A program made the translations under genes and the position numbers. Positions 1 to 64,000 of a stretch of DNA of 64,000 bases are shown here, piece by piece. The notes below the pieces were generated by a model. That model was not told where the DNA came from. It worked only from the letters and a program-made list of their open reading frames with translations, and did not search any database. This stretch comes from Yuukianura sp. NJ FZ-2021. Taxonomy: Eukaryota. The stretch covers positions 1,488,001 to 1,552,000 of the forward strand of contig CM102284.1 in assembly GCA_046563655.1 (NCBI GenBank), in the 5' to 3' direction. Position 1 is the first letter of the stretch. The number at the start of each line of letters is the position of its first letter.

Positions 1-1143
1 CCTTGTTCGTCCAGAATGTAAATCAGAACTCCTTTGGCCGGTTTTCCCACACTCGTCGTCACTGCCGTTCCTTTGGATATCCGGCAAACCGCCGCCAAAA
101 ACATCTCCGTTGAACCATATACATTGTACACCGTGAAATTAGCTTCGTCCATTCTGATTCGTTGTGGATTGAGTCGTGCACCGCCGACAAAAACCCAACG
201 AAGAGTCGTCATTTTGTCTACATCTTTTGCCATTAGGAGTTCGAGCAGAGGTGTCGGAAAAGCGGCGGCGGTAATACCACGTTCAGTAATCCATGACCGG
301 TATTGATCGATATCGAGCTTCACTTCTCGTGCCGGTATGACCAGTGTACCGCCTTTTGTGAAAACTGGCCAGATATCGCATAACGACACAATGAAACTTA
401 TGGAGACTCCCATGGCACTCCGCATATCGCTTGTGAATGTCTCCGGATCTGTTTCTACAAGCGTTTCGATTGCCGCGACAACAGAACTGTGCCGAACTAG
501 CACAGCCTTCGGGGTTCCTGTCGATCCAGAAGTAAACAAGCAGTAGGCGACGCCTTCCAGCGCTTCAGCGTCTTCTTCATAAATTTCTTCAACGTCTTTG
601 TTGGTTGCTGGAAAAACAAATGACGTTTAAAAAAATGGTAAGGTTAGGCTAACACTAAAAATTTTTTTGAAAATAATTTTTAAAAAATTTCACACGTTTT
701 GGTGACGATGGTATCCCAGCACAACTCATCCATTCCAGATTGTCTTGAGTGAAATGAAGATTTGGATAAGCATGTCCGAATTCAGTGTTCAGAGTGTCCC
801 ATTTGACTTGTGTCGTTACAACTGGCGGGAAATTGAGCATCTTTAAGCATTTCTGGACTTGGGCGCCAGGGTAGTTGTCATGGAGAACTACAACAATTTT
901 GTTGACATAGAGCGTTGCCAGGGATGACACTATGTATTTGATCCCTCCAGAAACGAGTGACACCACAAATGGATTCCGAGTGAATCCGAGTTCATATTTT
1001 TTTGCAAATGCTGTCACTTTGTCGTGCAATTCTGCGTAAGTCCAACTCCGATTGAATTCATCTTCCACAGCGATTTTAGACGGAAACGCTTGCACGGTTT
1101 GTTCAAAAATTTCCCAGATCGTAGATTCTTTAACAGTAGTCAT
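1..1143 (-). CDS. NRPS-like adenylation-domain protein, 5' part (runs off the left edge); exons 1143-696 and 607-<1
   Basis: Spliced translation shows A1 'WTYAEL', A3 'AYCLFTSGSTGTPKAV', A4-like 'SISFIVSLCDIW', 'VFVGGARL', A5 'YNVYGSTE' and 'SVGKP...IYILDE'. The GT..AG intron 695-608 (phase 1) preserves frame. Confidence 0.9.
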
Positions 1144-2051
1144 CCTGAAAGTGGTTAAAAATCGCTTGAAACTAGCTTTTAAAAACTGGAACTAAAAAAA
1201 AAATTTTTTTTTGTCGAAATTTAGAAAACCTAGCACACTTTCTTTGGATTGCATCGTACCGTTGCAAGGTTTTGTTGCACGTCAGAATGTAATTATGTAA
1301 TGGATTGGAACGGGTTTTATTCACAAAAAAAAATTTTTCAAACACTCAGAATGTTTCTGAAACTTCAAAAGCGGTCTTAAGCGATAACAAGGCTTTTTAC
1401 GACCTTTATACTCTTCTTATACAAAAGAAAGATAAAAATTGGAACCTAGCCTTACTAACGACAAAAGAATAAACATAATCTTTCTTAAACCAAACTGTTC
1501 AAACATCAAGAACTGAAAAAAATTGGACTTTGTTTGACACAGATACTCATTGTCATTACAAGAAATTTTATACAAGGCTATCTAAATTTAAAAAAAAAGT
1601 TTTTCTTTTTAAATTTCACAAAATAGAAAAACGAGATTTTTGATGTTCAACTTATTTGAATAATTTCAAAATATATCATTGTCATTTTTCCTCGTATTTT
1701 TTTTATAATTTTTTTCACAAATTGTTTAATTTAAGTTAGCTCACATAGTATGTCCAACTTGTGTGCCAAATCAAAAACTCCGTTTATATGTGCTGAGTAT
1801 TGCAAATATATAGCTGACGATGTTTCACAGAAATGTTATAGTTGGTATAACTGCTCTGTTATTATCGTGATGAAAAACGCGTGAACTTTTGACCTGAAAC
1901 TGCTAACCTAATCAGGGCAAAGTCAACACAAGCTTATAAAACTCCGTTTCAGTGACTTCCACAACTCTCAGTAGATATTCTCTAATGAGGTTCCAGAAAA
2001 ACCTGTTGTGAATTTCAATCAATTTTTGGAAGTTTAAATTTTGAAATAAAA

Positions 2052-3366
2052 ATGGAGATTTATGAGGTTGTTGTCATTGGAGCTGGAATCATGGGATCAA
2101 GTGCTGCTTACTACGCCTCAAAAAATTCTGGTTCCAAGGTTTTGCTACTAGAACAATTCGACCGGTTGCATCGTAGAGGTTCAAGTCACGGGGATAGCCG
2201 GTAAAAAAACACAAAATTAAAAAAAAATGAAAAATCAAACTTGTTTTTTTTTTCAGAATTATTCGCTATGCCTATCCTGAGGATTTCAATGCTTCTCTAA
2301 TGCCAGGCGCCTACAAAGCATGGGCTCAAATCGAGTTAGAATCAAACACAAAGGTGGGAGAGAATTTTTTGAAAAATAGTTTCTAAATATTTTTCTGAGC
2401 GGTCATCTTTTTCAAAATATTTGTTTTTTTTAGCTTTTTACAAAAACTGGGAGTTTGTCAATCGGAAAAAAAGATCACCCGGATATCCAATCAACTTTGA
2501 AAAATTTCCAAAAATTTAAAATTCCTTACGAAATTTTTACTCCTGCCACAATTGGATTTAAATTTCCCACGATTCGTCTTCCAGAAAGTCACGTCGCTCT
2601 GTATCAAAAAGATGGCGGGATGCTCAATGCCTCCAAAGCTGTTGCGACAATTCAATTACTTGCAGAGAAGAATGGCTGCAAATTTTTAGACAACGCACCA
2701 GTGCTAAAACTTGCGGTTCAAAAATTCCCGCACAAAAATGTTCCAGAACTCGTCAGAATTGAAACGCCTAGAGGGATTTTTTACTCTAAAAAATGCATCG
2801 TGACTGCAGGCGCTTGGACCCAAAAATTGCTCAAGGAAAATGTGAATGCCGACATTCCTTTACAGCCACAACAAACGACAATCGGATATTTTCGAGTCGA
2901 GGAACCAAACCGGTACTCCAGTTCGAACTTTCCGGTTTTTCTGGCATATTCTGAAGATGAGAAGGCTTTGTCGGTTTACGGACTCCCGGCATTGGAGTAT
3001 CCGAACATGCTCAAATGTGCTGGAGATACTGGAATACAGTGTGATCCAGACGGGAGGACATTTGAGCCTGATTTGAACGGAATTTTGAACTCCGCGGGAA
3101 CTTTTTTGAAACAATTTTTTATTGGTGTTGCTGAAACACCTACGCTGATGGAGAGTTGCATGTACACGCTGAGTCCAGATCGTAACTTTATTATTGACAT
3201 TTTACCGGGAAGTAACATTGTGGTTGGATGTGGATTTAGTGGACACGGATTCAAATTAGGTCCACTCATTGGCAACATTTTGACCCAACTTGCAACTACT
3301 GGAATTCATCCATATCTGCATGTAATTCCACATTTTTCGGTCAGTCGTTTCAAAAATAAGTTGTAA
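2052..3366 (+). CDS. PIPOX-like: Peroxisomal sarcosine oxidase / L-pipecolate oxidase-like FAD enzyme; exons 2052-2200, 2257-2353, 2434-3366
   Basis: N-terminal '[15 protein letters not shown]' FAD motif, '[14 protein letters not shown]', '[14 protein letters not shown]' (Cys at the covalent-FAD position) and '[11 protein letters not shown]'. Ends in -NKL (PTS1-like). Two GT-AG introns in frame. Confidence 0.92.
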
Positions 3367-3923
3367 AAACTAAATATTTAAAAGAAAAGAAACAGAAACA
3401 AAAAGTCACACTTAATCTGCATTGTTTAAATGTTAAAACATTTTGTTTATATTTTCCTCAAAATTTAAAATTTCGACAGCCCTGAATAAAAAGCATTTTT
3501 AATGCATTTTGACAAGCATACGGAAGTCTTTGGGAAATATTTCTGAAAAATGAATGCTCAGACTAAATGCTTTATCCATTAATTAGTAAAAATGGGGTTA
3601 TTCCGAGCTTCCACTTTTTCTAGGGTTTCGAATTTGAAATCTTGCTTGTGTTATACTCCAATTTTTCGCCTAAGTTTCTCGTTTTTTTTTTTGAAATTTA
3701 AATTAGTTCATTTCAGGTCTATATGAGCCACTCGTACAATTTAGTATTGTAAAATGAATATTCGCCAAGAACTTTTTGATTTCTAGGTACAAGTAAAAGC
3801 GACCGATTCACTTCAACCTGAACCATATCTTTGGGTGACGCGTTCAAAATCAAATCAACAACTGTATAGAGAAACAAATGAACGGTAGTATTGAAAATTT
3901 GTTGGAAAGCATTTATAGCCTGT

Positions 3924-6061
3924 TCAAAATCCCATTGATGGTCGCCGTGGTGATGGGAGGACAGATGGACTCTTCGGCCTTTCTTCGTACAGCTTGGCTA
4001 CAGCAAGAGACGAACGTCTGCCGGACTTTGGCTTTGCAGCGTCAGCAGCAACAGAAATGACGACGTCTGCTGCTCGTGCCTGACAATTTGAGTTCTGGAT
4101 TCGTTGTCCAATGGCACGCATGCGTCGTTTCAAAATTTCGTTGCCAAGGAGACAATCTACAGCCTGCAGTAGCTCAGCTTCAGTTAGGTGGTACGGTTCT
4201 AACCGCAGACCATGCCCTGTTTCCTGTACGCGTTGCGCATTGTCCGGCTGATCCGCAAAAAGCGGCAGCACAAGCAACGGTTTTCCAAAATAAAACGTTT
4301 CCGTCACAGTGTTGTTTCCGCCATGCGTAATGACGAGGTCTACTTTCGGCAGAATCAGGGTCTGCGGCAAGCTGTTGGCTCCCCACATGTTGCTGGGCAA
4401 CACCAACTCATCTCCAAGGGGTCCTAAATGTAATATATATTTATTAAATATATAAAAACAATAATTAAATTTGTGTACAATTTGTTGATGTGTAGCTATA
4501 CTAACCTTTAGACACAATAAAACGGTGTGGTGATTTGGCCAACATTCCAATGAGTTTCCGCATTAAGTTCAACTCCGAACAGCCTATTGAACCTAACGAA
4601 AAGTACACCAATTTCCCGGGAAGATTTGCCAGTTCAGCGGGAATTTCAAATTCAACATCTTCTTTCCGCACGAAAGAGTCAACACAATGCCATTTTGGTG
4701 GAAATGGACTGTGCATCGTGTATGACATTTCAGCTGGGTACATACAGATATTGGCGTATGGGGAATGCACTTGCCAGAGTGGAGAGTTCAATTCCAATTT
4801 TGGCCCGCCTTTTTCTAACACCCAACTTCGGAATTCTTCAAACGTGTCTTTGTACACTTCTTTTCATTTTGTCGTTATGCTCTTTCCACAGAGTTTTGTC
4901 TGCTTCGAAAATCGGACAACCGGACCATGCTGGCGGTAAGTCATCACTGACCAATCCACACAGCGGATTGAGTGACGTACAAAAAATCCAGGGTACGTCT
5001 GAAAATATAATGAGATTCATAATAATATAATTATGTTAATAATATTCATAAAATATAATACTTATGTACAGTTTCTGCTAGCTAAAACAGTACACCCTAT
5101 TTTGCTTCCATTGAAACGAGTTAGAACATTATGTACACATGGGGGGAAAGTTAATTCAAAATTTGAAACGTTAGCGAACGTTTATGATGGAATGTTTACA
5201 AATCGCGTTATTCACTCGTTTTCTCTCTACAGTTGCCAAGTTAGGCAGATAACCTAACCTAAAATACACATTGAACATTATGTTTTTCAACCATTTGAGC
5301 TCTTGAACCAATTCAAATATGAACTAATGGCGTGCTTCCAAGTGAACTGATACTCTGTCCAAATATGAAATAATAAATTTACTATTTATAATTACAACAA
5401 TCATTAATTTTTACAAATCCAGTACTGTTGTGTAATTAATTTCTTAAACCAAATGAATTAATGAAATAATAAAATAAAGAAAATGTTCTTAGGTTGCCCC
5501 AGTAGGGTTGCAACAGTTCCGCCCTAAGATGCGCCGAACTCTAAAGTCGGTGGGAGGGAGGGGTGCGATTATCCCGGGGCAATGTGAGAATCGTTTGTTA
5601 AATTATACCACGAGTATATAAAAGTGTATCAATTTCATACTTTTGTTGTCCATTAGTGCAGGGAGTTGCATAACATTGTCAATCACGACAACATCTGGCA
5701 TCACATCTTGCATAATACAGAGCATGTTGTCATGGGAGTCCATTGCCTTTCGCACAAGTTCTTTATAGAGCGCCGTGTGGAAAAACTCCATCATTTGCAA
5801 AGGGGGCATCGCAAGAGCAGGGGCCATCGCAGCGACAATGTCGCCCCACTTCTCGCTCGGTTCTTCATCAACCTCATCTTGGTAGTACTCCTCTTCGAAT
5901 CCCAGCGGCTCCAATTTCCCTCTCCATGTATTTGGCGTAGCAAAAACTACGCGGTGACCACGCTTAAGCAGTTGTTGACCAATCCCAATGCACGCGGAGA
6001 AGTGACCTACAGCCTCCACTGGGGCCATCAAAACAGTGTAACTGGGAGTTACTTCGGTCAT
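3924..6061 (-). pseudogene. UDP-glycosyltransferase copy 1 (bacterial MGT/YjiC-like GT1) with a +1 frameshift; exons 6061-5641, 4998-4506, 4423-3924
   Basis: Same exon structure as copies 2 and 3, but exon 2 is 493 nt versus 492 nt. An extra base at ~4861-4864 gives ATGAAAAGAAGTG versus ATGAAAGAAGTG in copy 3. This could be a homopolymer sequencing error rather than true pseudogenisation. Confidence 0.7.
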
Positions 6062-6786
6062 TTTTGAAATACTCTTTAAAAAAAAAACGAAAATTTCAAC
6101 AAAGAATTGATATTTAAAAAAAAACTAAACGTTGACCTTTAGAGCATCACTTCCACAGAAGTGAAACTCCTAAAAATGGTTAGCGCGCTAAAATTTGAAC
6201 TGATATTGAAACTGGTACTGCTCTTGAATTCCAAGCAATCTTACCAATTTATAACTTACGATTACAAATTCCTACTTTTGTACAACTTTTTGTATTTTTG
6301 TCCAGGAAGTTTTTAGTCAGCAGTGAAAATCAAGCCAAACCGGTTTAAGTAATTAATTTAGTACTTTTATCTTGCAGCATCAAGTTGTTTCTAATAGAAA
6401 AAATGGCAAGAGTCCTACAATTTTTGTAAACAATTGCACCAAAAAGTAGCAATTTTTACCAAAGTCTATGGCTATCATGGGATGGCTGGACAACTCCTCT
6501 TAAAAGTAGAACCAGGCAGACAGACATGGTAATTTCTCAAAGTGTTAGTGTTTTTAAATTCCCAAACATGTTATGCAAAAAATTTTTTTTGCAAACCACG
6601 ACTTGTTACCTATAACAAACGTCTTCAAGGACGGCGTGGCATGATCAAGTCCAATTCCACGTTGTATTTCGTTTCGAAATTTTTCAGACAGACAGACAGA
6701 CAAGGTCAAACCAATAAGTAACTTACGTTGCTTAATAATTGATTTTTGAATTTTTGACACATTTTGGAAAAGTTTCTATACGATCT

Positions 6787-8520
6787 TCAAAATCCCATTG
6801 ATGGTCGCCGTGGCGACGGGAGGAGAGATGGACTCCTCGGCCTTTCTTCGTACAGCTTGGCTACAGCAACAGACGAACGCCTGCCGGACTTTGGTTTTGC
6901 TGCTTCATCAGCTACAGAAATGACTACGTCTGCTGCGCGTGCCTGACAATCTGAGTTCTGAATTCGATGTCCAATAGCACGCATGCGTCGTTTCAAAATT
7001 TCGTTGCCAAGGAGACTGTCTACAGTCTGTAGCAGCTCGGCTTCAGTTACTTCGTACGGTTGTAACCGCACACCGTGCCCGGTTTCTTGTACGCGTGTCG
7101 CGTTGTCCATCTGATCGGCAAAAAGCGGCAGAACGAGCAACGGTTTTCCAAAATAAAATGATTCTGTCACAGTGTTGTTTCCGCCGTGCGTAATGACGAG
7201 ATCAACCTTCGGCAAAATCAGGGTCTGCGGCAAGCTGTTGGCTCCCCACATGTTGCTGGGCAACACCAGCTGATCTCCCAGCGGTCCTAAATATAATATA
7301 AATGTATTAAATACATAAAAATAATAATTAAATTTGTGTACAATATGTTGATGTGTAGCTATACTAACCTTTAGACACAATAAAACGGTGTGGTGCTTTG
7401 GCCAACATTCCAATGAGTCTCCGCATTAAGTTCACCTCCGAACAGCCTATTGACCCTAACGAGAAGTACACCAATTTGCCGGGAAGATTTGCCAGTTCAG
7501 CGGGAATTTCAAATTCAACATCTTCTTTCCGCACGAAAGCGTCAAAACAATGCCATTTTGGTGGAAATGGACTGTGCATGGTGTATGACATTTCTGTCGG
7601 GTACATACAGATATTGGCGTATGGGGAATGCACTTGCCAGAGTTGAGAGTTCAATTCCAATTTTGGCCCGCCTTTTTCTAATACCCAACTTCGGAATTCT
7701 TCAAACGTGTCTTTGAACACTTCCTTCATTTTTGCGTGGTGTTCCTTCCACACAGCTTTGTCTGGGTCGAAAACCGAGTAACCGGCAAATGCTGGCGGTA
7801 AGTCGTCACTGACCATTCCGCAGAGAGGATTGAGTGACGTACAAAAAATCCATGGCACTTCTGAAAGTGTAATAATATATATAATAATATTCATAATATT
7901 CATAAAATATAATATATATCAACTATATATAAACCAACTGTCGGCTATACATGCAATGATACTCCGTCAAAATTTTAAATAAAACACGGTTCCCACGCTG
8001 CCAACGTAGAGGTCCAACAGGAACGTCCTGGGGCAGTGTGAGAACCGTATTTTGAATATTATAACAAAGAATTATTATAAAAGCATAGCAATTTCATACT
8101 TTTGTTGTCCATTAGCGCAGGGAGTTGCATAACATTGTCAACCACGACAACATCCGGCATCACATCTTGCATTATACAGAGCATGTTATCATGTGAGTCC
8201 TTTGTCTTCCGCACAAGTTCAACATAGAACGCCGTGTGCAAAAACTCCATCTTTTGCATAGGGGGCATCGCAAGGGCGGGAGCCATCGCAGCGACAATGT
8301 CGCCCCACTTCTCGCTCGGTTCTTCATCAACCTCATCTTGGTAGTACTCCTCTTCGAATCCCAGCGGCTCCAATTTCCCTCTCCATGTATTCGGCGTTGC
8401 AAATACTACGCGGTGACCGCGCTTGAGCAGTTGCTGACCAATCCCAATGCAAGCGGAGAAGTGACCTACAGCCTCCACTGGGGCCATCAAAACAGTGTAA
8501 CTGGGAGTTACTTCGATCAT
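6787..8520 (-). CDS. UDP-glycosyltransferase copy 2 (GT1, cytosolic type); exons 8520-8100, 7860-7369, 7286-6787, ~470 aa
   Basis: N-terminal 'AVGHF' catalytic His region, 'LVYFSLGSIG' and UGT signature 'LPQTLILPKVDLVITHGGNNTVTESFYFGKPLLVLPLFADQ'. No signal peptide or C-terminal TM helix. Exon lengths 421+492+500 are in frame. Confidence 0.93.
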
Positions 8521-9356
8521 TTTTTTTCAAACACTTTTAAAAAAAACGAAAATTTCAATTGACATTAAAAAAAAACTTTGAACTTCAGAGCTTTAGTTCC
8601 GCGGAATAAGTAAAACTCGTAAAATTGGTTAGCACGCTATTTGAACTGATATTAAAACTGGCACTGCTCTTGAATTCGAAACATTCTCAACAATTTATAA
8701 CTTACGAATTCCTGCCTTTGTATAAATCAAAGTCCAGGAAATCTTTACTTATTTCACCAGTGAACCAAGAATTAAAGAAAATCAAGCCAAACCGGTTTAC
8801 TTAATTTATTAAACTTTTATCTTTTAGCATCAAGTTATTCCTTACAGAAAAAAAAAAGCAAGCGTGCTTTAATTTTGGTAAACAAATACACCCAAAAGTA
8901 GCCATTTTTACAAAAGTCTATGGGCAAAATAGGATGACTGTACAACTCCTCTTAAAAGTTGAACCAGACAGACCGACATGTTAATTTCTCAAAGTGTTTT
9001 TGCATTCTCAAACATGTTTTGAAAAATAACTTTTTGCAGACATTGATTCTTAACTAACAAAAGTTTTCAAGGACGGCGTGGCATGAAGAACTCCAATATT
9101 CCATGTGGAATTTCGTTTCCTTTACTATAATTAAACTTTCATGATTTCGTGATTTCTGAGTATTTTTTTCAAATTCGAGGAAAAACAACTAAACCTTGAA
9201 CATGAATTGTCGAGTGACACGAGTATAAAGCCAAACATGATTTTTACGGAAAGTTGAAACTGGATTATCAACAAAAAATTTACAATTCCCATATCCTTTC
9301 AAAAATAAGTGAATTTTGAATTTTTGACACATTTTTGAAAAGTTTCTATAAGATCT

Positions 9357-11438
9357 TCAAAATCCCATTGATGGTCGCCGTGGCGACGGGAGGAGAGATG
9401 GACTCCTCGGCCTTTCTTCGTACAGCTTGGCTACAGCAACAGACGAGCGTCTGCTGGAATTTGGTTTTGCTGAGTTCGCAGCTACAGAAATGACGACTTC
9501 TGCTGCTCGTGCCTGGCAATCAGAGTTCTGGATTCGATGTCCAATGGCACGCATGCGTCGTTTCAAAATTTCGTTGTCAAGGAGACTATCCACAGCCTGT
9601 AGTAGCTCAGCTTCAGTTAGGTGGTACGGTTCTAACCATAGACCGTGCCCGGTTTCTTGTACGCGTGTTGCATTGTCCAGCTGATCGCCAAATATCGGCA
9701 GAACGAGCAACGGTTTTCCAAAATAAAACGTTTCCGTCACAGTGTTGTTTCCGCCATGCGTAATGACGAGGTCTACTTTCGGCAGAATCAGTGTCTGCGG
9801 CAAGCTGTTGGCTCCCCACATGTTGCTGGGCAACACCAACTCATCTCCCAGGGGTCCTAAATGTTATATATATGAATTAAATATATAAAAATAATAATTA
9901 AATTTGTGTACAATATGTTGATGCGTAGCTATACTAACCTTTAGACACAATAAATCGGTGCGGCGATTTGGCCAACATTCCAATCAGTTTCCGCATTAAG
10001 TTCAACTCCGAACAGCCTATTGAACCTAACGAAAAGTACACCAATTTGCCGGGAAGATTTGCAAGTTCGGCGGGAATTTCAAATTCTCCGTCTTCTTTAC
10101 GCACAAAACAATCAAAACAATGCCATTTTGGTGGAAATGGAGAATGCATCGTGTATGACATTTCCTTTGGGTACATACAAATATTGGCGTACGGGGAATG
10201 CACTTGCCAAACTTGAGAGTTCAATTCGAATGTTGGCCCGCCTTTTTCTAACACCCAACTTCGGAATTGTTCAAACGTGTCTTTGTACACTTCTTTCATT
10301 TTGTCGGTATGCTCTTTCCACAGAGTTTTGTCTCCGTCAAAAATCGGATAACCGGTAAATGCTGGCGGTAAGTCGTCACTGAGTATTACACAGAGAGGAT
10401 TGATTGAAGTACATAAAATCCAGGGTACTTCTGAAAATATAGTAATATTCATAATGAAATAATAACATTAATAATATCTACTACATATTACAGCATCTCT
10501 AACACAGTCCTCCTGTCCTCTGTGTGTGAGTGAAATGAGAGTTAACTCCTGGCTCTCTTATTCACTTTGTGTGAACAGGAGCAAAACATAAACAGTTTAA
10601 CTCTCACTCAAGCACACGAGGAAAAGAAGCTACAGAAGACATTGTAAAATACAAACTAAAAACCTCATTCTTTTCTCCACTCCCTCTCATGGGTCCTCAC
10701 ACAAAACTTAAAGGAGGCCTCGTATGTCATAGTAGTGTTCTTCTTATCCACTCTCCTCATTTACTCTCCCAATAGCGAAGCGAATCTACCCTCCGCTGCG
10801 CGCATGACAATTTTACAAACAACGGTTGAAATAAACTAAATATTGGATAATTGCACCCAACATTTGTTTTTGGCCCGTCTTTTTGTAAATTTAACTATTG
10901 TGTAATCGTTTTTTGTGCGATTAGTCAGTCAAACTGGTACGTACGCAACAGTCTAGAATCTTTCGGTGGCCGTAGGCCACCGAAGATTCTAGTTCCTACA
11001 TATAATCAATTTCATACTTGTGTTGTCCATTAGCGCAGGGAGTTGCACAGCATTGTCAATCACGACAACATCCGGCATCACATCTCGCATAATGCACAGC
11101 ATGTTGTCATGTGAGTCCATTGCTTTCTGTATAGCTTCTTTATAGAGTGCCGTGTTGAAAAACTCCATCTTTTGCATAGGAGGCATCGCAAGAGCAGGAG
11201 CCATCGCAGCGACAATGTCGCCCCATTTCTCGCTCGGTTCTTCATCAACCTCATCTTGGTAGTACTCCTCTTCGAATCCCAGCGGCTCCAATTTCCCTCT
11301 CCATGTATTAGGCGTAGCAAAAACGACGCGGTGACCACGCTTAAGCAGTTGCTGACCAATCCCAATGCACGCGGAGAAGTGACCTACAGCCTCCACTGGG
11401 GCCATCAAAACAGTGTAACTGGGAGTTACTTCGATCAT
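9357..11438 (-). CDS. UDP-glycosyltransferase copy 3; exons 11438-11018, 10430-9939, 9856-9357
   Basis: Near-identical paralogue of copy 2 with intact frame and canonical splice sites. Confidence 0.93.
10477..10992 (+). mobile_element. Non-autonomous Helitron-like element in intron 1 of UGT copy 3
   Basis: 5' end A|TCTACTACATATTA; 3' GC-rich hairpin CGGTGGCC-GTA-GGCCACCG followed by CTAG|T; insertion between A and T with no TSD. Not seen in the homologous introns of copies 1 and 2. Removing it leaves a ~71-nt intron. Confidence 0.75.
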
Positions 11439-12306
11439 TTTTGAAATACTTTTTGACAAAACCGAAAGTTTTTACAAAGTGTTTTAAACTTTATTTTTAA
11501 ATTGTTTTTTAAACTAAAAACTTTGAACCTTAGACCTCATTCACATCTACGGAAGTGAAATTTATAAAATTGGATAACCAAAAGTGTGCTAAAATTTGAA
11601 ATGATATCAAAAGTAGGACTGATCTGAAATTATAAAGACTCTCATTGGTTTATAACTTGCACATTCCTCTTTTTGTCGAATTCAAAGTCGAGGAAATTTT
11701 TGGTCAATTCATGAGTAACATCAGAAATTAAAGAAAATCAGGATAAACCGGTTCCTGCAATTAATTTATTTTTATCTCTCAACATCGTTATCGTTATGCA
11801 AAAAAAAAACGCAAACTGCTTATTCAATTTCTTTGTAAACAATTCCACGAAGAGGTAGCGATTTTTTACAAAAATCATTTCATTAACCTAGTATAATAGG
11901 AAGATTGGGCAAATCAACTTATAAGTTGAGCCGGACAGACCGACATGGTAATTCCTCAAAGTGGTTTTCAATCCCTAAACATGTTTTTCAAATTTTTTTT
12001 GTCCCAAGCATTAATTATTACCTGACAAAAAGACTCCAAGGACAAAATGGCATGACAAGTCTAATTTCTAGTCGTGTTTCAAAATTTACTTTTCACAACT
12101 ATTGTTCCATTATTTCTGAGCAACATTTTTTCAAAATCAAGGAAAAAGAAACTTAACCTTGAACATGAATTGTCGAGTGACACGAGTAAAGTAAGACATG
12201 ATTTTTATAGATAGGTGAAACTCGATTTTCAACTTCGATTTCGAAAAAGTTACAATTCAAAAAACCTTTTTCAAAAATAAGTGATTTCATGTCATCATTT
12301 CTACTA

Positions 12307-15300
12307 TTACGCTAAAATCGTTTCTGAAAATATACGTTGAAGAATTTGTGGCAGTTTGGTTGTGTCTAAGCAAACGTAGGCTTTGCCTGGTGGCAACCGT
12401 GACTTCAACCTGAAAATCAAAATTCCAAAATTTCAGAATTTTTGCTTTCTGAAAAATTTCTGTTTTCATATTTTATACAAATGCATATTGAGTATTACTT
12501 CTCTGCTTGGTCACCCAAAGATCCAATGAAAATTGCAAATGCCTTGACATCTTCATTTGAATTCAAAATTTTGCTCAACTCCCGCGGTGGAATTCCGTAC
12601 CGCTCCAAATTTGCATCCGACAGCATAATGACAAAAGATTCATCGAAATCGTCCACCTCTTTGGCCAAAGTTTTTATCGCTTCATCTGTGGCTTCCAGCG
12701 TGTTGTCACCGGAAGAGCAGAACTGACTGTGTAAATGCATTACGCGCATGACATCCAGTCGCTCCTTATTGTCTTTCGGTTCCTTCCCGCGCTCAACAAC
12801 CGGCAACTTGAAATCGTCACCGGAGTGTCCCACAATGTCATACTGAAACATTTCTTCAAATCCAGAAAAACCCTCCATCACCATCAGAGCACATTGGAGC
12901 ATTCGGTCCAGTCGACGGTCATATCCATTGAAACTGGTTTTAAAAAAGCGCCAAATATAGATTTCTTTGATTTTGAAGAAGTTGCCAAACCTGAAATGCA
13001 AAATTCCATTACCGATACATGGAGCCTGACACATCGACGATGAGCATAAGACGTTTTGGTTTTTGCTGAGGATCTCCAGGTTCTGGAACTTCTTCTTGCC
13101 TCAGGCGATAAATGTTCTTTTCCCCAACGACGCCTGCAAAACAGTAGTTTTTTCGAAATCATTTCGAATTTTCAAGTTTTCAAAAATATTTGAATGTATT
13201 TTAGGAAAACCTTCAATGATTTTTGTGTCGTCCAATTCGCCTGACGTTTGATGTCTCACCCACTTCCGCTCTTTGGCCTTAGCCTGAAGGGAACTCAAAA
13301 TCACTCGTAAAGCACCAATCTAGCATCAATAAAAAATTAATAAAAAAAAATCTTTTCTGAACTTTTTTTTTTGAAAAAAAAAAATTGCCTGTGGCCTAAT
13401 TGGTCCCAAATAATCTTCGTAGACATTTCCTTCATATTTGCTCATCTTGATTTCATGCAGTTTCTCTTCAAAAGCCTTCTGAGCCATAGCCCGTGCCATT
13501 TTTCGGGCTTCTGGTGACAAAGCTTGTTTCACAGCATCTGAAACCTTGCGAATTTTCAAAAAAAACTTTCAAAATTTGTTAAAAAAATGTCAAAATTTTT
13601 AGTAATTTTAGTTTAACCTGGAAGACAGGATTGCCAGAATCCAGTCTGTAGGGACCACCGACTCCACCTAGCCCCGCCGTATCTCTCCCACCGGAGCCAC
13701 CAGCCCATGTGTTGCCACCAACATGAGGAGCTCCAGTGGCGTCAACTTGGCCGTGCTTAGGGCCCTTGAAGTCCGATTCCTGGAAAGTCTTGTCACTCAT
13801 TCGAAGCGGGTCCAAGTGACCTTGACTTTTCAATTCCGGAAGCTCCGAAACCGAAACACGGCGAACTTCCAACTCACTGTAACAAGAAATTCTAGTTCAT
13901 TTTAACAATAATTACAACATTGTTAATTAAAACTATCAATTTTTTTGTTTTTGTTGTTAAGTAATTAATGCATTCTTACCCTTCATCAGTGTATCTTCTC
14001 CTTAACATGATTCCTTCAGAAGGTTCTAGTTTGTATTTCTTGAGGGCTTTTCGAACAGTTTTTCTGAGTTCGTTGTTGTACACGTCGAAATCAAAAACGT
14101 TATCGATTGCTTCAGCGAGAGTATCACTGGGATACATTTGTAAGTGCTTCACAATGTTCACAGCTTCTCTGGTTGAGTAAGGATAAGAAATCGTTCCCTC
14201 GTCGGCAAGTGCCCGAAGATCTCCGAATGCCTTTGCAATTCTTTCCAGAAAATCAACAGGAATGTTGGGTCCATACTCCTTCAGCAGAGCCATCTCTGAG
14301 TCGAAACTCGGATTATCAATTGCATGAACACTGAATAAATCACCTGAAACACAAGTTGGTTAGGTTAGAAAATGGTAGTTGACGTGGATGGTTGGACGTA
14401 ACTTTAGTAAAATTTTTGAAATTACCCAAAACTGAGAAAAAATCGTTTCCTAGAAAAGGAAATCCGGGACGATTGGCTAAAACGAACATTCGAAATTCTG
14501 GATGGAGTGGAATAATTTTTTCTAATTTTTCTGGCTCTAGATGTTTGTAGTGCGTATCAAACAAGGCCATTGGTACAATTCTACGGTTGTCTGACAAAAT
14601 CATTTCACCACGCTCCGCGAGTGTCTGTATAAAAAAAAAACGTTACACAGTTTTTAAATTTAAAAAAAAAACTGAAAAAGTTTTTAGCATTTTCACACTC
14701 TTGAAGCTAACTTACTTTAAGAATTGATGTGACATGAGTAGGGGCCTTATCAACTTCGTCGATGATGATTACATGACCTTCACGAGCCGCTCGAACTAAT
14801 GGAGAATCTTCAAAGGAAACAATTCCATCTACAACTTTCTGTTGCAGCGTCAGCGCTTGAACTGTCGTGTCTCTGAATTCATAAAAGTCAAAATTAACCA
14901 GTGGCTAAAGAATTCAAACCGATTAAAATCATGTTGTAACCAACCTATGAAGTTGTATGTACTCCCTCGGACGGTTGAGAAGGAACAACAGCTGATCAAC
15001 CAATCTTAAATCGCAAACAAAAACTGTAGTTACTAAAACTGATTATATAGGCTACCACCTACCAATTGCCCGACCACTTACCACTTTCCCGACCACTTAT
15101 CACTTTCCTACCACCTATCAATTCCATACCATCTATCACGTTCCGACCACCTACTACAACTTACGCTGCCACAACACTACCACCAGTAGCCCCGCGCTGG
15201 CACTTTTTTCATGTAATTAGATATTTGCAATGATAATGAATGATTAAATTCATACTTGTTTTTCCCAACTCCTTGATTCCCAACCAGCAAAAGATGTTGA

Positions 15301-18300
15301 CCAAGGATGTAATCACGTAACAGTTCTTCTAAGGCAGCTACATGTTGTTGGATATTGTAGAACAGGAGCTGTGGAACTTTCGACTTGAACTGCGTGTCAG
15401 GCCAAACTTCGGTTCTAGTGTTGCCAATTTTAAGAATTTTCCCGTCGTTCTCAAACTCCACACTTAACATAGGCTGGGAATCGCTGCTGCTCAACGTTGG
15501 TAGGATTCCATTGTCCTTCATACACCTCTCTAGCTCTTCTTTGTTCAATTGCGGTAGAAATCTAAAAATACAAAAGGAAAACTTCAGAATCCAAAATCAG
15601 CTGAATTTGTTAAATTTTACCTTGCCAGACATGCGCGTGAAACTTCTTCAAAGGGTCCATGAGTCAAGTCGATCGAACTGAATTTCTCAGAACGTTGTGC
15701 AATTCGAATTAGTTGGCGGGTTGACATGGAGGATGCCAAAGACTTCTTAGATGATTCGTGCGACTGACGAAGTGCTCGAGCCGTTTGCAGGATTCGTTCC
15801 ATGTGACCGGTTGCTCCTCCTTTAGAACACTGAAAATCAGAATTTATACTGAGTTTTTAAAACATTTGTAAAAAGTATTTTCAGTTTGTATTTACAAAAG
15901 CCTCGATCACATCCAGTTCTTCTTCCATGGACATTTCAGGTAGCTGGTGGTAGAAGAATAAACTGAGCATTTCGGGAGTTAGCCACTGCTTCTGCGTTTT
16001 GTTACTCCCGCCAATCTGCGGCGGATTTGCACTCGCGACTATGTAAAAATTGGGGTGAATGCAGTACAATCCTTTCTCGTTGTTCATTTGATCGTCGGTG
16101 TAACCGTATTGGGATTTGAGCGTGTTGTAGCGATCAAGTCGTAGAAGACGAGTTCCATCATGAAGTTGCAGTTCACGATCCTGTACTAACCTAAACATGC
16201 AAAACAAAAGTTAAAAGATTTTTCAGAAAAAAAAAATGATTTGAAGCGGGAAAAACTTAAAATTTTGAAAAGTCTTACCGATGGATGACAGCGAGCGTGC
16301 TTGGATGTAATTGATCAATTCCGTCTAAAACTGCCATTTTCCCCTCCAGAGCAGCTTGGATCAGCGGAGAATTGATCCAGATTGTATCTCCCTCTTGATT
16401 GGTTGATCTCTGTTGCAGCAAATCCCGGGCCGTCATGTCCTAAACAATTCAAAAGTTACACACGACACACATTTCATCAACAGCAAAAACTTCAAGACTT
16501 CAATTTTACAAAAATATAATTACCTTGTACAGAACAATCGGTTCAATTTTAGCACCAACTAAATCAGCGAATCTTGAAATGAGCACACTTTTGCCAGAAC
16601 CACGATTTCCGATAAGACAGATATCACGTCCCACGCGGTGGGATTCCAGCATTTCACTTAGCACCACTTCTTGTGAAGGAATTGAAACGTATTTGAGGTA
16701 TCCTTGTTCCTTTTCCGGTTGCGGTAATTTCCTTTTCAGTTTCTTGATTCGCTCAATTTTGAATCCAGACTTTTCCAGAATCTGTTCAACGGCACTCACT
16801 TCAGCTCCAATCTTACTTTCAGCGTGAACGTGGGCTTGAGCGTCTTTGGACTTTTCTAAAAGGAGTTCATAAGGATAAAGGCGTAGTAGTAGGCGGTAGA
16901 GCGATGCCTTAGGATCTTTGTTCTAAAAAAAAGTTTCAACAAAAAGTTTTTCTAACATGTTTACACAGCTTCAAATTTGTTTACAACTGACCAATAAACG
17001 AGCAGCATCGTACAGATTTTCAAGTGGAAAATGTGGAAGTGATATTGCCCATGGATTGTTTTCGGAATCTCGAAAATCGGGATCATTGGACCAGACGACG
17101 GAATAAGCAAAGTTTGTGAGCGTAACGAGTTTGTCGACTGGCGCCTCTGGATTGAGTGATCTCAGTCTTAAAAGCATTTCCTAAAATTCAAAACACTTTC
17201 TTCATAATGTCAAGAACTAAAGAAAAGTGGAATCTTACTTCATTTGTGAGCGGTATGATGCTTCTTCCTTGAAACCTTGAGCGAAGGGGTGGATCCAGTG
17301 GATTGCCTTTAAAAAATGGAACTGGAAGGCCAAGAGCTATCACACGGAAATCTTCATGAACGCGTACCAATTTCCATTTGTCCAGTGTCTCCGCACCGTG
17401 CTCCTACCGAAAATATTAAAAATTGGACACGGCATAGGAGTAAATGCATTTCGGTTGCTATTACTTTGAGTACTAATTGAGTTGAATCGGAGATTCACCT
17501 TCAGCAATTTATCGTATCTCTCTGCTCCAATCAGGTGACGTCCATCTTCGAGATGCATTTCTCTGTTTTCAAGTAAATTGTTAAGCAACGGCAGAACATT
17601 TCGCTCAGCTTTTTCAATTCCTTCTATTACCAGGAGCCGCCCTTCCGTCGCTGCTCTGACTGCACTCTAAAATTGAAAATAAGTTGAATCAGCTGATTGC
17701 TTTCAATGCATTAATGGAATTGCGAAATAAATGTTAAATTCACATTGTGAATACCTGATCAAAGTATTGAGCCGTTTTCCCGATAACTTCCCGTCGCTGT
17801 TTCAAATCTGCTTCAGTGGTGTCTCTTGACAGAGCAACAAACTCAACCTCCCTACTGGTTAATTCAGCAAAGGCAAACGCCAAGTGCCTCCTTGTCGAAC
17901 CAGGGGGTCCGACCAAAAACACATCTTGTCGAAGCAGATCCTTCTTGAGTATCCATTGCAGATGGGCCAATTCCGTTTGCGTAAAGCCGGAATCATCTTG
18001 AAAGGAGACGCAGCAATAATAATTGATTATATTCTGTAGGATCAACAATCAATAGTTATACAACTTGTACTCGGTGGGAGAACGTACAGTAAAGCACTGG
18101 TATTAGATGCGGACTCTTCGGCTCGTTGACAATTTTATAAGCGGATCCAATCGAAACACGTTGAGGATAAACACCGTTCTTGATCACTCCATCGTTACCT
18201 CCTGAAAATAATAGGTATGAAAATTCAAAATTTTAAAGGTTTCTTTAGTTTAGTCTATGTAAAAGCCTACCGATTGATATAAATCGTTTTAAAAAAGGCA

Positions 18301-18469
18301 AGGAACTCCGGGTGTAGAATTCGCCAGTGCATATTTCATTTCTACTGAGTAAAAGATCGTATCCTCTACGACATCGGTAGCCATTATACGAGTACAGCGA
18401 ACGTGACGACAATAGACATGTTTTTGGCGACCGTGACACTGCAAATAATCGAAAGGCGACTCGTTCCAT
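12307..18469 (-). CDS. VWA8: von Willebrand factor A domain-containing protein 8 (three MoxR-like AAA modules + C-terminal VWA), multi-exon
   Basis: Exons encode 'QDVFLVGPPGSTRRHL...LSRDTTEADLKQRRE', 'GNPLDPPLRSRFQ', 'LIGNRGSGKS', 'LLVGNQGVGKNK', 'PHVGGNTWAGGSGGRDTAGLGGVGGPYRLD', the VWA 'DVSGSM' region and C-terminal 'LPQILQRIF'. The Arg/Ser-rich N-terminus resembles a mitochondrial presequence. Start codon and first donor site are less certain. Confidence 0.93.
15054..15190. repeat. Degenerate ~19-bp minisatellite in a VWA8 intron
   Basis: Successive units such as CGACCACTTACCACTTTCC, CGACCACTTATCACTTTCC and TACCACCTATCAATTCCA. Confidence 0.75.
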
Positions 18470-19529
18470 CACCAATGACGAAAAGCAGTAATTAAAACGC
18501 AGCTAATTAACTCGTTAAGGAAAACGTTTAACCAAGTCTAGATATCAAAGCGAAATGGATTCTTAAAAAATATACGCTGTTAGTAAAACGACCTGCCATG
18601 TGTTTTTGACATTTGTTTACATTTTCTGGGCCACACTAATTCCCGGAAACCACTCATTTAAGAAAATGCGTTGACGGTAGGATTAACGACTGTCTTTGTA
18701 GCCTTGTGGTGCTTTCACACTATGAAGCAACTCGCAGCTTTCTGCTTGAATTAAATATATATAAATTAAAACTATCATATATAAAAATATATTTATATAA
18801 CGTAATGAATATTTGTACATTCTCAATATCCTATATAATAATACGTATTTTCCAAAGTTGTGAACCTAACCCTTACTAGAAACCTTACGGTACTGGAGGA
18901 GGGGTGAACTTTCCATACTCCAATCAAAGTTTGTTGCTTAAATCGGGTCCTCAGTGTATTAGATTATGCATTTTTCTTAATTTGGTAACCACCTTATTGT
19001 TACCGTTGCCCTAATAATAATTACCTGATTTCGAACAGACTTGACGTACGAGTTAGCGAAGATTAGAAAGCCCATTTGCCTTTTTCCCATTTTTTTGAAA
19101 ATTGGTCAGACATGAAATAGGCGGTCGGACAATAAAGTTTCTTTTCAAATTTTCTAAATGAACCAGTCTAGAACCAGTTTTAGAACCCTGTTATTTTTTG
19201 ATGATAATGTGTCCAACCACCCATCACCTCAAATCATGAATAATAAATTCTGCTTGTGTAGGGATTGATCGATATCCGAAAACGGAGTGTGACAATGCGG
19301 GACATTCTTTTATTATACGGTACTTATAGTTCTATTTTTGGTTTTCCATTCCATTTTTCCTAGGAGAAGGAAAACGCAGCAGAAAGTAATAAATTTCTGA
19401 TCGAAAGCAATTGTAAAGTGTTGGCCCATTTTTAAAACTGAAAAGACTAAAAATGTTGACCAGATTTGAAAATGTTGACATATTTTGAAACTTCGACCTA
19501 GTAATAAAATGTTGACAATCGTGTTGCAG

Positions 19530-20041
19530 GGGAGTTATGCACTGGCGCTGGGTCAAGGGTATACACTCCCTGCCGAACATGATGGACCTCCCAGCGTTTA
19601 AAGTGAAACTAATGAAGATCGTAATGCCAAGGAAGATCAAGAATGTCCTTCGTATTCAAGGGCTTGGAAGGCTCCCTTACGACAAAATGGTGGACATGAT
19701 GGAAGCAGACTTAAGAAATTTGTCAACAGTACTAGGTGACAAAAGTTACTACTTGGGAGAAGAACCTACGGAAATCGACTGCACGCTGTTTGGATTTCTA
19801 GCACAAGTTCTCTGGTCAATGCCTGGAAGCCCTTATGAAAATCTAGTCAGAAGTAATTTTACTAATAATCACACACGGTTTTCAATCTTTTATTACCTTG
19901 ACATATTTACATATTAAAATTTTTTATTCGTATTCGTAAATTTTAGATGAACTGACGAATCTTCAACACTACTGTGAGCGAATACGGAACAAATTTTGGC
20001 CAGACTTTGAGAAACTTTTACACAAGGCGCATACCGACTAA
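19530..20041 (+). CDS. Failed-axon-connections (FAX)/metaxin-type GST C-terminal domain; last two exons only (19530-19852, 19947-20041)
   Basis: 'QGLGRL...ADLRNLSTVLGDKSYYLGEEPTEIDCTLFGFLAQVLW' and 'NLQHYCERIRNKFWPD'. Begins at a splice acceptor (TTGCAG|G). No N-terminal thioredoxin-fold exons were found nearby. Confidence 0.8.
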
Positions 20042-20378
20042 AAATTTGTAGTTAAAAATAACCTCTTTGCACATATGATGCAGCTTGAGGCCGAATTCAG
20101 GTATCAGCTATCACACAAGGTGGGTTTTTAACATTGTTTTTCAGTAGTGAGGTGTTTAACTTGCTCTACACAGTCTGAGAAAAAAAAAGATTTTCTTTTG
20201 CTATATCTCATAGGTTTGCAGACAGTTCAAGCAGGATTTTGCATATTTTGTTCAAACATGAAAATTATTACTGATACGTCACAATTTATCATGGGGATAC
20301 AGTATTCTAATTTAATAAAATTGTTTTGAATGTTATTCATATAGTATATTCTGATATAGTAATTCCGTACATACATGA

Positions 20379-22670
20379 CTACTCTGTTAGTGATAAGGTT
20401 TCCAATTCGATGCAATTGATTTCATCAATGGACTGATGCTCAGCAGTGCTAGTTTTTGCCATTGATTTCGAAGTATTTATGTGACGTGTTAGTTTGCACT
20501 GGATTTTGATGTTGCGGAAACTAAACTTATTTCTACGCTCCCAAAGAAATATCAGAGATGCCGCTGCTAGAAGCGGCAACAAAATAAAAAATGCAACTCT
20601 GATTTTGTCAGACAAAGCAATTTCCTTGACATTTGGCCCAGTTACTGCTACATACCTTTTCTTCATTTCCTTCAAAAAAATTTGCAAGTCGTCCAAGTTT
20701 TTCCAAAATTTAACAATTCCTGCTTCCTGTACTCTCTTTAGACGAGGTCGAATGTTTCGCTCATGCAAATCCCAAAGTACCCAACCAAATACTCTACTCC
20801 ACAAGCTGTCTTGGCCTTTGGACACTAATTTTGCATTAGGATCTTGATATGACGTTGTCCAAAGACGGTATTCCGAATCTATCACATCTGACCATTCCAC
20901 AATTGCCGTACCGTTACAACTCTTGAGCAATGTCGTTAGCTCAAACTTTTCACCATCAAATGCTAGAAACTGTTCCGGAATTTTTAGCTGCTTGGCAACT
21001 GATTTCACCGTTTGAGACACCTTGGTGGTATTGGATACCAAAAATTGCTGTATTGATGCTGCAGGACACGTCGAATTGCGTAACGAGGCTCGTATAATTG
21101 GAAGTAAGCTGCTCCACCATATCGTAGCCCATACACTGCTGAGTGGTGAAAATGCATGGCCACAATGTTCCGCTGAATTTTGCTGAAGGTTTTTGAACTG
21201 AGAAACTGGCCGCACATAGATAGTTTTATTGAGCATAATCAAGTGTTGGAAAGTCGTAGCAAGTGGTATCAGCCTTGGAGATGTAATAATTGCAGTCATT
21301 ATGCTCCTATATCCATTTGTAATTACTACAAATGTAAGCAAAGTTGCACCCAGAATCCAATACATCTGGTTGTAGCGACCAGGATTTAGAGCAGAAGCGA
21401 AGCTATGTTCTAACAGTGTAGAGTACATAGTGGTAAAACCATCGCATCTTTTTTTCTTCCATTTTAAAATCAAATTTGCCGTTTTTCCAGCGACAAGCAT
21501 TGCAACTACTAGAGCAATCCAGACTTCTTTGGAACAGGGAACGATTAGGCTCGTAAAATCTGAAGTTTCATCTAGCCTGATACCGCATGCCAAGAATCGA
21601 AAAGCCAATTTACTCGTCTGTAGATTAACGTTGTAGCCAGTATGAAAGAAAACCACAGGATGGCTATAATACGTCATATTTTGTGCGCCTAAACAACTTA
21701 TGCTATTAATCCAAATCAAACTTTTGTTGGTGAGCACTGTTTGAAGTAGAATAGGTTCCCAAGAACCGTTTTGGTAAGATTTTGCAGTAAGATAGTTTGG
21801 TTTTTGTATGTTTTCCGCACTATCATCCCAGGTTTTGCTTGTAGCTTTTATAACAGCCAGTGTTCCAAGCTGGTTATCAACGTATTCAAACATTTGCTTA
21901 ATGTATGCCAAGGAGTATTGTGTAAGTTCAAGGGGAATCAATGTAAAATTACACGTTTCACAGTGTGGGCAAATTATGTTAACCTCTGAAATTCGAATTT
22001 TGACGGTTTGGCCTTGTTTATTAGCTCTAGTGATCGATTCGATTTGTTGTGTTGTATTAGACACACCTTGTAAGTGGTAAACCATAAAGTACTTGATGCC
22101 ACAACGTTCAAGAAGATGTGTTCCCAGTAGTCGAGCGGCCATGTACCAGTTGGTAGCTAGCTGTAGAATCTTTGGTCCTACCAAAGTAAATATTGAAGAA
22201 GAACCGTAAACAACTTCAGCAGGTTCGGTAACCATCGCGTATGTAGGTTCACGCCAATACTGCAAATAGAACTGTAAGTTGGTTGGAAATTGAAAGCTTG
22301 GGCTGTAGAACGTACCAAGTGTGCCTGGAGTTTCAACTAGGAAAACGTAGTTGACACATTTGTAGTACCGTGAGTGTGCGTATTTGAAAAATATTTCTGT
22401 TGGTAAGGAGCTGTAGTAGCCTTCAACATACTTCTTAGTGTTGAGATTGAATCCATATTTGTAACGAATGTCTTGAAATGTGGCGGGAAACGTAAATGGT
22501 TCAAGATCGGTGTTGTTGTAGTTGATTAAGTGAATGTGACATTCGGTACTGAATGGCTCAAACCATTTGTTCAAGTCCAACCGCCGAAATTCCTTGTTTG
22601 ACTCAACTACAAATACTTGGAGAATAAGCAGTATCAAAGTTGCAATCACCAACACTGTATTCTTCCACAT
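20379..22670 (-). CDS. Divergent ionotropic-receptor (IR)-like chemoreceptor, intronless, copy 1
   Basis: Signal peptide from the ATG at 22670; M1 'PCSKEVWIALVVAML'; M3-like 'TFVVITNGYRSIMTAIITSP'; S2 end 'LKRVQEAGIVKFW'; final TM helix. This is the iGluR/IR topology. Confidence 0.8.
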   Translation of the reverse strand: MWKNTVLVIATLILLILQVFVVESNKEFRRLDLNKWFEPFSTECHIHLINYNNTDLEPFTFPATFQDIRYKYGFNLNTKKYVEGYYSSLPTEIFFKYAHSRYYKCVNYVFLVETPGTLGTFYSPSFQFPTNLQFYLQYWREPTYAMVTEPAEVVYGSSSIFTLVGPKILQLATNWYMAARLLGTHLLERCGIKYFMVYHLQGVSNTTQQIESITRANKQGQTVKIRISEVNIICPHCETCNFTLIPLELTQYSLAYIKQMFEYVDNQLGTLAVIKATSKTWDDSAENIQKPNYLTAKSYQNGSWEPILLQTVLTNKSLIWINSISCLGAQNMTYYSHPVVFFHTGYNVNLQTSKLAFRFLACGIRLDETSDFTSLIVPCSKEVWIALVVAMLVAGKTANLILKWKKKRCDGFTTMYSTLLEHSFASALNPGRYNQMYWILGATLLTFVVITNGYRSIMTAIITSPRLIPLATTFQHLIMLNKTIYVRPVSQFKNLQQNSAEHCGHAFSPLSSVWATIWWSSLLPIIRASLRNSTCPAASIQQFLVSNTTKVSQTVKSVAKQLKIPEQFLAFDGEKFELTTLLKSCNGTAIVEWSDVIDSEYRLWTTSYQDPNAKLVSKGQDSLWSRVFGWVLWDLHERNIRPRLKRVQEAGIVKFWKNLDDLQIFLKEMKKRYVAVTGPNVKEIALSDKIRVAFFILLPLLAAASLIFLWERRNKFSFRNIKIQCKLTRHINTSKSMAKTSTAEHQSIDEINCIELETLSLTE

Positions 22671-23159
22671 GCTTATTTGTGAACAGAATGGCAAGTATTT
22701 TTGCTGAATATTTTGACCGTCATTTCAAGCGCAGTGCGGCAACGCGTAGCACCTTGAGAAATAAAGTCAAGTGAAAAAGAATTTTCTCTTTTGATTTTTT
22801 TTTCATCGTTGTGATGGCTATTTACATAAGATAAGTTCCATAGATATCTTGCATGGCTTGCTTGTCTTTTATGTCCACATGACACAGACTTACCTATTTC
22901 CCATTTGGACATTTTTCACTTCTTGTTTTGGTGTTATGTGCCATAGTGTGTTTACTCAACTTTAATGTAGGACGAGGCAGAATTTGAGTATCAACTATGT
23001 CACAAGGTCGCTTTTTAAAACTATTTTTTATTAGCGAAGGGTTTCAATAAGCTGTACATAACTTGGGAAATGAGTCATAATGAGGGATATGTTTTAACCG
23101 AACTTGGAAAAACGTTTAGCAAGGTCACCTTACGCCTGAAAATTGATTGATTATACTTG

Positions 23160-23985
23160 ACTTGGCACTTGGTACTCAAAAATACATGTATGTCCGTACG
23201 TAAATAGTTGTTGCGCATGATCCAGTGAACGAAGGTCGTAGGAAGGAGTATCTGCCTGGGACACATCTAAAAGTCGTGCATGATAAATTCCAGTCATTAT
23301 TTAATTTTTATTATTATTAAAATAATTTTAGAGGTCCAGTTCGTGTCAGCATGACACAATTTTCTTTCTACAATTCAAAAACTACTCCAAACTCTACTTA
23401 TAACAATATTTAAAAACTCAGCGCGAATTTAAATTAAATTTGAATTAAATATTATAAAATACTTTAGTTAACTATTTAAGCGGCTTTAACTTTCTCTTTT
23501 TTGTCATTAGAACCTATTTTAGCACGATTTGAGGTCGTTTTTGCAGTGTTTTTGATTTCTTTTCGCTTTTTAATGTTAAAGTTGTTCCTAACAGGCGGGC
23601 AAAGCTCCACCCCTTTTGGGCTCATTCATTTCGTCCATTTCTTCCACTGGATACTGAGCCGTGGATTAAATGTCAAAAAAGTGCATATCCACCAACACTT
23701 CTTAGCGGTACTTCATTTTACCGATGACTTCGACAAGTCGCTTTTTGCAGGGTGTCTGGATTTTTAGAAAACTATTAACCTTATGGCTACGCTCGCAAAG
23801 AAATGCGAGAGATGTTACTGCTAAGAGTGCCAACAAAAGAAAAAATGTAACTCCGATTTTCTCTGTATAGCATTTTTTTTTACATTTGATCCAGCACTGG
23901 GCACGTGGTATTTTTTTTTATTTCCTTCAAAAAAGTTTGTAGGTCGTCCAAATTTTTTCAAAATTTAACAATTCCTGCTTCCGTT
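23160..23985 (-). pseudogene. Decayed fragments of an additional IR-like copy
   Basis: 23190-23266 encodes 'PRQILLPTTFVHWIMRN' (cf. 'PRQIPLATTYQHLIMRN' in copy 2). 23786-23985 aligns by eye with the EAGIVKF...TM4 region of both intact copies, with indels. Confidence 0.7.
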
Positions 23986-24110
23986 CGTCACACCTTATCC
24001 TGCAGATACAGTATTCTAATTAATAAAATTATTTTGAATGTTATTATACTTTGATATACTAAATGCATGACACTTTTATGGTTCACACTTTAGTTGCAAT
24101 GGTTTACACT

Positions 24111-26354
24111 TTAGTTGTCAGTGACTTCAATACTGCACAAATGCTTAGATGTGCTAGGTTTTACCAATACCTTCCAACTATTGGTGCCGCGTATTTGTTG
24201 GCTTTGTTTTTTGATTTTGCGGAAATTAAACTTATTTCTACGCTCCCAAAGAAATAGGAGAGATGTCGCTACTAAGAGTGGCAACAAAATGATAAATACA
24301 ACTCTGATTTTGTCAGACAAAGCAATTTCCTTGACATATGACCCAGCTACTGCCACATGGCGTTTCCTTACTTCCTTTATAAAAATTTGCAAGTGGTCCA
24401 AGTTTTTCCAAAATTTAACAATGCCTGCTTCCTGTACCCACTTTAGGCGAGGTCGAACGTTTCGGTCATGCAAATCATAAAGAGCCCAACCAAATACTGT
24501 ACTCCACAAGCTGTCTTGGCCTTTGGACACTAATTTTGCATTAGGATCTTGATCTGACGCTGTCCAAAGCCGATATTCCGAATCTATCACATCTGACCAT
24601 TCCACAATTGCCGTACCATTACAACTCTTGAGCAATGTCGTCAGCTCAAAGTTTTCACCATCCGTTGCTAGAAACTGTTCCGGAATTTTTAGTTGCTTGG
24701 CAACTGATTTCACCGTTTGAGATACCATGGTTGTATTAGATGCGAAAAATTGCTGGATTGATGCTGCAGGACACGTTGAATTGCGTAACGAGGCTTGCAT
24801 AATTTGATGTACGCCGCGCCACCATATCGTAGCCCATACGCTGCTGAGTGGTGCAAATGCATGGCCACAATGTTCCGCTGAATTTTGCTGAAGATTTTTG
24901 AACAAGGGAACTGGCCGCACATAGATAGTTGTGTTGCGCATGATTAAGTGCTGGTAAGTTGTAGCCAGCGGTATCTGCCTTGGGGATGTAATAATTGCAG
25001 TCATGATGCTCTTATATCCATTTGTAATTACGACAAATGTAAGCAAAGTTGCGCCCAGAATCCAGTACATTTGGTTGTAGCGACCAGGATTTAGAGCAGA
25101 AGCGAAGCTATGTTCTAACAGTGCAGAGTACGTAGTGGTAAAACCGTCGCATCTTTTTTTCTTCCATTTTAATACTATATTTGCCGTTGTCCCAGCGACA
25201 AACATTGCAACTACTAGAGCAATCCAGACTTCTTTGGAACAGGGAACGATTAGGCTCATAAAATCTGACGTTTCCTTCAGCCTGATACCGCATGCCATGA
25301 AACGAAAATCCAATTTACTCGTCTGTAGATTAACATTGAAACCCATATGAAAGAAAACCATAGGGTTCAAATAATGCAGCATATCGTGTGTTCCTAAGCA
25401 ATAAACCCTATAGGTCCAAATCAAACTTTTGTTGGTAAGTACCGTTTGCAGTAAAATTGGTTCCCAGGTACCCTTTTTGTAAGATTTTGTTGTAAGATAT
25501 TTCGGTTTTTGTATCTTTTTCTTACTGTCATCCCAAGTTTTGCTTGTAAATTTGGTTACCCCTAGTATTCCAAGCTGGTTATCGACGTATTCAAACATTT
25601 GGTGAATATATTTCAAAGAATATTGACTATGCTCAAGGGGAATCAATGTAAATTTACACGTTTCACAGTGTGGGCAAATTATGTTTACCTCTGTAATTAG
25701 AATTTTGCCGACGTTTTTGACTTGGGTAGTGATAGATTCCATTCCTTGCGTTGTACTAGTCACACCTTGTAAGTAGTAGACCATAAAGTACTTGATGCCA
25801 CCACGTTCAACAAGGACCCCAAGTAGTTTAGCAGCCACGTACCAGCTAGTAGCTATTTTTAGAATCTTTGGTCCTACCAATGAAAATATTGAAGATGAAC
25901 CGTAAACCTCATCAGCAGGATCGGTGTCCGCGTCGTATTTAATTCCACGCCAATACTCAAAATAGAACCACAAGTTGGTAGGAAATGGAAAGCTTGGGCT
26001 GTAAAACGTACCAAGTTGGCCTAGAGTTTCAACTACGAAAACGTAGTTGATACATTTGTAGTACCGTGAGTGTGCATATTTGAAAAATATTTCGGTTGGT
26101 AAGGAGTTGTAGTAGCCGTTAGTATACTGCTTAGTTTCATGATTGTACCCATATTTGTATCGGATGTCTTGAAAGGTGGCGGGAAACATAAATGGTTCAA
26201 GCTCTGTGTTGTTGTAGTTGATTATGTGGATGTGACATTCCGTACTGAATGGCTCAAACCATTTGTTCAAATCTAACCGCCCAATTATCGACGTTGATTT
26301 ACTTACAAATCCTTGGAACGTAAGTATTACTACAATCCAAATCCACGAAGCCAT
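24111..26354 (-). CDS. Divergent IR-like chemoreceptor, intronless, copy 2 (747 aa)
   Basis: Full-length paralogue of 20379-22670 with the same motifs. Confidence 0.8.
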   Translation of the reverse strand: MASWIWIVVILTFQGFVSKSTSIIGRLDLNKWFEPFSTECHIHIINYNNTELEPFMFPATFQDIRYKYGYNHETKQYTNGYYNSLPTEIFFKYAHSRYYKCINYVFVVETLGQLGTFYSPSFPFPTNLWFYFEYWRGIKYDADTDPADEVYGSSSIFSLVGPKILKIATSWYVAAKLLGVLVERGGIKYFMVYYLQGVTSTTQGMESITTQVKNVGKILITEVNIICPHCETCKFTLIPLEHSQYSLKYIHQMFEYVDNQLGILGVTKFTSKTWDDSKKKIQKPKYLTTKSYKKGTWEPILLQTVLTNKSLIWTYRVYCLGTHDMLHYLNPMVFFHMGFNVNLQTSKLDFRFMACGIRLKETSDFMSLIVPCSKEVWIALVVAMFVAGTTANIVLKWKKKRCDGFTTTYSALLEHSFASALNPGRYNQMYWILGATLLTFVVITNGYKSIMTAIITSPRQIPLATTYQHLIMRNTTIYVRPVPLFKNLQQNSAEHCGHAFAPLSSVWATIWWRGVHQIMQASLRNSTCPAASIQQFFASNTTMVSQTVKSVAKQLKIPEQFLATDGENFELTTLLKSCNGTAIVEWSDVIDSEYRLWTASDQDPNAKLVSKGQDSLWSTVFGWALYDLHDRNVRPRLKWVQEAGIVKFWKNLDHLQIFIKEVRKRHVAVAGSYVKEIALSDKIRVVFIILLPLLVATSLLFLWERRNKFNFRKIKKQSQQIRGTNSWKVLVKPSTSKHLCSIEVTDN

Positions 26355-27813
26355 TACGCCTGTGTATTAATGTATTAATTTAGAAAAGTTTTTTTTAACT
26401 TCCAAGTAAAGTTTTACTGATTCAGACAATTATAACTGAAATTTTCGACGAGAAAGAATTGATCAAAAGCTTCAGCTTACAACGGCAGCATTCTTAATTT
26501 TTTATAAATAATATTCTGTTGCTATCAAACATATTTATCGCGTGCAAAGACAAAAACCTTTTCCAATTTCTAAATTGCTAATGTGTTATGTGACTAAAAA
26601 TGTTCACGGGAGGCATTTTTTCTTTAAAATTATATAAACATTAGGTAATTGTTTTTTTTAAAGTTCCATAGATGTTAGTTTATTTCTAAAAGTGAATATG
26701 GTGTAGAGCGCGTTAGTATTATAAATAGAATTGTGAAGAAATTTTACTCGGAAATATGGCAATTTTTTTTGCAAATTCCTAAGCTGTCATTTTTTCCCAG
26801 TGTTCTGTAAACTATTGCATAAACGAAACCTTACGTTGAAGTGGTTTGCATAAGAACTCCAATGGGTTTGAGATGTCACTGTCAATCCAGTCTAACCTTG
26901 ACGGTAACCAATGTACCAAAAGAAAGTCTATCAGTTGTAGGTTTGAGAGCAAAAAATATTTTAATCGTGCCTTTTGTTAGTCATCGAAACTCCATAACTG
27001 TAAAAGCAAAGTGAAGATGTCCTCAAGTACTCACAGTACGTTTATGTCACTTATCAAAAAAGAAAATTTAAAATACAATTTGATTATTATATAATAATTC
27101 CAACTTTGCACAAAACTTTTACCATCGGAGTACCACAATGAACCAAGCTCGAAGTTCCCGCTGTTTAATTTAAAATGGAAAACAGAATGAATCTTAAGGT
27201 TTTCTTTTAAATAAATTTTTGTTTAAAACTAACATTTATGTAACAAAAAATATATTCATTTTTGAAGTACTGTGCCGTTGGAAAGTTTGTTTTGTGGCGT
27301 CGCGAATTATTTGTAAGTAATGCTGTGTCAAATTGAATTTCTGCTCAAAACGATTCAAATTTTTCGAAATTATATTTTGATAAAATTTACTATATACATG
27401 CTGATTGCTGATGTAATTTGAGTATATTCTCATTCCAAATGTTGTGAACCATGTGCGACCTTCAAACACAATTACGAGGAGGGTTTGTGGGTCTAAAAGT
27501 TATCTCTATGCATACTATATCTTCCAGTCTCAAGTATGTGAAACACGCAAACGAAACAGTTGATTACACAGTGGAACTCAAAACGAAAATTTATCTATCA
27601 AAAATACATATTTAAAGCTATTCAGAATTAAAAAAGAATACAGTCCGTATTTACAAAAAAAATTGCAAAAATAGTTCCAGTTTTAAGTAAACTTACAGTT
27701 ACGTGCCAGTTGGCTTTCAAATTGCGAGTCTTTTTCCACTATATACTAAAAACAATTACAGGACAAATTCGTTTTTTTTTTCAAAATTCGAAAAAAATTT
27801 TACTAGGAACAAC

Positions 27814-29289
27814 ATGGAACTACTTCAAATTGTTCTTGGTTTGATTTTGATTGTGATCGGCCTCGTCTTAAGTCTAATTCTGTTCATGGTGTGGTCTTTT
27901 ACGAAACTATTCGACTCTATTCAACCATACGAACTATCAGCTGATTCGGCAACATCACAAGCAATTCCGTCTGGCTCAAAAGAACCGAATCCACTTTTTC
28001 GCTACTTTCCGCACTTGCGTAAGAAAATAGCCTGGGAAGAACTGGGAGTATATCCGACCCCAATTCACTCTGCATATTTGGATTTAAATGGCCGCCGAAT
28101 TTCGTTTTGGATGAAACGAGAAGACTTAAGCAGTCCAATTTACGGCGGAAACAAAGTCCGCACACTTCAGTATCAAATTCCGGCCTGCGCAGCTCGAGTT
28201 GCCGAAGATCCAGGAGCACAAATTTTCGTCGTAGGGAGTGGCGGTTCAAATCAAGTTGTTGCGACATTAGCCCATGGTACTCCATTCGACCTCAAATTTC
28301 ACGTGGCTTATGCAGCTCCGGATGCACCCGATTTGGACAACACACTGAACTTACTTTCTGCACTGTCTCTTGGACCGCTAAGTTTGAAACTCTGGGACAA
28401 AGTTTTACCGCAAGTCAAACGATTAGTGATGGCCGCTACGTCAAAACGAGATAAAGTATTTGGAATGGGCGGAAACAGTTTGGGTGGGATTTTGGGCCAA
28501 ATTGGCGGAGCACTTGAATTGGCAGAACAAATTGAGGCTGGCGAAATTCCTGACGTGGATGAAATTTATTTGCCGTTAGGATCTGGCTGTACCACAACTG
28601 GACTCATTCTGGGTGTTTGTTTGGCACGACATTTGAATCTCAAGGCTTTTCGCTCTAAAAATTTCAAAATTGTGAGTATTCTAATCCATGGTGGATTTGC
28701 TGGGCTTAATCGAAAAACGAACTTCATTAAAGGCTGGATGGGAAAATTTTTATTTGTGTCACCACAATTTGGAATTCCGCGAACAGCAGCGTTTTTGAAA
28801 AAACACACAGGGATTGATCTGGAAGCGTCTGCACTAAAGTTTGTCCAAGAAGAATGGGAAGTCGTTGATTGTCCGGATTACATTGGGGAATATGGAGCAC
28901 ATTCTGAAAAAAGTGCAACTGCGTCTGCGCATGATCACAAACTGGTTGTTAACGGCCCATGTCCATCCTGGATATCCTCGGAATCACCACCACAACCTTG
29001 GCTGTGCGGCCACTTTACTGGAAAATCTTTTGCGGTAATGCTTGATCGCTTAGAAAAATTGAGCGAAGGTTCAGAAATCAACGCTCTTCTCTGGCAAACG
29101 AAAAGCAATGTACAACCGCTTGGACCACAGGAGGAATGGGAGGAATTTCAAAAATTGGCAGGAAATTCAAAAATTTTGAAAAAGTGGTCAGATGAAGGCA
29201 AAGCGACGTCGGTTTTACGGCCTGGACAAGTCAATGTAGAAGGTGGAAATACAGGAGACTACAGACCGCTCATGAAGAAAATTTTTTAA
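27814..29289 (+). CDS. PLP-dependent ACC deaminase / D-cysteine desulfhydrase-family protein with N-terminal membrane anchor, intronless CDS (491 aa)
   Basis: 'LGVYPTPI', 'KREDLSSPIYGGNKVRTL' (PLP lysine), 'GSGGSNQ' and 'LPLGSGCTTTGL' (phosphate-binding loop). Hydrophobic N-terminal segment 'LLQIVLGLILIVIGLVLSLILFMVW'. Confidence 0.85.
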   Translation: MELLQIVLGLILIVIGLVLSLILFMVWSFTKLFDSIQPYELSADSATSQAIPSGSKEPNPLFRYFPHLRKKIAWEELGVYPTPIHSAYLDLNGRRISFWMKREDLSSPIYGGNKVRTLQYQIPACAARVAEDPGAQIFVVGSGGSNQVVATLAHGTPFDLKFHVAYAAPDAPDLDNTLNLLSALSLGPLSLKLWDKVLPQVKRLVMAATSKRDKVFGMGGNSLGGILGQIGGALELAEQIEAGEIPDVDEIYLPLGSGCTTTGLILGVCLARHLNLKAFRSKNFKIVSILIHGGFAGLNRKTNFIKGWMGKFLFVSPQFGIPRTAAFLKKHTGIDLEASALKFVQEEWEVVDCPDYIGEYGAHSEKSATASAHDHKLVVNGPCPSWISSESPPQPWLCGHFTGKSFAVMLDRLEKLSEGSEINALLWQTKSNVQPLGPQEEWEEFQKLAGNSKILKKWSDEGKATSVLRPGQVNVEGGNTGDYRPLMKKIF

Positions 29290-29496
29290 AGTTGAAATGA
29301 CAATTCATTAAAAATTATTCATTAAAATTTTCGCATTACTTAACAAGAAATAAATTTTCACCACGCTTCAAATCGCCCCAAATTCTGAATCATATTTTTA
29401 AAAATGTTTACTTTATCCAATCCTTGATTACTAATTTGCGATAATTTTTCAATAAAAATTTACATTTTAAGTTTAAATGATGGTAAATATTTTTGT

Positions 29497-30853
29497 TTAC
29501 TTAATTGCAATGAGCACAAATGCAATGCCTTGCACAACGTTGTCGAAAAGCGTCAACTTGGCTTTTTCCTCCATGTGATAAAATGTACCCACCGTACATT
29601 TCAAAACAGGAAACGACTTTAAATTCTTTTGGATTTCAAGTTGTTTTTCAAACGTGACGTTCTTGTCCATCCTTACAGCGTTAAGTAAATTTGGACAAAA
29701 TTGTTTCGAAATTTCGTAAGTGCTTGACATTGTGACTGCTCCCGACACAATAACCAGCACAACTGTGAATAAGTATACAGCCGCAATGCATACAATTATG
29801 GTCGAGAGGGATTGGCGCAGACGTACAAGGCAGCAGACGCAAGAGAAGCAAACCAAAACGGTTCCCATCTTTAACGCAGGAACAAAAAAAGTTCCAAATC
29901 CAACGTTGTAGGCTGTATTCAAAATCGTCATGGACCGGTAGATGAAGCAACGCTTGTCGTATACTAAATCGTTTCCGGCCTCTTCTGTAGTTCTCTCAGA
30001 CAAATATGTGCTGAAATATTATTACATACAAATATATTTTATAGATATATACGAATAATATGCATACTTATGCATATGCACATGGAGTATTGGCCATGGC
30101 TTACTTGTACATATTTACACAACTAAAGACATTTGTTATTGACATAGTTAGTTACCAGCACTTCTTTAGCCAAAACGTGGACGTAAGCAACGTCGATACT
30201 GCAACTGCAAACAACAAAATTGTGTCATGCATAAACACGAATTGAGTGTAGAGCAATCCCACGACAAATGGTACAGCGTTCCAAGAAGTAATTGCATCGA
30301 TGTTGAGCGCCAAATTTTGAATAGTGTAGAATGTAACACAAATTCCAAGGGAAATTATCACCAGTGCGTACAAACGTCCACGTCTGGTGCATTTTGTGTC
30401 TCTATCATTTCGTAGCAGGAGAGAGCCTGTAATGGATAAATTTAATGCATGGTAGTGATAAATATTTTATATAAACATTCTCAAAAGTGCATAAACGTCA
30501 AAATTATAACCTAGAGTTTTCTGCAGTCCAATAATAGTGTTAGCGGTAAAAGTTATTTCATCACTGTACATCCATACTGACAGTCGGCAGAAAAAGGCGC
30601 CAATTAAAACAATGTTCACAAGGGAAAACATTACTTTTCGTTCAGTATTCGTTTGAGAAATTTCCCAGCAACAGTAAGTGAAGTAGCCAATCATAAGCAG
30701 AAGTGGTGCCTGATTTGCAACGGCGTCCTTGTACTTGCTACGTTTTTCTGAGAAAAGAAGCCCATCTTTGTAAGAAATTTTAAGAAGACGTTTGAAAATC
30801 GAAACAAATTTCAACGCCGTACGAAGCACACAAAGCTCATATTCTGTCAGCAT
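29497..30853 (-). CDS. Divergent gustatory-receptor-like multi-pass membrane protein, copy 1; exons 30853-30511, 30426-30156, 30010-29497 (375 aa)
   Basis: Multiple hydrophobic helices; C-terminal 'LKCTVGTFYHMEEKAKLTLFDNVVQGIAFVLI' resembles the GR/OR TM7 region. Exon sum of 1128 nt is in frame. Confidence 0.7.
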
Positions 30854-31649
30854 TCTTAGGCAGGTTTTAGTAAGGGTAAGTTTTAAGTAAATTAACTTAA
30901 CTTTGTTAACTCTGGTTTGTGTTAAGTTAAGCCAATGTTGAAAGTTAAACCAATGTTTATGGTACTTGTGTGTCACAACACAAGTGTGGTAAATACTTGA
31001 ATTTGTGCTAAATTTTGGTACTTATACTTGGATTAACCCAATTAACTAAACTACTCAACCTTAATTACTCACTAAATTAAAATTGTATGGATTTTGTTGA
31101 AAATTTCTTTTAATGTACGTAAATACTTGTTTATGTGTGTGAAACATTGCTTGTTTAATGGACTTAGAGTATTGACTTAAGTACTTGTAATGTACATAGA
31201 CTAGACAGGTTAAGAAACAAGGCTTCATTAAGTTACTCACGTCAACAAAACAACCGGTTTGCGAAATTTCCTAGGGAAAGCTTAATTACTATAATTTTGA
31301 GTTACTTAGGGATAAGTATGGTGATCTAGGAATAGATTAACCAACACTTATATAAATCGATGCATTGTCACCAAAGTACAATTAAACTGCAAACGAGAAG
31401 CCGAATTAAGGCGGGAAACAGGTACTATACATAATATTTATACGGTTTTCCAAATTTTCAATGGTAAATGAGCTCTACTTTGACTAAACTTTCCTTTTTC
31501 AACCGCATAGTGTATGCACTTCTTGTTTTTTCCGACGAAACGTCTAAACATTAGGCGCTTCTAAAAAACATCGTTTGTTTCGAATAGTAATTATAAGCTA
31601 TCAAGTTTAACTAAAGTATTTTTAACTTGATTTCATTTCATGTAAAATT

Positions 31650-33016
31650 TTACTGAAATGCAATGAGTACAAATGCTACGCCTTGAACAATGTTATCCAC
31701 CAAAGTTAACTTTGCCTTTTCTTCCATGTGGTAAAATGTGCCAACTCTACATTTCAAAACAGGAAAAGATTTCAAATTTGTTTTGATTTCAAGTTGTTTT
31801 TCGACTGAAATACTCTTGTTCATCCTCGCATGTTCGAGACAATTTTGAGAAAACTGTTTTGAAATTTTGTATGTATTAGACATAGTAAGTGCTCCAAATA
31901 AAATAACAATAGACACTGTAAACAGGTATACCGGAGCAATGCAGAGTAGGATGGTCGAGAGCGATTGGCGTAAACGTACTAGGCAGCAGACGCAGGAAAA
32001 GAATACAAGAATCGTTGTGAGCTTTAATGTTGGAACAAAAAAAGTTCCGAAGGCTATGTTGTGAGCGGTATTAAGAATTGTCATGCACCGATATATGTAG
32101 CATCTTGCTTCGTACGAAACATCATTTTTGGCAGTATTCCCATTGCCCAAATACTTGCTGGAACAAATATACATACATGTATCTTCATATACGCATGCAT
32201 GCCAGATACATGTATATTACATACATGTAATATACATGTATATTAATCGTTTACACATAATTAAAATATTCAGTGTTACCCGCATTCGTTTAGCCAAGAG
32301 GTGGATGATAGCACTGAAGATGCGAAAACTGAGAAAAGAAAAGTTGCATCATGCAGAAACACGATTTCGATGTAAAGGACTGCTAAGGCAAAAGGTGCGA
32401 CAGTGTAGTTATTCTTCGCTGGAAAATGAACCGCCATATTTTGAAATGGGTGGAAAAAAATACAAATTCTGATGAAAACAAGAAGAATAGCGTAGACTTG
32501 TCCTGCAGTTTTTCTTTTTTTTTCCTTCCGATCGGTTATGAGGGATCCTATAGTGAGAAATTTTGAATTATCTATTTAACATAACGTTATTTCTATTACT
32601 TAACTTTTTTTAAAAGTACAACCAGAAAATGTCAAATAATTTTAAATTATATTTCTTCTTGTTGAATTTTTACCAAATGTCCGTTGCATCCCGAGAATGC
32701 TGTTGACAACAAAAATTACTTCTCGACTGTACAACCAAACGGACAGTCGGCAGGCAAACATCGCAAAGGTAATCATATTCGTAATGAACAAAATTACTGC
32801 TCGGTCGGTGCTAGAATGTACCACTTCCCATGAACAGTAAATAACATAACAAATGAGAAGAAAAAGCACCAATTGGTTAGCAGCAGAGTGCTTGCAATCA
32901 CTACGCTTTTCCTGGAGCAAGTATCCATTGTGATACGAAATCAGAAACAAGCGCCTAAATCGTGAAATAAATTCCAACGACTTGCAAAACACAGCGAACT
33001 CAACTTTGGTAAGCAT
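31650..33016 (-). CDS. GR-like membrane protein, copy 2; exons 33016-32674, 32547-32280, 32157-31650
   Basis: Paralogue with the same intron phases (1, 2); 1119 nt in frame. Confidence 0.7.
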
Positions 33017-34127
33017 TTCAGTTGTTGTTAACGTACTGAAGAAAACCAAATGAATTGCCCTAAAGTAGGTAGTATGTCCAGCAGAGTAGATAAGCTTGTT
33101 TAACCAGCTTCGATGCTGAATTATAGGAATAAGGCGTTGTTGAAGTTTGTGTAATTGTTCGTATTAGATATAATCGCGCTATGAACTGAAGATATAATCA
33201 CGATAATTTTAAGGGAGATCTTTTATTTTGATTCTACGTTTGTTCAATACAGTTTTTGTGCTCGACAGTGAGAAAATGGCTTCAATTATACCCCTTCACC
33301 ATGTGAAAGGGGACAAGGGGAGTTAAATCAATTTAATTAAAACTTAATTGACTCGATCGTTTTCCGATTAGATTACATGATTATAATCTTAATGAAGAAA
33401 TGAAATTTTATTTTTTACTCTGAGCATTTTCTTCTGGTTTTGAGCTTATAAGGACAAAGCCATTTATTCTAATACGGTATTGATAAAAATAAATAATGAA
33501 AATGAAACAGAATTGTTCTAAAGCGTATTACTGCTCATTAGAAGAAAAGAGAATTAACAGTTTTGCGTTCTTCTCAGTTTAAGTGCTCCCTTCGTTATCA
33601 AAGTTAAAGCTTTTTTTACTTTTTATGCTTTAAGCAAACAGTTGTTGTAAATGCTGCTGGAAGGAATGCGGCCATAATCAGCTAACTTAGATATAACTTA
33701 ATACATGTCAAAATCACTGTATACTTGTTAAATAACGTAACTAGGGTTAGTTTATGATCCATAGAAGGTGGAATTTGCCTTACAAAAGTTAATTATAATT
33801 ATAATAAATATAATTATAATTATAATTATAATTGATCTTTCAAAAACAGGAAATTATTCAAAACAGCAAGTGTGAAAACTGGTGCATGCTTCTGTTGCTT
33901 TTGCTTGACAATTAAAAACTATAGTTTCAGAAATTTTACCGCGGTAGAGATTTGGTTTTATTATGTTTTGTGAAACCCGAGAAAATCGATATATTGCTGG
34001 ACACAGTCTCTGGTATCGAAGAATTGGAAAATCAACATTAAAAAAGCGAAGGAAATTCACAAAAAAAGCTATTCCGTGAATCAACCGCAGTTAATGCTAA
34101 GTAATGACAAAATATTGTGCCACGACG

Positions 34128-35513
34128 TTACTGATACGCCATGAGTGCAAATGCTATACCTTGAACAATGTTATCTACTAAAGTTAACTTTGCCTTCTCT
34201 TCCATGTAGTAAAATGTACCAACTCTACATTTCAGAACAGGAAAAGATTTCAAATTTGTTTTGATTTCAAGTTGTTTTCCGACTGAAATACTCTTGTTCA
34301 TCTTCGCATGTTCGAGACAATTTTGAGAAAACTGTTTCGAAATTCCGTATGTATTTGACATTGTAACTGCTCCAAATAAAATAATAATAGACGCTGTAAA
34401 CAAGTACAGAGCCGCAATTATGACGAGGATGGTCGAGAGAGATTGGCGTAAGCGTACTAGGCAGCAGACGCAAGCAAGTAATACCATAACTGTTGTCAGC
34501 TTTAGCGTGGGAACAAACAATGTTCCGAAGGCTACGTTGTGAGCGGTATTCAAAATTGTTATGCACCGATAGATGTAGTATCGTGCCTCATACGAAACAT
34601 CATTTCCAACTGTATTCTCCTTAGTCAAATGCTTGCTGGAGAATAAAAAAAGAATAACTATTTCCTACATATATGTAAAATTCATGTATAAAATAAATAC
34701 ATATAAAAATATTAGATACATGTAATATGTTAGTAATGATATATTAAATTCTTTTACGTTGCACAAATAATTATGATAACCACTTACCAGCATTCTTTTA
34801 GCCAAGAGGTAGATGATAGCACTGAAGCTACGAAAACTGAGAAAAGAAAAGTAGCATCATGTAGAAATACCGTTTCGATGTAAAATAATGCCAAGGCAAA
34901 GGGTACAAAAGTGTAGTTATTCTTTGCTGGAAAATGAACAGCCAAATTTTGAAATGGGTTGAACAAAATGCAAATTCTGACGAAAACGATAAGCACAGCA
35001 TAGATTTGCCCTGGGGTTTTTCTTTTTGCGTCCTTGCGAGCGGTTGTGAGGGACCCTACAAAGTGACAAGTTATGCAATGCATACTTAATTCTTTTTTTT
35101 GCTATACTTAATTCAATTTTTTCAAAAGTACAAGCGGCAATTTTAAATTATATTCCTTGTTATTTAATTTTACCCAAATTTTGTTGCATCTTGAGAATGC
35201 TGTTGACGACAAAAATTACTTCTTGACTGTACAACCAAACGGACAGCCGGCAGGAGAACATCGTTAACGTAATCATATTTGTAATGAACAAAATTACTGT
35301 TCGGTCGTTGCTAGAGTGCATCATTTCCCATGAACAATAAATAAAATAACAAATTGGAAGAAAAAGCACCAATTGGTTAGCGGCAGAGTGTTTGTAGTCG
35401 CTTTTTTGTTGGAACAAGTAACCATTCTCATACGAAATCAGACACAAACGCCTGAAACGTGAAATAAATTCTAACGACTTGCAAAACACAGCGAGTTCAA
35501 GTTCGGTAAGCAT
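34128..35513 (-). CDS. GR-like membrane protein, copy 3; exons 35513-35174, 35055-34788, 34635-34128
   Basis: Close paralogue of copy 2; 1116 nt in frame. Confidence 0.7.
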
Positions 35514-35859
35514 CTCCTCAGTCGTTTGTTGTTATCTAAGGCAAGTAAGTCAAATGGATTGTGTTAAAGTAGAAAGTTCGTTGAAGTAGATTTTCTCGTT
35601 TGACTTGTTTTGACACTAAATTATGGGAATAAATATGTTATTAAGTTTGTGTAATTGGTCGTATTAGATATAATAGCGCTATGAACTTAAGATATAATCA
35701 CGATAATTTTAAAACTCTAAGGCTTTTTATTTCCATGAAACAAAAACATTACTCAAATGCTAAATTTTTACTATTTAAATTTTTGCCGATAAGTACAGTT
35801 CTTGCCTAATCAAACATTTTGTTGAGTTCAGGAATAGTAGGCGAGGAGGGAGCACGCCA

Positions 35860-36090
35860 TTGTTTCAAATGAATTGTTTCTAAGGACTTTGTTTCGAAGG
35901 AATTGTTTCAAATCTAATTGCTTCTATAGCCAAATTGTTTCTAAGGGTAAATTTTTTCAAACAGAATTGTTTCTAAAATCATTGCTTCTAAAGGTCTATT
36001 GCTTCAAATGGATAATTGCTTCGAACGAAATTGCTTCTAAAAATATGTTTCTAAACTCTGATTATTCCAAAAGCTAAATTACCTCTAACA
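35860..36090. repeat. Degenerate ~15-17-bp tandem repeat (AATTGTTTCTAA core), followed by AACCT-type repeats near 36170-36245
   Basis: More than ten imperfect units such as GAATTGTTTCTAAG, AATTGCTTCTA and AATTGTTTCAAA. Probably the body of a non-autonomous repeat element. Confidence 0.7.
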
Positions 36091-36711
36091 TTCATTTTAA
36101 AAAGAAGTTTAGGTAAAATTTGTAATATCGTGTACTTTTTTTAAAAACAAAATCCCATCCTACGAAAGCTAACCAAACCTAATCTAACCGCTGTAGCAGC
36201 ATTGTTTAAGCCTTTCAAAAAATCAAAAATTCGCCTAACCTAACAAATTGGAGGCTACAACCTATTTTCAGAAAATGTTCATGTCTCCTTATTGGGAAAT
36301 TCAAATTTTCATGTGCCTTATAAATATAAAATTTAATAAAACCGGCTTGCGCTTGAATTTTTTTTCCACAAAAAGTGGGTTGTCCTCGCTGAAATTTTGC
36401 AGAAAAGGGTTTAACTTCAGCGACAAGAAAAACATTTTAGTTCGATTGTTTTAAAAATGGGCTTTCATAAGTTCTAACAGGAAATAGGGTGATTAATATC
36501 CGTTTCCGTGGGCGTTTACTTCGGTAAGAAGTTTTGGAATTGTATTTTTATTATTACAAGACTTCTACTCGAATTCAAAATGTCAGAAATGGAAACATTA
36601 CCTGTATGACCACCGTTGGAAAAGTCATACCACTCATCGATTAAGACTTAGCCTTTGAGTTAGATTAACTAAAACACTCCATTGGTAACTATATTTGCTC
36701 TTATTTCGAAA

Positions 36712-38173
36712 ATGGTGGTTGCCAGAGCATTGAAAGTGTTTCAAACTATTCTTAAGAATGGAACGAGGTTTGCTGCGCTGCCTATCTACTGGTCAACTGA
36801 TGGCGACGAGAACAAGTATCGCCAGTATTTGACCCTTACAGTATATTATGCCGGGATATTTTACCACACGGTTGACGACTTCTACTTGACCTTCACATTC
36901 TACCAACTCCTGTACGATCAGATTCCCGCAGAGGTACATATCATCGCCATCGCATTACACTGGTTGTCTAGGCTCATAGGACTCTTGCTCCACTACTGCA
37001 TAATTTGGAAGCGAACCGAATTAGCAATATATTTTAAGCAACTGATCGCTCTCAAGCTCGTCTCCAGCGGTGAGCCTTTTTGGTACACGTTTTTAACTCT
37101 ACAGTTAAGTGACACCGAAAAAGTACACGCAAAACATCAGTTTGAATTGTATTATCTTGCAACTATGGAAGGAAAACCAGGAAAGTAACGCGATTTGCAG
37201 AAATTTAATAATTTTTAATTAGCTTCCCTACTGAATGAGGACAGCTTTTCTTAGAACGTAAATTCTAAATGCGGTATTATTCGGTGGGCTGTAAAGCAAA
37301 GGATTTTGGAATTAATGTTGACATAAATAAGAATTACGTAGTGTGGAATTTATTTAGGTCAAAGCATGCATCAGTACAACGAAGAAATGATGAAAAGTTG
37401 TTGCCGTTGTTTGGAAATTGGACTACGGATAACACAATTCTATGCATATGCTCCTTCGCTGAACGTATTTTTGGCCCCAAATTCACCGCAGTTCTGGGCA
37501 TATCGTATTATCCCTTCCTCTGTCTACACATGCGCATTGTTCAAAATATTTTTGTATATTTTGGAGGTATACGTTACAATGCTGGATGCTTATATTGTTA
37601 CGTTGCCAACGGTCGTCTTTGCCTTGCATTGTGGTGTAACGAAACTTTGGTTGGCAAAGTTAAGGTAAGGCGTAGTATTCAAAACTCTCAAAACGTTTGA
37701 TTCATTTGAAGGTTTTTAGGACACAAGCTGAAAATCCAAATACAGAACGCATTCTTATCTTGCGCAGCTACAAGGAAATACAATGTTTCCATAGTATGTT
37801 CAACCTTGCTTTGGGAGATATTCTACTTGGTATTGCAATAATTGTGCAAGCGTTCCTCGTTTTTGCGTATGTCATCCTCATAAAGTACGCAGAAGCTTTT
37901 CCGACTGTAGTTGTTGTGGCATCAGTAGGAGCAACACTTGCGGGTACTTATGTATTACACGGCATTATTGACACTGCAGGGGTGTTGCGTCAACTTTCAA
38001 AAAATGTTACACAAACTCTGTACCAAACACCATCAAAATCTGTGAAAAAGGAAGTTTTATCCTGTCAACATGTATCTGTCACACTCGGATCAAGTTTCGA
38101 AATCACTCCCCTATCTTTACCTCTTTTCTATAGCAGAACTGCTGACTACGCAATTCAAGGACTCCTTTTGTAA
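36712..38173 (+). CDS. Divergent GR-like 7TM protein; exons 36712-37069, 37358-37664, 37720-38173
   Basis: Hydrophobic multi-pass protein with C-terminal 'VSVTLGSSFEITPLSLPLFYSRTADYAIQGLL'. Same intron phases (1, 2) as the three minus-strand genes; 1119 nt in frame. Confidence 0.7.
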
Positions 38174-39009
38174 TTGACGTCATTATACCCCCTACCTATT
38201 TTCTAATGCATGTATTTTGATTTATTTACACTAATTACTCATAACCAGTGTACTATTACGTAACTTTGTAGTTGTTGACGCTAATGGAATCACCGTCGTA
38301 TCCCCTTATAGGAATTTCAAGTATCGATTCACACCAGTTTTTCGGAGCTGCACACATTTGTAAATTTAGTTGATGTCCACTAGCAATGTTCCTATAACAA
38401 CGAAATAGTTTTCCTTTAACAGGTTTGGCAATAAGTCCTGTTTACAAAAAGTCTTGCCCCGAGCAACTTTTCCGCGAATCCCACTTGATTAGTTACTAAT
38501 AAATCATTGCCAGTGGAAAGCACGTTGAATCAATTTTTGAAAAAAATTAAACAAAATTTAAAAAGTTCTAGTTATTGCCTAATCTGTTGAAGAAAAAGCT
38601 ACTTTCTTTCTTGTTCACGAACCGTGTCCACTAGTTCCTCCAGTCTGGAAACATTTCTAAAAGTTGTATTGGTACGGCGGTTATTCGTATCTCGTTGACG
38701 AGTAACACTTACGAGTCTGTAATGCAAACACAATTGAACTTGAGCAGAATCTAATCCCAATAAGCGTTACTAACACATATAACACACATACTCAAGTTAG
38801 GTAATTGCGCTGGTAATTAAAGTTGTTTATTAGAGAAAGAGTTACACCGCTTATGTTGTTTGAACTTTTGTTTTTGCTTCACTTCCAATTTTTTCGTTTC
38901 AGTTTTATTTATATTTAAAATAAGGTTTTTGAGTTAGTGATTTAAAATTGTTTGCATAAGTTAATTGGTGTTTAAAATGTAGTAAGTCTCTGACTACTAC
39001 ATGTTGACC

Positions 39010-40780
39010 TCAAATTTTACTGACCAGTGGTGTGTTAGATTTAGGTTGACTTTCAAGTAGCGTAGTAACTTTCTGCAGCGCTTGATCCAAATCCTGAATA
39101 AGCGTTTCAGTCCGTTCGAGTCCAACAGAAATTCGTATAAGGTTTTTTTCAATTCCGAGAGCAATTCTCTTTTCTTTGCTCATCTGTCGCTGCGAAGTGA
39201 TCGATCTGAAAATGAATTTCAAACAATAAAGAAGAATTTTTGTGAAACTTTCCAAAATTTTATTACGGAATCACAACAATGCTGACGTCAGATGCAAAGG
39301 ATCCGGCAAAACGAAAGCACTTGAGTCCTTTGATAAATGTTAGGGCTTCGGGAAAGGAACCTTTGACATAAAGTGACAATAGTCCAGAGCATCCATTTTG
39401 TTGTTTTAGAGCCAAATTATGTTGTGGATGTGATGTTAACCCTGAACAAATCATATTTTCAAACTGCTTTCACCAATTTAAAAAAAAAATATTCTATTTC
39501 TATTGGAACACTGTGCCAAAAAAAGTTTACCTGGATAAAAAACTTTGGAAACGGCGGGATGATTTTCGAGAAACTGTGCAATTTTCATAGCGCTTTTAAA
39601 ATGTTGTTTCATTCTTATCGGCAAAGTCTTGAGACTTCGAATCATCAAGTAGCAGTCAAAGGGTGACGGAACGGCGCCAAAAACTTAAATTTCAAAAATA
39701 ATTGAAACTTCGACGACCTTGAAGTTGTTGACCTTTGACCTTACATATTTGACACTGTTGGTAAGTTTCATAAAGCTCCTTTGAGTTGCACAAAAGAGCG
39801 CCCATTGACACATCGGAGTGACCTGCAATGTACTTGGTCAAGGAATAAACAACCACGTCTGCACCAAAGTCCAACGGACGCTGAAAAATCGGTGACAAAA
39901 TTGTGTTGTCGACGACAACCACAACATTTGGATTGACTTTCTTAGCTTCAGTTGAAATTGCCTCAATGTCAATGACTTCCAAAATGGGGTTGCTTGGACA
40001 CTCAAATATGATCACCTGAAATTCAAAACGTGACAAATGAAATTTTGCCGCCAAGAATGTCAAAATTCAAAATTTTGAGGCACTTGCCTTAGTCCTATCG
40101 TTGACCCTAGAAATAATTTGTTGCGTGTCGCGTGACATGACCTCTTCGCAGTCAATTCCAAAACTTGGCAATTTGTTGCTCAGCAACCAATCCGTGTCTC
40201 CGCTTATCGATTGGACGTAGATCACGTGGTCACCTTTTGCACATGCTTGAAAAACGGCGGCAATTGCAGCCATTCCGGAAGAGAAAGTGAGTCCTAAATA
40301 TTCAATTGCACTTAAGATTAGTTAAACTAATTATAATTAAAGTTGAGTTAATTCATTTTGTTAAACTAACCATAGTTTGCTCCCTCGAATTTGGCCAGTG
40401 CAGATTCCAAGTGAGTCCTGGTGGGATTAGAGATTCGGCTGTAGAAATGGAATGTTCCCTATTTTCAAAACATAAAATTTGCAAGATTCAAAATGGAAAA
40501 AATTAGTTTTCAAAATTTTAAATCTTGAAGATTTCAAGCTTACAGCATTTGATGGGTTAAGTCTCTGTTCCACTGTTGTACTAAAAACTGTAGACGTTAC
40601 GAGTGGCGGCGTCAGAGCGGTCGTTCCCGTTAAACTTTCTGTGTCCAACGTTACCTTGACCGCCAAACTTTCAAAATCTACTTCCGATTTTCTCCATTTT
40701 AATTTTTTCTTTTGGATACAAGAATTTCTTTTTGCCGCCATAACTTTGTCATCGACGTTTCCAATTGAACAAGAACCCAT
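39010..40780 (-). CDS. CTH-like: Cystathionine gamma-lyase / Cys-Met metabolism PLP enzyme, divergent, multi-exon
   Basis: 'YSRISNPTRTHLE', 'FSSGMAAI', 'FECPSNP', 'VVDNT', 'YSLTKYIAGHSD' (PLP lysine), 'SPFDCYL' and 'LIRISVGLE'. Confidence 0.9.
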
Positions 40781-41459
40781 ATCACTTGGGTTTTCAATAA
40801 AACTAATCCTGAGTTACTAGAAAGCGTAATCCAAGAAAGTTGATTTGACAATTCAACTGTACTGAAATCTTGGAATCTGTGACTGGTACGTTCCAGCCAC
40901 GAGGGAGGCTGAAACAAAAGTAAAGTGACAAAGAAACCAATGTGACCGGTCGATGAAATAGTTTTGGCACATTAGAGTTTTAGATATGTGCCACCGCAGG
41001 GAGATGGTTCCTTTCAGTTCCGGAATATTCCATTGACTTTATAAATAGAAATGCATGGCGTTTCCTTGAACTTTTACACCAGACAAAAAAGAACTGAAGC
41101 TTTATGCTTATCTTTTAAAAGGCTTTTCTAATGTAACTGTGCCGCTTATTCTGTAACATTTCAGTTTCAAAACCACGCGTGTAACTATACACATTGTGTC
41201 AAGTTCTTCAAAATTTTACATCACATGTAAGTAAAAAACAGGCAACACGATGTACAAACACTATTACAAAATTTACTTAAAGTTGTTTAAACCTCGAGAA
41301 TCAGAAATCATGGATGTAACTTTAAAAAATAAGCAAAACTTTTAAAAAATTTGAAAACAGGGGAAATATAAAAGGCAATGTACATTACGTTTTATTCACT
41401 AAATTTTCCAATTAATATGCTACCCAGTATTTTTTTTGGATTCGTTCAAGTTTTTAGCA

Positions 41460-42000
41460 GTAAAAATTGTTAGAATTGTTGTACATCATCGTTGTAAAAC
41501 TGAATTGTTTTCTCTAGCGCTTGATTCAAATCTTGAATGAGCGTATCAACGTTTTCCAAGCAAACAAAAATTCTTATACGATTTTCCTCAATGCCAAGAG
41601 CAAGTCTCCTTTCTTGGCTCTTGTGTCTTTGTGACGTAGCTGACCTAAAAACCCAATTTCAAAGAAACTAACTAAAATTCGATTTCAAAATTGTAATTTT
41701 TTCTGAAAACTTACGGCATAAGACTAGGCTAGCATCTGATGCAAACGAACTTGCGAAGCGAAAATATTTGAGTTGTTTGACGAAACTATAGTTGCTTGGT
41801 GAACGGATGTAGAAGGACAATAACCCTGAACATCCACTTTCTGGTTTCAAGGCCATAGCAGGCTTTGACCAACCAACTTAAAAACTTAGTTTTTAATTTC
41901 TTTCTTGTAAAAACGTGTTAAAAATAAAGAGATAGCAACAGCTGTAGATGTGAAAACTTCCATATCAATTATTAAGTAGCAGTCAAACGTTGACGGTAAT
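41460..42000 (-). pseudogene. Truncated duplicate of the CTH-like gene (last two exons plus a small remnant)
   Basis: 'ALKPESGCSGLLSFY...FRFASSFASDASLV' and 'RLALGIEENRIRIFVCLENVDTLIQDLNQALEK' match the last exons of 39010-40780. A 23-bp remnant 'aagtagcagtcaaacgttgacgg' lies at ~41975. The PLP-lysine exon is absent. Confidence 0.8.
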
Positions 42001-42883
42001 TTCTTTTTTGAAGCTTTGTCCTGCCAAAGACAAATATGCTTCCAAATTCTTCTTTTTTTCGGCAGAAGATACGCTTGTGCTTTTTTTAATTTAAATTGTA
42101 AACTTAACCTTTACTGAAGATTACTTTGATAATTTTTGATAATTTTTTTTATAAAAGTAGCACTAACGACAAAAAATTCCAAAAGAATCATGCATAATAT
42201 GTTTAGCTAATCAACGTCCTCACCTGTAGGGAGAATTAAAAATATTTTTTGTTGAAATAAATTTTTAGCACTGCTTAGAAGTTGATGAAAAAAAATTTCT
42301 TTGAACATTTTAAGCAAGTTCTTGGAGAAATAAAGTAAAATGACTTCTATCCTATTGAGTGACACAAATGTCACCAAGATGCTGTGCATAAATCTGAATC
42401 CGTGACAAACTCATAGTGACACTGATTTGTTCAGTTTCTCCATTCTACAACCTGAACAGGTTCATTTTTCTGTCACAAACATCAAAAAAGTGGATCCCAT
42501 TTGGCAAAATCACACATTTGATGAAGATGCAACTTCCACATTAGCACTTTTTTGCCTTGTTTTGTACAATTAGGTTTCCCTATTTTCTCAAACCACAAAA
42601 CTCGTTTCTTTAAAGACACCAAACCAAAAAGTTGTTTTTGTTCACCAAATGTTGTTTTGATGATCTCTAAACTGTGTGACACCGGCATGTAGTGCTTGAT
42701 ATTTTAACAACAAAAACTTCTTTTTTTTCCAAAAAGTTACAAAAAATGACCTAATTTTCTTGGTTTAGGTTCAAGACCAGTGGGAAGTTGAACTTGATTT
42801 GATTTTGCACTCGATCGAAACTAAAAAGTAGTAATCAGTGGTTGTCATAATGAGGAGGACGACAGATTCTGAGAATCCGCAAA

Positions 42884-44748
42884 ATGTGGAAATCAGTAGG
42901 AATATTTTTTCTGTCAATTTTGATTAACTTAACAGTGATTCCTGTTTTGAGTTTAATTTTAACTCCGTTTGTCATATTTCGGTTTGTTGTAAAACATTGT
43001 GCAAAATGGTACGCGCCAAATTTGAAATCCATTTTGTCGCCGGGAGTCGTTTCGTCCATAGCAGGGGAAGGCTTCTGTGCAGAACAGAAGAAAACAGGCA
43101 TAATTGCAGTGACATTGAATGGTCGTGTAGATGTTGACCAAGTATGTAACTCGTTCCAGGACAAAGTTTTGTACCGGCGTAACCTTGAAGGTCAATTTCG
43201 TCACCCAGAGTTACAACAGTTTGTAACCAAGTGGTTCGGGCACTATTTCTGGCAAGATGAACCCCAATTTGATATCTCTGCGCATGTGCAGCTTTGGACT
43301 TCTGAAAACCCCGACTCCGTAGTCACGCAGGAGGACTTCAAAACTATTGTAAACGTGATTTTGAAAACGGAGTTTACGCATGAGCAGAGTCCATGGCGGT
43401 TGTACGTTATTCACAACACACGTATTTCAACAGATCCGCCCGGAATTGGGAACAAAACGACATTAGTGTTTCATTTTCATCATGTTTTGGGTGGTGGCGT
43501 GGACGTAATGAGTGAACGCGTACTTCAACCTTGGTTTGAAAATAATTTGACCAATGAGAGCCCCGGAAGTGAAATGGAGTCAGCCGAGCTTAAGCCGAGT
43601 TCACACTGTCACAAATCAGTCAATTGGAGACTCATTCTCAAAATTTTGAAATTTATGACATTTGGAACTTACGATTTTTTGAAAACTTTGATGGACCAAT
43701 CAGAGGCTGTGGATTGGGGCGCGGCTAATGTCAAAACGCAGGTCAAGTGTGAAGGGGACTTGAAAATTCATACGTCTGAATCCGTGTCAACTGCTCATAT
43801 CAATGACATCCGAAGTATTTTTGGAACAAATGTAATTTCAATTGTGTTGGTAGCTTATGCTGGAGCTCTGCGCAGATTCATGATTCAACACTTGATTAAA
43901 CTGCCATCCAGTGTAACTTGTACTGTTCAAATGGAGCGTCGAAGTAACATTGAATCAAGTGAATTCGGATGCTCAAGGTAAGACAAATCTAAATTTCTAC
44001 GCGCATCTCCTTTTTTTTATTATTATAAACTCATATTTTTCTCAATTAGCCACCAAAATTTGAAAAAAAAATTGGAACTTAGATTTGCTGAAACAAAACT
44101 TTCAATAGAAACGACAGAAAATTTTCCGGTTTTTTGGTAAACTAATTTTTGATTTTTTGATAAAAGTGATTTGCAGTTGCTCGTGAGGCTTCCAATTGAT
44201 GAATTGGATTCAACGAGTGCAAAAGAGCGAATTCGATTGATTCAAAAAAATCTCAGCAGAGCTTCACATTCTACAGAGCCTCTGACAAGGTTGCTGTTCC
44301 ACAATGCACTTGGTTTCCTTCCGTCAAATTTTGGGCGCCAAAATTTGCAAAATTTGGTTTCAAAGTATCTCTGTTCCGGAACTTCGCTTCTAACAGTTTT
44401 AAATGCAACGGACAAAAAAATCTTATGCAACTCCGAGGTTGTTGGAATTTTTCCTTTGGAAAAGTGTTCAGTCCCTGGCTTATTAGGTTAGTCACACTAA
44501 CTTTCTCAAATTGAAACTTAAAATTTCATTACAAAAAAAATATTAAATATAACTCTAAAAGATTTCTTTTCACTGAACATATTTCAGGACCTTCACTACT
44601 ATGCAACGTGTATGGAAATTCAGCTCAGTTTATTTTGTGCATGGACTCAAGTGTTATGCCCTCAACGCTTCCACTGAAGGACCTCAACACTTTTATTTTC
44701 AAGGAGTTAAATGATTTATTTAAACTGGATGCTGCTTCATATGTCTAA
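42884..44748 (+). CDS. Wax-ester synthase/diacylglycerol acyltransferase (WS/DGAT)-like protein; exons 42884-43977, 44167-44486, 44588-44748
   Basis: N-terminal hydrophobic segment, 'FWQDEPQFDISAHV', 'SPWRLYVI' and 'LVFHFHHVLGGG' at the position of the HHxxxDG motif. Splice phases are consistent. Confidence 0.75.
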
Positions 44749-45198
44749 AGCATAATCTACTAACAAAATTTTATTTAGTTTTATTATAATTTTTCTAATT
44801 TATTTGAAACAAAGAAATTTTGTAAAAAAATTACTTTACAATGAATTGTAACAATAAAAACGGAGCAAATAATATTTACAATTCCAACTGCACATCTCAT
44901 GCTTATTTTAGGTGTGGCGAAAATCATTCCATGCATTCCTGGTACAGTGCAACTGAAAAGACCTATTTTAAGAACTGACCTTGGTGGTACTCGATATGTT
45001 ACTAAAAATTTCCATGAAAGGAACTAACCTCGGGTTCGGATTTGCTTTTTTTTGAAATCGGATTAGCAGTGTATCGCTAGTCGGTGGAGGATGAACAAAT
45101 TATACTTTGTATTTCACTTTCTGCCCAAAATCAACTGAAAAAAAATTTCTTTTGGAAAGAGGAATTCTTCATGTGTAAAAGACTGTGGTTCAAACAAG

Positions 45199-46692
45199 AT
45201 GAAAGTCCTGATTTTAGACGACGAAGAGAAAGTGACACATTGGGCTGCTAAATATGTTGCTAAAAAAATTCGTGATTTTCAACCGGGTCCTGGAAAGCCG
45301 TTTGTCCTGGGGCTGCCTACAGGTAATAAGTTTGTCTTATTCGGAATTTACTATGTATTTTATATCCTTATATCCCTTTAGAACTTTGAACCTTTTGGTT
45401 CTTCAAAAGTCGTCTTCGAAAATGTTTTTCAATTGTGACCCATTCTAGTAAAATCATTTTTCGCGAAAAACTTGAACTAATATGCACTTAATTATATGAT
45501 AGACTGTATATTCCTGAGAATTAGAAGTTCGTCCCCAAGTCAAAATTTTAGATCAATTGATATGCCTATTCAGTTTGGAATGTATGTGATAAAATTAACA
45601 TTTTCTTAGTTCATATTTTTGATTTTGTAATATATGGTTTATATTTAAAAAAAATTGTTGAATATTTCAGGCGGAACACCACTTGGAATGTACAAGAATC
45701 TGATAGAATTGCACAAAGACGGAAAAGTGTCATTCAAGTATGTCATTACCTTCAATATGGACGAGTATGTTGGTATGTACATATCACAGTTGCAGCCCAA
45801 CTCCGTTTTTTTTTAAAGTAACGAACTCTTCAGATTGAATTAGTTAATTGCTCATTCTTTTCACTAGTATTTTTTTTAAATATAATTTGAATAAATTTGA
45901 TACCTAATTTGGCTAGGTCTGCCCGAGGATCATCCCGAAAGCTACCACCACTACATGTGGCTCAACTTTTTCAAGGATATTGACATCCTTCCAGAAAATG
46001 TTCACATTCTTAACGGGAATGCTGCTGATTTCACAGTAGAATGTGATTCCTACGAAGCCAAAATCAAGGACGTTGGTGGAGTGGATCTGTTTGTAGGTGG
46101 AATCGGTCCAGACGGACACATAGCTTTCAATGAACCGGGCTCATCACTCGTGTCACGAACCAGGATCAAAACCTTGACACATGAAACGATCATTGCCAAT
46201 TCTAGATTTTTTGAAAATGACTTGAAAAAAGTACCAACGCAGGCTTTGACAGTGGGAGTTGGAACAGTCATGGATGCGAGAGAAGTAATGATTTTGATTA
46301 CTGGAGCTAAGAAGGCATTAGCATTGCACAAGGCAATTGAAGAAGGTGTGAGTCACATGTGGACTGTATCTGCTTTCCAACAACATCCAAACACCATGAT
46401 ACTGTGTGATGAAGACGCTACGTTGGAGCTCAAGGTCAAAACTGCTAAGTACTTTAAGGTAAATTACCAAAATTTTAGAAGTGGAAAGTTCAGAACACGC
46501 TCATATACACCAGGAAATACGGTAACAGCTACTGCAATGGAATGGAATTATTTCGAAAATCCTCACATAACTTTTTAAATTATAAAATACAAGTTTTTGA
46601 AAATTTTATTTCAAATATGAACGTGTTTGGTTTTTGGTTTTGATTTGCAGAATCTTTGGGACGTTCATAGCAAACTTATCGACGACATTTAA
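45199..46692 (+). CDS. GNPDA: Glucosamine-6-phosphate deaminase (oscillin); exons 45199-45322, 45671-45772, 45917-46458, 46651-46692
   Basis: '[15 protein letters not shown]', '[11 protein letters not shown]', '[18 protein letters not shown]' and '[15 protein letters not shown]'. Confidence 0.97.
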
Positions 46693-46924
46693 CATTTGAA
46701 CACCTAAACATGTTGCATTTTATGTGAAAAAACAAAATTTATTTAGTAAGCAAAATTTCACTTCATTTTGAAAACAAAATTGAAAAAAGAAAATATGGCG
46801 AAAAATTTATATCAAATTGTGACAAAAAATTATTCTTTAATTATATTAATGTGTTGAATCTACATCTGAATATTGAAAATTTCAAGAAAAATACAATTAT
46901 CACCATACCTTAATTTGGAAAAAG

Positions 46925-49092
46925 CTAATTATTTTTCTTTTTACTTCCTTTGTTTCTCTTTTTGGAAGTCTTTTTTAACGAATCGCTTTTGATTGGTAGG
47001 CGTAGCTTTGACATGGAGTTCTGCGCCGTTCGCATAATCTTGACACGTAGATTGCCACTGCGCAGTAGTTTCACTACTTCCATTGATAGGTGGGCACCCA
47101 TTTTGGCATGAAAACGCTGAATCGCTGCGGGATGCATAGAGTCAAACCCCGGTTGAACTTCAGCACGACCCCTGCTTCCAGTTTTTTTCTTTTTGTTTGT
47201 CTCTCTACTTTTGACCTTTGGCACGGAAATTTCAATGTCTTGACCATAAGCACGGTCCAACGTAAATCGTTGTAAAAATATAACTCCATGGCGTTCCTAA
47301 TATTAGTATATAATCACATTATATTTTACATTTTGTAACAAATTTTATTAGGTTACTTTAATACCATTAAAATAATCTCCGCTTCTAGTTCTGGAATTGT
47401 TGCCTTCACTCCTCTCTCCATTGGTTCCGTTGATTCATTAATATGAACAACGAGTGGTCCTACCATTAATCTGAAAAAAAATTCATTTTTCGTTTGAAAA
47501 TTAACAAAATTTTTAAAAAATTACAAAACTAGTCTGAAGTAAGGATTGACCTTGCTGTTACAACAGCGCTTCGGGCGTCTACTCCCACGACGACATCACT
47601 CGCCCGCATCATTCGACTGAGGCCGTGCAGTTCTGCATTTGGTTTGGAAGGACTAAAGTTTCGAAAAATATCAGAATGATGTATGAGTTTATGATCGGGG
47701 AATTAAAAATTGTCATTTTGAACAACTTACAGTGGTGGACCGCCATCTTTTGGATAGTAGCCACCAGTAGGACGATCAGCTTCCTGGGAACTTCCTGGAT
47801 CTGAGTCATCGAAGTCATCTTGTTCATCTTCATCTTCAATTCCAGGCGGATCTTCTTCTTGATCTTCTTCTAAATACGGAGCGCTCACTTTCTTCTTATT
47901 TTCTTCCGTTTTAGTTATTTTCTCATTTTTGAATTTCCCGCCATTTTTCTTTACCACATTCCCCTTCCGGTTTTGCAAAACTGTCGAACCGCCTTTCCCG
48001 CCTACGTCTGCTTCTTCGTCATCCTCGTCCTCAACTTTCACTGGCTTTGTTTTCACCTAAAACAAGCAAGAATATGAACAAACTTAAATTTGTACTTTTG
48101 AAAAACTTTGATTCAAATTTGTTCAATTTCAACTTTTTGAAGATTGAAATTTGTACTTACTTTTGGTTTTGGTGGGACGGTTGGCTTGGCCTTTGAATCC
48201 ACTTTGACTTCTTCGGAAAGATTTTCGTCACTTGCCGGGTATTCGTCAAAGGCTGGTTCCCGCTGCGGTTTAGCAGCTCCCTCTGTCGTGGTTGGTTTCG
48301 GGGAGCCAGAGCGCGGTGTTTCTAAATTTCAAAAGTTCATTTCCAATTTTATAATTTCAAAAAAAAAATTCAAAAAACTACTTTTTCAATTTTTTGTTCA
48401 ATAAATGCTGATATTTGTTCAGTTTTTAGTAACCTTGACTTCTACGCGCTACTGGAACTTGATGCTCGACGGACTCCGATGACTGCCAAAAGTCATCGCC
48501 GTTTCTCTTCTGCAGCGGCGTTAACAAATTCTCTGCTTGTTGGTTTGACCTGTAAAGAGCTGCCCCGGGGCGTCTAAATGGTCGCTTTTGCAAGTGACCT
48601 GGAACTCTCACAGGTCCTTGCGGAGTAGACCGGATGACTACCGGCATTGGATCAATGTCGGCATTTTCAAAATCCACTTTCAGTTTTCGAATTAAGTCAT
48701 CCACAACTCGATTGTAGATTTCTACTACGCCATTGGGAGCTTTGATTCTCAATTTGGGGGGAAACTGTGGTGGTGGAACGGATTCGACAGATTCCGGGGG
48801 AAGAGGATCGTCATCATAGGCGGGAGAATTCGCAGAGATGCTTGGACGGACGAAACTGCCAATTGCTGGACTTCCACCATAGCCATACGCTGTTGGGCGA
48901 ATCGGTTGTCCATAGCTTTGACTCCAAGGAAAGTTGAACACTATTAGAAATATTAATTAATATTAAAACTCATTTAATTAAGTTAATTAAAGTTAATACA
49001 GAAATGATTTTCTTACGGGATGATCCTGGAAACTGGGAATTTGAAATTTTAGAAAATGCGAGAAATGTATAAAATAAGCTGAATAAGTTCAT
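46925..49092 (-). CDS. Secreted protein, possibly Der p 7/group-7-allergen-like fold with long low-complexity insert, multi-exon
   Basis: Signal peptide 'MNLFSLFYTFLAFSKISNS'; 'NRVVDDLIRKL...IDPMPV'; Pro-rich and acidic exons; then 'AELHGLSRMMRASDV', 'LMVGPLVV' and a Lys-rich tail. The fold assignment rests on motif resemblance only. Confidence 0.55.
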
Positions 49093-49551
49093 GGTGCAGG
49101 TAGAATTAAACCAAGACTGAAAATTTGACAAAAGATGTTGCAATAAATTGTTGATCTTTAGCTAAAATTTTTTTTCTTCCGTGGCATGTGTATGCGGGTA
49201 AGAGAAAAATTGTTCCTGGTTCAACATCCTTTCAAAAACTGGTTCTTTACAAAAACTCTCAAGTTTTGTGTTTGACCTAAGGCTCTGGGATCCAACAGTA
49301 AACGGAATCTACTGTCGGCAGATGTTGACTTTCGCAAACACAAAAAAATGTTTGTACATAACTTATGTTTTGTGAAAAAATCGTGTTTGGTATTTATATG
49401 TTTATCATCAACAAATTTCAAAAATGTATTTGTTCGAATCATAAAAAAATAAATCCGCTTTATAATTGTGTTCTCAATGTCTTTTTTTATTTTGGAACAC
49501 CATTACAAAAATATAAAAAGTTGCAAAATTTTATGTTCTGTTTTTTTTATT

Positions 49552-50354
49552 TCAGTTTTGTTGATTTTTTTCTTGAGCATAGGCTTTGGTGACCCAGATG
49601 AGGTAGGCATCGTACACTAAAGCAGCAAGAAGGAATGCTAAGATGATGTATCTATCAGCAGAGAATACCATGGCAACAGCTCCAACTGCCAGTGATAGTC
49701 CTAGCAACCAGCATTTTGTCTTCCACCAAAGGTTACAATTTGGTCGGTTCCTCTGTATGAGAAAATTCACTTTTTCTCAAATTTTACTCCAAATTTTTAA
49801 AATTTTGCTTTTGAATGGTGAATGGGACAGAATAAAAAAAAGAACCTTACCGTAACAGCGAAAAAAGTCAGCGTCGAGTAAAGTGGAATTTCAAACAAGA
49901 AAACTCCGATCATAAATGCGGTGAGTCCAATCACCAAAGTACCTAAATATTAGACATAAAAAATCAAATTTTTCCATAGTTTTGTGAAGAAAATGTCGTA
50001 AAAAACACAAATGTTCGGGTAATTTTTAGTTAAAACAATCGGACAAATAATATACTCAACTGTTCAAATATAAAAATTCGATATAAATGTTGTAATTTTC
50101 CAAAACGTCAATGATGAGCTCCTTGTTTGTTATGTATATAAACAGAAATGGAGAAGTGACCAGGAGACAAGTAACTGCACGTAGCTACTCAAATACATAG
50201 CATAAATAAATATGTATAACACATTTAATTAACAAACCAGAATAACTTGCAAATAGCACATAAGCAAGAATTTGAAAAATTTTACTATCGACAGGATTCC
50301 CATGGCGACGGTTCCGTCCCGAAGAGAAAGGACTTGGCAACATGGATTTGCCAT
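49552..50354 (-). CDS. Small four-TM membrane protein (LAPTM/DUF4728-like), 4 exons
   Basis: 'MANPCCQVLSLRDGTVAMGILSI' N-terminus typical of this group; four exons splice in frame and give four hydrophobic helices. Confidence 0.65.
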
Positions 50355-52163
50355 TTTTCCAAAATGAGAAACACGATGGTTAACAATGTAAGATTTTGAA
50401 ATAAAAAATTCGTTGAAGCACACAAAATTTTTACACAAACTTTAAGTAACTTTCACGTTCAATACATTGGAATTTACTAAACGTAATTAACAAATGAACT
50501 CTCTACTTACTAAACAGTGAATACTTGACTTGTAAATAATTGTACATGCAACATCCACAACGTTGAATTGAAATTATGACCTTGAAATCGCCTTTGTTGC
50601 AACAAAATGAAAGCGAAAGTACACCTCCCTGCCTTGACTTCTTTGCAAAATCATTCACATCAAGCATCATTCATCAATCTCAACATCCAACAGAATACTG
50701 CTGTAAAGTAGTACTTTTGTTGTATTGGTAAAGTCAAAGTTTCTTTGACTAAGAGCATTCCGTTGCACGGAAAGCAGCGTACCTTAATGTTAAACGGGGT
50801 CCTATGCCATTGCTCCGAATGAATTGCTACAAATCCATTTTCTCCGAAAGCCAGATTCCTCCGAAAATAATTCTCTGTGTTAATCCAACCATACATAATG
50901 ACTTATAAACTATACCAAGCCTAATATTGTTAACTTCCTTACGATTTACAACCTAACCTTTAATTAATTTAAACAGAATAACGTTGAGTTGAATTAGTTT
51001 GATTTCATGGTAACCGGCCTTTCGGAGTAATTTATCTTTCTCAGCAATTGGTTTCGCTGTAAATCATTCGGAGCAATTCCTTTCGGAGGAGTTCATTCGA
51101 AATATCGGCCTGCTACATATCACAACACTCATATATTAATTTTTAGTTCCATCCGGAACTAGATCATTTTGTAACGTGAAGACAATGACGTCTGGGGACA
51201 ATCCATTTTTAAAAATACAATTTTATTCATGTCGAAAAGGAGCAAAAATGGAAACCTATTAATCTCTACGTTTCAAACCTATTTGTTGCAAGGCGTAATT
51301 TTATCCAATGTGGCTTTGAACGTCATGCGATAAATCATGAAATGCTGTAACTGCAAACATATGCCACTGTTGAACAGAAAAATACAAGAATCCCATAATT
51401 TGAAACTTTCCGTTTCAAATTTTTCCATTGAAACCGTTTTTAAAACACACGTTCATAAAAAAACATTTCGGAACAATAACAGGGAAAGTTAATTAAGTTT
51501 ACGAAAGTTTGGAAACATTTTTTGTTTTAAAAAAGTAGTTTAAAATTAGTTTAAACTTGGACCAGTTGAATGCTAACACAGTGATGGAATAAGTATTACA
51601 CATTAAGTGATTAAGGCTAATTAACACATATTCACATTTAATCTTCAAATCTTGGAGGCGTAGCAAATCAACGCACAAAGTTATCATTTCCTTCAAATTT
51701 TCTAAAAAATTATTCAAGAATACTAGTGCTTTCGATAGTACTTTCTGGAAATGGGAGTTACTTCATCGCCGCCCGCTCGCTCCAGATATTTGAATGAGTT
51801 TTGTAAGGTTTTCCCATTCTATTATCGTAGGGTCACAAACGTGTTTTGACAACAAATTTAGTTAACTTAAGTTAAAGTTAGACTTTATCATAAATACTGC
51901 CATCAAGATACATTTATTTAAGAATGATTTTTCTCATTTTTAGAACCTGAAAGTCACTTCAGACAAATTGTGAACAAAAACGAAGTTTTTCAGTTCAAAT
52001 CCAGAAAGCACCAGAATCCCGGTTAGAGTATTCGACGACAGAAGCTTGTGAAGCGGATTTTAGCTTTGCTGGATTTTCAAAATTTCAAATTTTAACCTTC
52101 GATAATCGACAAAATTTTTCATAAAACTAAACGCCCGCTGAGCAAATTCGAGTTTGCAAAATC

Positions 52164-53895
52164 ATGAATCTGGACAAAGGTAAAACCAAAATTGAAATAT
52201 TTTAACATTACTTTAGAGACTTGCTTTTGAAATTCTAAATATTTTGACTCAATAATATTTTGAAATGTACTTTTCGACAAAATTTGTTCAACACATATCA
52301 AATTTGTGCTCCAATTTTTTTTGAAAATATGACACATTAATTTGTTATAGGGAAACCAGTGAAGATGATTTCGGGCAGCGTTTGTGGCATGTTTCTTTGC
52401 CTCATCTCAAGTTTCATTCTTTCACTTGGAACTTTAATGGTGGCAAATATGAAAAATTTTCATCCAATTACAAAATCATTTTGGCGGTTTTTGTTTACTT
52501 TCATTCCCGCAATTTTTGTCACGCTCTACTACGTCGGAATTAAGCGAAAAAATGTTTTGGGCCTTCTTTGGCCTATTCATACCAAAGACGGGCTCAAAAT
52601 TCACACTTCTCTACTGGTATGAAAAAATTTCAAAAAAAATTCATTTCCACTAAAATTCTCTAAAACCAAAAAAAAAAACTAGTAGTTTTAAAAAAACTAA
52701 TTTCCAAAACTATTTTTTGGCTTACTTTTGCAAATATTTTGATTTTTTTTTTTCAGATGCGTAGCTTTTTCGGTTGTACTGCTGCAACCCTGCAGTACTA
52801 TTCGCTCAAGCACATTCCGCTTGGCGACTCTTCAGTAATTTGCAATTCCTATCCCGTTTTTGTTGCAATTTTAGCCCGCATATTCCTCGGTGAAGCTTTT
52901 GGCGTTTTTATGGGAATTTCAACCGTTGTAACACTCTGTGGCGTCGTCGTGGTTACGCAACCTCCGTTTCTAACAGGCGTGGAACTTGACATGAACCAAC
53001 TGGTGGGCACGCTTAAATCGGAAATTCTTTTCGAGACTTCTCAAATTTCGAAATTTGTTTTACATTTAATCATGGTATTATTTTAGATTGGAACGTGCCT
53101 AGCATTTAGCTGTTCCGTGTTCATGGCTGCTGCAATTGTAATGATTCGGCATTTGAAAAAAATCCATCACTCCGTGACTTTACTATTTTTCGGAGGTTAT
53201 GGCACTCTGGAAAGCTTTCTTCTTACTTTGGGTTTTGGAGTTCTTGAATTTCCCACTCTAGATATCGGAAATATCGAGATGTATATGGCCATTGCCATTG
53301 GGTTCCTCTCCTGCGCAAGTCAAATGTTTCTCATCTTTGCTCTCAAGTGTGACAATGCGGGTAAGAACTTAACCAAAAGAAAATTTTTAACCACGTCTAT
53401 GTAAATTTCACTTTAAAAGTTTATCTTAACTGGGGTGTACCTCAAGTACTGTTGGATACATCCTCGAAAAAAAAATTTTTTTTTGAATTTTTCTTGTAAC
53501 TAATTTTAGTTTTTCGAAATGTCGTTTTTTTGTGCAACAGGTCCTGTTTCACTGGTTAAGACGACTGATGTCCTATTTGCATTTATTTGGCAGTTTATAT
53601 TCTTTCACCAAAGTCCTTCAGCTTGGAGGTAAGATTATTCAAATTTTGGCGGAAAACCCAGGAAAACCCAACAAAAAAATTGTGAATTTGTAAATAATTG
53701 ATCTACTAAATTTATACAAATTATGCTAAATATTTATAAACTTATTCTAAACTTATTTTAAATTTATTTACTCGCAGTTTAATTGGTGGTCTGATTATGA
53801 TGACTGGTATTGGGATGGCTGGCGTACAAAGGTATCTCGATTCTCTGCCAGACTCACATTCTCATCGGAAGTTTCTTTGGTGCATTTTGAAGTGA
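52164..53895 (+). CDS. SLC35G1-like: SLC35G-like EamA/DMT transporter; exons approximately 52164-52179, 52351-52616, 52757-53002, 53087-53360, 53541-53628, 53778-53895
   Basis: 'RSFFGCTAATLQYYSLKHIPLGDSSVICNSYPVFVAILARIFLGE' and 'ALKCDNAGPVSLVKTTDVLFAFIWQ'; about 10 TM helices. Confidence 0.88.
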
Positions 53896-54597
53896 AAATT
53901 AACACAAAAATTTAACAAGTAATATAAATTGGTATCATTACAGTTTTAGTTACAGTTGTCGTTAAAAAGTCGCGTATCTAGTAAAAAAAAAAGGTTATTC
54001 GAAATTTCCGAAATTAAATAAATGTAATTTAACATTTGCAATACATTTTTAAGACTACATTGGCAATAGCTGCTCATCTGCTGGTTTTACTACCGGATTT
54101 TTTATTATTTAAATTTTCCCAAACTTAACCTTCAACATGTTTAACCACCAGGTTTGGCTCAAGGTCGCTAATACAAACTTATAAGTTGATTGAGATATGA
54201 TCAGCGTACTATTTTTTACTGGACTATTGGTTTTTCCGTTATACTTTTTTGCTGATTTGAGTAGGAAATTAAAAATTTCTCACACTAAGACGCTGAAAGA
54301 AGTTGTTGAAATGATCGTGTTTTGGCAATTAATATGGCTTTCTGGTAGGTTAAAATTCCCCTAAGCTGGATAGTAGAAATTTGTGTGTTCATTATAAAAT
54401 TGCGTACTACGCGTTCCCATTTGTGTGTTAATAAAATTGTGAGCTTCGTTGCTTGATTTTAGTATATAAGATTACGTTTTTGAATAAAAAACTGTCATAA
54501 CACAGACTGCGTGTGCTATAGAATCTCAATAACATTAACAAACATACACATTGCAAAAAATAAATAAAATTTGTACGTAGGTATGCAGTGCAATAAC

Positions 54598-56555
54598 ATG
54601 AAAAGTTACTCAATTTTATATAATGGAGGCGCAAATTTCAACTTGGTAAATGCTTGGGTTTTGATTTTCGTTACAGCAAGGTTTGTGCCAATTTGACTCA
54701 ACTTTTTTGCATCGCAATTTTTAACCACTTTGTTTCAAATTTGGCATTTGTTTCATTCCTTAGCTTTTTTTTTTGTCTTTTTCCAGCTTAGGAGCGGTAT
54801 ATACGGTAGAGAGTTCGTACGTATACAGATCATACCAAACATCCATTTACTGTAACGCATCAACCAAAATTCAAAAACCTCAAAATGTTCCAGCTCTTCT
54901 CAAAGTTGTTCAACATGCAATCCGAACTGCCCAGCGAATCAAAGTCATTGGATCTTTGTATTCCGCTACAGACATTATCTGTACCAATGGCATTCCGATT
55001 TCAATGGAAAATATCAAAAGTGCGCGTGTCAATTCCGATGGAACAGCAACATTTGGCGCTGGAATTAAACTGTTTGCAGCCATGGAATTTCTAGAAGCCA
55101 GACGCTTGTCTTTAATAACTGTTCCAACATATGGTAATCTCCCGGCATGCATTTGTTTGGACTTAATTTATTATTCATGAGCGGCAAATTTGAAATTGTG
55201 ACATTTTTAGGTGGAATTTCAATCGGTGGTGCCTTGGGAACGGGAGCTCATAGCTCATCACTTCGACATCCAACTTCGCTGTCAGACCAAGTCGTTGCCA
55301 TGACAGTAATAGCAGGCAATGGAACACTAATTAAAATTAGTGGCGATGACCTTGACTTTTTTCGAGTTCACTTGGGGCTTCTGGGGGTCGTTGTTGACGT
55401 AACCTTGAGAACCGTTCCTCTGTTCAAACTGACCGTCGACCATCAACACATAGACGACAGTGGTCTGTTCGACGGTTCGCTTGTTACTGCGGCTGCGCAG
55501 TACGACATCTTCCAGCTCTGGTGGTTCCCACACTCTAAGAACGTTGTCTTGGGAACAGGAACTTTCACTTCGACCAGTACGCCTGGACGTGCATTTTCAA
55601 ATTTTATATCAAACGGACACATGTTGACCTTTGCTACCGCTAATTTGGTTTTCGAATATTTTCAAAACCAGAGGAAGACACAGGCGCTCAACGCTATTGC
55701 AACCTACACAGAGTTGTCTTTACATTCAAGTGTTGTGGGGAAGCCGCCAACTTTTAGCGAAGACGGGCACCTCGTACTCAACCCTGCGACGGGCTACGCA
55801 TGGCGGATGCTTTCAAATACTTGCGACGACAACGTTAATTCGATTAGCTTAAACCGATGTGCTTGGAACGTCGGAAAGTATTCAGTATTTCCCGAACAGG
55901 GTGCAATGGCATTTGACATTTCGCAATTTACAAAAGTTGTGAAAATGATGCGAAATGTCATCAAGAGATACCCTGCAGCGTTTGTTCTCAATGGCATTTA
56001 CATCCGATTTTCGAAATCGTCATCCGCCAAAATGTCAATTGCGAGTGACAGACAGACGTTCACTGTAGAATGGTCAATGCCGATGAGGAAAGATCCGTTC
56101 AATTTTGCACGAGATGGACTTGGCACCATCCAAGCCTTATTACAAGAAATGGTAACGAATTCAAAATTTTGAAAAAACTAACACTTTTTTATTTCGATTT
56201 TCTTAATGTTGGATTTTAGGTAACCAACTATGGCGGTCGTCCACACTGGGGGAAAAATGGGCTGCATTATTTTTCCACTGGGGTTTTAGCCAAAGCAGTT
56301 TCAAATCGCCCAGTCTTTGTAAATGCCATGCGTAGATTTGACCCAGCGGGAATTTTTTTGAACAACTTTGGACACCGTTTGATTGGAGTTTCCGACGAGC
56401 AAGATCGAGATCCAAGAGTGACACATTGTGCACTTCAAGACTACTGCGTCTGTTCGCAGGACAATGACTGTGCATCTACGCAGAAATGCAGTGAAATAAA
56501 TGGGTTTCCGGTTTGTTTAGACGAAGGAAAAATTATAAAGACTTTCAGCAGCTAA
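54598..56555 (+). CDS. L-gulonolactone oxidase-like FAD oxidoreductase copy 1; exons 54598-54680, 54787-55133, 55211-56151, 56220-56555
   Basis: VAO-family FAD domain 'ISIGGALGTGAHSS', 'LGLLGVVVDVTL', C-terminal 'GGRPHWGKN' and 'DPAGIFLN', plus a Cys-rich tail. 1707 nt in frame. Confidence 0.88.
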
Positions 56556-57630
56556 CTGAAGAAAAGTCCTGCCAAAAAGGAAAACATAATTGAAAGAAAT
56601 TATGTTATTCCAGTGAATAGGGTGCGGTGTTTAATGAAAAAAAAATGATGTGCGATTTATTGTAATTTATTTTAATTTTTTGAAAAAAATTTCACCATGT
56701 TCACTCGAAAAGATTTTGTTGTATTTTGCTAGTCATAATACAAAAAACGTTGCTGGTTAGTCATGTTGAAATAATTTGGGAACAAGTACTAATAAAAGCA
56801 TATTTCGCAATTTTTAATACAACTTTACTACCATTTTTCCAGAAAAAAAATGTTTTTGTCGAAAAAAAGCCGTATAATTAAGTAGCGAAAGTAGTTATAG
56901 CCACTTTATGTTTATCCGCCTCTGTCTGTCCGTCGTCAGGATCCTCATTTGCTCAAGTGTTTTTAGCAGGTCTTCCATGGTGCTGCACATTGCTATGCAA
57001 AAATGTTCTAATTCATTGTCGATTGTCATTTTAAGCGTACACACACACCGGTGAAAGGAATTGTAGCAAAACATTAAAACCTGCACTTTGTCACGCGAAT
57101 TCAGTATCACTTGATCCCATAATTCCAGCTCCAATAACAACAACGTAGAAGTTTCGTAGCAGTTCATTCGTAGCATTACGCTTCGGACCAATGGCGTGCT
57201 ACCATTTTACTCATCGCCCAATGGAAACCAATGCTTCAACATTCATTTTTGGCCCAAAGATCGAAACTGTCCACTCTGTTGAAACACTCTGACGCCAAAA
57301 CAAGTTTTGGAAGTTATCTGCTTTCCAATCGTAGTGATTTTGGCAACTAATATTTCTTGCTTTCCGAATGTTAAAGTTCCCATAAGCAGGAGAGCGGAAA
57401 TTTTTGTGTTCATAATAAATTTATGTACTTCGTGTTTCCATTTGTGCACTAATAAGCGCACGCTTGACTGAGCAAAATTGTTTTTTTGTTTTGGTATATA
57501 ATATTGTAGTATTTCTGGATAGAAGCTAATGATAAAACCAACTGTGTGTCTAACAAAATCTCAACAACGAGAGTGTCAACAAAAACAAACAGAAACAAAA
57601 AGTGAACGAAACTATTGTTGTGCAATAAAT

Positions 57631-59574
57631 ATGGAAGAATATTCATCAGTTTTATGTATACGACACAAAAATTTCAAATTGGCCAATTTTTTGGTTTTGA
57701 TCTTCGTGATAGCAAGGTTTGTGTTTTGACTTAGGTTTATTTTTGCTATGAATTTTTTTTATACCCAATTTGTTTCAAATTTTGGGTTTGTTAATTTTTT
57801 TTAACTCTTTTTTTTGTTCTTTTTCTTATAGCTTGGGTACGACAAATAGGGTAGAGAGTTCGTACATATACAGATCTTACCAAACAACAATTTACTGTAA
57901 CGCTTCCACTAAAATTCAAAAACCACAAAATGTTCCCGCTCTTCTCAAGGTCGTTCGACATGCCATTGAAACTGCCCAACCAATCAAAGCCTTGGGATTT
58001 TTGCATTCAATTACTGACATCATCTGTACCAATGGCATTCCGATTTCAATGGAAAATATCAAAAGTGCGCGTGTCAATTCCGATGGAACAGCAACATTTG
58101 GTGCTGGAATTAAACTGTTTGCAGCCATGGAATTTCTAAAAGCCAGACGCTTGACTTTAATAACTGTTCCTACATATGGTAAGTTCGTGCATTTAGAATT
58201 AGCTTTATAATCTACGGGAAATTTAAAATTTTGACATTTTTAGGTGGAATTTCAATTGGTGGTGCCGTGGGAACAGGAGCTCATAGCTCATCACTTCGAC
58301 ATCCAACTTCACTGTCAGACCAAGTCGTTGCCATGACAGTAATCGCAGGCAATGGCACATTAATTGAAATCAGTGGCAATGACCTTGACTTTTTTCGAGT
58401 TCACTTGGGGCTTCTGGGGGTCGTTGTTGACGTAACCTTGAGAACCGTTCCTCTGTTCAAACTGACCGTCGACCATCAACACATAGACGACAGTGGTCTG
58501 TTCGACGGTTCGCTTGTTACTGCGGCTGCGCAGTACGACATCTTCCAGCTCTGGTGGTTCCCACACTCTAAGAACGTTGTCTTGGGAACAGGAACTTTCA
58601 CTTCGACCAGTACGCCTGGACGTGCATTTTCAAATTTTATATCAAACGGACACATGTTGACCTTTGCTACCGCTAATTTGGTTTTCGAATATTTTCAAAA
58701 CCAGAGGAAGACACAGGCGCTCAACGCTATTGCAACCTACACAGAGTTGTCTTTACATTCAAGTGTTGTGGGGAAGCCGCCAACTTTTAGCGAAGACGGG
58801 CACCTTGGACTCAACCCTGCGACGGGCTACGCATGGCGCATGCTCTCTAATACTTGCGACGACGACATTAACTCGGTAAGCTTAAATCGATGTGCTTGGA
58901 ACTTCGGAAAGGATTCACTGCTGCCTGAAGAAAGTTCAATGGCATTTGACATTTCACAATTTACGAAAGTTATGAAAATGATGCGAAATGTGATCAAGAG
59001 ATACCCAGCCTCGTTTGCTCTCAATGGAGTTTTCATCAGGTTTTCTAAATCGTCATCCGCCAAAATGTCAGTTGCAAATGGCAGACAGTCGTTCATTGTA
59101 GAATGGGCAACGCCCATGAGGAGAGATCCGTTCAATTTTGCTCGAGATGGAATTGAAACATTCCAAGTCTTATTGCAAGAAATGGTAAGTAGCACAAATT
59201 CTGAAGAAATTCAAAATTTCTGATTTTTTTAATGTTAGGTAACCAACTATGGCGGTCGTCCACACTGGGGGAAAAATGGGCTTCATTATTTTTCCGCTGG
59301 CGTTTTAGCCCAAACAGTTTCAAATCGCCCTCTCTTCATAAATGCCATGCGCAGATTTGATCCAGCGGGAATTTTTTTGAACAATTTTGGACGCCGTTTG
59401 ATTGGAGTTTCCGACGAGCAAGATCGAGATCCGAGAGTGACACATTGTGCACTTCAAGACTACTGCGTCTGTTCGCAGGACAATGACTGCGCATCTAGAC
59501 AGGAATGCAGTCAAATAAATGGGTTTCCGGTTTGTTTAGACGAAGGAAAAATTAAAAAGACTTTCAGCAGCTAA
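57631..59574 (+). CDS. L-gulonolactone oxidase-like copy 2; exons 57631-57716, 57832-58178, 58244-59184, 59239-59574
   Basis: Recent tandem duplicate of copy 1; retains 'GFLHS' at the covalent-FAD His position; 1710 nt in frame. Confidence 0.88.
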
Positions 59575-59914
59575 CTGAAGAAAAGTCCATGTCCTGCCAA
59601 AAGGAAAAACTTAATTGAAAGAAATTATGTCATTCCAGTGAATTGGGTGCGGTGTTTCATGAAAAAAATTATGTACAATTTATTGTAATTTATTTCAATT
59701 TTTGAAAAAATTTTCAGCATGTTCACTCGAAAAGATTTTGTTGTATTTTGCTAGTCATAATACAAAAACGTTCCTGGTTAGTCATGTTGAAATAATTTGG
59801 GAACAAGTACTAATAAAAGCATAATTCGCAATTTTTGATACAACTTTACTACCATTTTTCCAAAAAAAAAAAAAAAAAGTTTTTGTCGAAAAAAAAGCCG
59901 TATAAATTAAGTAG

Positions 59915-60515
59915 TATGAGGGATGACAGACAAGGATATCCGATCCTTGCCTGCCCTCAAATAAATGAACAAACAGACACCGATACCAAACGATTTGTGT
60001 GCTACGATTTATTTATAAATCGTAGCCATAACTCTAAACAGAAAATGAGCCCACTCCGGGCTAAACCAAACAATAATGGGCCTTAAGGGCCTAAACCAAA
60101 AGTACCGGGGGAAAGGAGGGGAACAAGCCACTACCTGGCCTTTGACCACTAACTGGCCATGGCCACTAACTGGCCGAAACCACTACCTGGCCTCAAGGAG
60201 ACGTAGAGTGTCCAGTGACCTTACGTGACCCTTGGTCAGGCGGAAGATAGTTGTGGTGACGATGGCGGCGTGGCAGGAGAGAGGAGATGTTGCTGCTGCG
60301 GCTGCTGCATCCGGAGTCGGAATTGAAGTACGTGGCTCGTGCCACTTCTTCCTCTGCTTCTGCTTCTTCTCCAATTTGAACTGTGGGAGGCGGGAAGCGG
60401 GGAAACACTTATGGGCATTGCCCTACTTATATTTTTAATTGTTTTTAACTATTTTATATTTTTAACTTAGCTTATGTTTTTAATTAGTTAACTATTTGAG
60501 GATCATATCCTCACA
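59915..60515 (-). mobile_element. Solo LTR-like insertion (601 bp) with 4-bp target-site duplication GTAG
   Basis: The empty site is preserved in the duplicated unit (aattaAGTAGcgaaag, ~56876-56891). The filled site reads GTAG|TATGAGGGAT...ATATCCTCACA|GTAG. Minus strand starts TGTGAGG, has imperfect terminal inverted repeats, AATAAA near its 3' end and internal CCACTA(A/C)CTGGCC repeats. Confidence 0.8.
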
Positions 60516-61133
60516 GTAGCGAAAGTAGTTATAGTCACTTTGTGTTTTATCCGCATCTGTGTGTCCGTCGTCAGGACACTCAATTGCTCAAGTGTTTTTA
60601 GCAGGCCTTAAATGGTGCTGCACATTGTTATGCAAAAATTCTCAAATTTGTTGTCGATTGTCATTTTAAGCGTTAAGTCACTGGTGTGAAAGCAATTGTA
60701 GCAAAACATTAAAACTTGCATTTTGCCACGCGTAGTCGGCATCGATGCTGACTCCCTTCGCGCAACAACATTCTGCTGGCAGAAAGGAGTACGTTTTTCC
60801 CACGACTAAAAATGGGTCCATTTTCCTTAACATTTCCATATTCATTTAACTCTGTGTGAAATTTTGAATAAATCAAGCATTAATCAATTAATTAATTAAT
60901 TAATTAATTATATATTGTTATTATATTCCTAGATATATTGTTGCCTCTATTGTGTCGATGGTATCTAAAAGTTCCAGTGGACTTGTTTCTTTAACATGGG
61001 CCAATAGATGAATTCTTAGTTGTCGATGTAATCTTAATTAACGTGAGACACGTGGAAATTTTGATATAAACTGGACTTCAAACTTGTATAAATGTGAGTG
61101 GTGTATGTATTACTCCATTTTCAAAACTTGAAA

Positions 61134-63165
61134 ATGAGTTTCGGGAAATACTTTTTTCAAAACAAGTTCAAATTCTTAGCAGTTTTGGTGGCATGGCTTT
61201 GGTTTGTCTGGTACATACTAAAATTATTTTTTTTTTGCTTTCCGGCTGAATCTAATTTTTTAAAAATCATTTTTGAAAAGAAGCTTCTGTACTTTAGGAC
61301 GCCAAGGGTAGTAGACGATCCGTATGTTTATCGAACGCACCAAAATCGAACTCCGGTGTACTGTAAGGCGGCGACTGAAATTCAAAAACCCACAAATGTG
61401 GCGGAACTTTTGAAAATTGTCCGCAGAGCAATCAGAAATGGACAGACAGTGAAAGCCTTTGGAGCGCGCCTTTCTTACACCGATGTGATTTGTACCAATG
61501 GAATTCCAATTTGCATGGAAAGAATCAAACATGCCCAAATTTACGAAAATGGTACAGCACGATTTGGAGCGGGAATTACAGTCGAGGCGGCGTTGGAATT
61601 CCTTCAATCACATAATAGATCACTTATCACGGTTCCCGCCTATGGTGAAATTTTTGAAAACTTAAAATCTTTTAAACCTCGAATTTCAAAATTTGAGCAT
61701 AAGGAAAAACCTAACGTATACCGCAACCCAACTCATTTTTGTCTAATTAATTTTGTCGATTTTTTTTTTTAAATTTTAGCGGGAGTTACACTCGGTGGTG
61801 CAGCTGGAACAGGAGCTCACGCTTCGTCCTTGAGTCACCCTGCATCAATTTCTGACCAAATAGTTGCCATGACGATAATCAATGGAAATGGCTCCATAAT
61901 TCACATAAGTGGACCTGACCTTGACCTCTTCCGTGTCCACTTAGGACTTTTGGGGGTCATTGTTGACATGACCTTGAAAACTGTCCCACTTTTCAAAATG
62001 ACAGTATTTCATCAACTGATGGACGAGTCACTGCTGCTAGACGGAAGTGTTGCAAAAATGGCGCCAAATTTCGACTCGTTTCAGATTTGGTGGTTTCCCA
62101 GTTCTGGCAAAATTGTACTCGGAACCGGGAATTACACGAGTTGTGACACCCCCGGAGAAGCAGTTTCAAATTTTATACCAAACATGCACACTCTCGCAAT
62201 TGCTGCCGGCAGCATAGTGCTGGAATTCTCGCAAATACTGGCAAGTACCAGTCTGATACGCAGTATTGAAAAGTTGACTGAACTTTTATTACATTCGGAC
62301 GCATTCGGCAAACCGCCGATTTATTCCGAAGATGGACATCATATCACAAATCCCGCAACGGGATATGCTTGGAAGCTGCAGTCGAGTTTGTGTAGAAGCG
62401 ACGGCTGGTATAGATGTCCTTGGTTGAATGGTGATTGGTCACTAGGTCCCGAAGAGAGTTCAATGGCCTTTGACCTTTCGGAGTTTAGTGGAGTCATGAA
62501 CATGATGTACAGAGTGGTTCAGCAGAATCCATCCTTGTTTCCAGCAATTGGAGTTTACATTAGATTTGCAAAGGCCTCTCCGGCAACAATGGCAATTTCG
62601 GCGGGAAGGCCTACTTTCAGCGTCGAGTGGGCTGCGCCCATGCGCCTTGATTCGTTCAATTCTGCCCGCCATGGACTTGGCCCACAGCAGGCAATTCTGC
62701 AGGAAATGGTAAATTTTGGCAACAAATTTATAATGCTTTAACAAATCGATTTTTTTTAATTTTCAAAACGCCTTAAACCTGTAGGTGGACAACTTTGGCG
62801 GGCGACCGCATTGGGGTAAAAATGGGCAGCATTATTTTTCGGACCAAGTTTTAAGCCGAACAGTTCCGAATAGAAACGAATTCGTTCGTGCTATGCAGAA
62901 GTACGATCCAAATGGTTTGTTTTTGAATACTTTTGGAAGGCGCATGCTCGGTGTAGATGACAAACAAGATCGGGATCCCAGAGTAACTCGCTGTGCATTA
63001 CAAGATCATTGCATCTGTGCACATGATAATGACTGTGGGAGGTTCCAAAAGTGCGGCAAAATCAACCAATTTCAAGTATGTTTGGACTTAGATTGGCAGG
63101 ATTTGGCAAGTGACTTAAAAAATTCTGCACAACGTGTGTTACGACAGGTAATCAGCATTCTATAA
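61134..63165 (+). CDS. L-gulonolactone oxidase-like copy 3; exons 61134-61201, 61298-61644, 61780-62708, 62785-63165
   Basis: More diverged paralogue with the same intron positions, HWGK motif and Cys-rich tail. Confidence 0.88.
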
Positions 63166-63564
63166 CAAGTAAACAGCCAAATATTCCGACCTGGGCTCGA
63201 ACCCGAGTCCCTATTCCAGAGGAAAGAGCCAAAAAAATTTTTGTAAATAATTTAAATATTTTTTATGTCAAATCTTCAACAGATAACTTCCAGATTGTGT
63301 GACATAACATGCTAAACATATTTTATGTTGAAGAATCCGACAATTTTTTTTTCATTTTTCTGGAGTGTGGCTATACCGACACCCGAAACTACTGTAGAAA
63401 TTTTTTTTTGAATATACAGAATAAGATTTCTTTTTTAAATTGGAAAACTTGACGACAGGCTGAGCATATTCCCTCGTGAGTCACATAAGTCCAATTAGAT
63501 CAATTGAATATGATTTGACTCATGTAAGAATTTGGTTGATTTAGTTGATTATGTAGACATTGAA

Positions 63565-63700
63565 TTATGCATTACATATAATTCAATTACATGATTTTCA
63601 TTATGTAAATTAAATTACATTAGCAGAATTAATATTCACCGAATTACATAAGCTCAATTACAATAGCCGAACTTACATAAATTCAGTTACATCAATTCAA
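63565..63700. repeat. Degenerate ~15-bp tandem repeat with AATTACAT core
   Basis: Repeated caattacat, aaattacat, gaattacat and agttacat units. Confidence 0.6.
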
Positions 63701-63720
63701 TCAGGCTAAGCCTTAATCTT

Positions 63721-64000
63721 TTAACCTAAAATTCCCGAAAGGAGTTTCTTAGTGATACAAGCCTTAGTATTTGAATACCCAGCTATGCTGCTACAAACTT
63801 GTCCTGCTGCGCAGTCGCTGTCTTTGGAACAAATACAGTTGTCCAATAGAGCGCAATGTGCTAGTGCTTGTGGGTCGATGTCATTGGCGTCACTGTCACC
63901 TCTAAGTCGATGCCCAAAGTCATTTAGAAAAACACCGTTTGGATCATACTTATTCATCAGATTCAAAAATTCCTGTTTCGCTCCAGCATCCAAATTTAAA
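63721..64000 (-). CDS. C-terminal end of a fourth, convergently oriented gulonolactone oxidase-like gene (runs off the right edge)
   Basis: 'KYDPNGVFLNDFG...HCALLDNCICSKDSDCAAGQVC...AC' matches the last exon of copies 1-3. Confidence 0.85.
   Translation of the reverse strand, partial: LNLDAGAKQEFLNLMNKYDPNGVFLNDFGHRLRGDSDANDIDPQALAHCALLDNCICSKDSDCAAGQVCSSIAGYSNTKACITKKLLSGILG

Follow-up and report, generated by a model that had tools for sequence, protein, structure and literature searches.

The window (the whole stretch of 64,000 nucleotides analysed) contains at its left edge, on the minus strand, the 5' part of a gene for an adenylation enzyme, which is arranged head-to-head with the gene of an FAD-dependent oxidase on the plus strand (~900 bases between the start codons). 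The visible part of the adenylation-enzyme gene comprises its first ~351 codons (149 + 202) in two exons, the rest being located beyond the left edge. The features considered at this locus are:

696..1143, minus strand: exon 1 of the adenylation-enzyme gene, comprising 149 codons and one base from the ATG at 1143-1141 (open reading frame and its translation)
608..695, minus strand: putative spliceosomal intron, 88 nt, phase 1, GT-AG (GTGTGA...TTTGTTTTTCCAG; read directly from the sequence)
1..607, minus strand: exon 2, cut by the left edge of the window, encoding A3 to A5 and all specificity positions but the tenth
507..533, minus strand: A3 core motif TSGSTGTPK, intact (translation and script)
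369..404, minus strand: A4 region SISFIVSLCDIW (translation and script)
105..125, minus strand: A5 motif NVYGSTE, intact (translation and script)
390..392, minus strand: isoleucine (codon ATT), equivalent of GrsA Asp235 (phmmer pairing, chained alignments and script)
375..377, minus strand: aspartate (GAT) of LCDIW, GrsA position 240 (column tally)
93..263 plus codons in A4, minus strand: codons of the specificity pocket with GrsA positions in brackets, i.e., Ile 390-392 (235), Val 387-389 (236) and Cys 378-380 (239) in A4, followed by Ala 261-263 (278), Phe 189-191 (299), Gly 183-185 (301), Val 120-122 (322), Leu 96-98 (330) and Ala 93-95 (331)
2052..3366, plus strand: FAD oxidase of the MSOX/PIPOX family (PF01266), exons ~2052-2201, 2255-2356 and 2440-3366

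Both exons of the adenylation-enzyme gene match the PF00501 profile above its cutoff of 29.9 bits, assigning the product to the AMP-binding enzymes of the ANL superfamily: the minus-strand open reading frame at 655-1143 covers profile positions 1-98 (E 1.4e-10, 41 bits) and exon 2 covers positions 156-359 (E 8.8e-35, 120.6 bits). The GT at 695-694 served to place the putative end of exon 1; the acceptor of the 88-nt intron is pyrimidine-rich, and a script check showed the frame to stay open across the 695-608 join, with 202 more codons devoid of a stop. Both exons are also backed by tblastn with a related protein of 805 amino acids (P0002, see below), residues 17-155 of which align to 1155..736 (41 % identity) and residues 163-359 to 587..6 (54 % identity).

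Translation of the minus strand between 3 and 620 yields ...AYCLFTSGSTGTPKAV...MGVSISFIVSLCDIWPVF...NVYGSTE.... Exon 1 additionally encodes WTYAEL (1027-1044) and VVLHDNYP (868-891), which we take to be A1-like and A2-like motifs, respectively. The succession WTYAEL, VVLHDNYP, TSGSTGTPK, SFIVS and NVYGSTE corresponds to the consensus motifs A1-A5 in their usual order. Judged by these core motifs, the gene encodes an NRPS-type adenylation domain of bacterial style. The intactness of A3 and A5, on which the first-pass annotation had relied, was confirmed, with A5 (105-125) located outside the span 340-545 discussed there. The GT-AG intron and the animal-type neighbours are best read as indicating a gene resident in the animal, i.e., in a springtail-type genome.

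The exons of the neighbouring oxidase gene were delineated from springtail and fly homologues (tblastn). Its product is similar to MSOX structures (E ~4e-37); the best named relatives are proteins of Orchesella and Allacma (44-45 %) and of sciarid flies, followed by animal peroxisomal sarcosine oxidases (~30-35 %). On the basis of these homologies, the oxidase is classified as a springtail-type paralogue of sarcosine/pipecolate oxidases.

Directly beyond the oxidase, a tandem array of UDP-glycosyltransferase-type genes (PF00201, PF06722, PF04101) extends on the minus strand from 3924 to ~17000, with exon-sized open reading frames every ~3 kb. At higher coordinates on the same strand, two tandem intron-less open reading frames (20379-22724 and 24111-26366) encode proteins of 781 and 751 amino acids that are 77 % identical to each other. 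Neither of them matched a Pfam family or a PDB sequence, and hydrophobic stretches suggest that they may be membrane proteins. On the plus strand, an open reading frame at 27691-29289 encodes a 532-amino-acid protein with a PLP-dependent (PALP) domain and an N-terminal extension of ~115 residues, which weakly resembles D-cysteine desulfhydrase/ACC deaminase (E 4e-07). Also on the plus strand, a 375-amino-acid open reading frame (42854-43981) matches the catalytic domain of wax-ester synthase/DGAT with a score equal to the Pfam threshold (23.6 bits), and three tandem sets of open reading frames at 55138-62741 contain FAD_binding_4 and ALO (arabinono/gulonolactone oxidase-type) domains.

In large protein searches, P0002 (54 % identical over the fragment, 226 bits) was the sole close relative of the adenylation domain among the matches listed. 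Word-index searches returned no match between P0002 (226 bits) and 121 bits, and per-domain scoring assigned 225.2 bits to P0002 and 91.5 bits to the next best of ~1090 domain matches. In the representative search, the best 150 matches were filled by multi-module NRPSs, the domain scores of which are summed, such that single-domain relatives below ~220 bits were not visible. A metagenome scan with P0002 yielded 10 loci, the best of them 36 % identical over a partial stretch, and no family member; in the Protein Atlas, generic A-T-R clusters only were found. The literature search on springtails and Collembola retrieved no paper on such an NRPS-like gene, and the gene type is not described in the accessible parts of three papers on animal NRPSs (PMC10531068, PMC11869996, PMC11050029).

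The A4 region deviates from the canonical motif at the aspartate. In phmmer comparisons with PDB sequences, F-I-V-S pairs with F-D-G-S in structures of linear gramicidin synthase (LgrA), and the aspartate downstream of the isoleucine pairs with the Asp in A-L-D-I-F of the same synthase. The isoleucine codon is flanked by Phe 393-395 on one side and by Val 387-389 and Ser 384-386 on the other (script, minus strand). GrsA numbering was transferred from the fragment (P0001) via a Phe-type domain (P0202, 1187-1358) to 1amu_A; through these two chained alignments Ile77 of the fragment arrives at 1amu residue 235, and fragment residues 77, 78, 81, 120, 144, 146, 167, 175 and 176 correspond to 1amu positions 235, 236, 239, 278, 299, 301, 322, 330 and 331, respectively. 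The first-pass annotation had placed an isoleucine (codon 390-392) at the equivalent of GrsA Asp235, which is borne out by the phmmer pairing, the chained alignments and the script.

For column tallies, the fragment was aligned to 1105 A-domain stretches from 388 proteins. Position 235 is occupied by D in 1057 of these stretches (V 10, gap 9, G 9, A 7, L 5, S 4, I 2, C 1, F 1); the isoleucine therefore represents a rare, non-chance departure. The two Ile cases are P0002 and P0066, the latter having an Asp right after its Ile. The LCDIW aspartate was considered as an alternative position-235 residue and is ruled out: it resides five places on in the ordinary acidic column 240 (E 770, D 153, Q 87; n = 1105), and the domains contributing to this column also keep Asp235. 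The alignment thus upholds the premise of the first-pass annotation, with the isoleucine at residue 235. As a check of the columns, 15 classical specificity codes were looked up among the aligned domains, where 11 were found exactly; two of the remaining four match at 8/9, one at 6/9 and one at 5/9 positions.

Two bases must differ to turn an Asp codon (GAT/GAC) into ATT (Ile), which excludes a single-base sequencing error as the source of the isoleucine. The codon is also covered by a contig (X3, record 17; 237-407) with 0 differences, which probably derives from the source sample and is not independent. The isoleucine is kept in P0002, the A4 region of which reads SFIASLSDIW. Among the best 100 domains after P0002, 98 possess Asp235 and 2 possess Gly, indicating that the loss of Asp235 is derived within an Asp-bearing, amino-acid-type NRPS lineage; most of the nearest domains after P0002 have leucine-type codes.

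Extraction of the ten-residue specificity code, as proposed by the first-pass annotation, was possible for nine positions (I-V-C-A-F-G-V-L-A), since the tenth (Lys517) lies off the window. The visible code is uncharged, mostly aliphatic and free of acidic residues, and the code of P0002 (IASTSGLIG) likewise contains no acidic residue. According to the available text of 10.1101/559534, the alpha-amino group is held by a salt bridge with Asp235, and the substrates of most characterised domains devoid of this residue are aryl, keto or hydroxy acids. For keto-acid A domains, the accessible portions of PMC10949194 and PMC13643306 report an aliphatic residue at 235 and replacement of Asp235 by "a hydrophobic residue", respectively. 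What the first-pass annotation had given as established on the loss of Asp235 agrees with these three sources, as far as their available text extends. Since no visible pocket residue is able to supply a counter-charge and Ile occupies position 235, an acid without a free alpha-amino group is favoured. An unusual, non-alpha-amino carboxylate as predicted substrate is therefore a reasonable inference.

An amino-type substrate could nevertheless be bound in a non-canonical manner in the absence of Asp235, e.g., an N-alkylated or cyclic amino acid, a betaine, a beta-/omega-amino acid or a SAM-like compound. SAM (ClbH-A2) and glycine betaine are named in the available text of 10.1101/559534 as substrates of A domains without Asp235, the nearest relatives of the present A domain are all of the amino-acid type, and the adjoining oxidase belongs to the sarcosine/pipecolate/N-methyl-amino-acid oxidase family. 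However, the pockets of the window gene and of P0002 lack an acidic residue and are not aromatic-rich, rendering such a substrate unlikely. The glycine betaine reductase ATRR was rejected as a family assignment on similar grounds: the portion of 10.1101/559534 available describes a pocket with an aromatic cage (F201, W204, W270) plus E304, for which neither IVCAFGVLA nor IASTSGLIG offers a counterpart (positions 236/239 are V/C in the window and A/S in P0002, with the ATRR residues tentatively mapped by their spacing).

Assignment to a 2-oxo acid is narrower than to an acid without a free alpha-amino group. A rule in the parts of the literature available states that the rest of the code of keto-acid domains resembles the code for the cognate amino acid. 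When the other 8 positions were compared with 664 distinct codes, the best match was 4/8 for the window and 5/8 for P0002 (D-A-S-T-type), whereas 151 of 200 random codes used as a baseline find a partner at 6-7/8, which may argue against the narrower keto-acid call. Further points against it are the pocket positions common to the window gene and P0002 (1 among the 8 remaining) and the KR domain, which is present in the bacterial keto-acid modules described in the accessible part of PMC13643306 and was not found in P0002 by the Pfam search for the ketoreductase family.

In P0002, Pfam matches follow the order PF00501, PF13193, PP-binding (18.5 bits, cutoff 20.8) and PF07993 (NAD_binding_4), corresponding to A-T-R; PF01370 is also matched, and the sequence ends inside the R domain. 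P0002 retains A7 and A8, the A10 lysine in the context PTGKIDR and the glycine-rich nucleotide-binding motif of the reductase (GATGFLG). By analogy, the window gene presumably has the layout A-T-R as well (adenylation, carrier, thioester reductase). The best 60 PDB matches are all NRPS or NRPS-like adenylation proteins, with no aryl-acid ligase or CAR structure among them. Against the model for amino acid adenylation domains (TIGR01733, cutoff 317.4), P0002 scores 243.8 and the window fragment, being partial, 123.5.

Further known families were considered and rejected. P0002 scores 197.6 with the Lys2 alpha-aminoadipate reductase model (TIGR03443, cutoff 1030.1) and 98.2 with that of bacterial carboxylic acid reductase (NF041592, cutoff 1300), the reductase part alone matching in the latter case. 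Ebony and ACSF4-U26 (AASDH) are set apart at the level of domain content: the accessible part of PMC10531068 gives them a C-terminal region that is no thioester reductase, and P0002 ends in NAD_binding_4. By the tests made, the enzyme is accordingly regarded as an isolated orphan lineage outside Lys2, CAR, ATRR, Ebony and AASDH.

The uniformly hydrophobic pocket and the A-T-R order of P0002, which is that of carboxylic acid reductase-type enzymes, would also suit a plain aryl, aliphatic, fatty or 2-hydroxy acid instead of a 2-oxo acid, in a manner resembling fungal NRPS-like aryl-acid reductases; aryl and hydroxy acids are among the substrates of domains without Asp235 in the available text of 10.1101/559534. 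This possibility is considered rather unlikely, since an aliphatic residue at 235 is specifically tied to keto acids in the accessible portions of PMC10949194 and PMC13643306, the CAR model covers just the reductase part of P0002 (98.2 vs. 1300 bits), and aryl-acid ligases and CAR are missing from the 60 best PDB matches. It overlaps with the preferred explanation and differs from it in the substrate subclass alone.

The preferred explanation, held to be moderately probable, is an animal-resident, NRPS-like A-T-R carboxylate reductase whose acid substrate carries no free alpha-amino group, the leading candidate being a 2-oxo acid. In the proposed reaction sequence, the carboxylic acid, possibly a 2-oxo acid, would initially be adenylated and subsequently be loaded as a thioester onto the enzyme's own carrier domain, from which NAD(P)H-dependent reduction would release it in the form of an aldehyde or alcohol. 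Substrate class, A-T-R order of the window gene and reductive release are each inferred. Basidiomycete A-T-R enzymes may act on phenylpyruvate, but a literature search on adenylate-forming reductases with phenylpyruvic acid found nothing relevant, and the preferred explanation does not draw on such enzymes.

A diverged second copy of the A-domain exon (228-637; ~83 % identical) is present on contigs of four sequencing runs (X1-X3, X5) from two studies. One of these runs is labelled as another organism, and in it the oxidase region is ~96 % identical. For the copy, 21 differences are listed at 315-378 and 416-426, and none is listed at 379-415, where differences private to one run may nevertheless occur. 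In the flanks (315-378 and 416-456; between residues 55 and 102), 17 codons are changed; residues 70-80 are unchanged, the change at Cys81 is silent, and the LCDIW aspartate is replaced by glutamate (D82E). With 11 of the 17 changed codons being nonsynonymous, relaxed constraint is also possible, which speaks against the preferred explanation.

The isoleucine might accordingly reflect lost constraint in a gene that is decaying or that survives, without catalytic function, as a relic of an NRPS module gained by horizontal transfer. Besides the nonsynonymous changes, the score of P0002 below the cutoff of the amino acid adenylation model (243.8 vs. 317.4) and the pocket codes of the two homologues, which have drifted apart (1/8 common), would fit such a relic. 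It is judged very improbable, given the 351 open codons in two exons with a frame-preserving intron, the recognisable motifs A1-A5, and the retention of A7, A8, A10 and the reductase nucleotide-binding motif in P0002. Moreover, P0002 retains Ile and the A4 core with an overall identity of 54 %, and no change is listed in 379-415 amid the ~16 % divergence of the second copy.

One contig of run X1 joins 1167 to 2022, which hints that the diverged copy keeps the head-to-head pair of A-domain and oxidase genes with a different spacer. As a sign of a functional link between the two genes this junction is weak, the copies being close relatives, and a chemical link between the A-domain enzyme and the oxidase is at present a guess. 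With this in mind, one may speculate that the A-T-R gene and the oxidase gene form a two-gene, animal-encoded pathway composed of one foreign and one native gene. The oxidase would convert an N-alkyl or cyclic amino acid to an imino/2-oxo acid, from which the reductase without Asp235 would then make a reactive 2-oxo- or amino-aldehyde. Small molecules specific to springtails would be built from this aldehyde, perhaps with tailoring by products of the adjacent glycosyltransferase array. Such a cassette is regarded as improbable.

If the putative carboxylate reductase is active, arthropod metabolism would gain a step from carboxylate to aldehyde. The loss of Asp235 as such is a well-described signature known from microbes and does not constitute a new principle.

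Bacterial 2-keto-acid (Ak) domains of cereulide and cryptophycin synthesis (accessible part of PMC13643306; rule in the available text of PMC10949194) are similar to the window gene in the NRPS A-domain fold and motifs as well as in the aliphatic/hydrophobic residue at 235. They differ in being embedded, according to the same excerpts, in C-A-KR-T modules of assembly lines, whereas P0002 is a stand-alone A-T-R protein without KR. In further contrast to the Ak domains, the window gene resides in an animal genome, contains an intron, and the rest of its code matches no amino-acid code well. With one module and a small pocket, it represents a tractable case for the rule "aliphatic 235 = keto acid" outside bacteria.

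In case of fungal ATRR (A-T-R1-R2; available text of 10.1101/559534) and its nematode homologues (accessible part of PMC11050029), the similarity comprises a single module, an A domain without Asp235 followed by carrier and thioester reductase (the order here being that of P0002), and the occurrence of homologues in animals. The ATRR pocket is described there as formed by an aromatic cage and a glutamate, in contrast to the small, aliphatic pocket of the window gene with no acidic residue.

The closest full-length relatives of P0002 are two bacterial (cyanobacterial) stand-alone A-T-R proteins, P0271 and P0272 (~30 % identity over 92 %). Unlike the window gene and P0002, they keep Asp235 and have a proline-like code (DVQFIAQVV). 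By this code, P0271 and P0272 are candidate proline reductases forming prolinal. Fungal Lys2 and bacterial CAR share the common A-T-R logic (adenylate, thioesterify, reduce), but P0002 belongs to neither family.

Only a small number of animal-encoded NRPS-type enzymes have been characterised; in the portions of the literature available, these are Ebony, ACSF4-U26, the nemamide enzymes, springtail ACVS, nematode ATRR and mollusc FmtATR. The last of these, from the bursatellin pathway (accessible part of PMC11869996), is also an animal-encoded, intron-bearing A-T-R enzyme thought to be of foreign origin. It is distinguished in that text by an N-terminal formyltransferase and a tyrosine-activating A domain, whereas the window gene starts with the A domain, which is devoid of Asp235.

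Follow-up and report, generated by a model that had tools for sequence, protein, structure and literature searches.

An NRPS-like adenylation gene, a PIPOX-type oxidase gene and a glycosyltransferase array as probably independent neighbours in the genome of Yuukianura sp.

We have analysed a stretch of 64,000 nucleotides of Yuukianura sp. DNA, here called the window. Positions 1-11438 contain five genes with introns: the 5' part of a gene with an adenylation (A) domain, a PIPOX gene and three tandem GT1 glycosyltransferase genes. On balance we consider that these are genuine, long-resident arthropod genes of springtail-like character, that their adjacency is probably coincidental, and that they presumably act independently. 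A sequence-only reading of the same DNA had regarded them as a candidate biosynthetic cluster. Its five gene locations are all confirmed by open reading frames, Pfam hits and GT-AG splice sites, and its gene identities agree with the Pfam and NCBIfam matches, the homologues and the trees.

RESULTS

Organization of the locus

The gene models are summarized in Table 1. All the introns of the five genes are GT-AG. The oxidase gene does adjoin the three glycosyltransferase genes, as described previously, but the orientation required correction, as the PIPOX gene and glycosyltransferase copy 1 lie tail to tail. The region between the divergent start codons of the adenylation and PIPOX genes is AT-rich and contains only low-complexity repeats. 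The other intergenic gaps at the locus are 557, 725 and 836 bp. Since all the gaps fall between 0.5 and 1 kb, there is nothing unusual in the head-to-head spacing of 908 bp in a window as dense in genes as this one. The upstream regions have no motif in common beyond low-complexity sequence.

Table 1. Features of the locus, numbered from the first nucleotide of the window
Feature	Position	Strand	Description
Adenylation gene exon 2	1..607	-	leaves window at position 1; motifs A3-A5; Pfam AMP-binding
Adenylation gene intron	695-608	-	GT-AG
Adenylation gene exon 1	696..1143	-	ATG at 1143; motifs A1-A2; Pfam AMP-binding
Divergent intergenic region	1144..2051		908 bp, ATG to ATG
PIPOX / monomeric sarcosine oxidase-type gene	2052..3366	+	exons 2052-2200, 2257-2353, 2434-3366; GT-AG; DAO domain
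GT1 glycosyltransferase copy 1	3924..6061	-	exons 5641-6061, 4506-4998, 3924-4423; frameshifted
GT1 glycosyltransferase copy 2	6787..8520	-	exons 8100-8520, 7369-7860, 6787-7286; intact 470-codon frame
GT1 glycosyltransferase copy 3	9357..11438	-	exons 11018-11438, 9939-10430, 9357-9856; intact 470-codon frame

The GC3 of the five genes is 0.42-0.51, compared with 0.36-0.53 in neighbouring genes. Arthropod ionotropic-receptor-like genes are present elsewhere in the window, and the five genes and the flanking arthropod genes lie on one contiguous sequence free of N. No IPNS or cephamycin genes were found among the scanned open reading frames of the window.

The adenylation gene encodes an NRPS-type A domain

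Inside the window the adenylation gene has about 353 codons, spanning motifs A1-A5. Pfam AMP-binding matches exon 2 with 120.7 bits and exon 1 with 41 bits (cut-off 29.9). In exon 2 motif A3 is FTSGSTGTPKAV, A4 is SFIVS, with Ile for the usual Asp, and A5 is NVYGSTE. An NRPS-type A domain (PF00501 / TIGR01733) has A3 of the form TSGSTGxPK and A5 of the form YGxTE, and is matched best by NRPSs rather than acyl-CoA ligases; this is what we observe. The top NCBIfam match is TIGR01733 with 123.5 bits, where the cut-off of 317 applies to the whole domain and only about half of it is inside the window. The best solved-structure matches are NRPS A domains, with LgrA, McyB, ApnA and GrsA heading the list, and the Atlas clusters ranked first comprise A-T-R proteins from bacteria or fungi. 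No relative of the gene turned up when JGI metagenome contigs and prokaryote genomes were scanned by pattern. A canonical NRPS would contain a condensation domain and one or more complete C-A-T modules. The protein begins directly at the A domain, and there is no condensation domain upstream.

The closest relative found is P0475, a protein of 805 aa. It is the sole single-stretch match among 150 listed, and the other 149 are matched in 3-8 stretches. Other relatives may exist, because that list is crowded by multi-module NRPSs. P0475 has an identity of 55% in that list and is colinear with both window exons from its N-terminus (exon 2 is 54% identical to residues 163-359, and exon 1 is 40% identical to residues 22-155). 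It contains AMP-binding, AMP-binding_C, PP-binding (18.5 bits, below the Pfam cut-off of 20.8) and NAD_binding_4 (111.7 bits) domains, and matches the TIGR01746 thioester reductase with 117.2 bits, the R domain being truncated. There is no C domain in its 805 aa. P0475 also has a sub-threshold match to the Lys2 model TIGR03443 (197.6 bits, cut-off 1030). An A-T-R carboxylic acid reductase has a carrier domain with the GGxS serine, followed by a thioester reductase (NAD_binding_4 / TIGR01746). Given the 54% identity and the colinearity with P0475, we infer T and R domains for the window gene from this one relative; it is therefore probably an NRPS-like A-T-R carboxylic acid reductase. The earlier designation as an NRPS gene was correct for the A domain, but the gene is better described as NRPS-like, probably A-T-R.

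Ebony and AASDH are likewise animal proteins in which a carrier domain comes after an N-terminal NRPS-type A domain. Beyond the carrier domain lie an amine-selecting domain in Ebony and PQQ-like repeats in AASDH, whereas P0475 has NAD_binding_4 / thioester reductase in that place. Orthology with Ebony or AASDH, which the sequence-only reading had put forward as one case against its own proposal, is thus ruled out, and the gene is not of this housekeeping kind. No named animal protein is present among the best 120 matches of the gene, but as the same search missed P0475 too this absence is weak evidence.

The substrate pocket

In a canonical amino-acid-activating module an Asp at Stachelhaus position 235 binds the alpha-amino group of the substrate. 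In the window protein this position is occupied by Ile79, and the same Ile is found in P0475, where FI is opposite the FD motif of LgrA in the alignment. At the position aligned to Ile79, 111 of 120 NRPS matches have Asp, and the others Thr (4), Val (3), Ile (1) or a gap (1). In this residue the gene does not conform to a canonical amino-acid-activating NRPS module. With the alpha-amino-binding Asp replaced in this way, the enzyme probably acts on a substrate other than an amino acid.

By GrsA numbering the pocket residues would be I, V, C, A, F, G, V, L and A, all of them uncharged and only one aromatic. The ATRR glycine betaine reductase is distinguished by three aromatic residues and an acidic residue in the pocket, and by a second reductase domain. 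The window pocket, with positions mapped by GrsA numbering, would have one Phe and no acidic residue. In ATRR the A-domain pocket comprises a three-aromatic cage plus Glu, and A domains that lack the Asp mostly activate non-amino-acid substrates, according to the account of ATRR in bioRxiv 10.1101/559534.

The N-terminal NRPS-type A domain, and the A, T and thioester-reductase domains of the closest relative, are features in common with the NRPS-like carboxylic acid reductases (fungal Lys2, HqlA, CARs, ATRR and the terminal A-T-R modules of MxcG and AusA). The missing alpha-amino-binding Asp is a feature of ATRR and of aryl- and keto-acid activating domains (bioRxiv 10.1101/559534). The gene differs from the A-T-R reductases in its arthropod host, in the window covering only part of the A domain, with any T and R domains beyond it, and in an identity of no more than 36% to any named member among the best 120 matches. 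Fungal and nematode ATRR has the architecture A-T-R1-R2, and its aromatic cage contrasts with the aliphatic pocket indicated by the GrsA mapping. There is an animal precedent for an NRPS-like A-T-R enzyme in plant-parasitic nematodes (PMC11050029). None of the papers that our literature searches listed mentions 'NRPS-like' or 'thioester reductase' for a springtail or mite. Springtail NRPSs other than ACVS are listed in the supplements of PMC10531068.

The oxidase

The PIPOX coding sequence of 1179 nt encodes 392 aa that match the DAO domain and end in -NKL, a terminus that resembles a peroxisomal PTS1. The best family is TIGR01377 soxA_mon, with 249.7 bits on exon 3. The named best homologues are all animal, from Orchesella (45% identity), Bradysia (44-46%) and vertebrates (∼31-35%). 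In the tree the oxidase lies in a clade of 25 rows that includes springtails and is split from bacteria at 99. Its position there is the earliest branch of a springtail plus sciarid-fly clade, apart from the PIPOX of other animals. The protein thus has the DAO fold of ∼390 aa, the soxA_mon family as its best match and the place in a eukaryote clade that characterize a PIPOX / monomeric sarcosine oxidase. It shares these features with peroxisomal PIPOX, and its length is within the 382-393 aa of named peroxisomal sarcosine oxidases; it is unlike them in its low identity to the vertebrate enzymes and in its separate clade. Because it groups with springtail sequences, the oxidase looks to be a native eukaryote-type PIPOX. 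The homologues and tree therefore do not bear out its earlier interpretation as a cluster-specific enzyme. In Folsomia, PMC5200902 regards PIPOX as an enzyme native to metazoans.

The glycosyltransferase array

Each glycosyltransferase gene has three exons and 470 codons. The three copies share 90-92% identity in coding sequence, and their 82-nt intron 2 hardly differs. Copies 2 and 3 differ by 56 non-synonymous and 68 synonymous codons out of 471, and differences between the copies cluster at residues 94-107 and 146-214. In copy 1 an insertion of 1 nt near 4864 shifts the frame, leading to a stop at codon 193. Either the copy is a pseudogene of recent origin or the assembly is in error at a homopolymer. 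The previous identification of three GT1 genes is upheld, with the amendment that only copies 2 and 3 retain an intact frame.

Pfam UDPGT matches with 58.7-61 bits (cut-off 19.5). The top NCBIfam match is TIGR01426, the MGT family, with 81.6 bits for exon 3 and 26.3 bits for exon 1, these being single exons and the cut-off of 260 being for the whole protein. The array has the C-terminal UDP-sugar-binding signature, N-terminal catalytic His and GT-B two-domain length of MGT-family GT1 enzymes (TIGR01426; PF00201 signature). The sequences read ...THGGNNTVTE...DQ... and, at the N-terminus, GH, which we read as the signature and the catalytic His respectively. The best 19-residue Kyte-Doolittle window is 1.46, compared with 2.62 for a membrane protein from the same window of DNA, and no C-terminal hydrophobic stretch is found by this method. 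By this measure the enzymes are soluble, in line with their earlier description as cytosolic.

The glycosyltransferase tree has 101 rows, with homologues limited to lengths of 380-500 aa. The window copies are on a side with 33 rows (18 from mites and 4 from rotifers), split at 100 from 68 rows that we read as bacterial MGTs (3 from named bacteria, 23 carrying the JGI annotation MGT family and 42 unnamed). They form their own branch with two metagenome sequences, with a support of 99. The description as bacterial-type holds good, given the TIGR01426 match and the adjoining bacterial MGTs in the tree. None of the best 120 matches is an insect ER-type UGT. One match is labelled as insect, a partial Rhagoletis protein of 349 aa named YojK-like.

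The best solved-structure matches are UDP-glycosyltransferases 202A2 and 203A2 (109.6 and 92.9 bits), which belong to Tetranychus urticae (PMC10731231). Bacteria-derived UGTs of invertebrates are soluble and group with the UGTs of mites, rotifers and Folsomia, not inside bacteria or the ER-anchored insect UGTs; the window copies behave in this manner. The UGTs of mites and rotifers, with those of Folsomia, were grouped together in PMC9113151. On sequence criteria the glycosyltransferases are members of this soluble UGT family of bacterial origin, known already from acariform mites, bdelloid rotifers and Folsomia. Like the mite enzymes they have no signal peptide or membrane anchor (PMC10731231) and are in tandem, as are 42% of mite UGTs (PMC9113151), but they differ from the described members in having a branch of their own with the two metagenome sequences. 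Folsomia candida has 46-48 UGTs (PMC10087712), and this large and often tandem family has been tied to detoxification in the literature. By analogy with the mite enzymes, the window copies probably have a detoxification role.

DISCUSSION

On the reading that we favour, with the five genes as independent neighbours, the A-T-R enzyme would adenylate a carboxylic acid outside the alpha-amino acids, transfer it to a carrier domain of its own and, through reduction by NAD(P)H, set it free as an aldehyde or alcohol. Of the features of such a stand-alone enzyme, the window shows the A domain, with Ile in place of Asp, and we infer T and R by homology. The oxidase would be the native flavin-dependent sarcosine/L-pipecolate oxidase of the lineage. 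The glycosyltransferases would be a recently duplicated array that probably attaches sugars to small, lipophilic acceptor molecules, in the manner of phase II detoxification, with one copy broken or mis-assembled. Some observations weigh against independence. Cluster finders search for an NRPS-like core enzyme placed, as here, no more than two genes from glycosyltransferases of bacterial origin. The aldehydes or alcohols from an A-T-R enzyme are plausible UGT acceptors, and the A-T-R architecture comes from a single relative with a truncated R domain. Moreover, 36 antiSMASH clusters are given for Folsomia candida (PMC5490193), and springtails have a real beta-lactam cluster. That cluster (ACVS-IPNS-cmcI/J) is animal-encoded and built around an NRPS (PMC5490193, PMC10531068), whereas the window gene starts at the A domain and by homology would be one module ending in a reductase, not a three-module ACVS.

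A biosynthetic gene cluster is marked by linkage conserved in relatives, co-expression and a common product. In a true animal cluster the reductase would form an aldehyde or alcohol from a hydrophobic acid, one or more of the UGTs would glycosylate this or a downstream product, the oxidase would supply or tailor an amine, and all would be co-regulated. This we consider unlikely, although a core-type enzyme, an oxidase and three glycosyltransferases do lie within 11.4 kb, the adenylation gene is not of the Ebony/AASDH type, the glycosyltransferases descend from the MGT family that includes the natural-product enzymes OleI/OleD and CalG, and there is the springtail precedent (PMC5490193, PMC10531068). 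Against these stand the native type of the PIPOX, the size and commonly tandem arrangement of the UGT family, the three orientations with ordinary spacing, and upstream regions with nothing but low-complexity sequence in common. Furthermore, the glycosyltransferase copies are very recent duplicates, one frameshifted and with their differences bunched in two segments, and so are closer in appearance to a detoxification array that is diversifying than to an enzyme dedicated to tailoring. A cluster of a kind undescribed in animals, in which an aliphatic-pocket reductase would provide an aldehyde or alcohol, the UGTs would convert it to a storable or secreted glycoside, and the divergent oxidase would be co-regulated with the reductase, is distinctly unlikely.

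Linkage might alternatively be confined to the divergent A-T-R and PIPOX genes, sharing a bidirectional promoter and one amino-acid-derived pathway (e.g. pipecolate / aminoadipate semialdehyde or N-methyl amino acids), with the UGTs as unrelated neighbours. Lys2-type A-T-R enzymes and PIPOX both give aminoadipate semialdehyde / piperideine-6-carboxylate, and this common product would fit such a pathway, as would the head-to-head placement with 908 bp between the ATGs and the sub-threshold match of P0475 to the Lys2 model. ATRR, the A-T-R-R enzyme of fungi and nematodes, has glycine betaine as its substrate, which belongs to the same pathway as sarcosine (bioRxiv 10.1101/559534, PMC11050029). 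Yet the gap is ordinary for this locus, and the pocket, all uncharged and with one aromatic residue on the GrsA mapping, has neither the cage and Glu of ATRR (bioRxiv 10.1101/559534) nor a charged residue to hold aminoadipate. We regard such a pairing as quite improbable. Microbial contamination or a chimeric assembly could have placed microbial-type genes beside animal ones, and outside invertebrates the best matches of the A domain and glycosyltransferases are indeed bacterial or fungal. The spliceosomal introns in all five genes, a GC3 in keeping with that of the neighbours, the flanking arthropod genes on the same N-free sequence, and the grouping of the glycosyltransferases with other invertebrates and not inside bacteria make this extremely improbable.

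If the genes do act together, soil arthropods would possess, in addition to the beta-lactam genes, a second kind of biosynthetic cluster encoded in an animal genome. Such a cluster would join two separate gene families of foreign type to a native enzyme, and would be a good example of how pathways are put together once genes have been transferred. In the absence of clustering, a hexapod A-T-R-type gene whose pocket shuts out amino acids would still take the animal NRPS-like reductases beyond nematode ATRR, and the adenylation gene offers a definite candidate on which expression and substrate screens could be run. The glycosyltransferase array brings one more lineage into the soluble UGT family of bacterial origin that is common to mites, rotifers and springtails.

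Five spliced genes at the start of the window

The first 11.4 kb of the window contain five genes with spliceosomal introns, having GT-AG at every splice site. The coordinates of these and of the other features of the window are collected in the table. The sequence-only reading had listed the same five genes; they are real, and were correctly recognised. The adenylation (A) gene is of the NRPS type, and both of its exons match AMP-binding (Pfam; cut-off 29.9 bits), exon 1 with 41 bits and exon 2 with 120.7. Searches for RNA families and tandem repeats gave nothing relevant.

Features of the window, with positions counted from its first base
Feature	Position	Strand	Comment
A gene	ATG 1143; exon 1143-696; 88-nt intron; 607 to base 1 and beyond	-	open frame
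Oxidase gene	2052-2200, 2257-2353, 2434-3366	+	DAO-family, 392 aa, C-terminus -NKL
GT1	3924-6061	-	three exons; tail to tail with oxidase
GT2	6787-8520	-	three exons; intact, 470 codons
GT3	9357-11438	-	three exons; intact, 470 codons
Multi-exon gene, two AAA_5 (dynein-related AAA) hits	12498-18048	-	directly flanks GT3
GST_C_6 exon	19516-19914	+	
Two tandem ORFs, 781 and 751 aa	20382-22724, 24114-26366	-	apparently intronless; 77% identical
Single 532-aa ORF, PALP (PLP-dependent) domain	27691-29286	+	
Cys/Met-metabolism PLP enzyme exon	39695-40066	-	
Glucosamine-6-P isomerase / 6-phosphogluconolactonase exon	45901-46575	+	
EamA transporter exon	52664-53083	+	
At least three tandem FAD_binding_4 + ALO (D-arabinono-1,4-lactone / L-gulonolactone oxidase) genes	54764-64000	+	
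GULLO2-like fragment	63724-63999	-	opposite strand, window end

Identity of the adenylation gene

The solved structures that best match the A gene are the NRPS A domains LgrA, McyB, ApnA and GrsA, and among NCBIfam models the amino acid adenylation domain ranks first. Among proteins of 365-2000 aa, the best 120 matches of a word-indexed search were bacterial and fungal NRPSs only, with 24-43% local identity, and at most 36% for those spanning most of the query. Giant multi-module synthetases made up most of the output of an exhaustive HMMER search, in which one of the 150 matches listed was a single stretch. This is P0475, an 805 aa protein from a public assembly with 55% identity to the A gene in that search. 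It is colinear with the window protein from the first residues, and the two are 40% identical in exon 1 and 54% in exon 2. Its domain order is AMP-binding, AMP-binding_C, PP-binding and NAD_binding_4 / thioester reductase, the sequence ending within the reductase domain, and the Atlas clusters nearest to it are A-T-R (adenylation-carrier-thioester reductase) proteins of bacteria and fungi. [quoted passage not shown] Patterns taken from the alignment of the window exon with P0475 matched 178 stretches among JGI metagenome contigs and 39 among prokaryote genomes, with no confirmed relative in either set.

The sequence-only reading had named orthology of the A gene to a housekeeping animal enzyme such as Ebony or AASDH as grounds for refuting its cluster proposal. 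The A gene is no such orthologue, the closest relative found being the A-T-R protein P0475. Ebony and AASDH were also absent from the best 120 word-indexed matches, but that search overlooked P0475 despite its in-range length, so its silence on them is weak evidence.

Substrate class of the adenylation gene

Amino acid substrates are bound through their alpha-amino group by the Asp of the A4 motif. The motif in the window is SFIVS, where an Asp aligns to the Ile in 111 of the 120 NRPS hits; P0475 shares the Ile. The portion of bioRxiv 10.1101/559534 that deals with A domains without that Asp has them mostly activating aryl, keto or hydroxy acids. The substrate of the A gene is thus probably not an amino acid. 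By GrsA numbering, the residues lining the pocket are presumably I, V, C, A, F, G, V, L and A. On that mapping the pocket is uncharged and largely aliphatic, which argues against aminoadipate as the substrate. PIPOX feeds aminoadipate, and for that reason we considered ACVS, the springtail beta-lactam NRPS. The A-domain start, the uncharged pocket and a closest relative with one module and a terminal reductase rule against it. The link to sarcosine also raised the betaine reductase ATRR (A-T-R1-R2). Its aromatic cage seems to be absent from the A gene on the same mapping, and we keep it as a rival of low odds. ATRR uses three aromatic residues plus a Glu (bioRxiv 10.1101/559534, in part), and comparison with the A-gene pocket argues against glycine betaine. 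The original description as an NRPS is best narrowed to NRPS-like, probably A-T-R with a non-amino-acid substrate.

The oxidase

Among the best 120 matches to exon 3 of the PIPOX-type oxidase, the closest named relatives are from springtails (Orchesella cincta 45%, O. dallaii 44% and Allacma 44%) and sciarid flies (Bradysia 44-46%). Vertebrates and molluscs follow at 28-35%, and bacterial N-methyltryptophan oxidases lie lower. A tree of 54 rows was rooted on six bacterial sequences, with 25 named and 28 unnamed sequences chosen from the 120 matches. The window protein forms a pair with one of the unnamed sequences (support 99), that pair is basal in a 25-row clade of springtails and flies (support 95), and all the eukaryotes split from the bacteria at 99. 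In Folsomia, PIPOX is described as an enzyme of the pipecolate pathway native to metazoans (PMC5200902, in part). Judged by its relatives, the oxidase is a native-type gene.

Within the springtail clade the Bradysia PIPOX sequences (P0128 and P0137) group with 13 unnamed rows, with support 100. The pipecolate pathway appears absent in insects in the sections of PMC5200902 that treat it, and terpene synthases are reported to have moved into Sciaridae by intraphylum transfer (PMC11665903). The Bradysia PIPOX may be a second such case.

The glycosyltransferases

The coding sequences of the three tandem glycosyltransferase genes are 90-92% identical, and intron 2 is near-identical. In GT1 one additional A near 4864 puts the sequence out of frame, with both halves otherwise open; the copy is either a pseudogene of very recent origin or the product of a homopolymer mistake in the assembly. 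The hydropathy maximum of these proteins is 1.46, compared with 2.62 for a receptor-like protein in the window, and they have no hydrophobic stretch of membrane strength. Exon 3 matches UDPGT, EryCIII-like_C and Glyco_tran_28_C, with MGT as the top NCBIfam family. Its closest relatives among the best 120 matches come from oribatid mites (Oppia, Medioppia, Oppiella), Panonychus, dust mites and bdelloid rotifers, together with bacterial MGT-family enzymes. Identity over exon 3 is about 50-60% for most of them and ranges from 45 to 67%. The best-matching solved structures are UDP-glycosyltransferases 203A2 and 202A2, which belong to Tetranychus urticae (PMC10731231, in part).

A tree was made from 101 rows, comprising all the exon 3 matches of 380-500 aa and the two intact window proteins, with fused and fragmentary sequences left out. 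Two unnamed metagenome sequences join the window copies (support 99). On one side of a split with support 100 the window copies stand beside 18 mite and 4 rotifer proteins (33 rows in total), and on the other are 68 rows that we read as bacterial MGTs (3 named bacteria, 23 called MGT by JGI and 42 unnamed). The top family and this placement agree with the bacterial type originally proposed. In the parts of the literature consulted, mite UGTs cluster with those of rotifers, Folsomia and bacteria and not with other arthropods' UGTs, tandem arrays hold 73 of the 172 astigmatid UGTs (both PMC9113151), F. candida strains carry 46-48 UGTs each (PMC10087712), and the mite enzymes are promiscuous and tied to detoxification (PMC10731231). 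Neither the oxidase nor the glycosyltransferases are of a family new to springtails.

GT2 and GT3 are identical over residues 1-93, and their 56 differences are bunched at 94-107 and 146-214. Going by description, these regions would correspond roughly to the acceptor-side loops of the mite structure paper, and they give only a hint of acceptor diversification.

The remainder of the window

The metabolic genes of the remaining 52 kb include an EamA transporter, one enzyme each of the Cys/Met PLP, PALP and lactonase/isomerase types, and at least three tandem gulonolactone-oxidase-like genes. The FAD_binding_4/ALO genes form another tandem oxidase array. For the PALP ORF the sole solved matches are D-cysteine desulfhydrases (32 bits), and long N- and C-terminal parts extend beyond the domain. 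The AAA_5 gene, which looks like VWA8, marks the right-hand limit of any candidate cluster. At 1e-5 the 781- and 751-aa ORFs matched no Pfam family. Both contain strongly hydrophobic segments, and their nearest Atlas clusters are arthropod hypothetical proteins (0.96-0.97), with ionotropic receptor clusters also near (0.90-0.93; Lig_chan in 14-58% of members). We take the two ORFs as probable divergent ionotropic receptors.

Cluster or independent neighbours

The sequence-only reading proposed that these genes may form an animal biosynthetic cluster. A core-type enzyme does lie no more than two genes away from transferases related to bacterial enzymes that tailor natural products, aldehydes or alcohols released by A-T-R enzymes are plausible acceptors for them, and there is precedent for clusters in springtails. 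Yet the oxidase is native, and the transferases belong to a large family that is prone to tandem arrays and linked to xenobiotic conjugation, their array here being very young with one copy broken. The five genes take three orientations. The other 52 kb are equally rich in metabolic genes, and with the whole window so dense in them any single adjacency weighs less. We regard a true cluster as a hypothesis of modest probability, and unlikely.

The divergent spacer of 908 bp between the A gene and the start of the oxidase is not shorter than the other gaps (557, 725 and 836 bp). No shared upstream motif was found on comparing it with the three glycosyltransferase upstream regions, which yielded A/T-rich low-complexity repeats only. 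A functional link confined to the divergent A gene/oxidase pair is improbable in our estimate. Contamination is excluded by the introns, by a GC3 within the range of the neighbours and by the presence of arthropod receptor-like genes in the same uninterrupted sequence, and we give such an artefact hardly any weight. On balance we favor the five genes being independent neighbors, while a small share of the probability falls to none of these readings.

NRPS-like enzymes of A-T-R1-R2 organization are already known in plant-parasitic nematodes (PMC11050029, in part), and non-ACVS NRPSs are mentioned for Folsomia candida and Holacanthella duospinosa (PMC10531068, in part). For springtails and mites, neither 'NRPS-like' nor 'thioester reductase' occurred in any of the papers listed by our literature searches. 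The reductase-type gene itself is the most useful product of the finding, as a target for expression and substrate screening.

Follow-up and report, generated by a model that had tools for sequence, protein, structure and literature searches.

A single-exon gene for a probably membrane-anchored PLP enzyme of the CGHF clade in an arthropod genome

The best-described enzymes close to the protein considered here are the D-cysteine desulfhydrases (DcyD) of Salmonella typhimurium, E. coli and Pectobacterium (structures 4d8t, 7ysk and 7ysl), the ACC deaminases (AcdS) of Pseudomonas and Hansenula/Cyberlindnera (1rqx, 1tzk and 1f2d) and the Pyrococcus protein PhAHP (1j0a). In DcyD, the phenolate of Tyr287 is described as abstracting the C-alpha proton of D-cysteine, and the Y287F mutant of the Salmonella enzyme is reported to have no activity on any substrate (PMC3344862). 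For ACC deaminases, Lys51, Ser78, Tyr295, Glu296 and Leu322 have served as key residues, and sequences deviating at the last three have been discarded (PMC4048297). Two further PLP enzymes belong to the same superfamily branch: XcbE of bacterial coenzyme M biosynthesis, reported to act on the cysteine S-conjugate 3-sulfopropionyl cysteine (PMC9457059), and the D-cysteate sulfo-lyase CuyA.

Horizontal transfers are described as frequent in springtails in the genome literature on Folsomia candida and Orchesella cincta, with beta-lactam genes and carbohydrate-active enzymes among the genes reported. The gene described here is likewise an intact metabolic gene of foreign type lying amongst the genes of a soil-arthropod host, its likely donor being a zoosporic fungus or oomycete. 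It occupies positions 27814–29289 of the forward strand of the window (the whole 64-kb stretch of DNA analysed) and is a complete single-exon coding sequence, 491 codons followed by TAA and free of interruptions in the ORF list and translation; its product is termed P0001. We consider it probable that this is a real and intact single-exon gene of an arthropod, probably a springtail, that encodes an anchored enzyme of the group called here the CGHF clade and that was acquired horizontally.

Fold and active site of P0001

The AlphaFold2 model of P0001 (pLDDT 96.4, pTM 0.95), compared by VIA-align and Foldseek, contains a fold-type-II PLP domain of the DcyD/ACC-deaminase kind at residues 60–472 (27991–29229, forward strand). 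In VIA-align, the DcyD structures give Z 30.5–31.9 with rmsd 3.0–3.2 Å over 312–323 residues (for 7ysl_B, Z 31.9 and 3.0 Å over 318 residues), and the AcdS and PhAHP structures give Z 29.3–30.3 (30.3 for the ACC deaminase chain 1rqx_C). Chains of the three kinds thus span Z 29.3–31.9, whereas threonine synthases and serine dehydratases do not exceed 23; Foldseek matches the model to 7ysk_A with E 9.5e-16. As modelled, P0001 is a member of the DcyD/ACC-deaminase structural family, to which it is clearly closer than to other fold-type-II enzymes. The Pfam PALP family (PF00291) matches residues 77–268 with E 3.5e-13 and 50 bits, above the curated gathering cut-off of 35. The original prediction of an intronless gene for a fold-type-II PLP enzyme is thereby upheld, the single 491-codon frame carrying both the PALP match and the GGNKVRTL motif. 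P0001 is nevertheless only about 20–22% identical to DcyD, and its PLP domain exceeds the solved enzymes by about 90 residues, which lie in insertions and a C-terminal tail.

The GGNKVRTL motif (residues 111–118, 28144–28167, forward strand) aligns to the GGNKLRKL sequence that contains Lys51 of the Salmonella and E. coli DcyD proteins, making Lys114 (28153–28155) the predicted Schiff-base lysine for PLP; the position is lysine in 74/74 eukaryotic and 20/20 bacterial relatives. The motif had been singled out as a variant, but it is not private to this protein: every one of the 74 eukaryotic and 20 bacterial sister sequences has it. In the GGSNQ loop (28240–28254, forward strand), hhalign against E. 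coli DcyD pairs Gly144-Ser145-Asn146-Gln147 with Gln77-Ser78-Asn79-His80. Gln147 is found in 71 of the 74 eukaryotic members, as against histidine in 19 of the 20 bacterial relatives, and glutamine at position 80 is also the residue given for ACC deaminases (PMC3344862). The position of DcyD Gln77 is glycine, without exception, in the 74 eukaryotic and 20 bacterial relatives. The WQTKS motif (29092–29106, forward strand) contains Thr429, which hhalign equates with Thr315 of DcyD and Leu322 of ACC deaminase and which is threonine throughout (74/74 and 20/20).

The CGHF motif, Cys398-Gly399-His400-Phe401 (29005–29016, forward strand), corresponds to Asp284-Pro285-Val286-Tyr287 of DcyD. The hhalign alignment of P0001 with E. 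coli DcyD has a probability of 97.6%, and the same register is obtained in an HMM alignment to 1j0a and in a MAFFT alignment; the equivalence of Phe401 and Tyr287 is drawn from such sequence and profile alignments. By these alignments the catalytic tyrosine is replaced in P0001 by Phe401. The position (Tyr287 in DcyD, Tyr294 in ACC deaminase) is phenylalanine in 73 of 74 eukaryotic members and tyrosine in all 20 bacterial relatives. Clade-specific residue switches occur at positions 147, 367, 398, 401 and 435, and the active site has changed at three places in concert (His80 to Gln147, Asp284 to Cys398 and Tyr287 to Phe401), with an invariant histidine, His400 in the place of Val286, alongside.

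The label ‘CGHF clade’ is coined here from the motif W-L-C-G-H-F. The marks of the clade are this motif, an N-terminal hydrophobic helix, YGGNKVRTLQ, W-Q-T-K-S and, in the C-terminal tail, conserved S-x-L-R-P-G and D-Y-R-x-L-M. P0001 carries every one of them, and all are conserved in alignments A1 and A2.

The original prediction saw in P0001 an enzyme like ACC deaminase or D-cysteine desulfhydrase; taken further, this would mean a working enzyme that degrades plant ACC or releases H2S from D-cysteine. These enzymes are indeed its nearest solved structures, and the equivalents of Lys51, Ser78, Asn79, Tyr261, Thr288 and Thr315 are retained, together with the Gly-rich phosphate loop; of the two specificity determinants of DcyD, Gln77 is Gly144 and Ser78 is preserved as Ser145, and Thr288 and Thr315 are preserved as Thr402 and Thr429. 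Turnover of either substrate is nonetheless unlikely, since the tyrosine whose change to phenylalanine is reported to inactivate Salmonella DcyD (PMC3344862) is here Phe401, and since two of the five ACC-deaminase key residues are present (Lys51 and Ser78, as Lys114 and Ser145) and three are not, Tyr294/295, Glu295/296 and Leu322 having become Phe401, Thr402 and Thr429. The NCBIfam models also speak against such an activity, P0001 scoring 21–54 bits where the cut-offs are 289–610: it reaches 21.3 bits with the ACC deaminase model TIGR01274 (equivalog cut-off 392), 25.4, 32.7 and 24.6 bits with the DcyD models NF003029, NF003030 and NF003032 (610, 429 and 469) and 45.5 bits with TIGR01275 (289.4). 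The models for XcbE and CuyA are the best and third-best (54 and 40 bits), but these scores lie far under the 450-bit cut-offs and P0001 shows no sign of sulfonate metabolism. Because the tyrosine is replaced and three positions have switched together, a canonical ACC deaminase or D-cysteine desulfhydrase is most unlikely.

Since a tyrosine-to-phenylalanine change is reported to kill DcyD (PMC3344862), P0001 might instead be a dead or decaying relic without PLP chemistry, serving as a binding protein or serving no purpose. This is scarcely credible in view of the intact reading frame, in which all eight listed variants are synonymous, the near-complete fixation of phenylalanine amongst the eukaryotic members, and the invariance of Lys114, Ser145-Asn146, the Gly-rich phosphate loop and Thr429 beside the new and equally invariant Cys398 and His400. 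The clade-wide fixation of phenylalanine and the invariance of old and new residues alike argue that the active site has been changed rather than lost.

An enzyme with such a changed active site would bind PLP via Lys114, Ser145-Asn146 would hold the substrate carboxylate and Phe401 would stack on the cofactor ring. The reaction is probably an alpha,beta-elimination or a deamination of a small beta-substituted amino acid, for which proton abstraction would need Lys114 or the new Cys/His pair; abstraction by Lys114 would imply L-configured substrates. A more far-reaching suggestion, which we put forward tentatively and regard as possible rather than likely, is that the CGHF clade performs a new type of reaction on the DcyD/ACC-deaminase fold. 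The tyrosine base would have given way to a stacking phenylalanine and a Cys398/His400 pair at the PLP site, with L-configured or sulfur-bearing substrates, or thiol-dependent C-S chemistry, as possibilities, and the membrane-tethered enzyme would have been captured by an arthropod lineage from a zoosporic fungus and retained through deep divergence. If this were true, the animal would possess a piece of amino-acid or sulfur metabolism known from no other animal.

The N-terminal helix and the extent of the family

Residues 2–33 of P0001 (27817–27912, forward strand) form one helix in the AlphaFold2 model, and a 19-residue window within them reaches a maximum Kyte-Doolittle mean of 3.31, so that model and hydropathy together point to a probable single membrane anchor, a feature that distinguishes P0001 from DcyD. 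An N-terminal hydrophobic helix is found in 95 of 113 eukaryotic family members, chytrids and oomycetes included, and in none of 20 bacterial relatives. The helix had been described as an addition, but its presence across the eukaryotic clade means that it was not gained in the animal. The anchor is preceded by Glu2 and followed by Lys31. This distribution of charge, the single indication of topology, suggests that the catalytic domain faces the cytosol, and the anchor would then probably hold this domain against an internal membrane, on the cytosolic side. The proposal that the enzyme works at a membrane surface on external amino acids, from plants or microbes, finds no support; the Glu2 and Lys31 charges suggest a domain turned the other way.

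The CGHF family ranges over chytrids, oomycetes, green algae, haptophytes, pelagophytes, diatoms and labyrinthulids. Databases name its members ‘ACC deaminase/D-cysteine desulfhydrase-like’ despite the replaced catalytic tyrosine, and annotations of ethylene-precursor degradation or H2S release inferred from CGHF genes are probably wrong, to judge from the aligned residues. The literature search found no paper that treats the CGHF clade or reports a gene of this kind from arthropods. The locus points to a widespread, strongly conserved and never characterised family of membrane-anchored PLP enzymes, which makes a concrete target for enzyme discovery.

The bacterial sister clade (MAGs of Myxococcota and Planctomycetota; L064–L143) shares with P0001 the YGGNKVRTL and W-x-T-K-S motifs and Tyr360, with 25–41% identity over the core, and is the second-best Atlas cluster (score 0.90). 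Its members differ from P0001 in being soluble (no N-terminal hydrophobic window in any of the 20), in their length of 333–474 amino acids and in keeping His80 and a canonical L-D-x-x-Y, with tyrosine in 20/20. Around the bacterial genes, 112 flanking ORFs were computed and 92 scanned, 20 having been dropped by hand, mostly short ones. The families that recur are NAD epimerase (four times), ATP-grasp ligase (three, plus one RimK-like) and class-V aminotransferase (three), with peptidase S46, VanW, polysaccharide deacetylase and an Fe-trafficking protein found twice each. Most of the 92 ORFs had no match, and the neighbourhoods offered no recurring partner and no functional clue.

The gene in its animal genome

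Homologues of P0001 align from Met1, which indicates that the start taken here is correct. The gene is the sole copy that tblastn detects in the 64-kb window, and it keeps the family's invariant residue at 29 of 29 invariant columns; it would have been held under purifying selection ever since its transfer. In base composition it resembles the host exons, with GC 0.438 and GC3 0.36 as compared with 0.395–0.48 and 0.37–0.49 in those exons; the flanks have GC 0.22–0.30. A possible polyadenylation signal, AATAAA, can be read directly at 29349–29354 (forward strand), 60 nt past the stop codon, but in so AT-rich a flank (GC 0.22) it is likely to be a chance match. The repeats found in the flanks were short, AT-rich and of the sort expected by chance; neither terminal inverted repeats nor target duplications were present, and a scan for bacterial signals gave four promoter-like sites where 5.5 were expected and no terminators where 1.6 were expected. 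A joint in run X2 from 27793 to 29161, which would skip the gene, was set aside, its shorter side being 22 letters against a guide of 30.

Head-to-head with the PLP gene lies a multi-exon host gene with exons of an AAA/dynein-type ATPase (about 12300–18170, reverse strand), split into many short exons, one of which gives a weak AAA_5/AAA_16 match. This gene serves as a synteny anchor. In an independent metagenome contig, L001, tblastx finds about 25 exon-sized ATPase matches of 73–96% amino-acid identity in conserved order, followed by an orthologue of the PLP gene whose product is 62% identical to P0001. The neighbouring enzymes had been portrayed as rich in introns, which holds for the ATPase gene; of the pair of genes that separate it from the PLP gene (20379–22724 and 24111–26366, both reverse strand), each is a single long ORF. 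Pfam searches at E values up to 1 gave nothing usable for the small membrane-protein ORFs and the two ORFs of 750–780 amino acids beside the PLP gene.

Other neighbours also point to an animal. A GNPDA exon (45901–46470) is 74–84% identical to metazoan proteins, the Atlas clusters to which an IR-like neighbour belongs occur most often in Arthropoda, and a sarcosine-oxidase-like ORF has its best named matches, at 44–46% identity, in Orchesella cincta, Bradysia, O. dallaii and Allacma. On a second contig, L003, the PLP orthologue (53–55%) adjoins a gene whose product carries 10 cadherin repeats (E 4.8e-195).

A similar picture could arise if the ORF came from a chytrid or oomycete associated with the animal, externally or internally, and the assembly had fused it to animal sequence; the nearest named relatives are microbes of soil and arthropods. 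The probability of such an artefact is negligible, however. The same animal gene is syntenic in L001, an animal cadherin gene stands beside the L003 copy, and the gene's composition is like that of host exons. Moreover, both junctions between the gene and its flanks are spanned by contigs from public runs (X3 record 19, 27355–27859; X1 record 4, 29233–30364; X2 record 15, 28004–31500). Runs X1–X3 may share a sample with the assembly, but run X5, from another study, contains related pieces of the PLP gene and its upstream flank. The gene is physically integrated in an animal genome, with synteny and animal neighbours in independent sequences, and the concern that it might be a contaminant is thereby largely answered.

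Relatives and origin

The original prediction placed the relatives of P0001 amongst bacterial, fungal and plant ACC deaminases and D-cysteine desulfhydrases. Its relatives are not those enzymes of bacteria, higher fungi and plants but members of an uncharacterised clade that takes in chytrids, Saprolegniales oomycetes and algae. All organisms named in the best 120 of 317 database matches, about a quarter of which are named, are oomycetes, chytrids or algae, and the best full-length representative in a 50%-identity library is a chytrid protein (48%). Those 120 include no named animal or choanoflagellate, nor any named fungus other than chytrids, and the annotated springtails Orchesella cincta, O. 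dallaii and Allacma fusca, which are in the same database, are absent from them. As far as the best 120 matches show, the gene is not common amongst animals.

Five copies in animal context form one clade, with mutual identities of 51–62%, so that the gene appears to be old in the animal lineage, and an intron is absent in all four animal contexts whose DNA was read. In a careful maximum-likelihood tree of 52 rows, support is 100/99 for the animal clade, 98/92 for animals with Globomyces and u_P0011, 100/96 when Clydaea is added and 100/99 for the clade of chytrids, Saprolegniales and animals. The animal copies thus nest among chytrid fungi, beside Saprolegniales oomycetes, with bootstrap values of 98–100. 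AU tests (IQ-TREE, LG+F+G4, 26 of the 52 rows by 489 columns) did not reject a chytrid and oomycete clade that excludes the animals (p 0.166), monophyly of the chytrids (p 0.175) or a grouping of animals with oomycetes (p 0.111). With these alternatives standing at p 0.11–0.18, the donor and the nesting inside chytrids are not statistically secured.

A position as sister to chytrids would also fit old vertical descent, because animals and chytrids are both opisthokonts: the gene could have been present in the opisthokont ancestor, retained by chytrids and this arthropod lineage, and lost elsewhere in animals and fungi. The grouping with chytrids, the AU result for animals as sister to chytrids plus oomycetes and the wide divergence of the five animal copies agree with such a history. 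It is unlikely all the same, since it calls for many independent losses in place of one gain, and since the best tree nests the animals inside the chytrids, no intron occurs in any of the four animal contexts read, and neither other animals, the three annotated springtails included, nor choanoflagellates nor non-chytrid fungi are named in the best 120 of 317 matches.

Horizontal acquisition is the best reading of the gene's origin from the trees and matches. The animal lineage would most likely have received the gene from a zoosporic fungus, an oomycete donor being possible, and the transfer would predate the split of at least the species of the window and that of L001. The proposal of an enzyme derived by horizontal transfer therefore stands as regards a foreign-type gene in an animal genome, but not as regards a secured donor or nesting. 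The case would add a well-documented eukaryote-to-animal transfer in a soil arthropod, the synteny being shared with another species and the donor probably a zoosporic fungus or water mould.

The supplements of three springtail genome papers, one O. cincta file excepted, contain no entry under PALP, aminocyclopropane or D-cysteine desulfhydrase that belongs to this gene family. The Holacanthella matches in these supplements are to an unrelated bacterial L-cysteine desulfhydrase, and one of them stands on that paper's own contamination sheet.

The PLP gene and its animal setting

The PLP gene (27814-29289, +) is a single reading frame of 491 codons with TAA as its stop, and the original prediction described its sequence correctly: one intact ORF, a PLP domain, the motif GGNKVRTL (residues 111-118 of the product, P0001) and a strongly hydrophobic N-terminal helix (residues 2-33 in the AlphaFold2 model). 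The sole Pfam match is PALP (50 bits against a cut-off of 35, residues 77-268), which is the general fold-type-II PLP domain only.

That the window is animal DNA is shown by several lines of sequence evidence. The exon at 45901-46470, from a glucosamine-6-phosphate deaminase gene, shares 74-84% identity with metazoan proteins. Between a multi-exon ATPase gene (12300-18170, -) and the PLP gene lie two single-exon ORFs in tandem, 781 and 751 codons long (20379-22724 and 24111-26366, both -); Pfam matches neither, and both belong to Atlas clusters of ionotropic-receptor-like proteins from arthropods, the first scoring 0.90-0.97 with Arthropoda as the commonest phylum. The top named matches of a sarcosine-oxidase-like ORF (2434-3366, +) are Orchesella cincta, Bradysia odoriphaga, Orchesella dallaii, Bradysia coprophila and Allacma fusca (44-46%); springtails and Bradysia fungus gnats are its nearest named kin, with other animals at 35% or less. 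The window data fit a springtail-like host, without proving it.

The PLP gene is not a contaminant. The possibility of a misassembled contaminant, raised with the original prediction, is opposed by synteny, animal neighbours, bridging contigs and base composition. The metagenome contig L001 matches the ATPase gene in about 25 exon-sized segments, in the same order and at 73-96% amino-acid identity, and carries about 1.45 kb beyond it a single-exon PLP orthologue of 490 aa, 62% identical; the equivalent gap in the window is 9.6 kb, so that L001 has no space for the two receptor-like ORFs. In another related contig, L003, a single-exon orthologue of 487 aa (53-55% identical) immediately follows a gene with ten cadherin repeats and EGF and laminin-G domains (E 4.8e-195). 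The junctions at both ends of the PLP gene are spanned by contigs from public DNA runs, and a run from a different study contains related sequence for parts of the gene and of the flank upstream. Its GC content (0.438; GC3 0.36) is like that of host exons, the flanks being at 0.22-0.30. Among the listed variants inside the ORF all eight are synonymous, a count to be read beside 350 further differences on a 6-kb stretch beyond those listed.

Fold and active site

The nearest solved structures to the AlphaFold2 model of P0001 (115 aligned sequences; pLDDT 96.4, pTM 0.95) are D-cysteine desulfhydrase (DcyD) and ACC deaminase (7ysl_B, Z 31.9, rmsd 3.0 Å over 318 residues; 4d8t, Z 30.5; 1rqx, Z 30.3), with threonine synthases as the next class (Z 23). 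Residue equivalences were taken from a profile-profile alignment to E. coli DcyD (probability 97.6%), an HMM alignment to 1j0a and a MAFFT alignment, which all agree. Lys114, Ser145, Asn146, Tyr360, Thr402 and Thr429 correspond to DcyD Lys51, Ser78, Asn79, Tyr261, Thr288 and Thr315, while Gly144, Gln147, Cys398, His400 and Phe401 stand in place of Gln77, His80, Asp284, Val286 and the catalytic Tyr287.

The canonical motif is intact in the bacterial sister clade, where all 20 sequences have Tyr at the Tyr287 position; the eukaryotic clade has Phe in 73/74, the exception being a gap. Five positions alone separate the two clades cleanly (147, 367, 398, 401 and 435), and three of these, DcyD 80, 284 and 287, are listed around PLP in the Salmonella DcyD paper (PMC3344862). 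ACC deaminase is defined, in a phylogenetic study of that enzyme, by Lys51, Ser78, Tyr295, Glu296 and Leu322, deviating sequences being discarded (PMC4048297); P0001 has two of the five. Eight NCBIfam models match, all far under their curated cut-offs: XcbE, the named model with the highest score (54 against 450), the ACC_deam_rel subfamily (45.5 against 289), CuyA (40 against 450), and the DcyD (25-33 against 429-610) and ACC deaminase models (21-29 against 392-550). P0001 resembles the DcyD/ACC-deaminase family in its fold and predicted cofactor binding, but it departs from both enzymes in the catalytic residues that define them and so should not be filed as either; the function first suggested, like that of ACC deaminase or D-cysteine desulfhydrase, is not upheld.

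Beyond the fold, conserved PLP-binding residues, replaced tyrosine and membrane helix demonstrated here, P0001 would be expected to bind PLP at Lys114 and, like its whole structural family, to act on a small beta-substituted amino acid by elimination or deamination. XcbE is reported to act on the cysteine S-conjugate 3-sulfopropionyl cysteine, releasing a thioaldehyde and alanine or pyruvate plus ammonia (PMC9457059). With the catalytic tyrosine lost, the proton base would have to be either Lys114, on the other side of the cofactor, which would favour L-substrates, or the new Cys398/His400 pair. Glu2 before the helix and Lys31 after it suggest, by the positive-inside rule, that an internal membrane holds the catalytic domain on its cytosolic side.

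Relatives and possible transfer

Several features taken at first as peculiar to the animal belong to the clade. The N-terminal helix, seen originally as an animal addition, occurs in 95 of 113 eukaryotic members and aligns across animal, chytrid and oomycete proteins; most members without it appear N-terminally truncated. GGNKVRTL, noted at first as a variant, is common to all 74 eukaryotic and all 20 bacterial sister sequences. The PLP gene has no introns in any of the four animal contexts read, and neither do the two adjacent receptor-like genes of the window.

A database search with P0001 gave 317 matches, of which the best 120 were examined. The top four are singletons, 55-61% identical, three being proteins of L001, L003 and a third related contig, L002. 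All organism names among the best 120 are non-animal, including oomycetes (Achlya, Saprolegnia, Aphanomyces) and chytrids (Clydaea, Globomyces, Physocladia, Obelidium), with algae and protists also among the matches listed (Cymbomonas, a pelagophyte, Prymnesium, Aplanochytrium, a diatom, Tetraselmis). No animal is named among these 120, though the database includes annotated springtail proteomes, nor is any non-chytrid fungus or holozoan protist. A representative library of 1.84 billion proteins gave 90 representatives at E 1e-30, the best full-length match being a chytrid protein (P0007, 48%) and only short fragments exceeding 50%. Bacterial relatives, mostly Myxococcota MAGs with some Planctomycetota, are 25-41% identical; the 20 translated are of 333-474 aa, none with a hydrophobic N-terminus, and their gene neighbourhoods are heterogeneous.

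In a maximum-likelihood tree (IQ-TREE, LG+C20+F+G4 PMSF; ultrafast bootstrap/SH-aLRT) of 52 rows, picked from an 89-row quick tree (74 of 121 eukaryotic and 15 of 20 bacterial proteins), the five animal-context sequences, 51-62% identical to one another, form one clade (100/99). Its sister is Globomyces with one further sequence (98/92), then Clydaea (100/96), all within the clade that unites chytrids, Saprolegniales and animals (100/99). AU tests (26 rows, LG+F+G4) did not reject chytrids plus oomycetes without animals (p 0.166), monophyletic chytrids (p 0.175) or animals plus oomycetes (p 0.111). The argument for transfer thus combines the tree with the distribution: a small, deeply diverged animal clade on one side and, on the other, no named animal, non-chytrid fungus or holozoan protist among the matches listed. 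The horizontal origin originally proposed gains from the non-animal kin and the placement among chytrids, and the tree favours a chytrid-like donor, but neither donor nor nesting is statistically secured.

The Saprolegniales copies (P0006, P0008, P0010, P0013, P0015, P0018, P0020 and P0050) cluster with chytrid fungi (100/99) and not with other stramenopiles (diatom, pelagophyte, labyrinthulid), which suggests that this gene was also transferred, separately, between chytrids and oomycetes. Aphanomyces species have several paralogues.

Horizontal gene acquisition is well known in springtails, according to the available springtail literature. The papers and springtail genome supplements searched contain no mention of the gene or its clade. 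The PLP gene would be one more transfer into a transfer-rich lineage, and it directs attention to an enzyme clade that is widespread, probably mis-annotated and uncharacterised, with a remodelled active site.

Other genes in the window

Related two-exon genes encoding small multi-pass membrane proteins form an array directly downstream of the PLP gene (29497-35531, -, and 36673-38173, +) and might be chemoreceptor-like; Pfam, with E up to 1, gave no family for them. Exons of an AMP-binding (adenylation) enzyme (3-1191, -; PF00501, E 8.8e-35) extend beyond the window start. Three glycosyltransferase genes, near-identical and split by introns, stand in tandem (3924-6124, 6787-8526 and 9357-11471, all -); of their exons one was scanned, which matches UDPGT as well as the bacterial-type EryCIII-like_C and Glyco_tran_28_C models. 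A long ORF (42854-43981, +) matches the wax-ester-synthase/DGAT catalytic domain at 23.6 bits, exactly the Pfam cut-off; this family is found mainly in bacteria and plants. Three tandem FAD-oxidase genes of the D-arabinono-1,4-lactone/gulonolactone oxidase type (54764-56555, 57752-59574 and 61098-63165, all +) each have a Cys-rich C-terminal exon.
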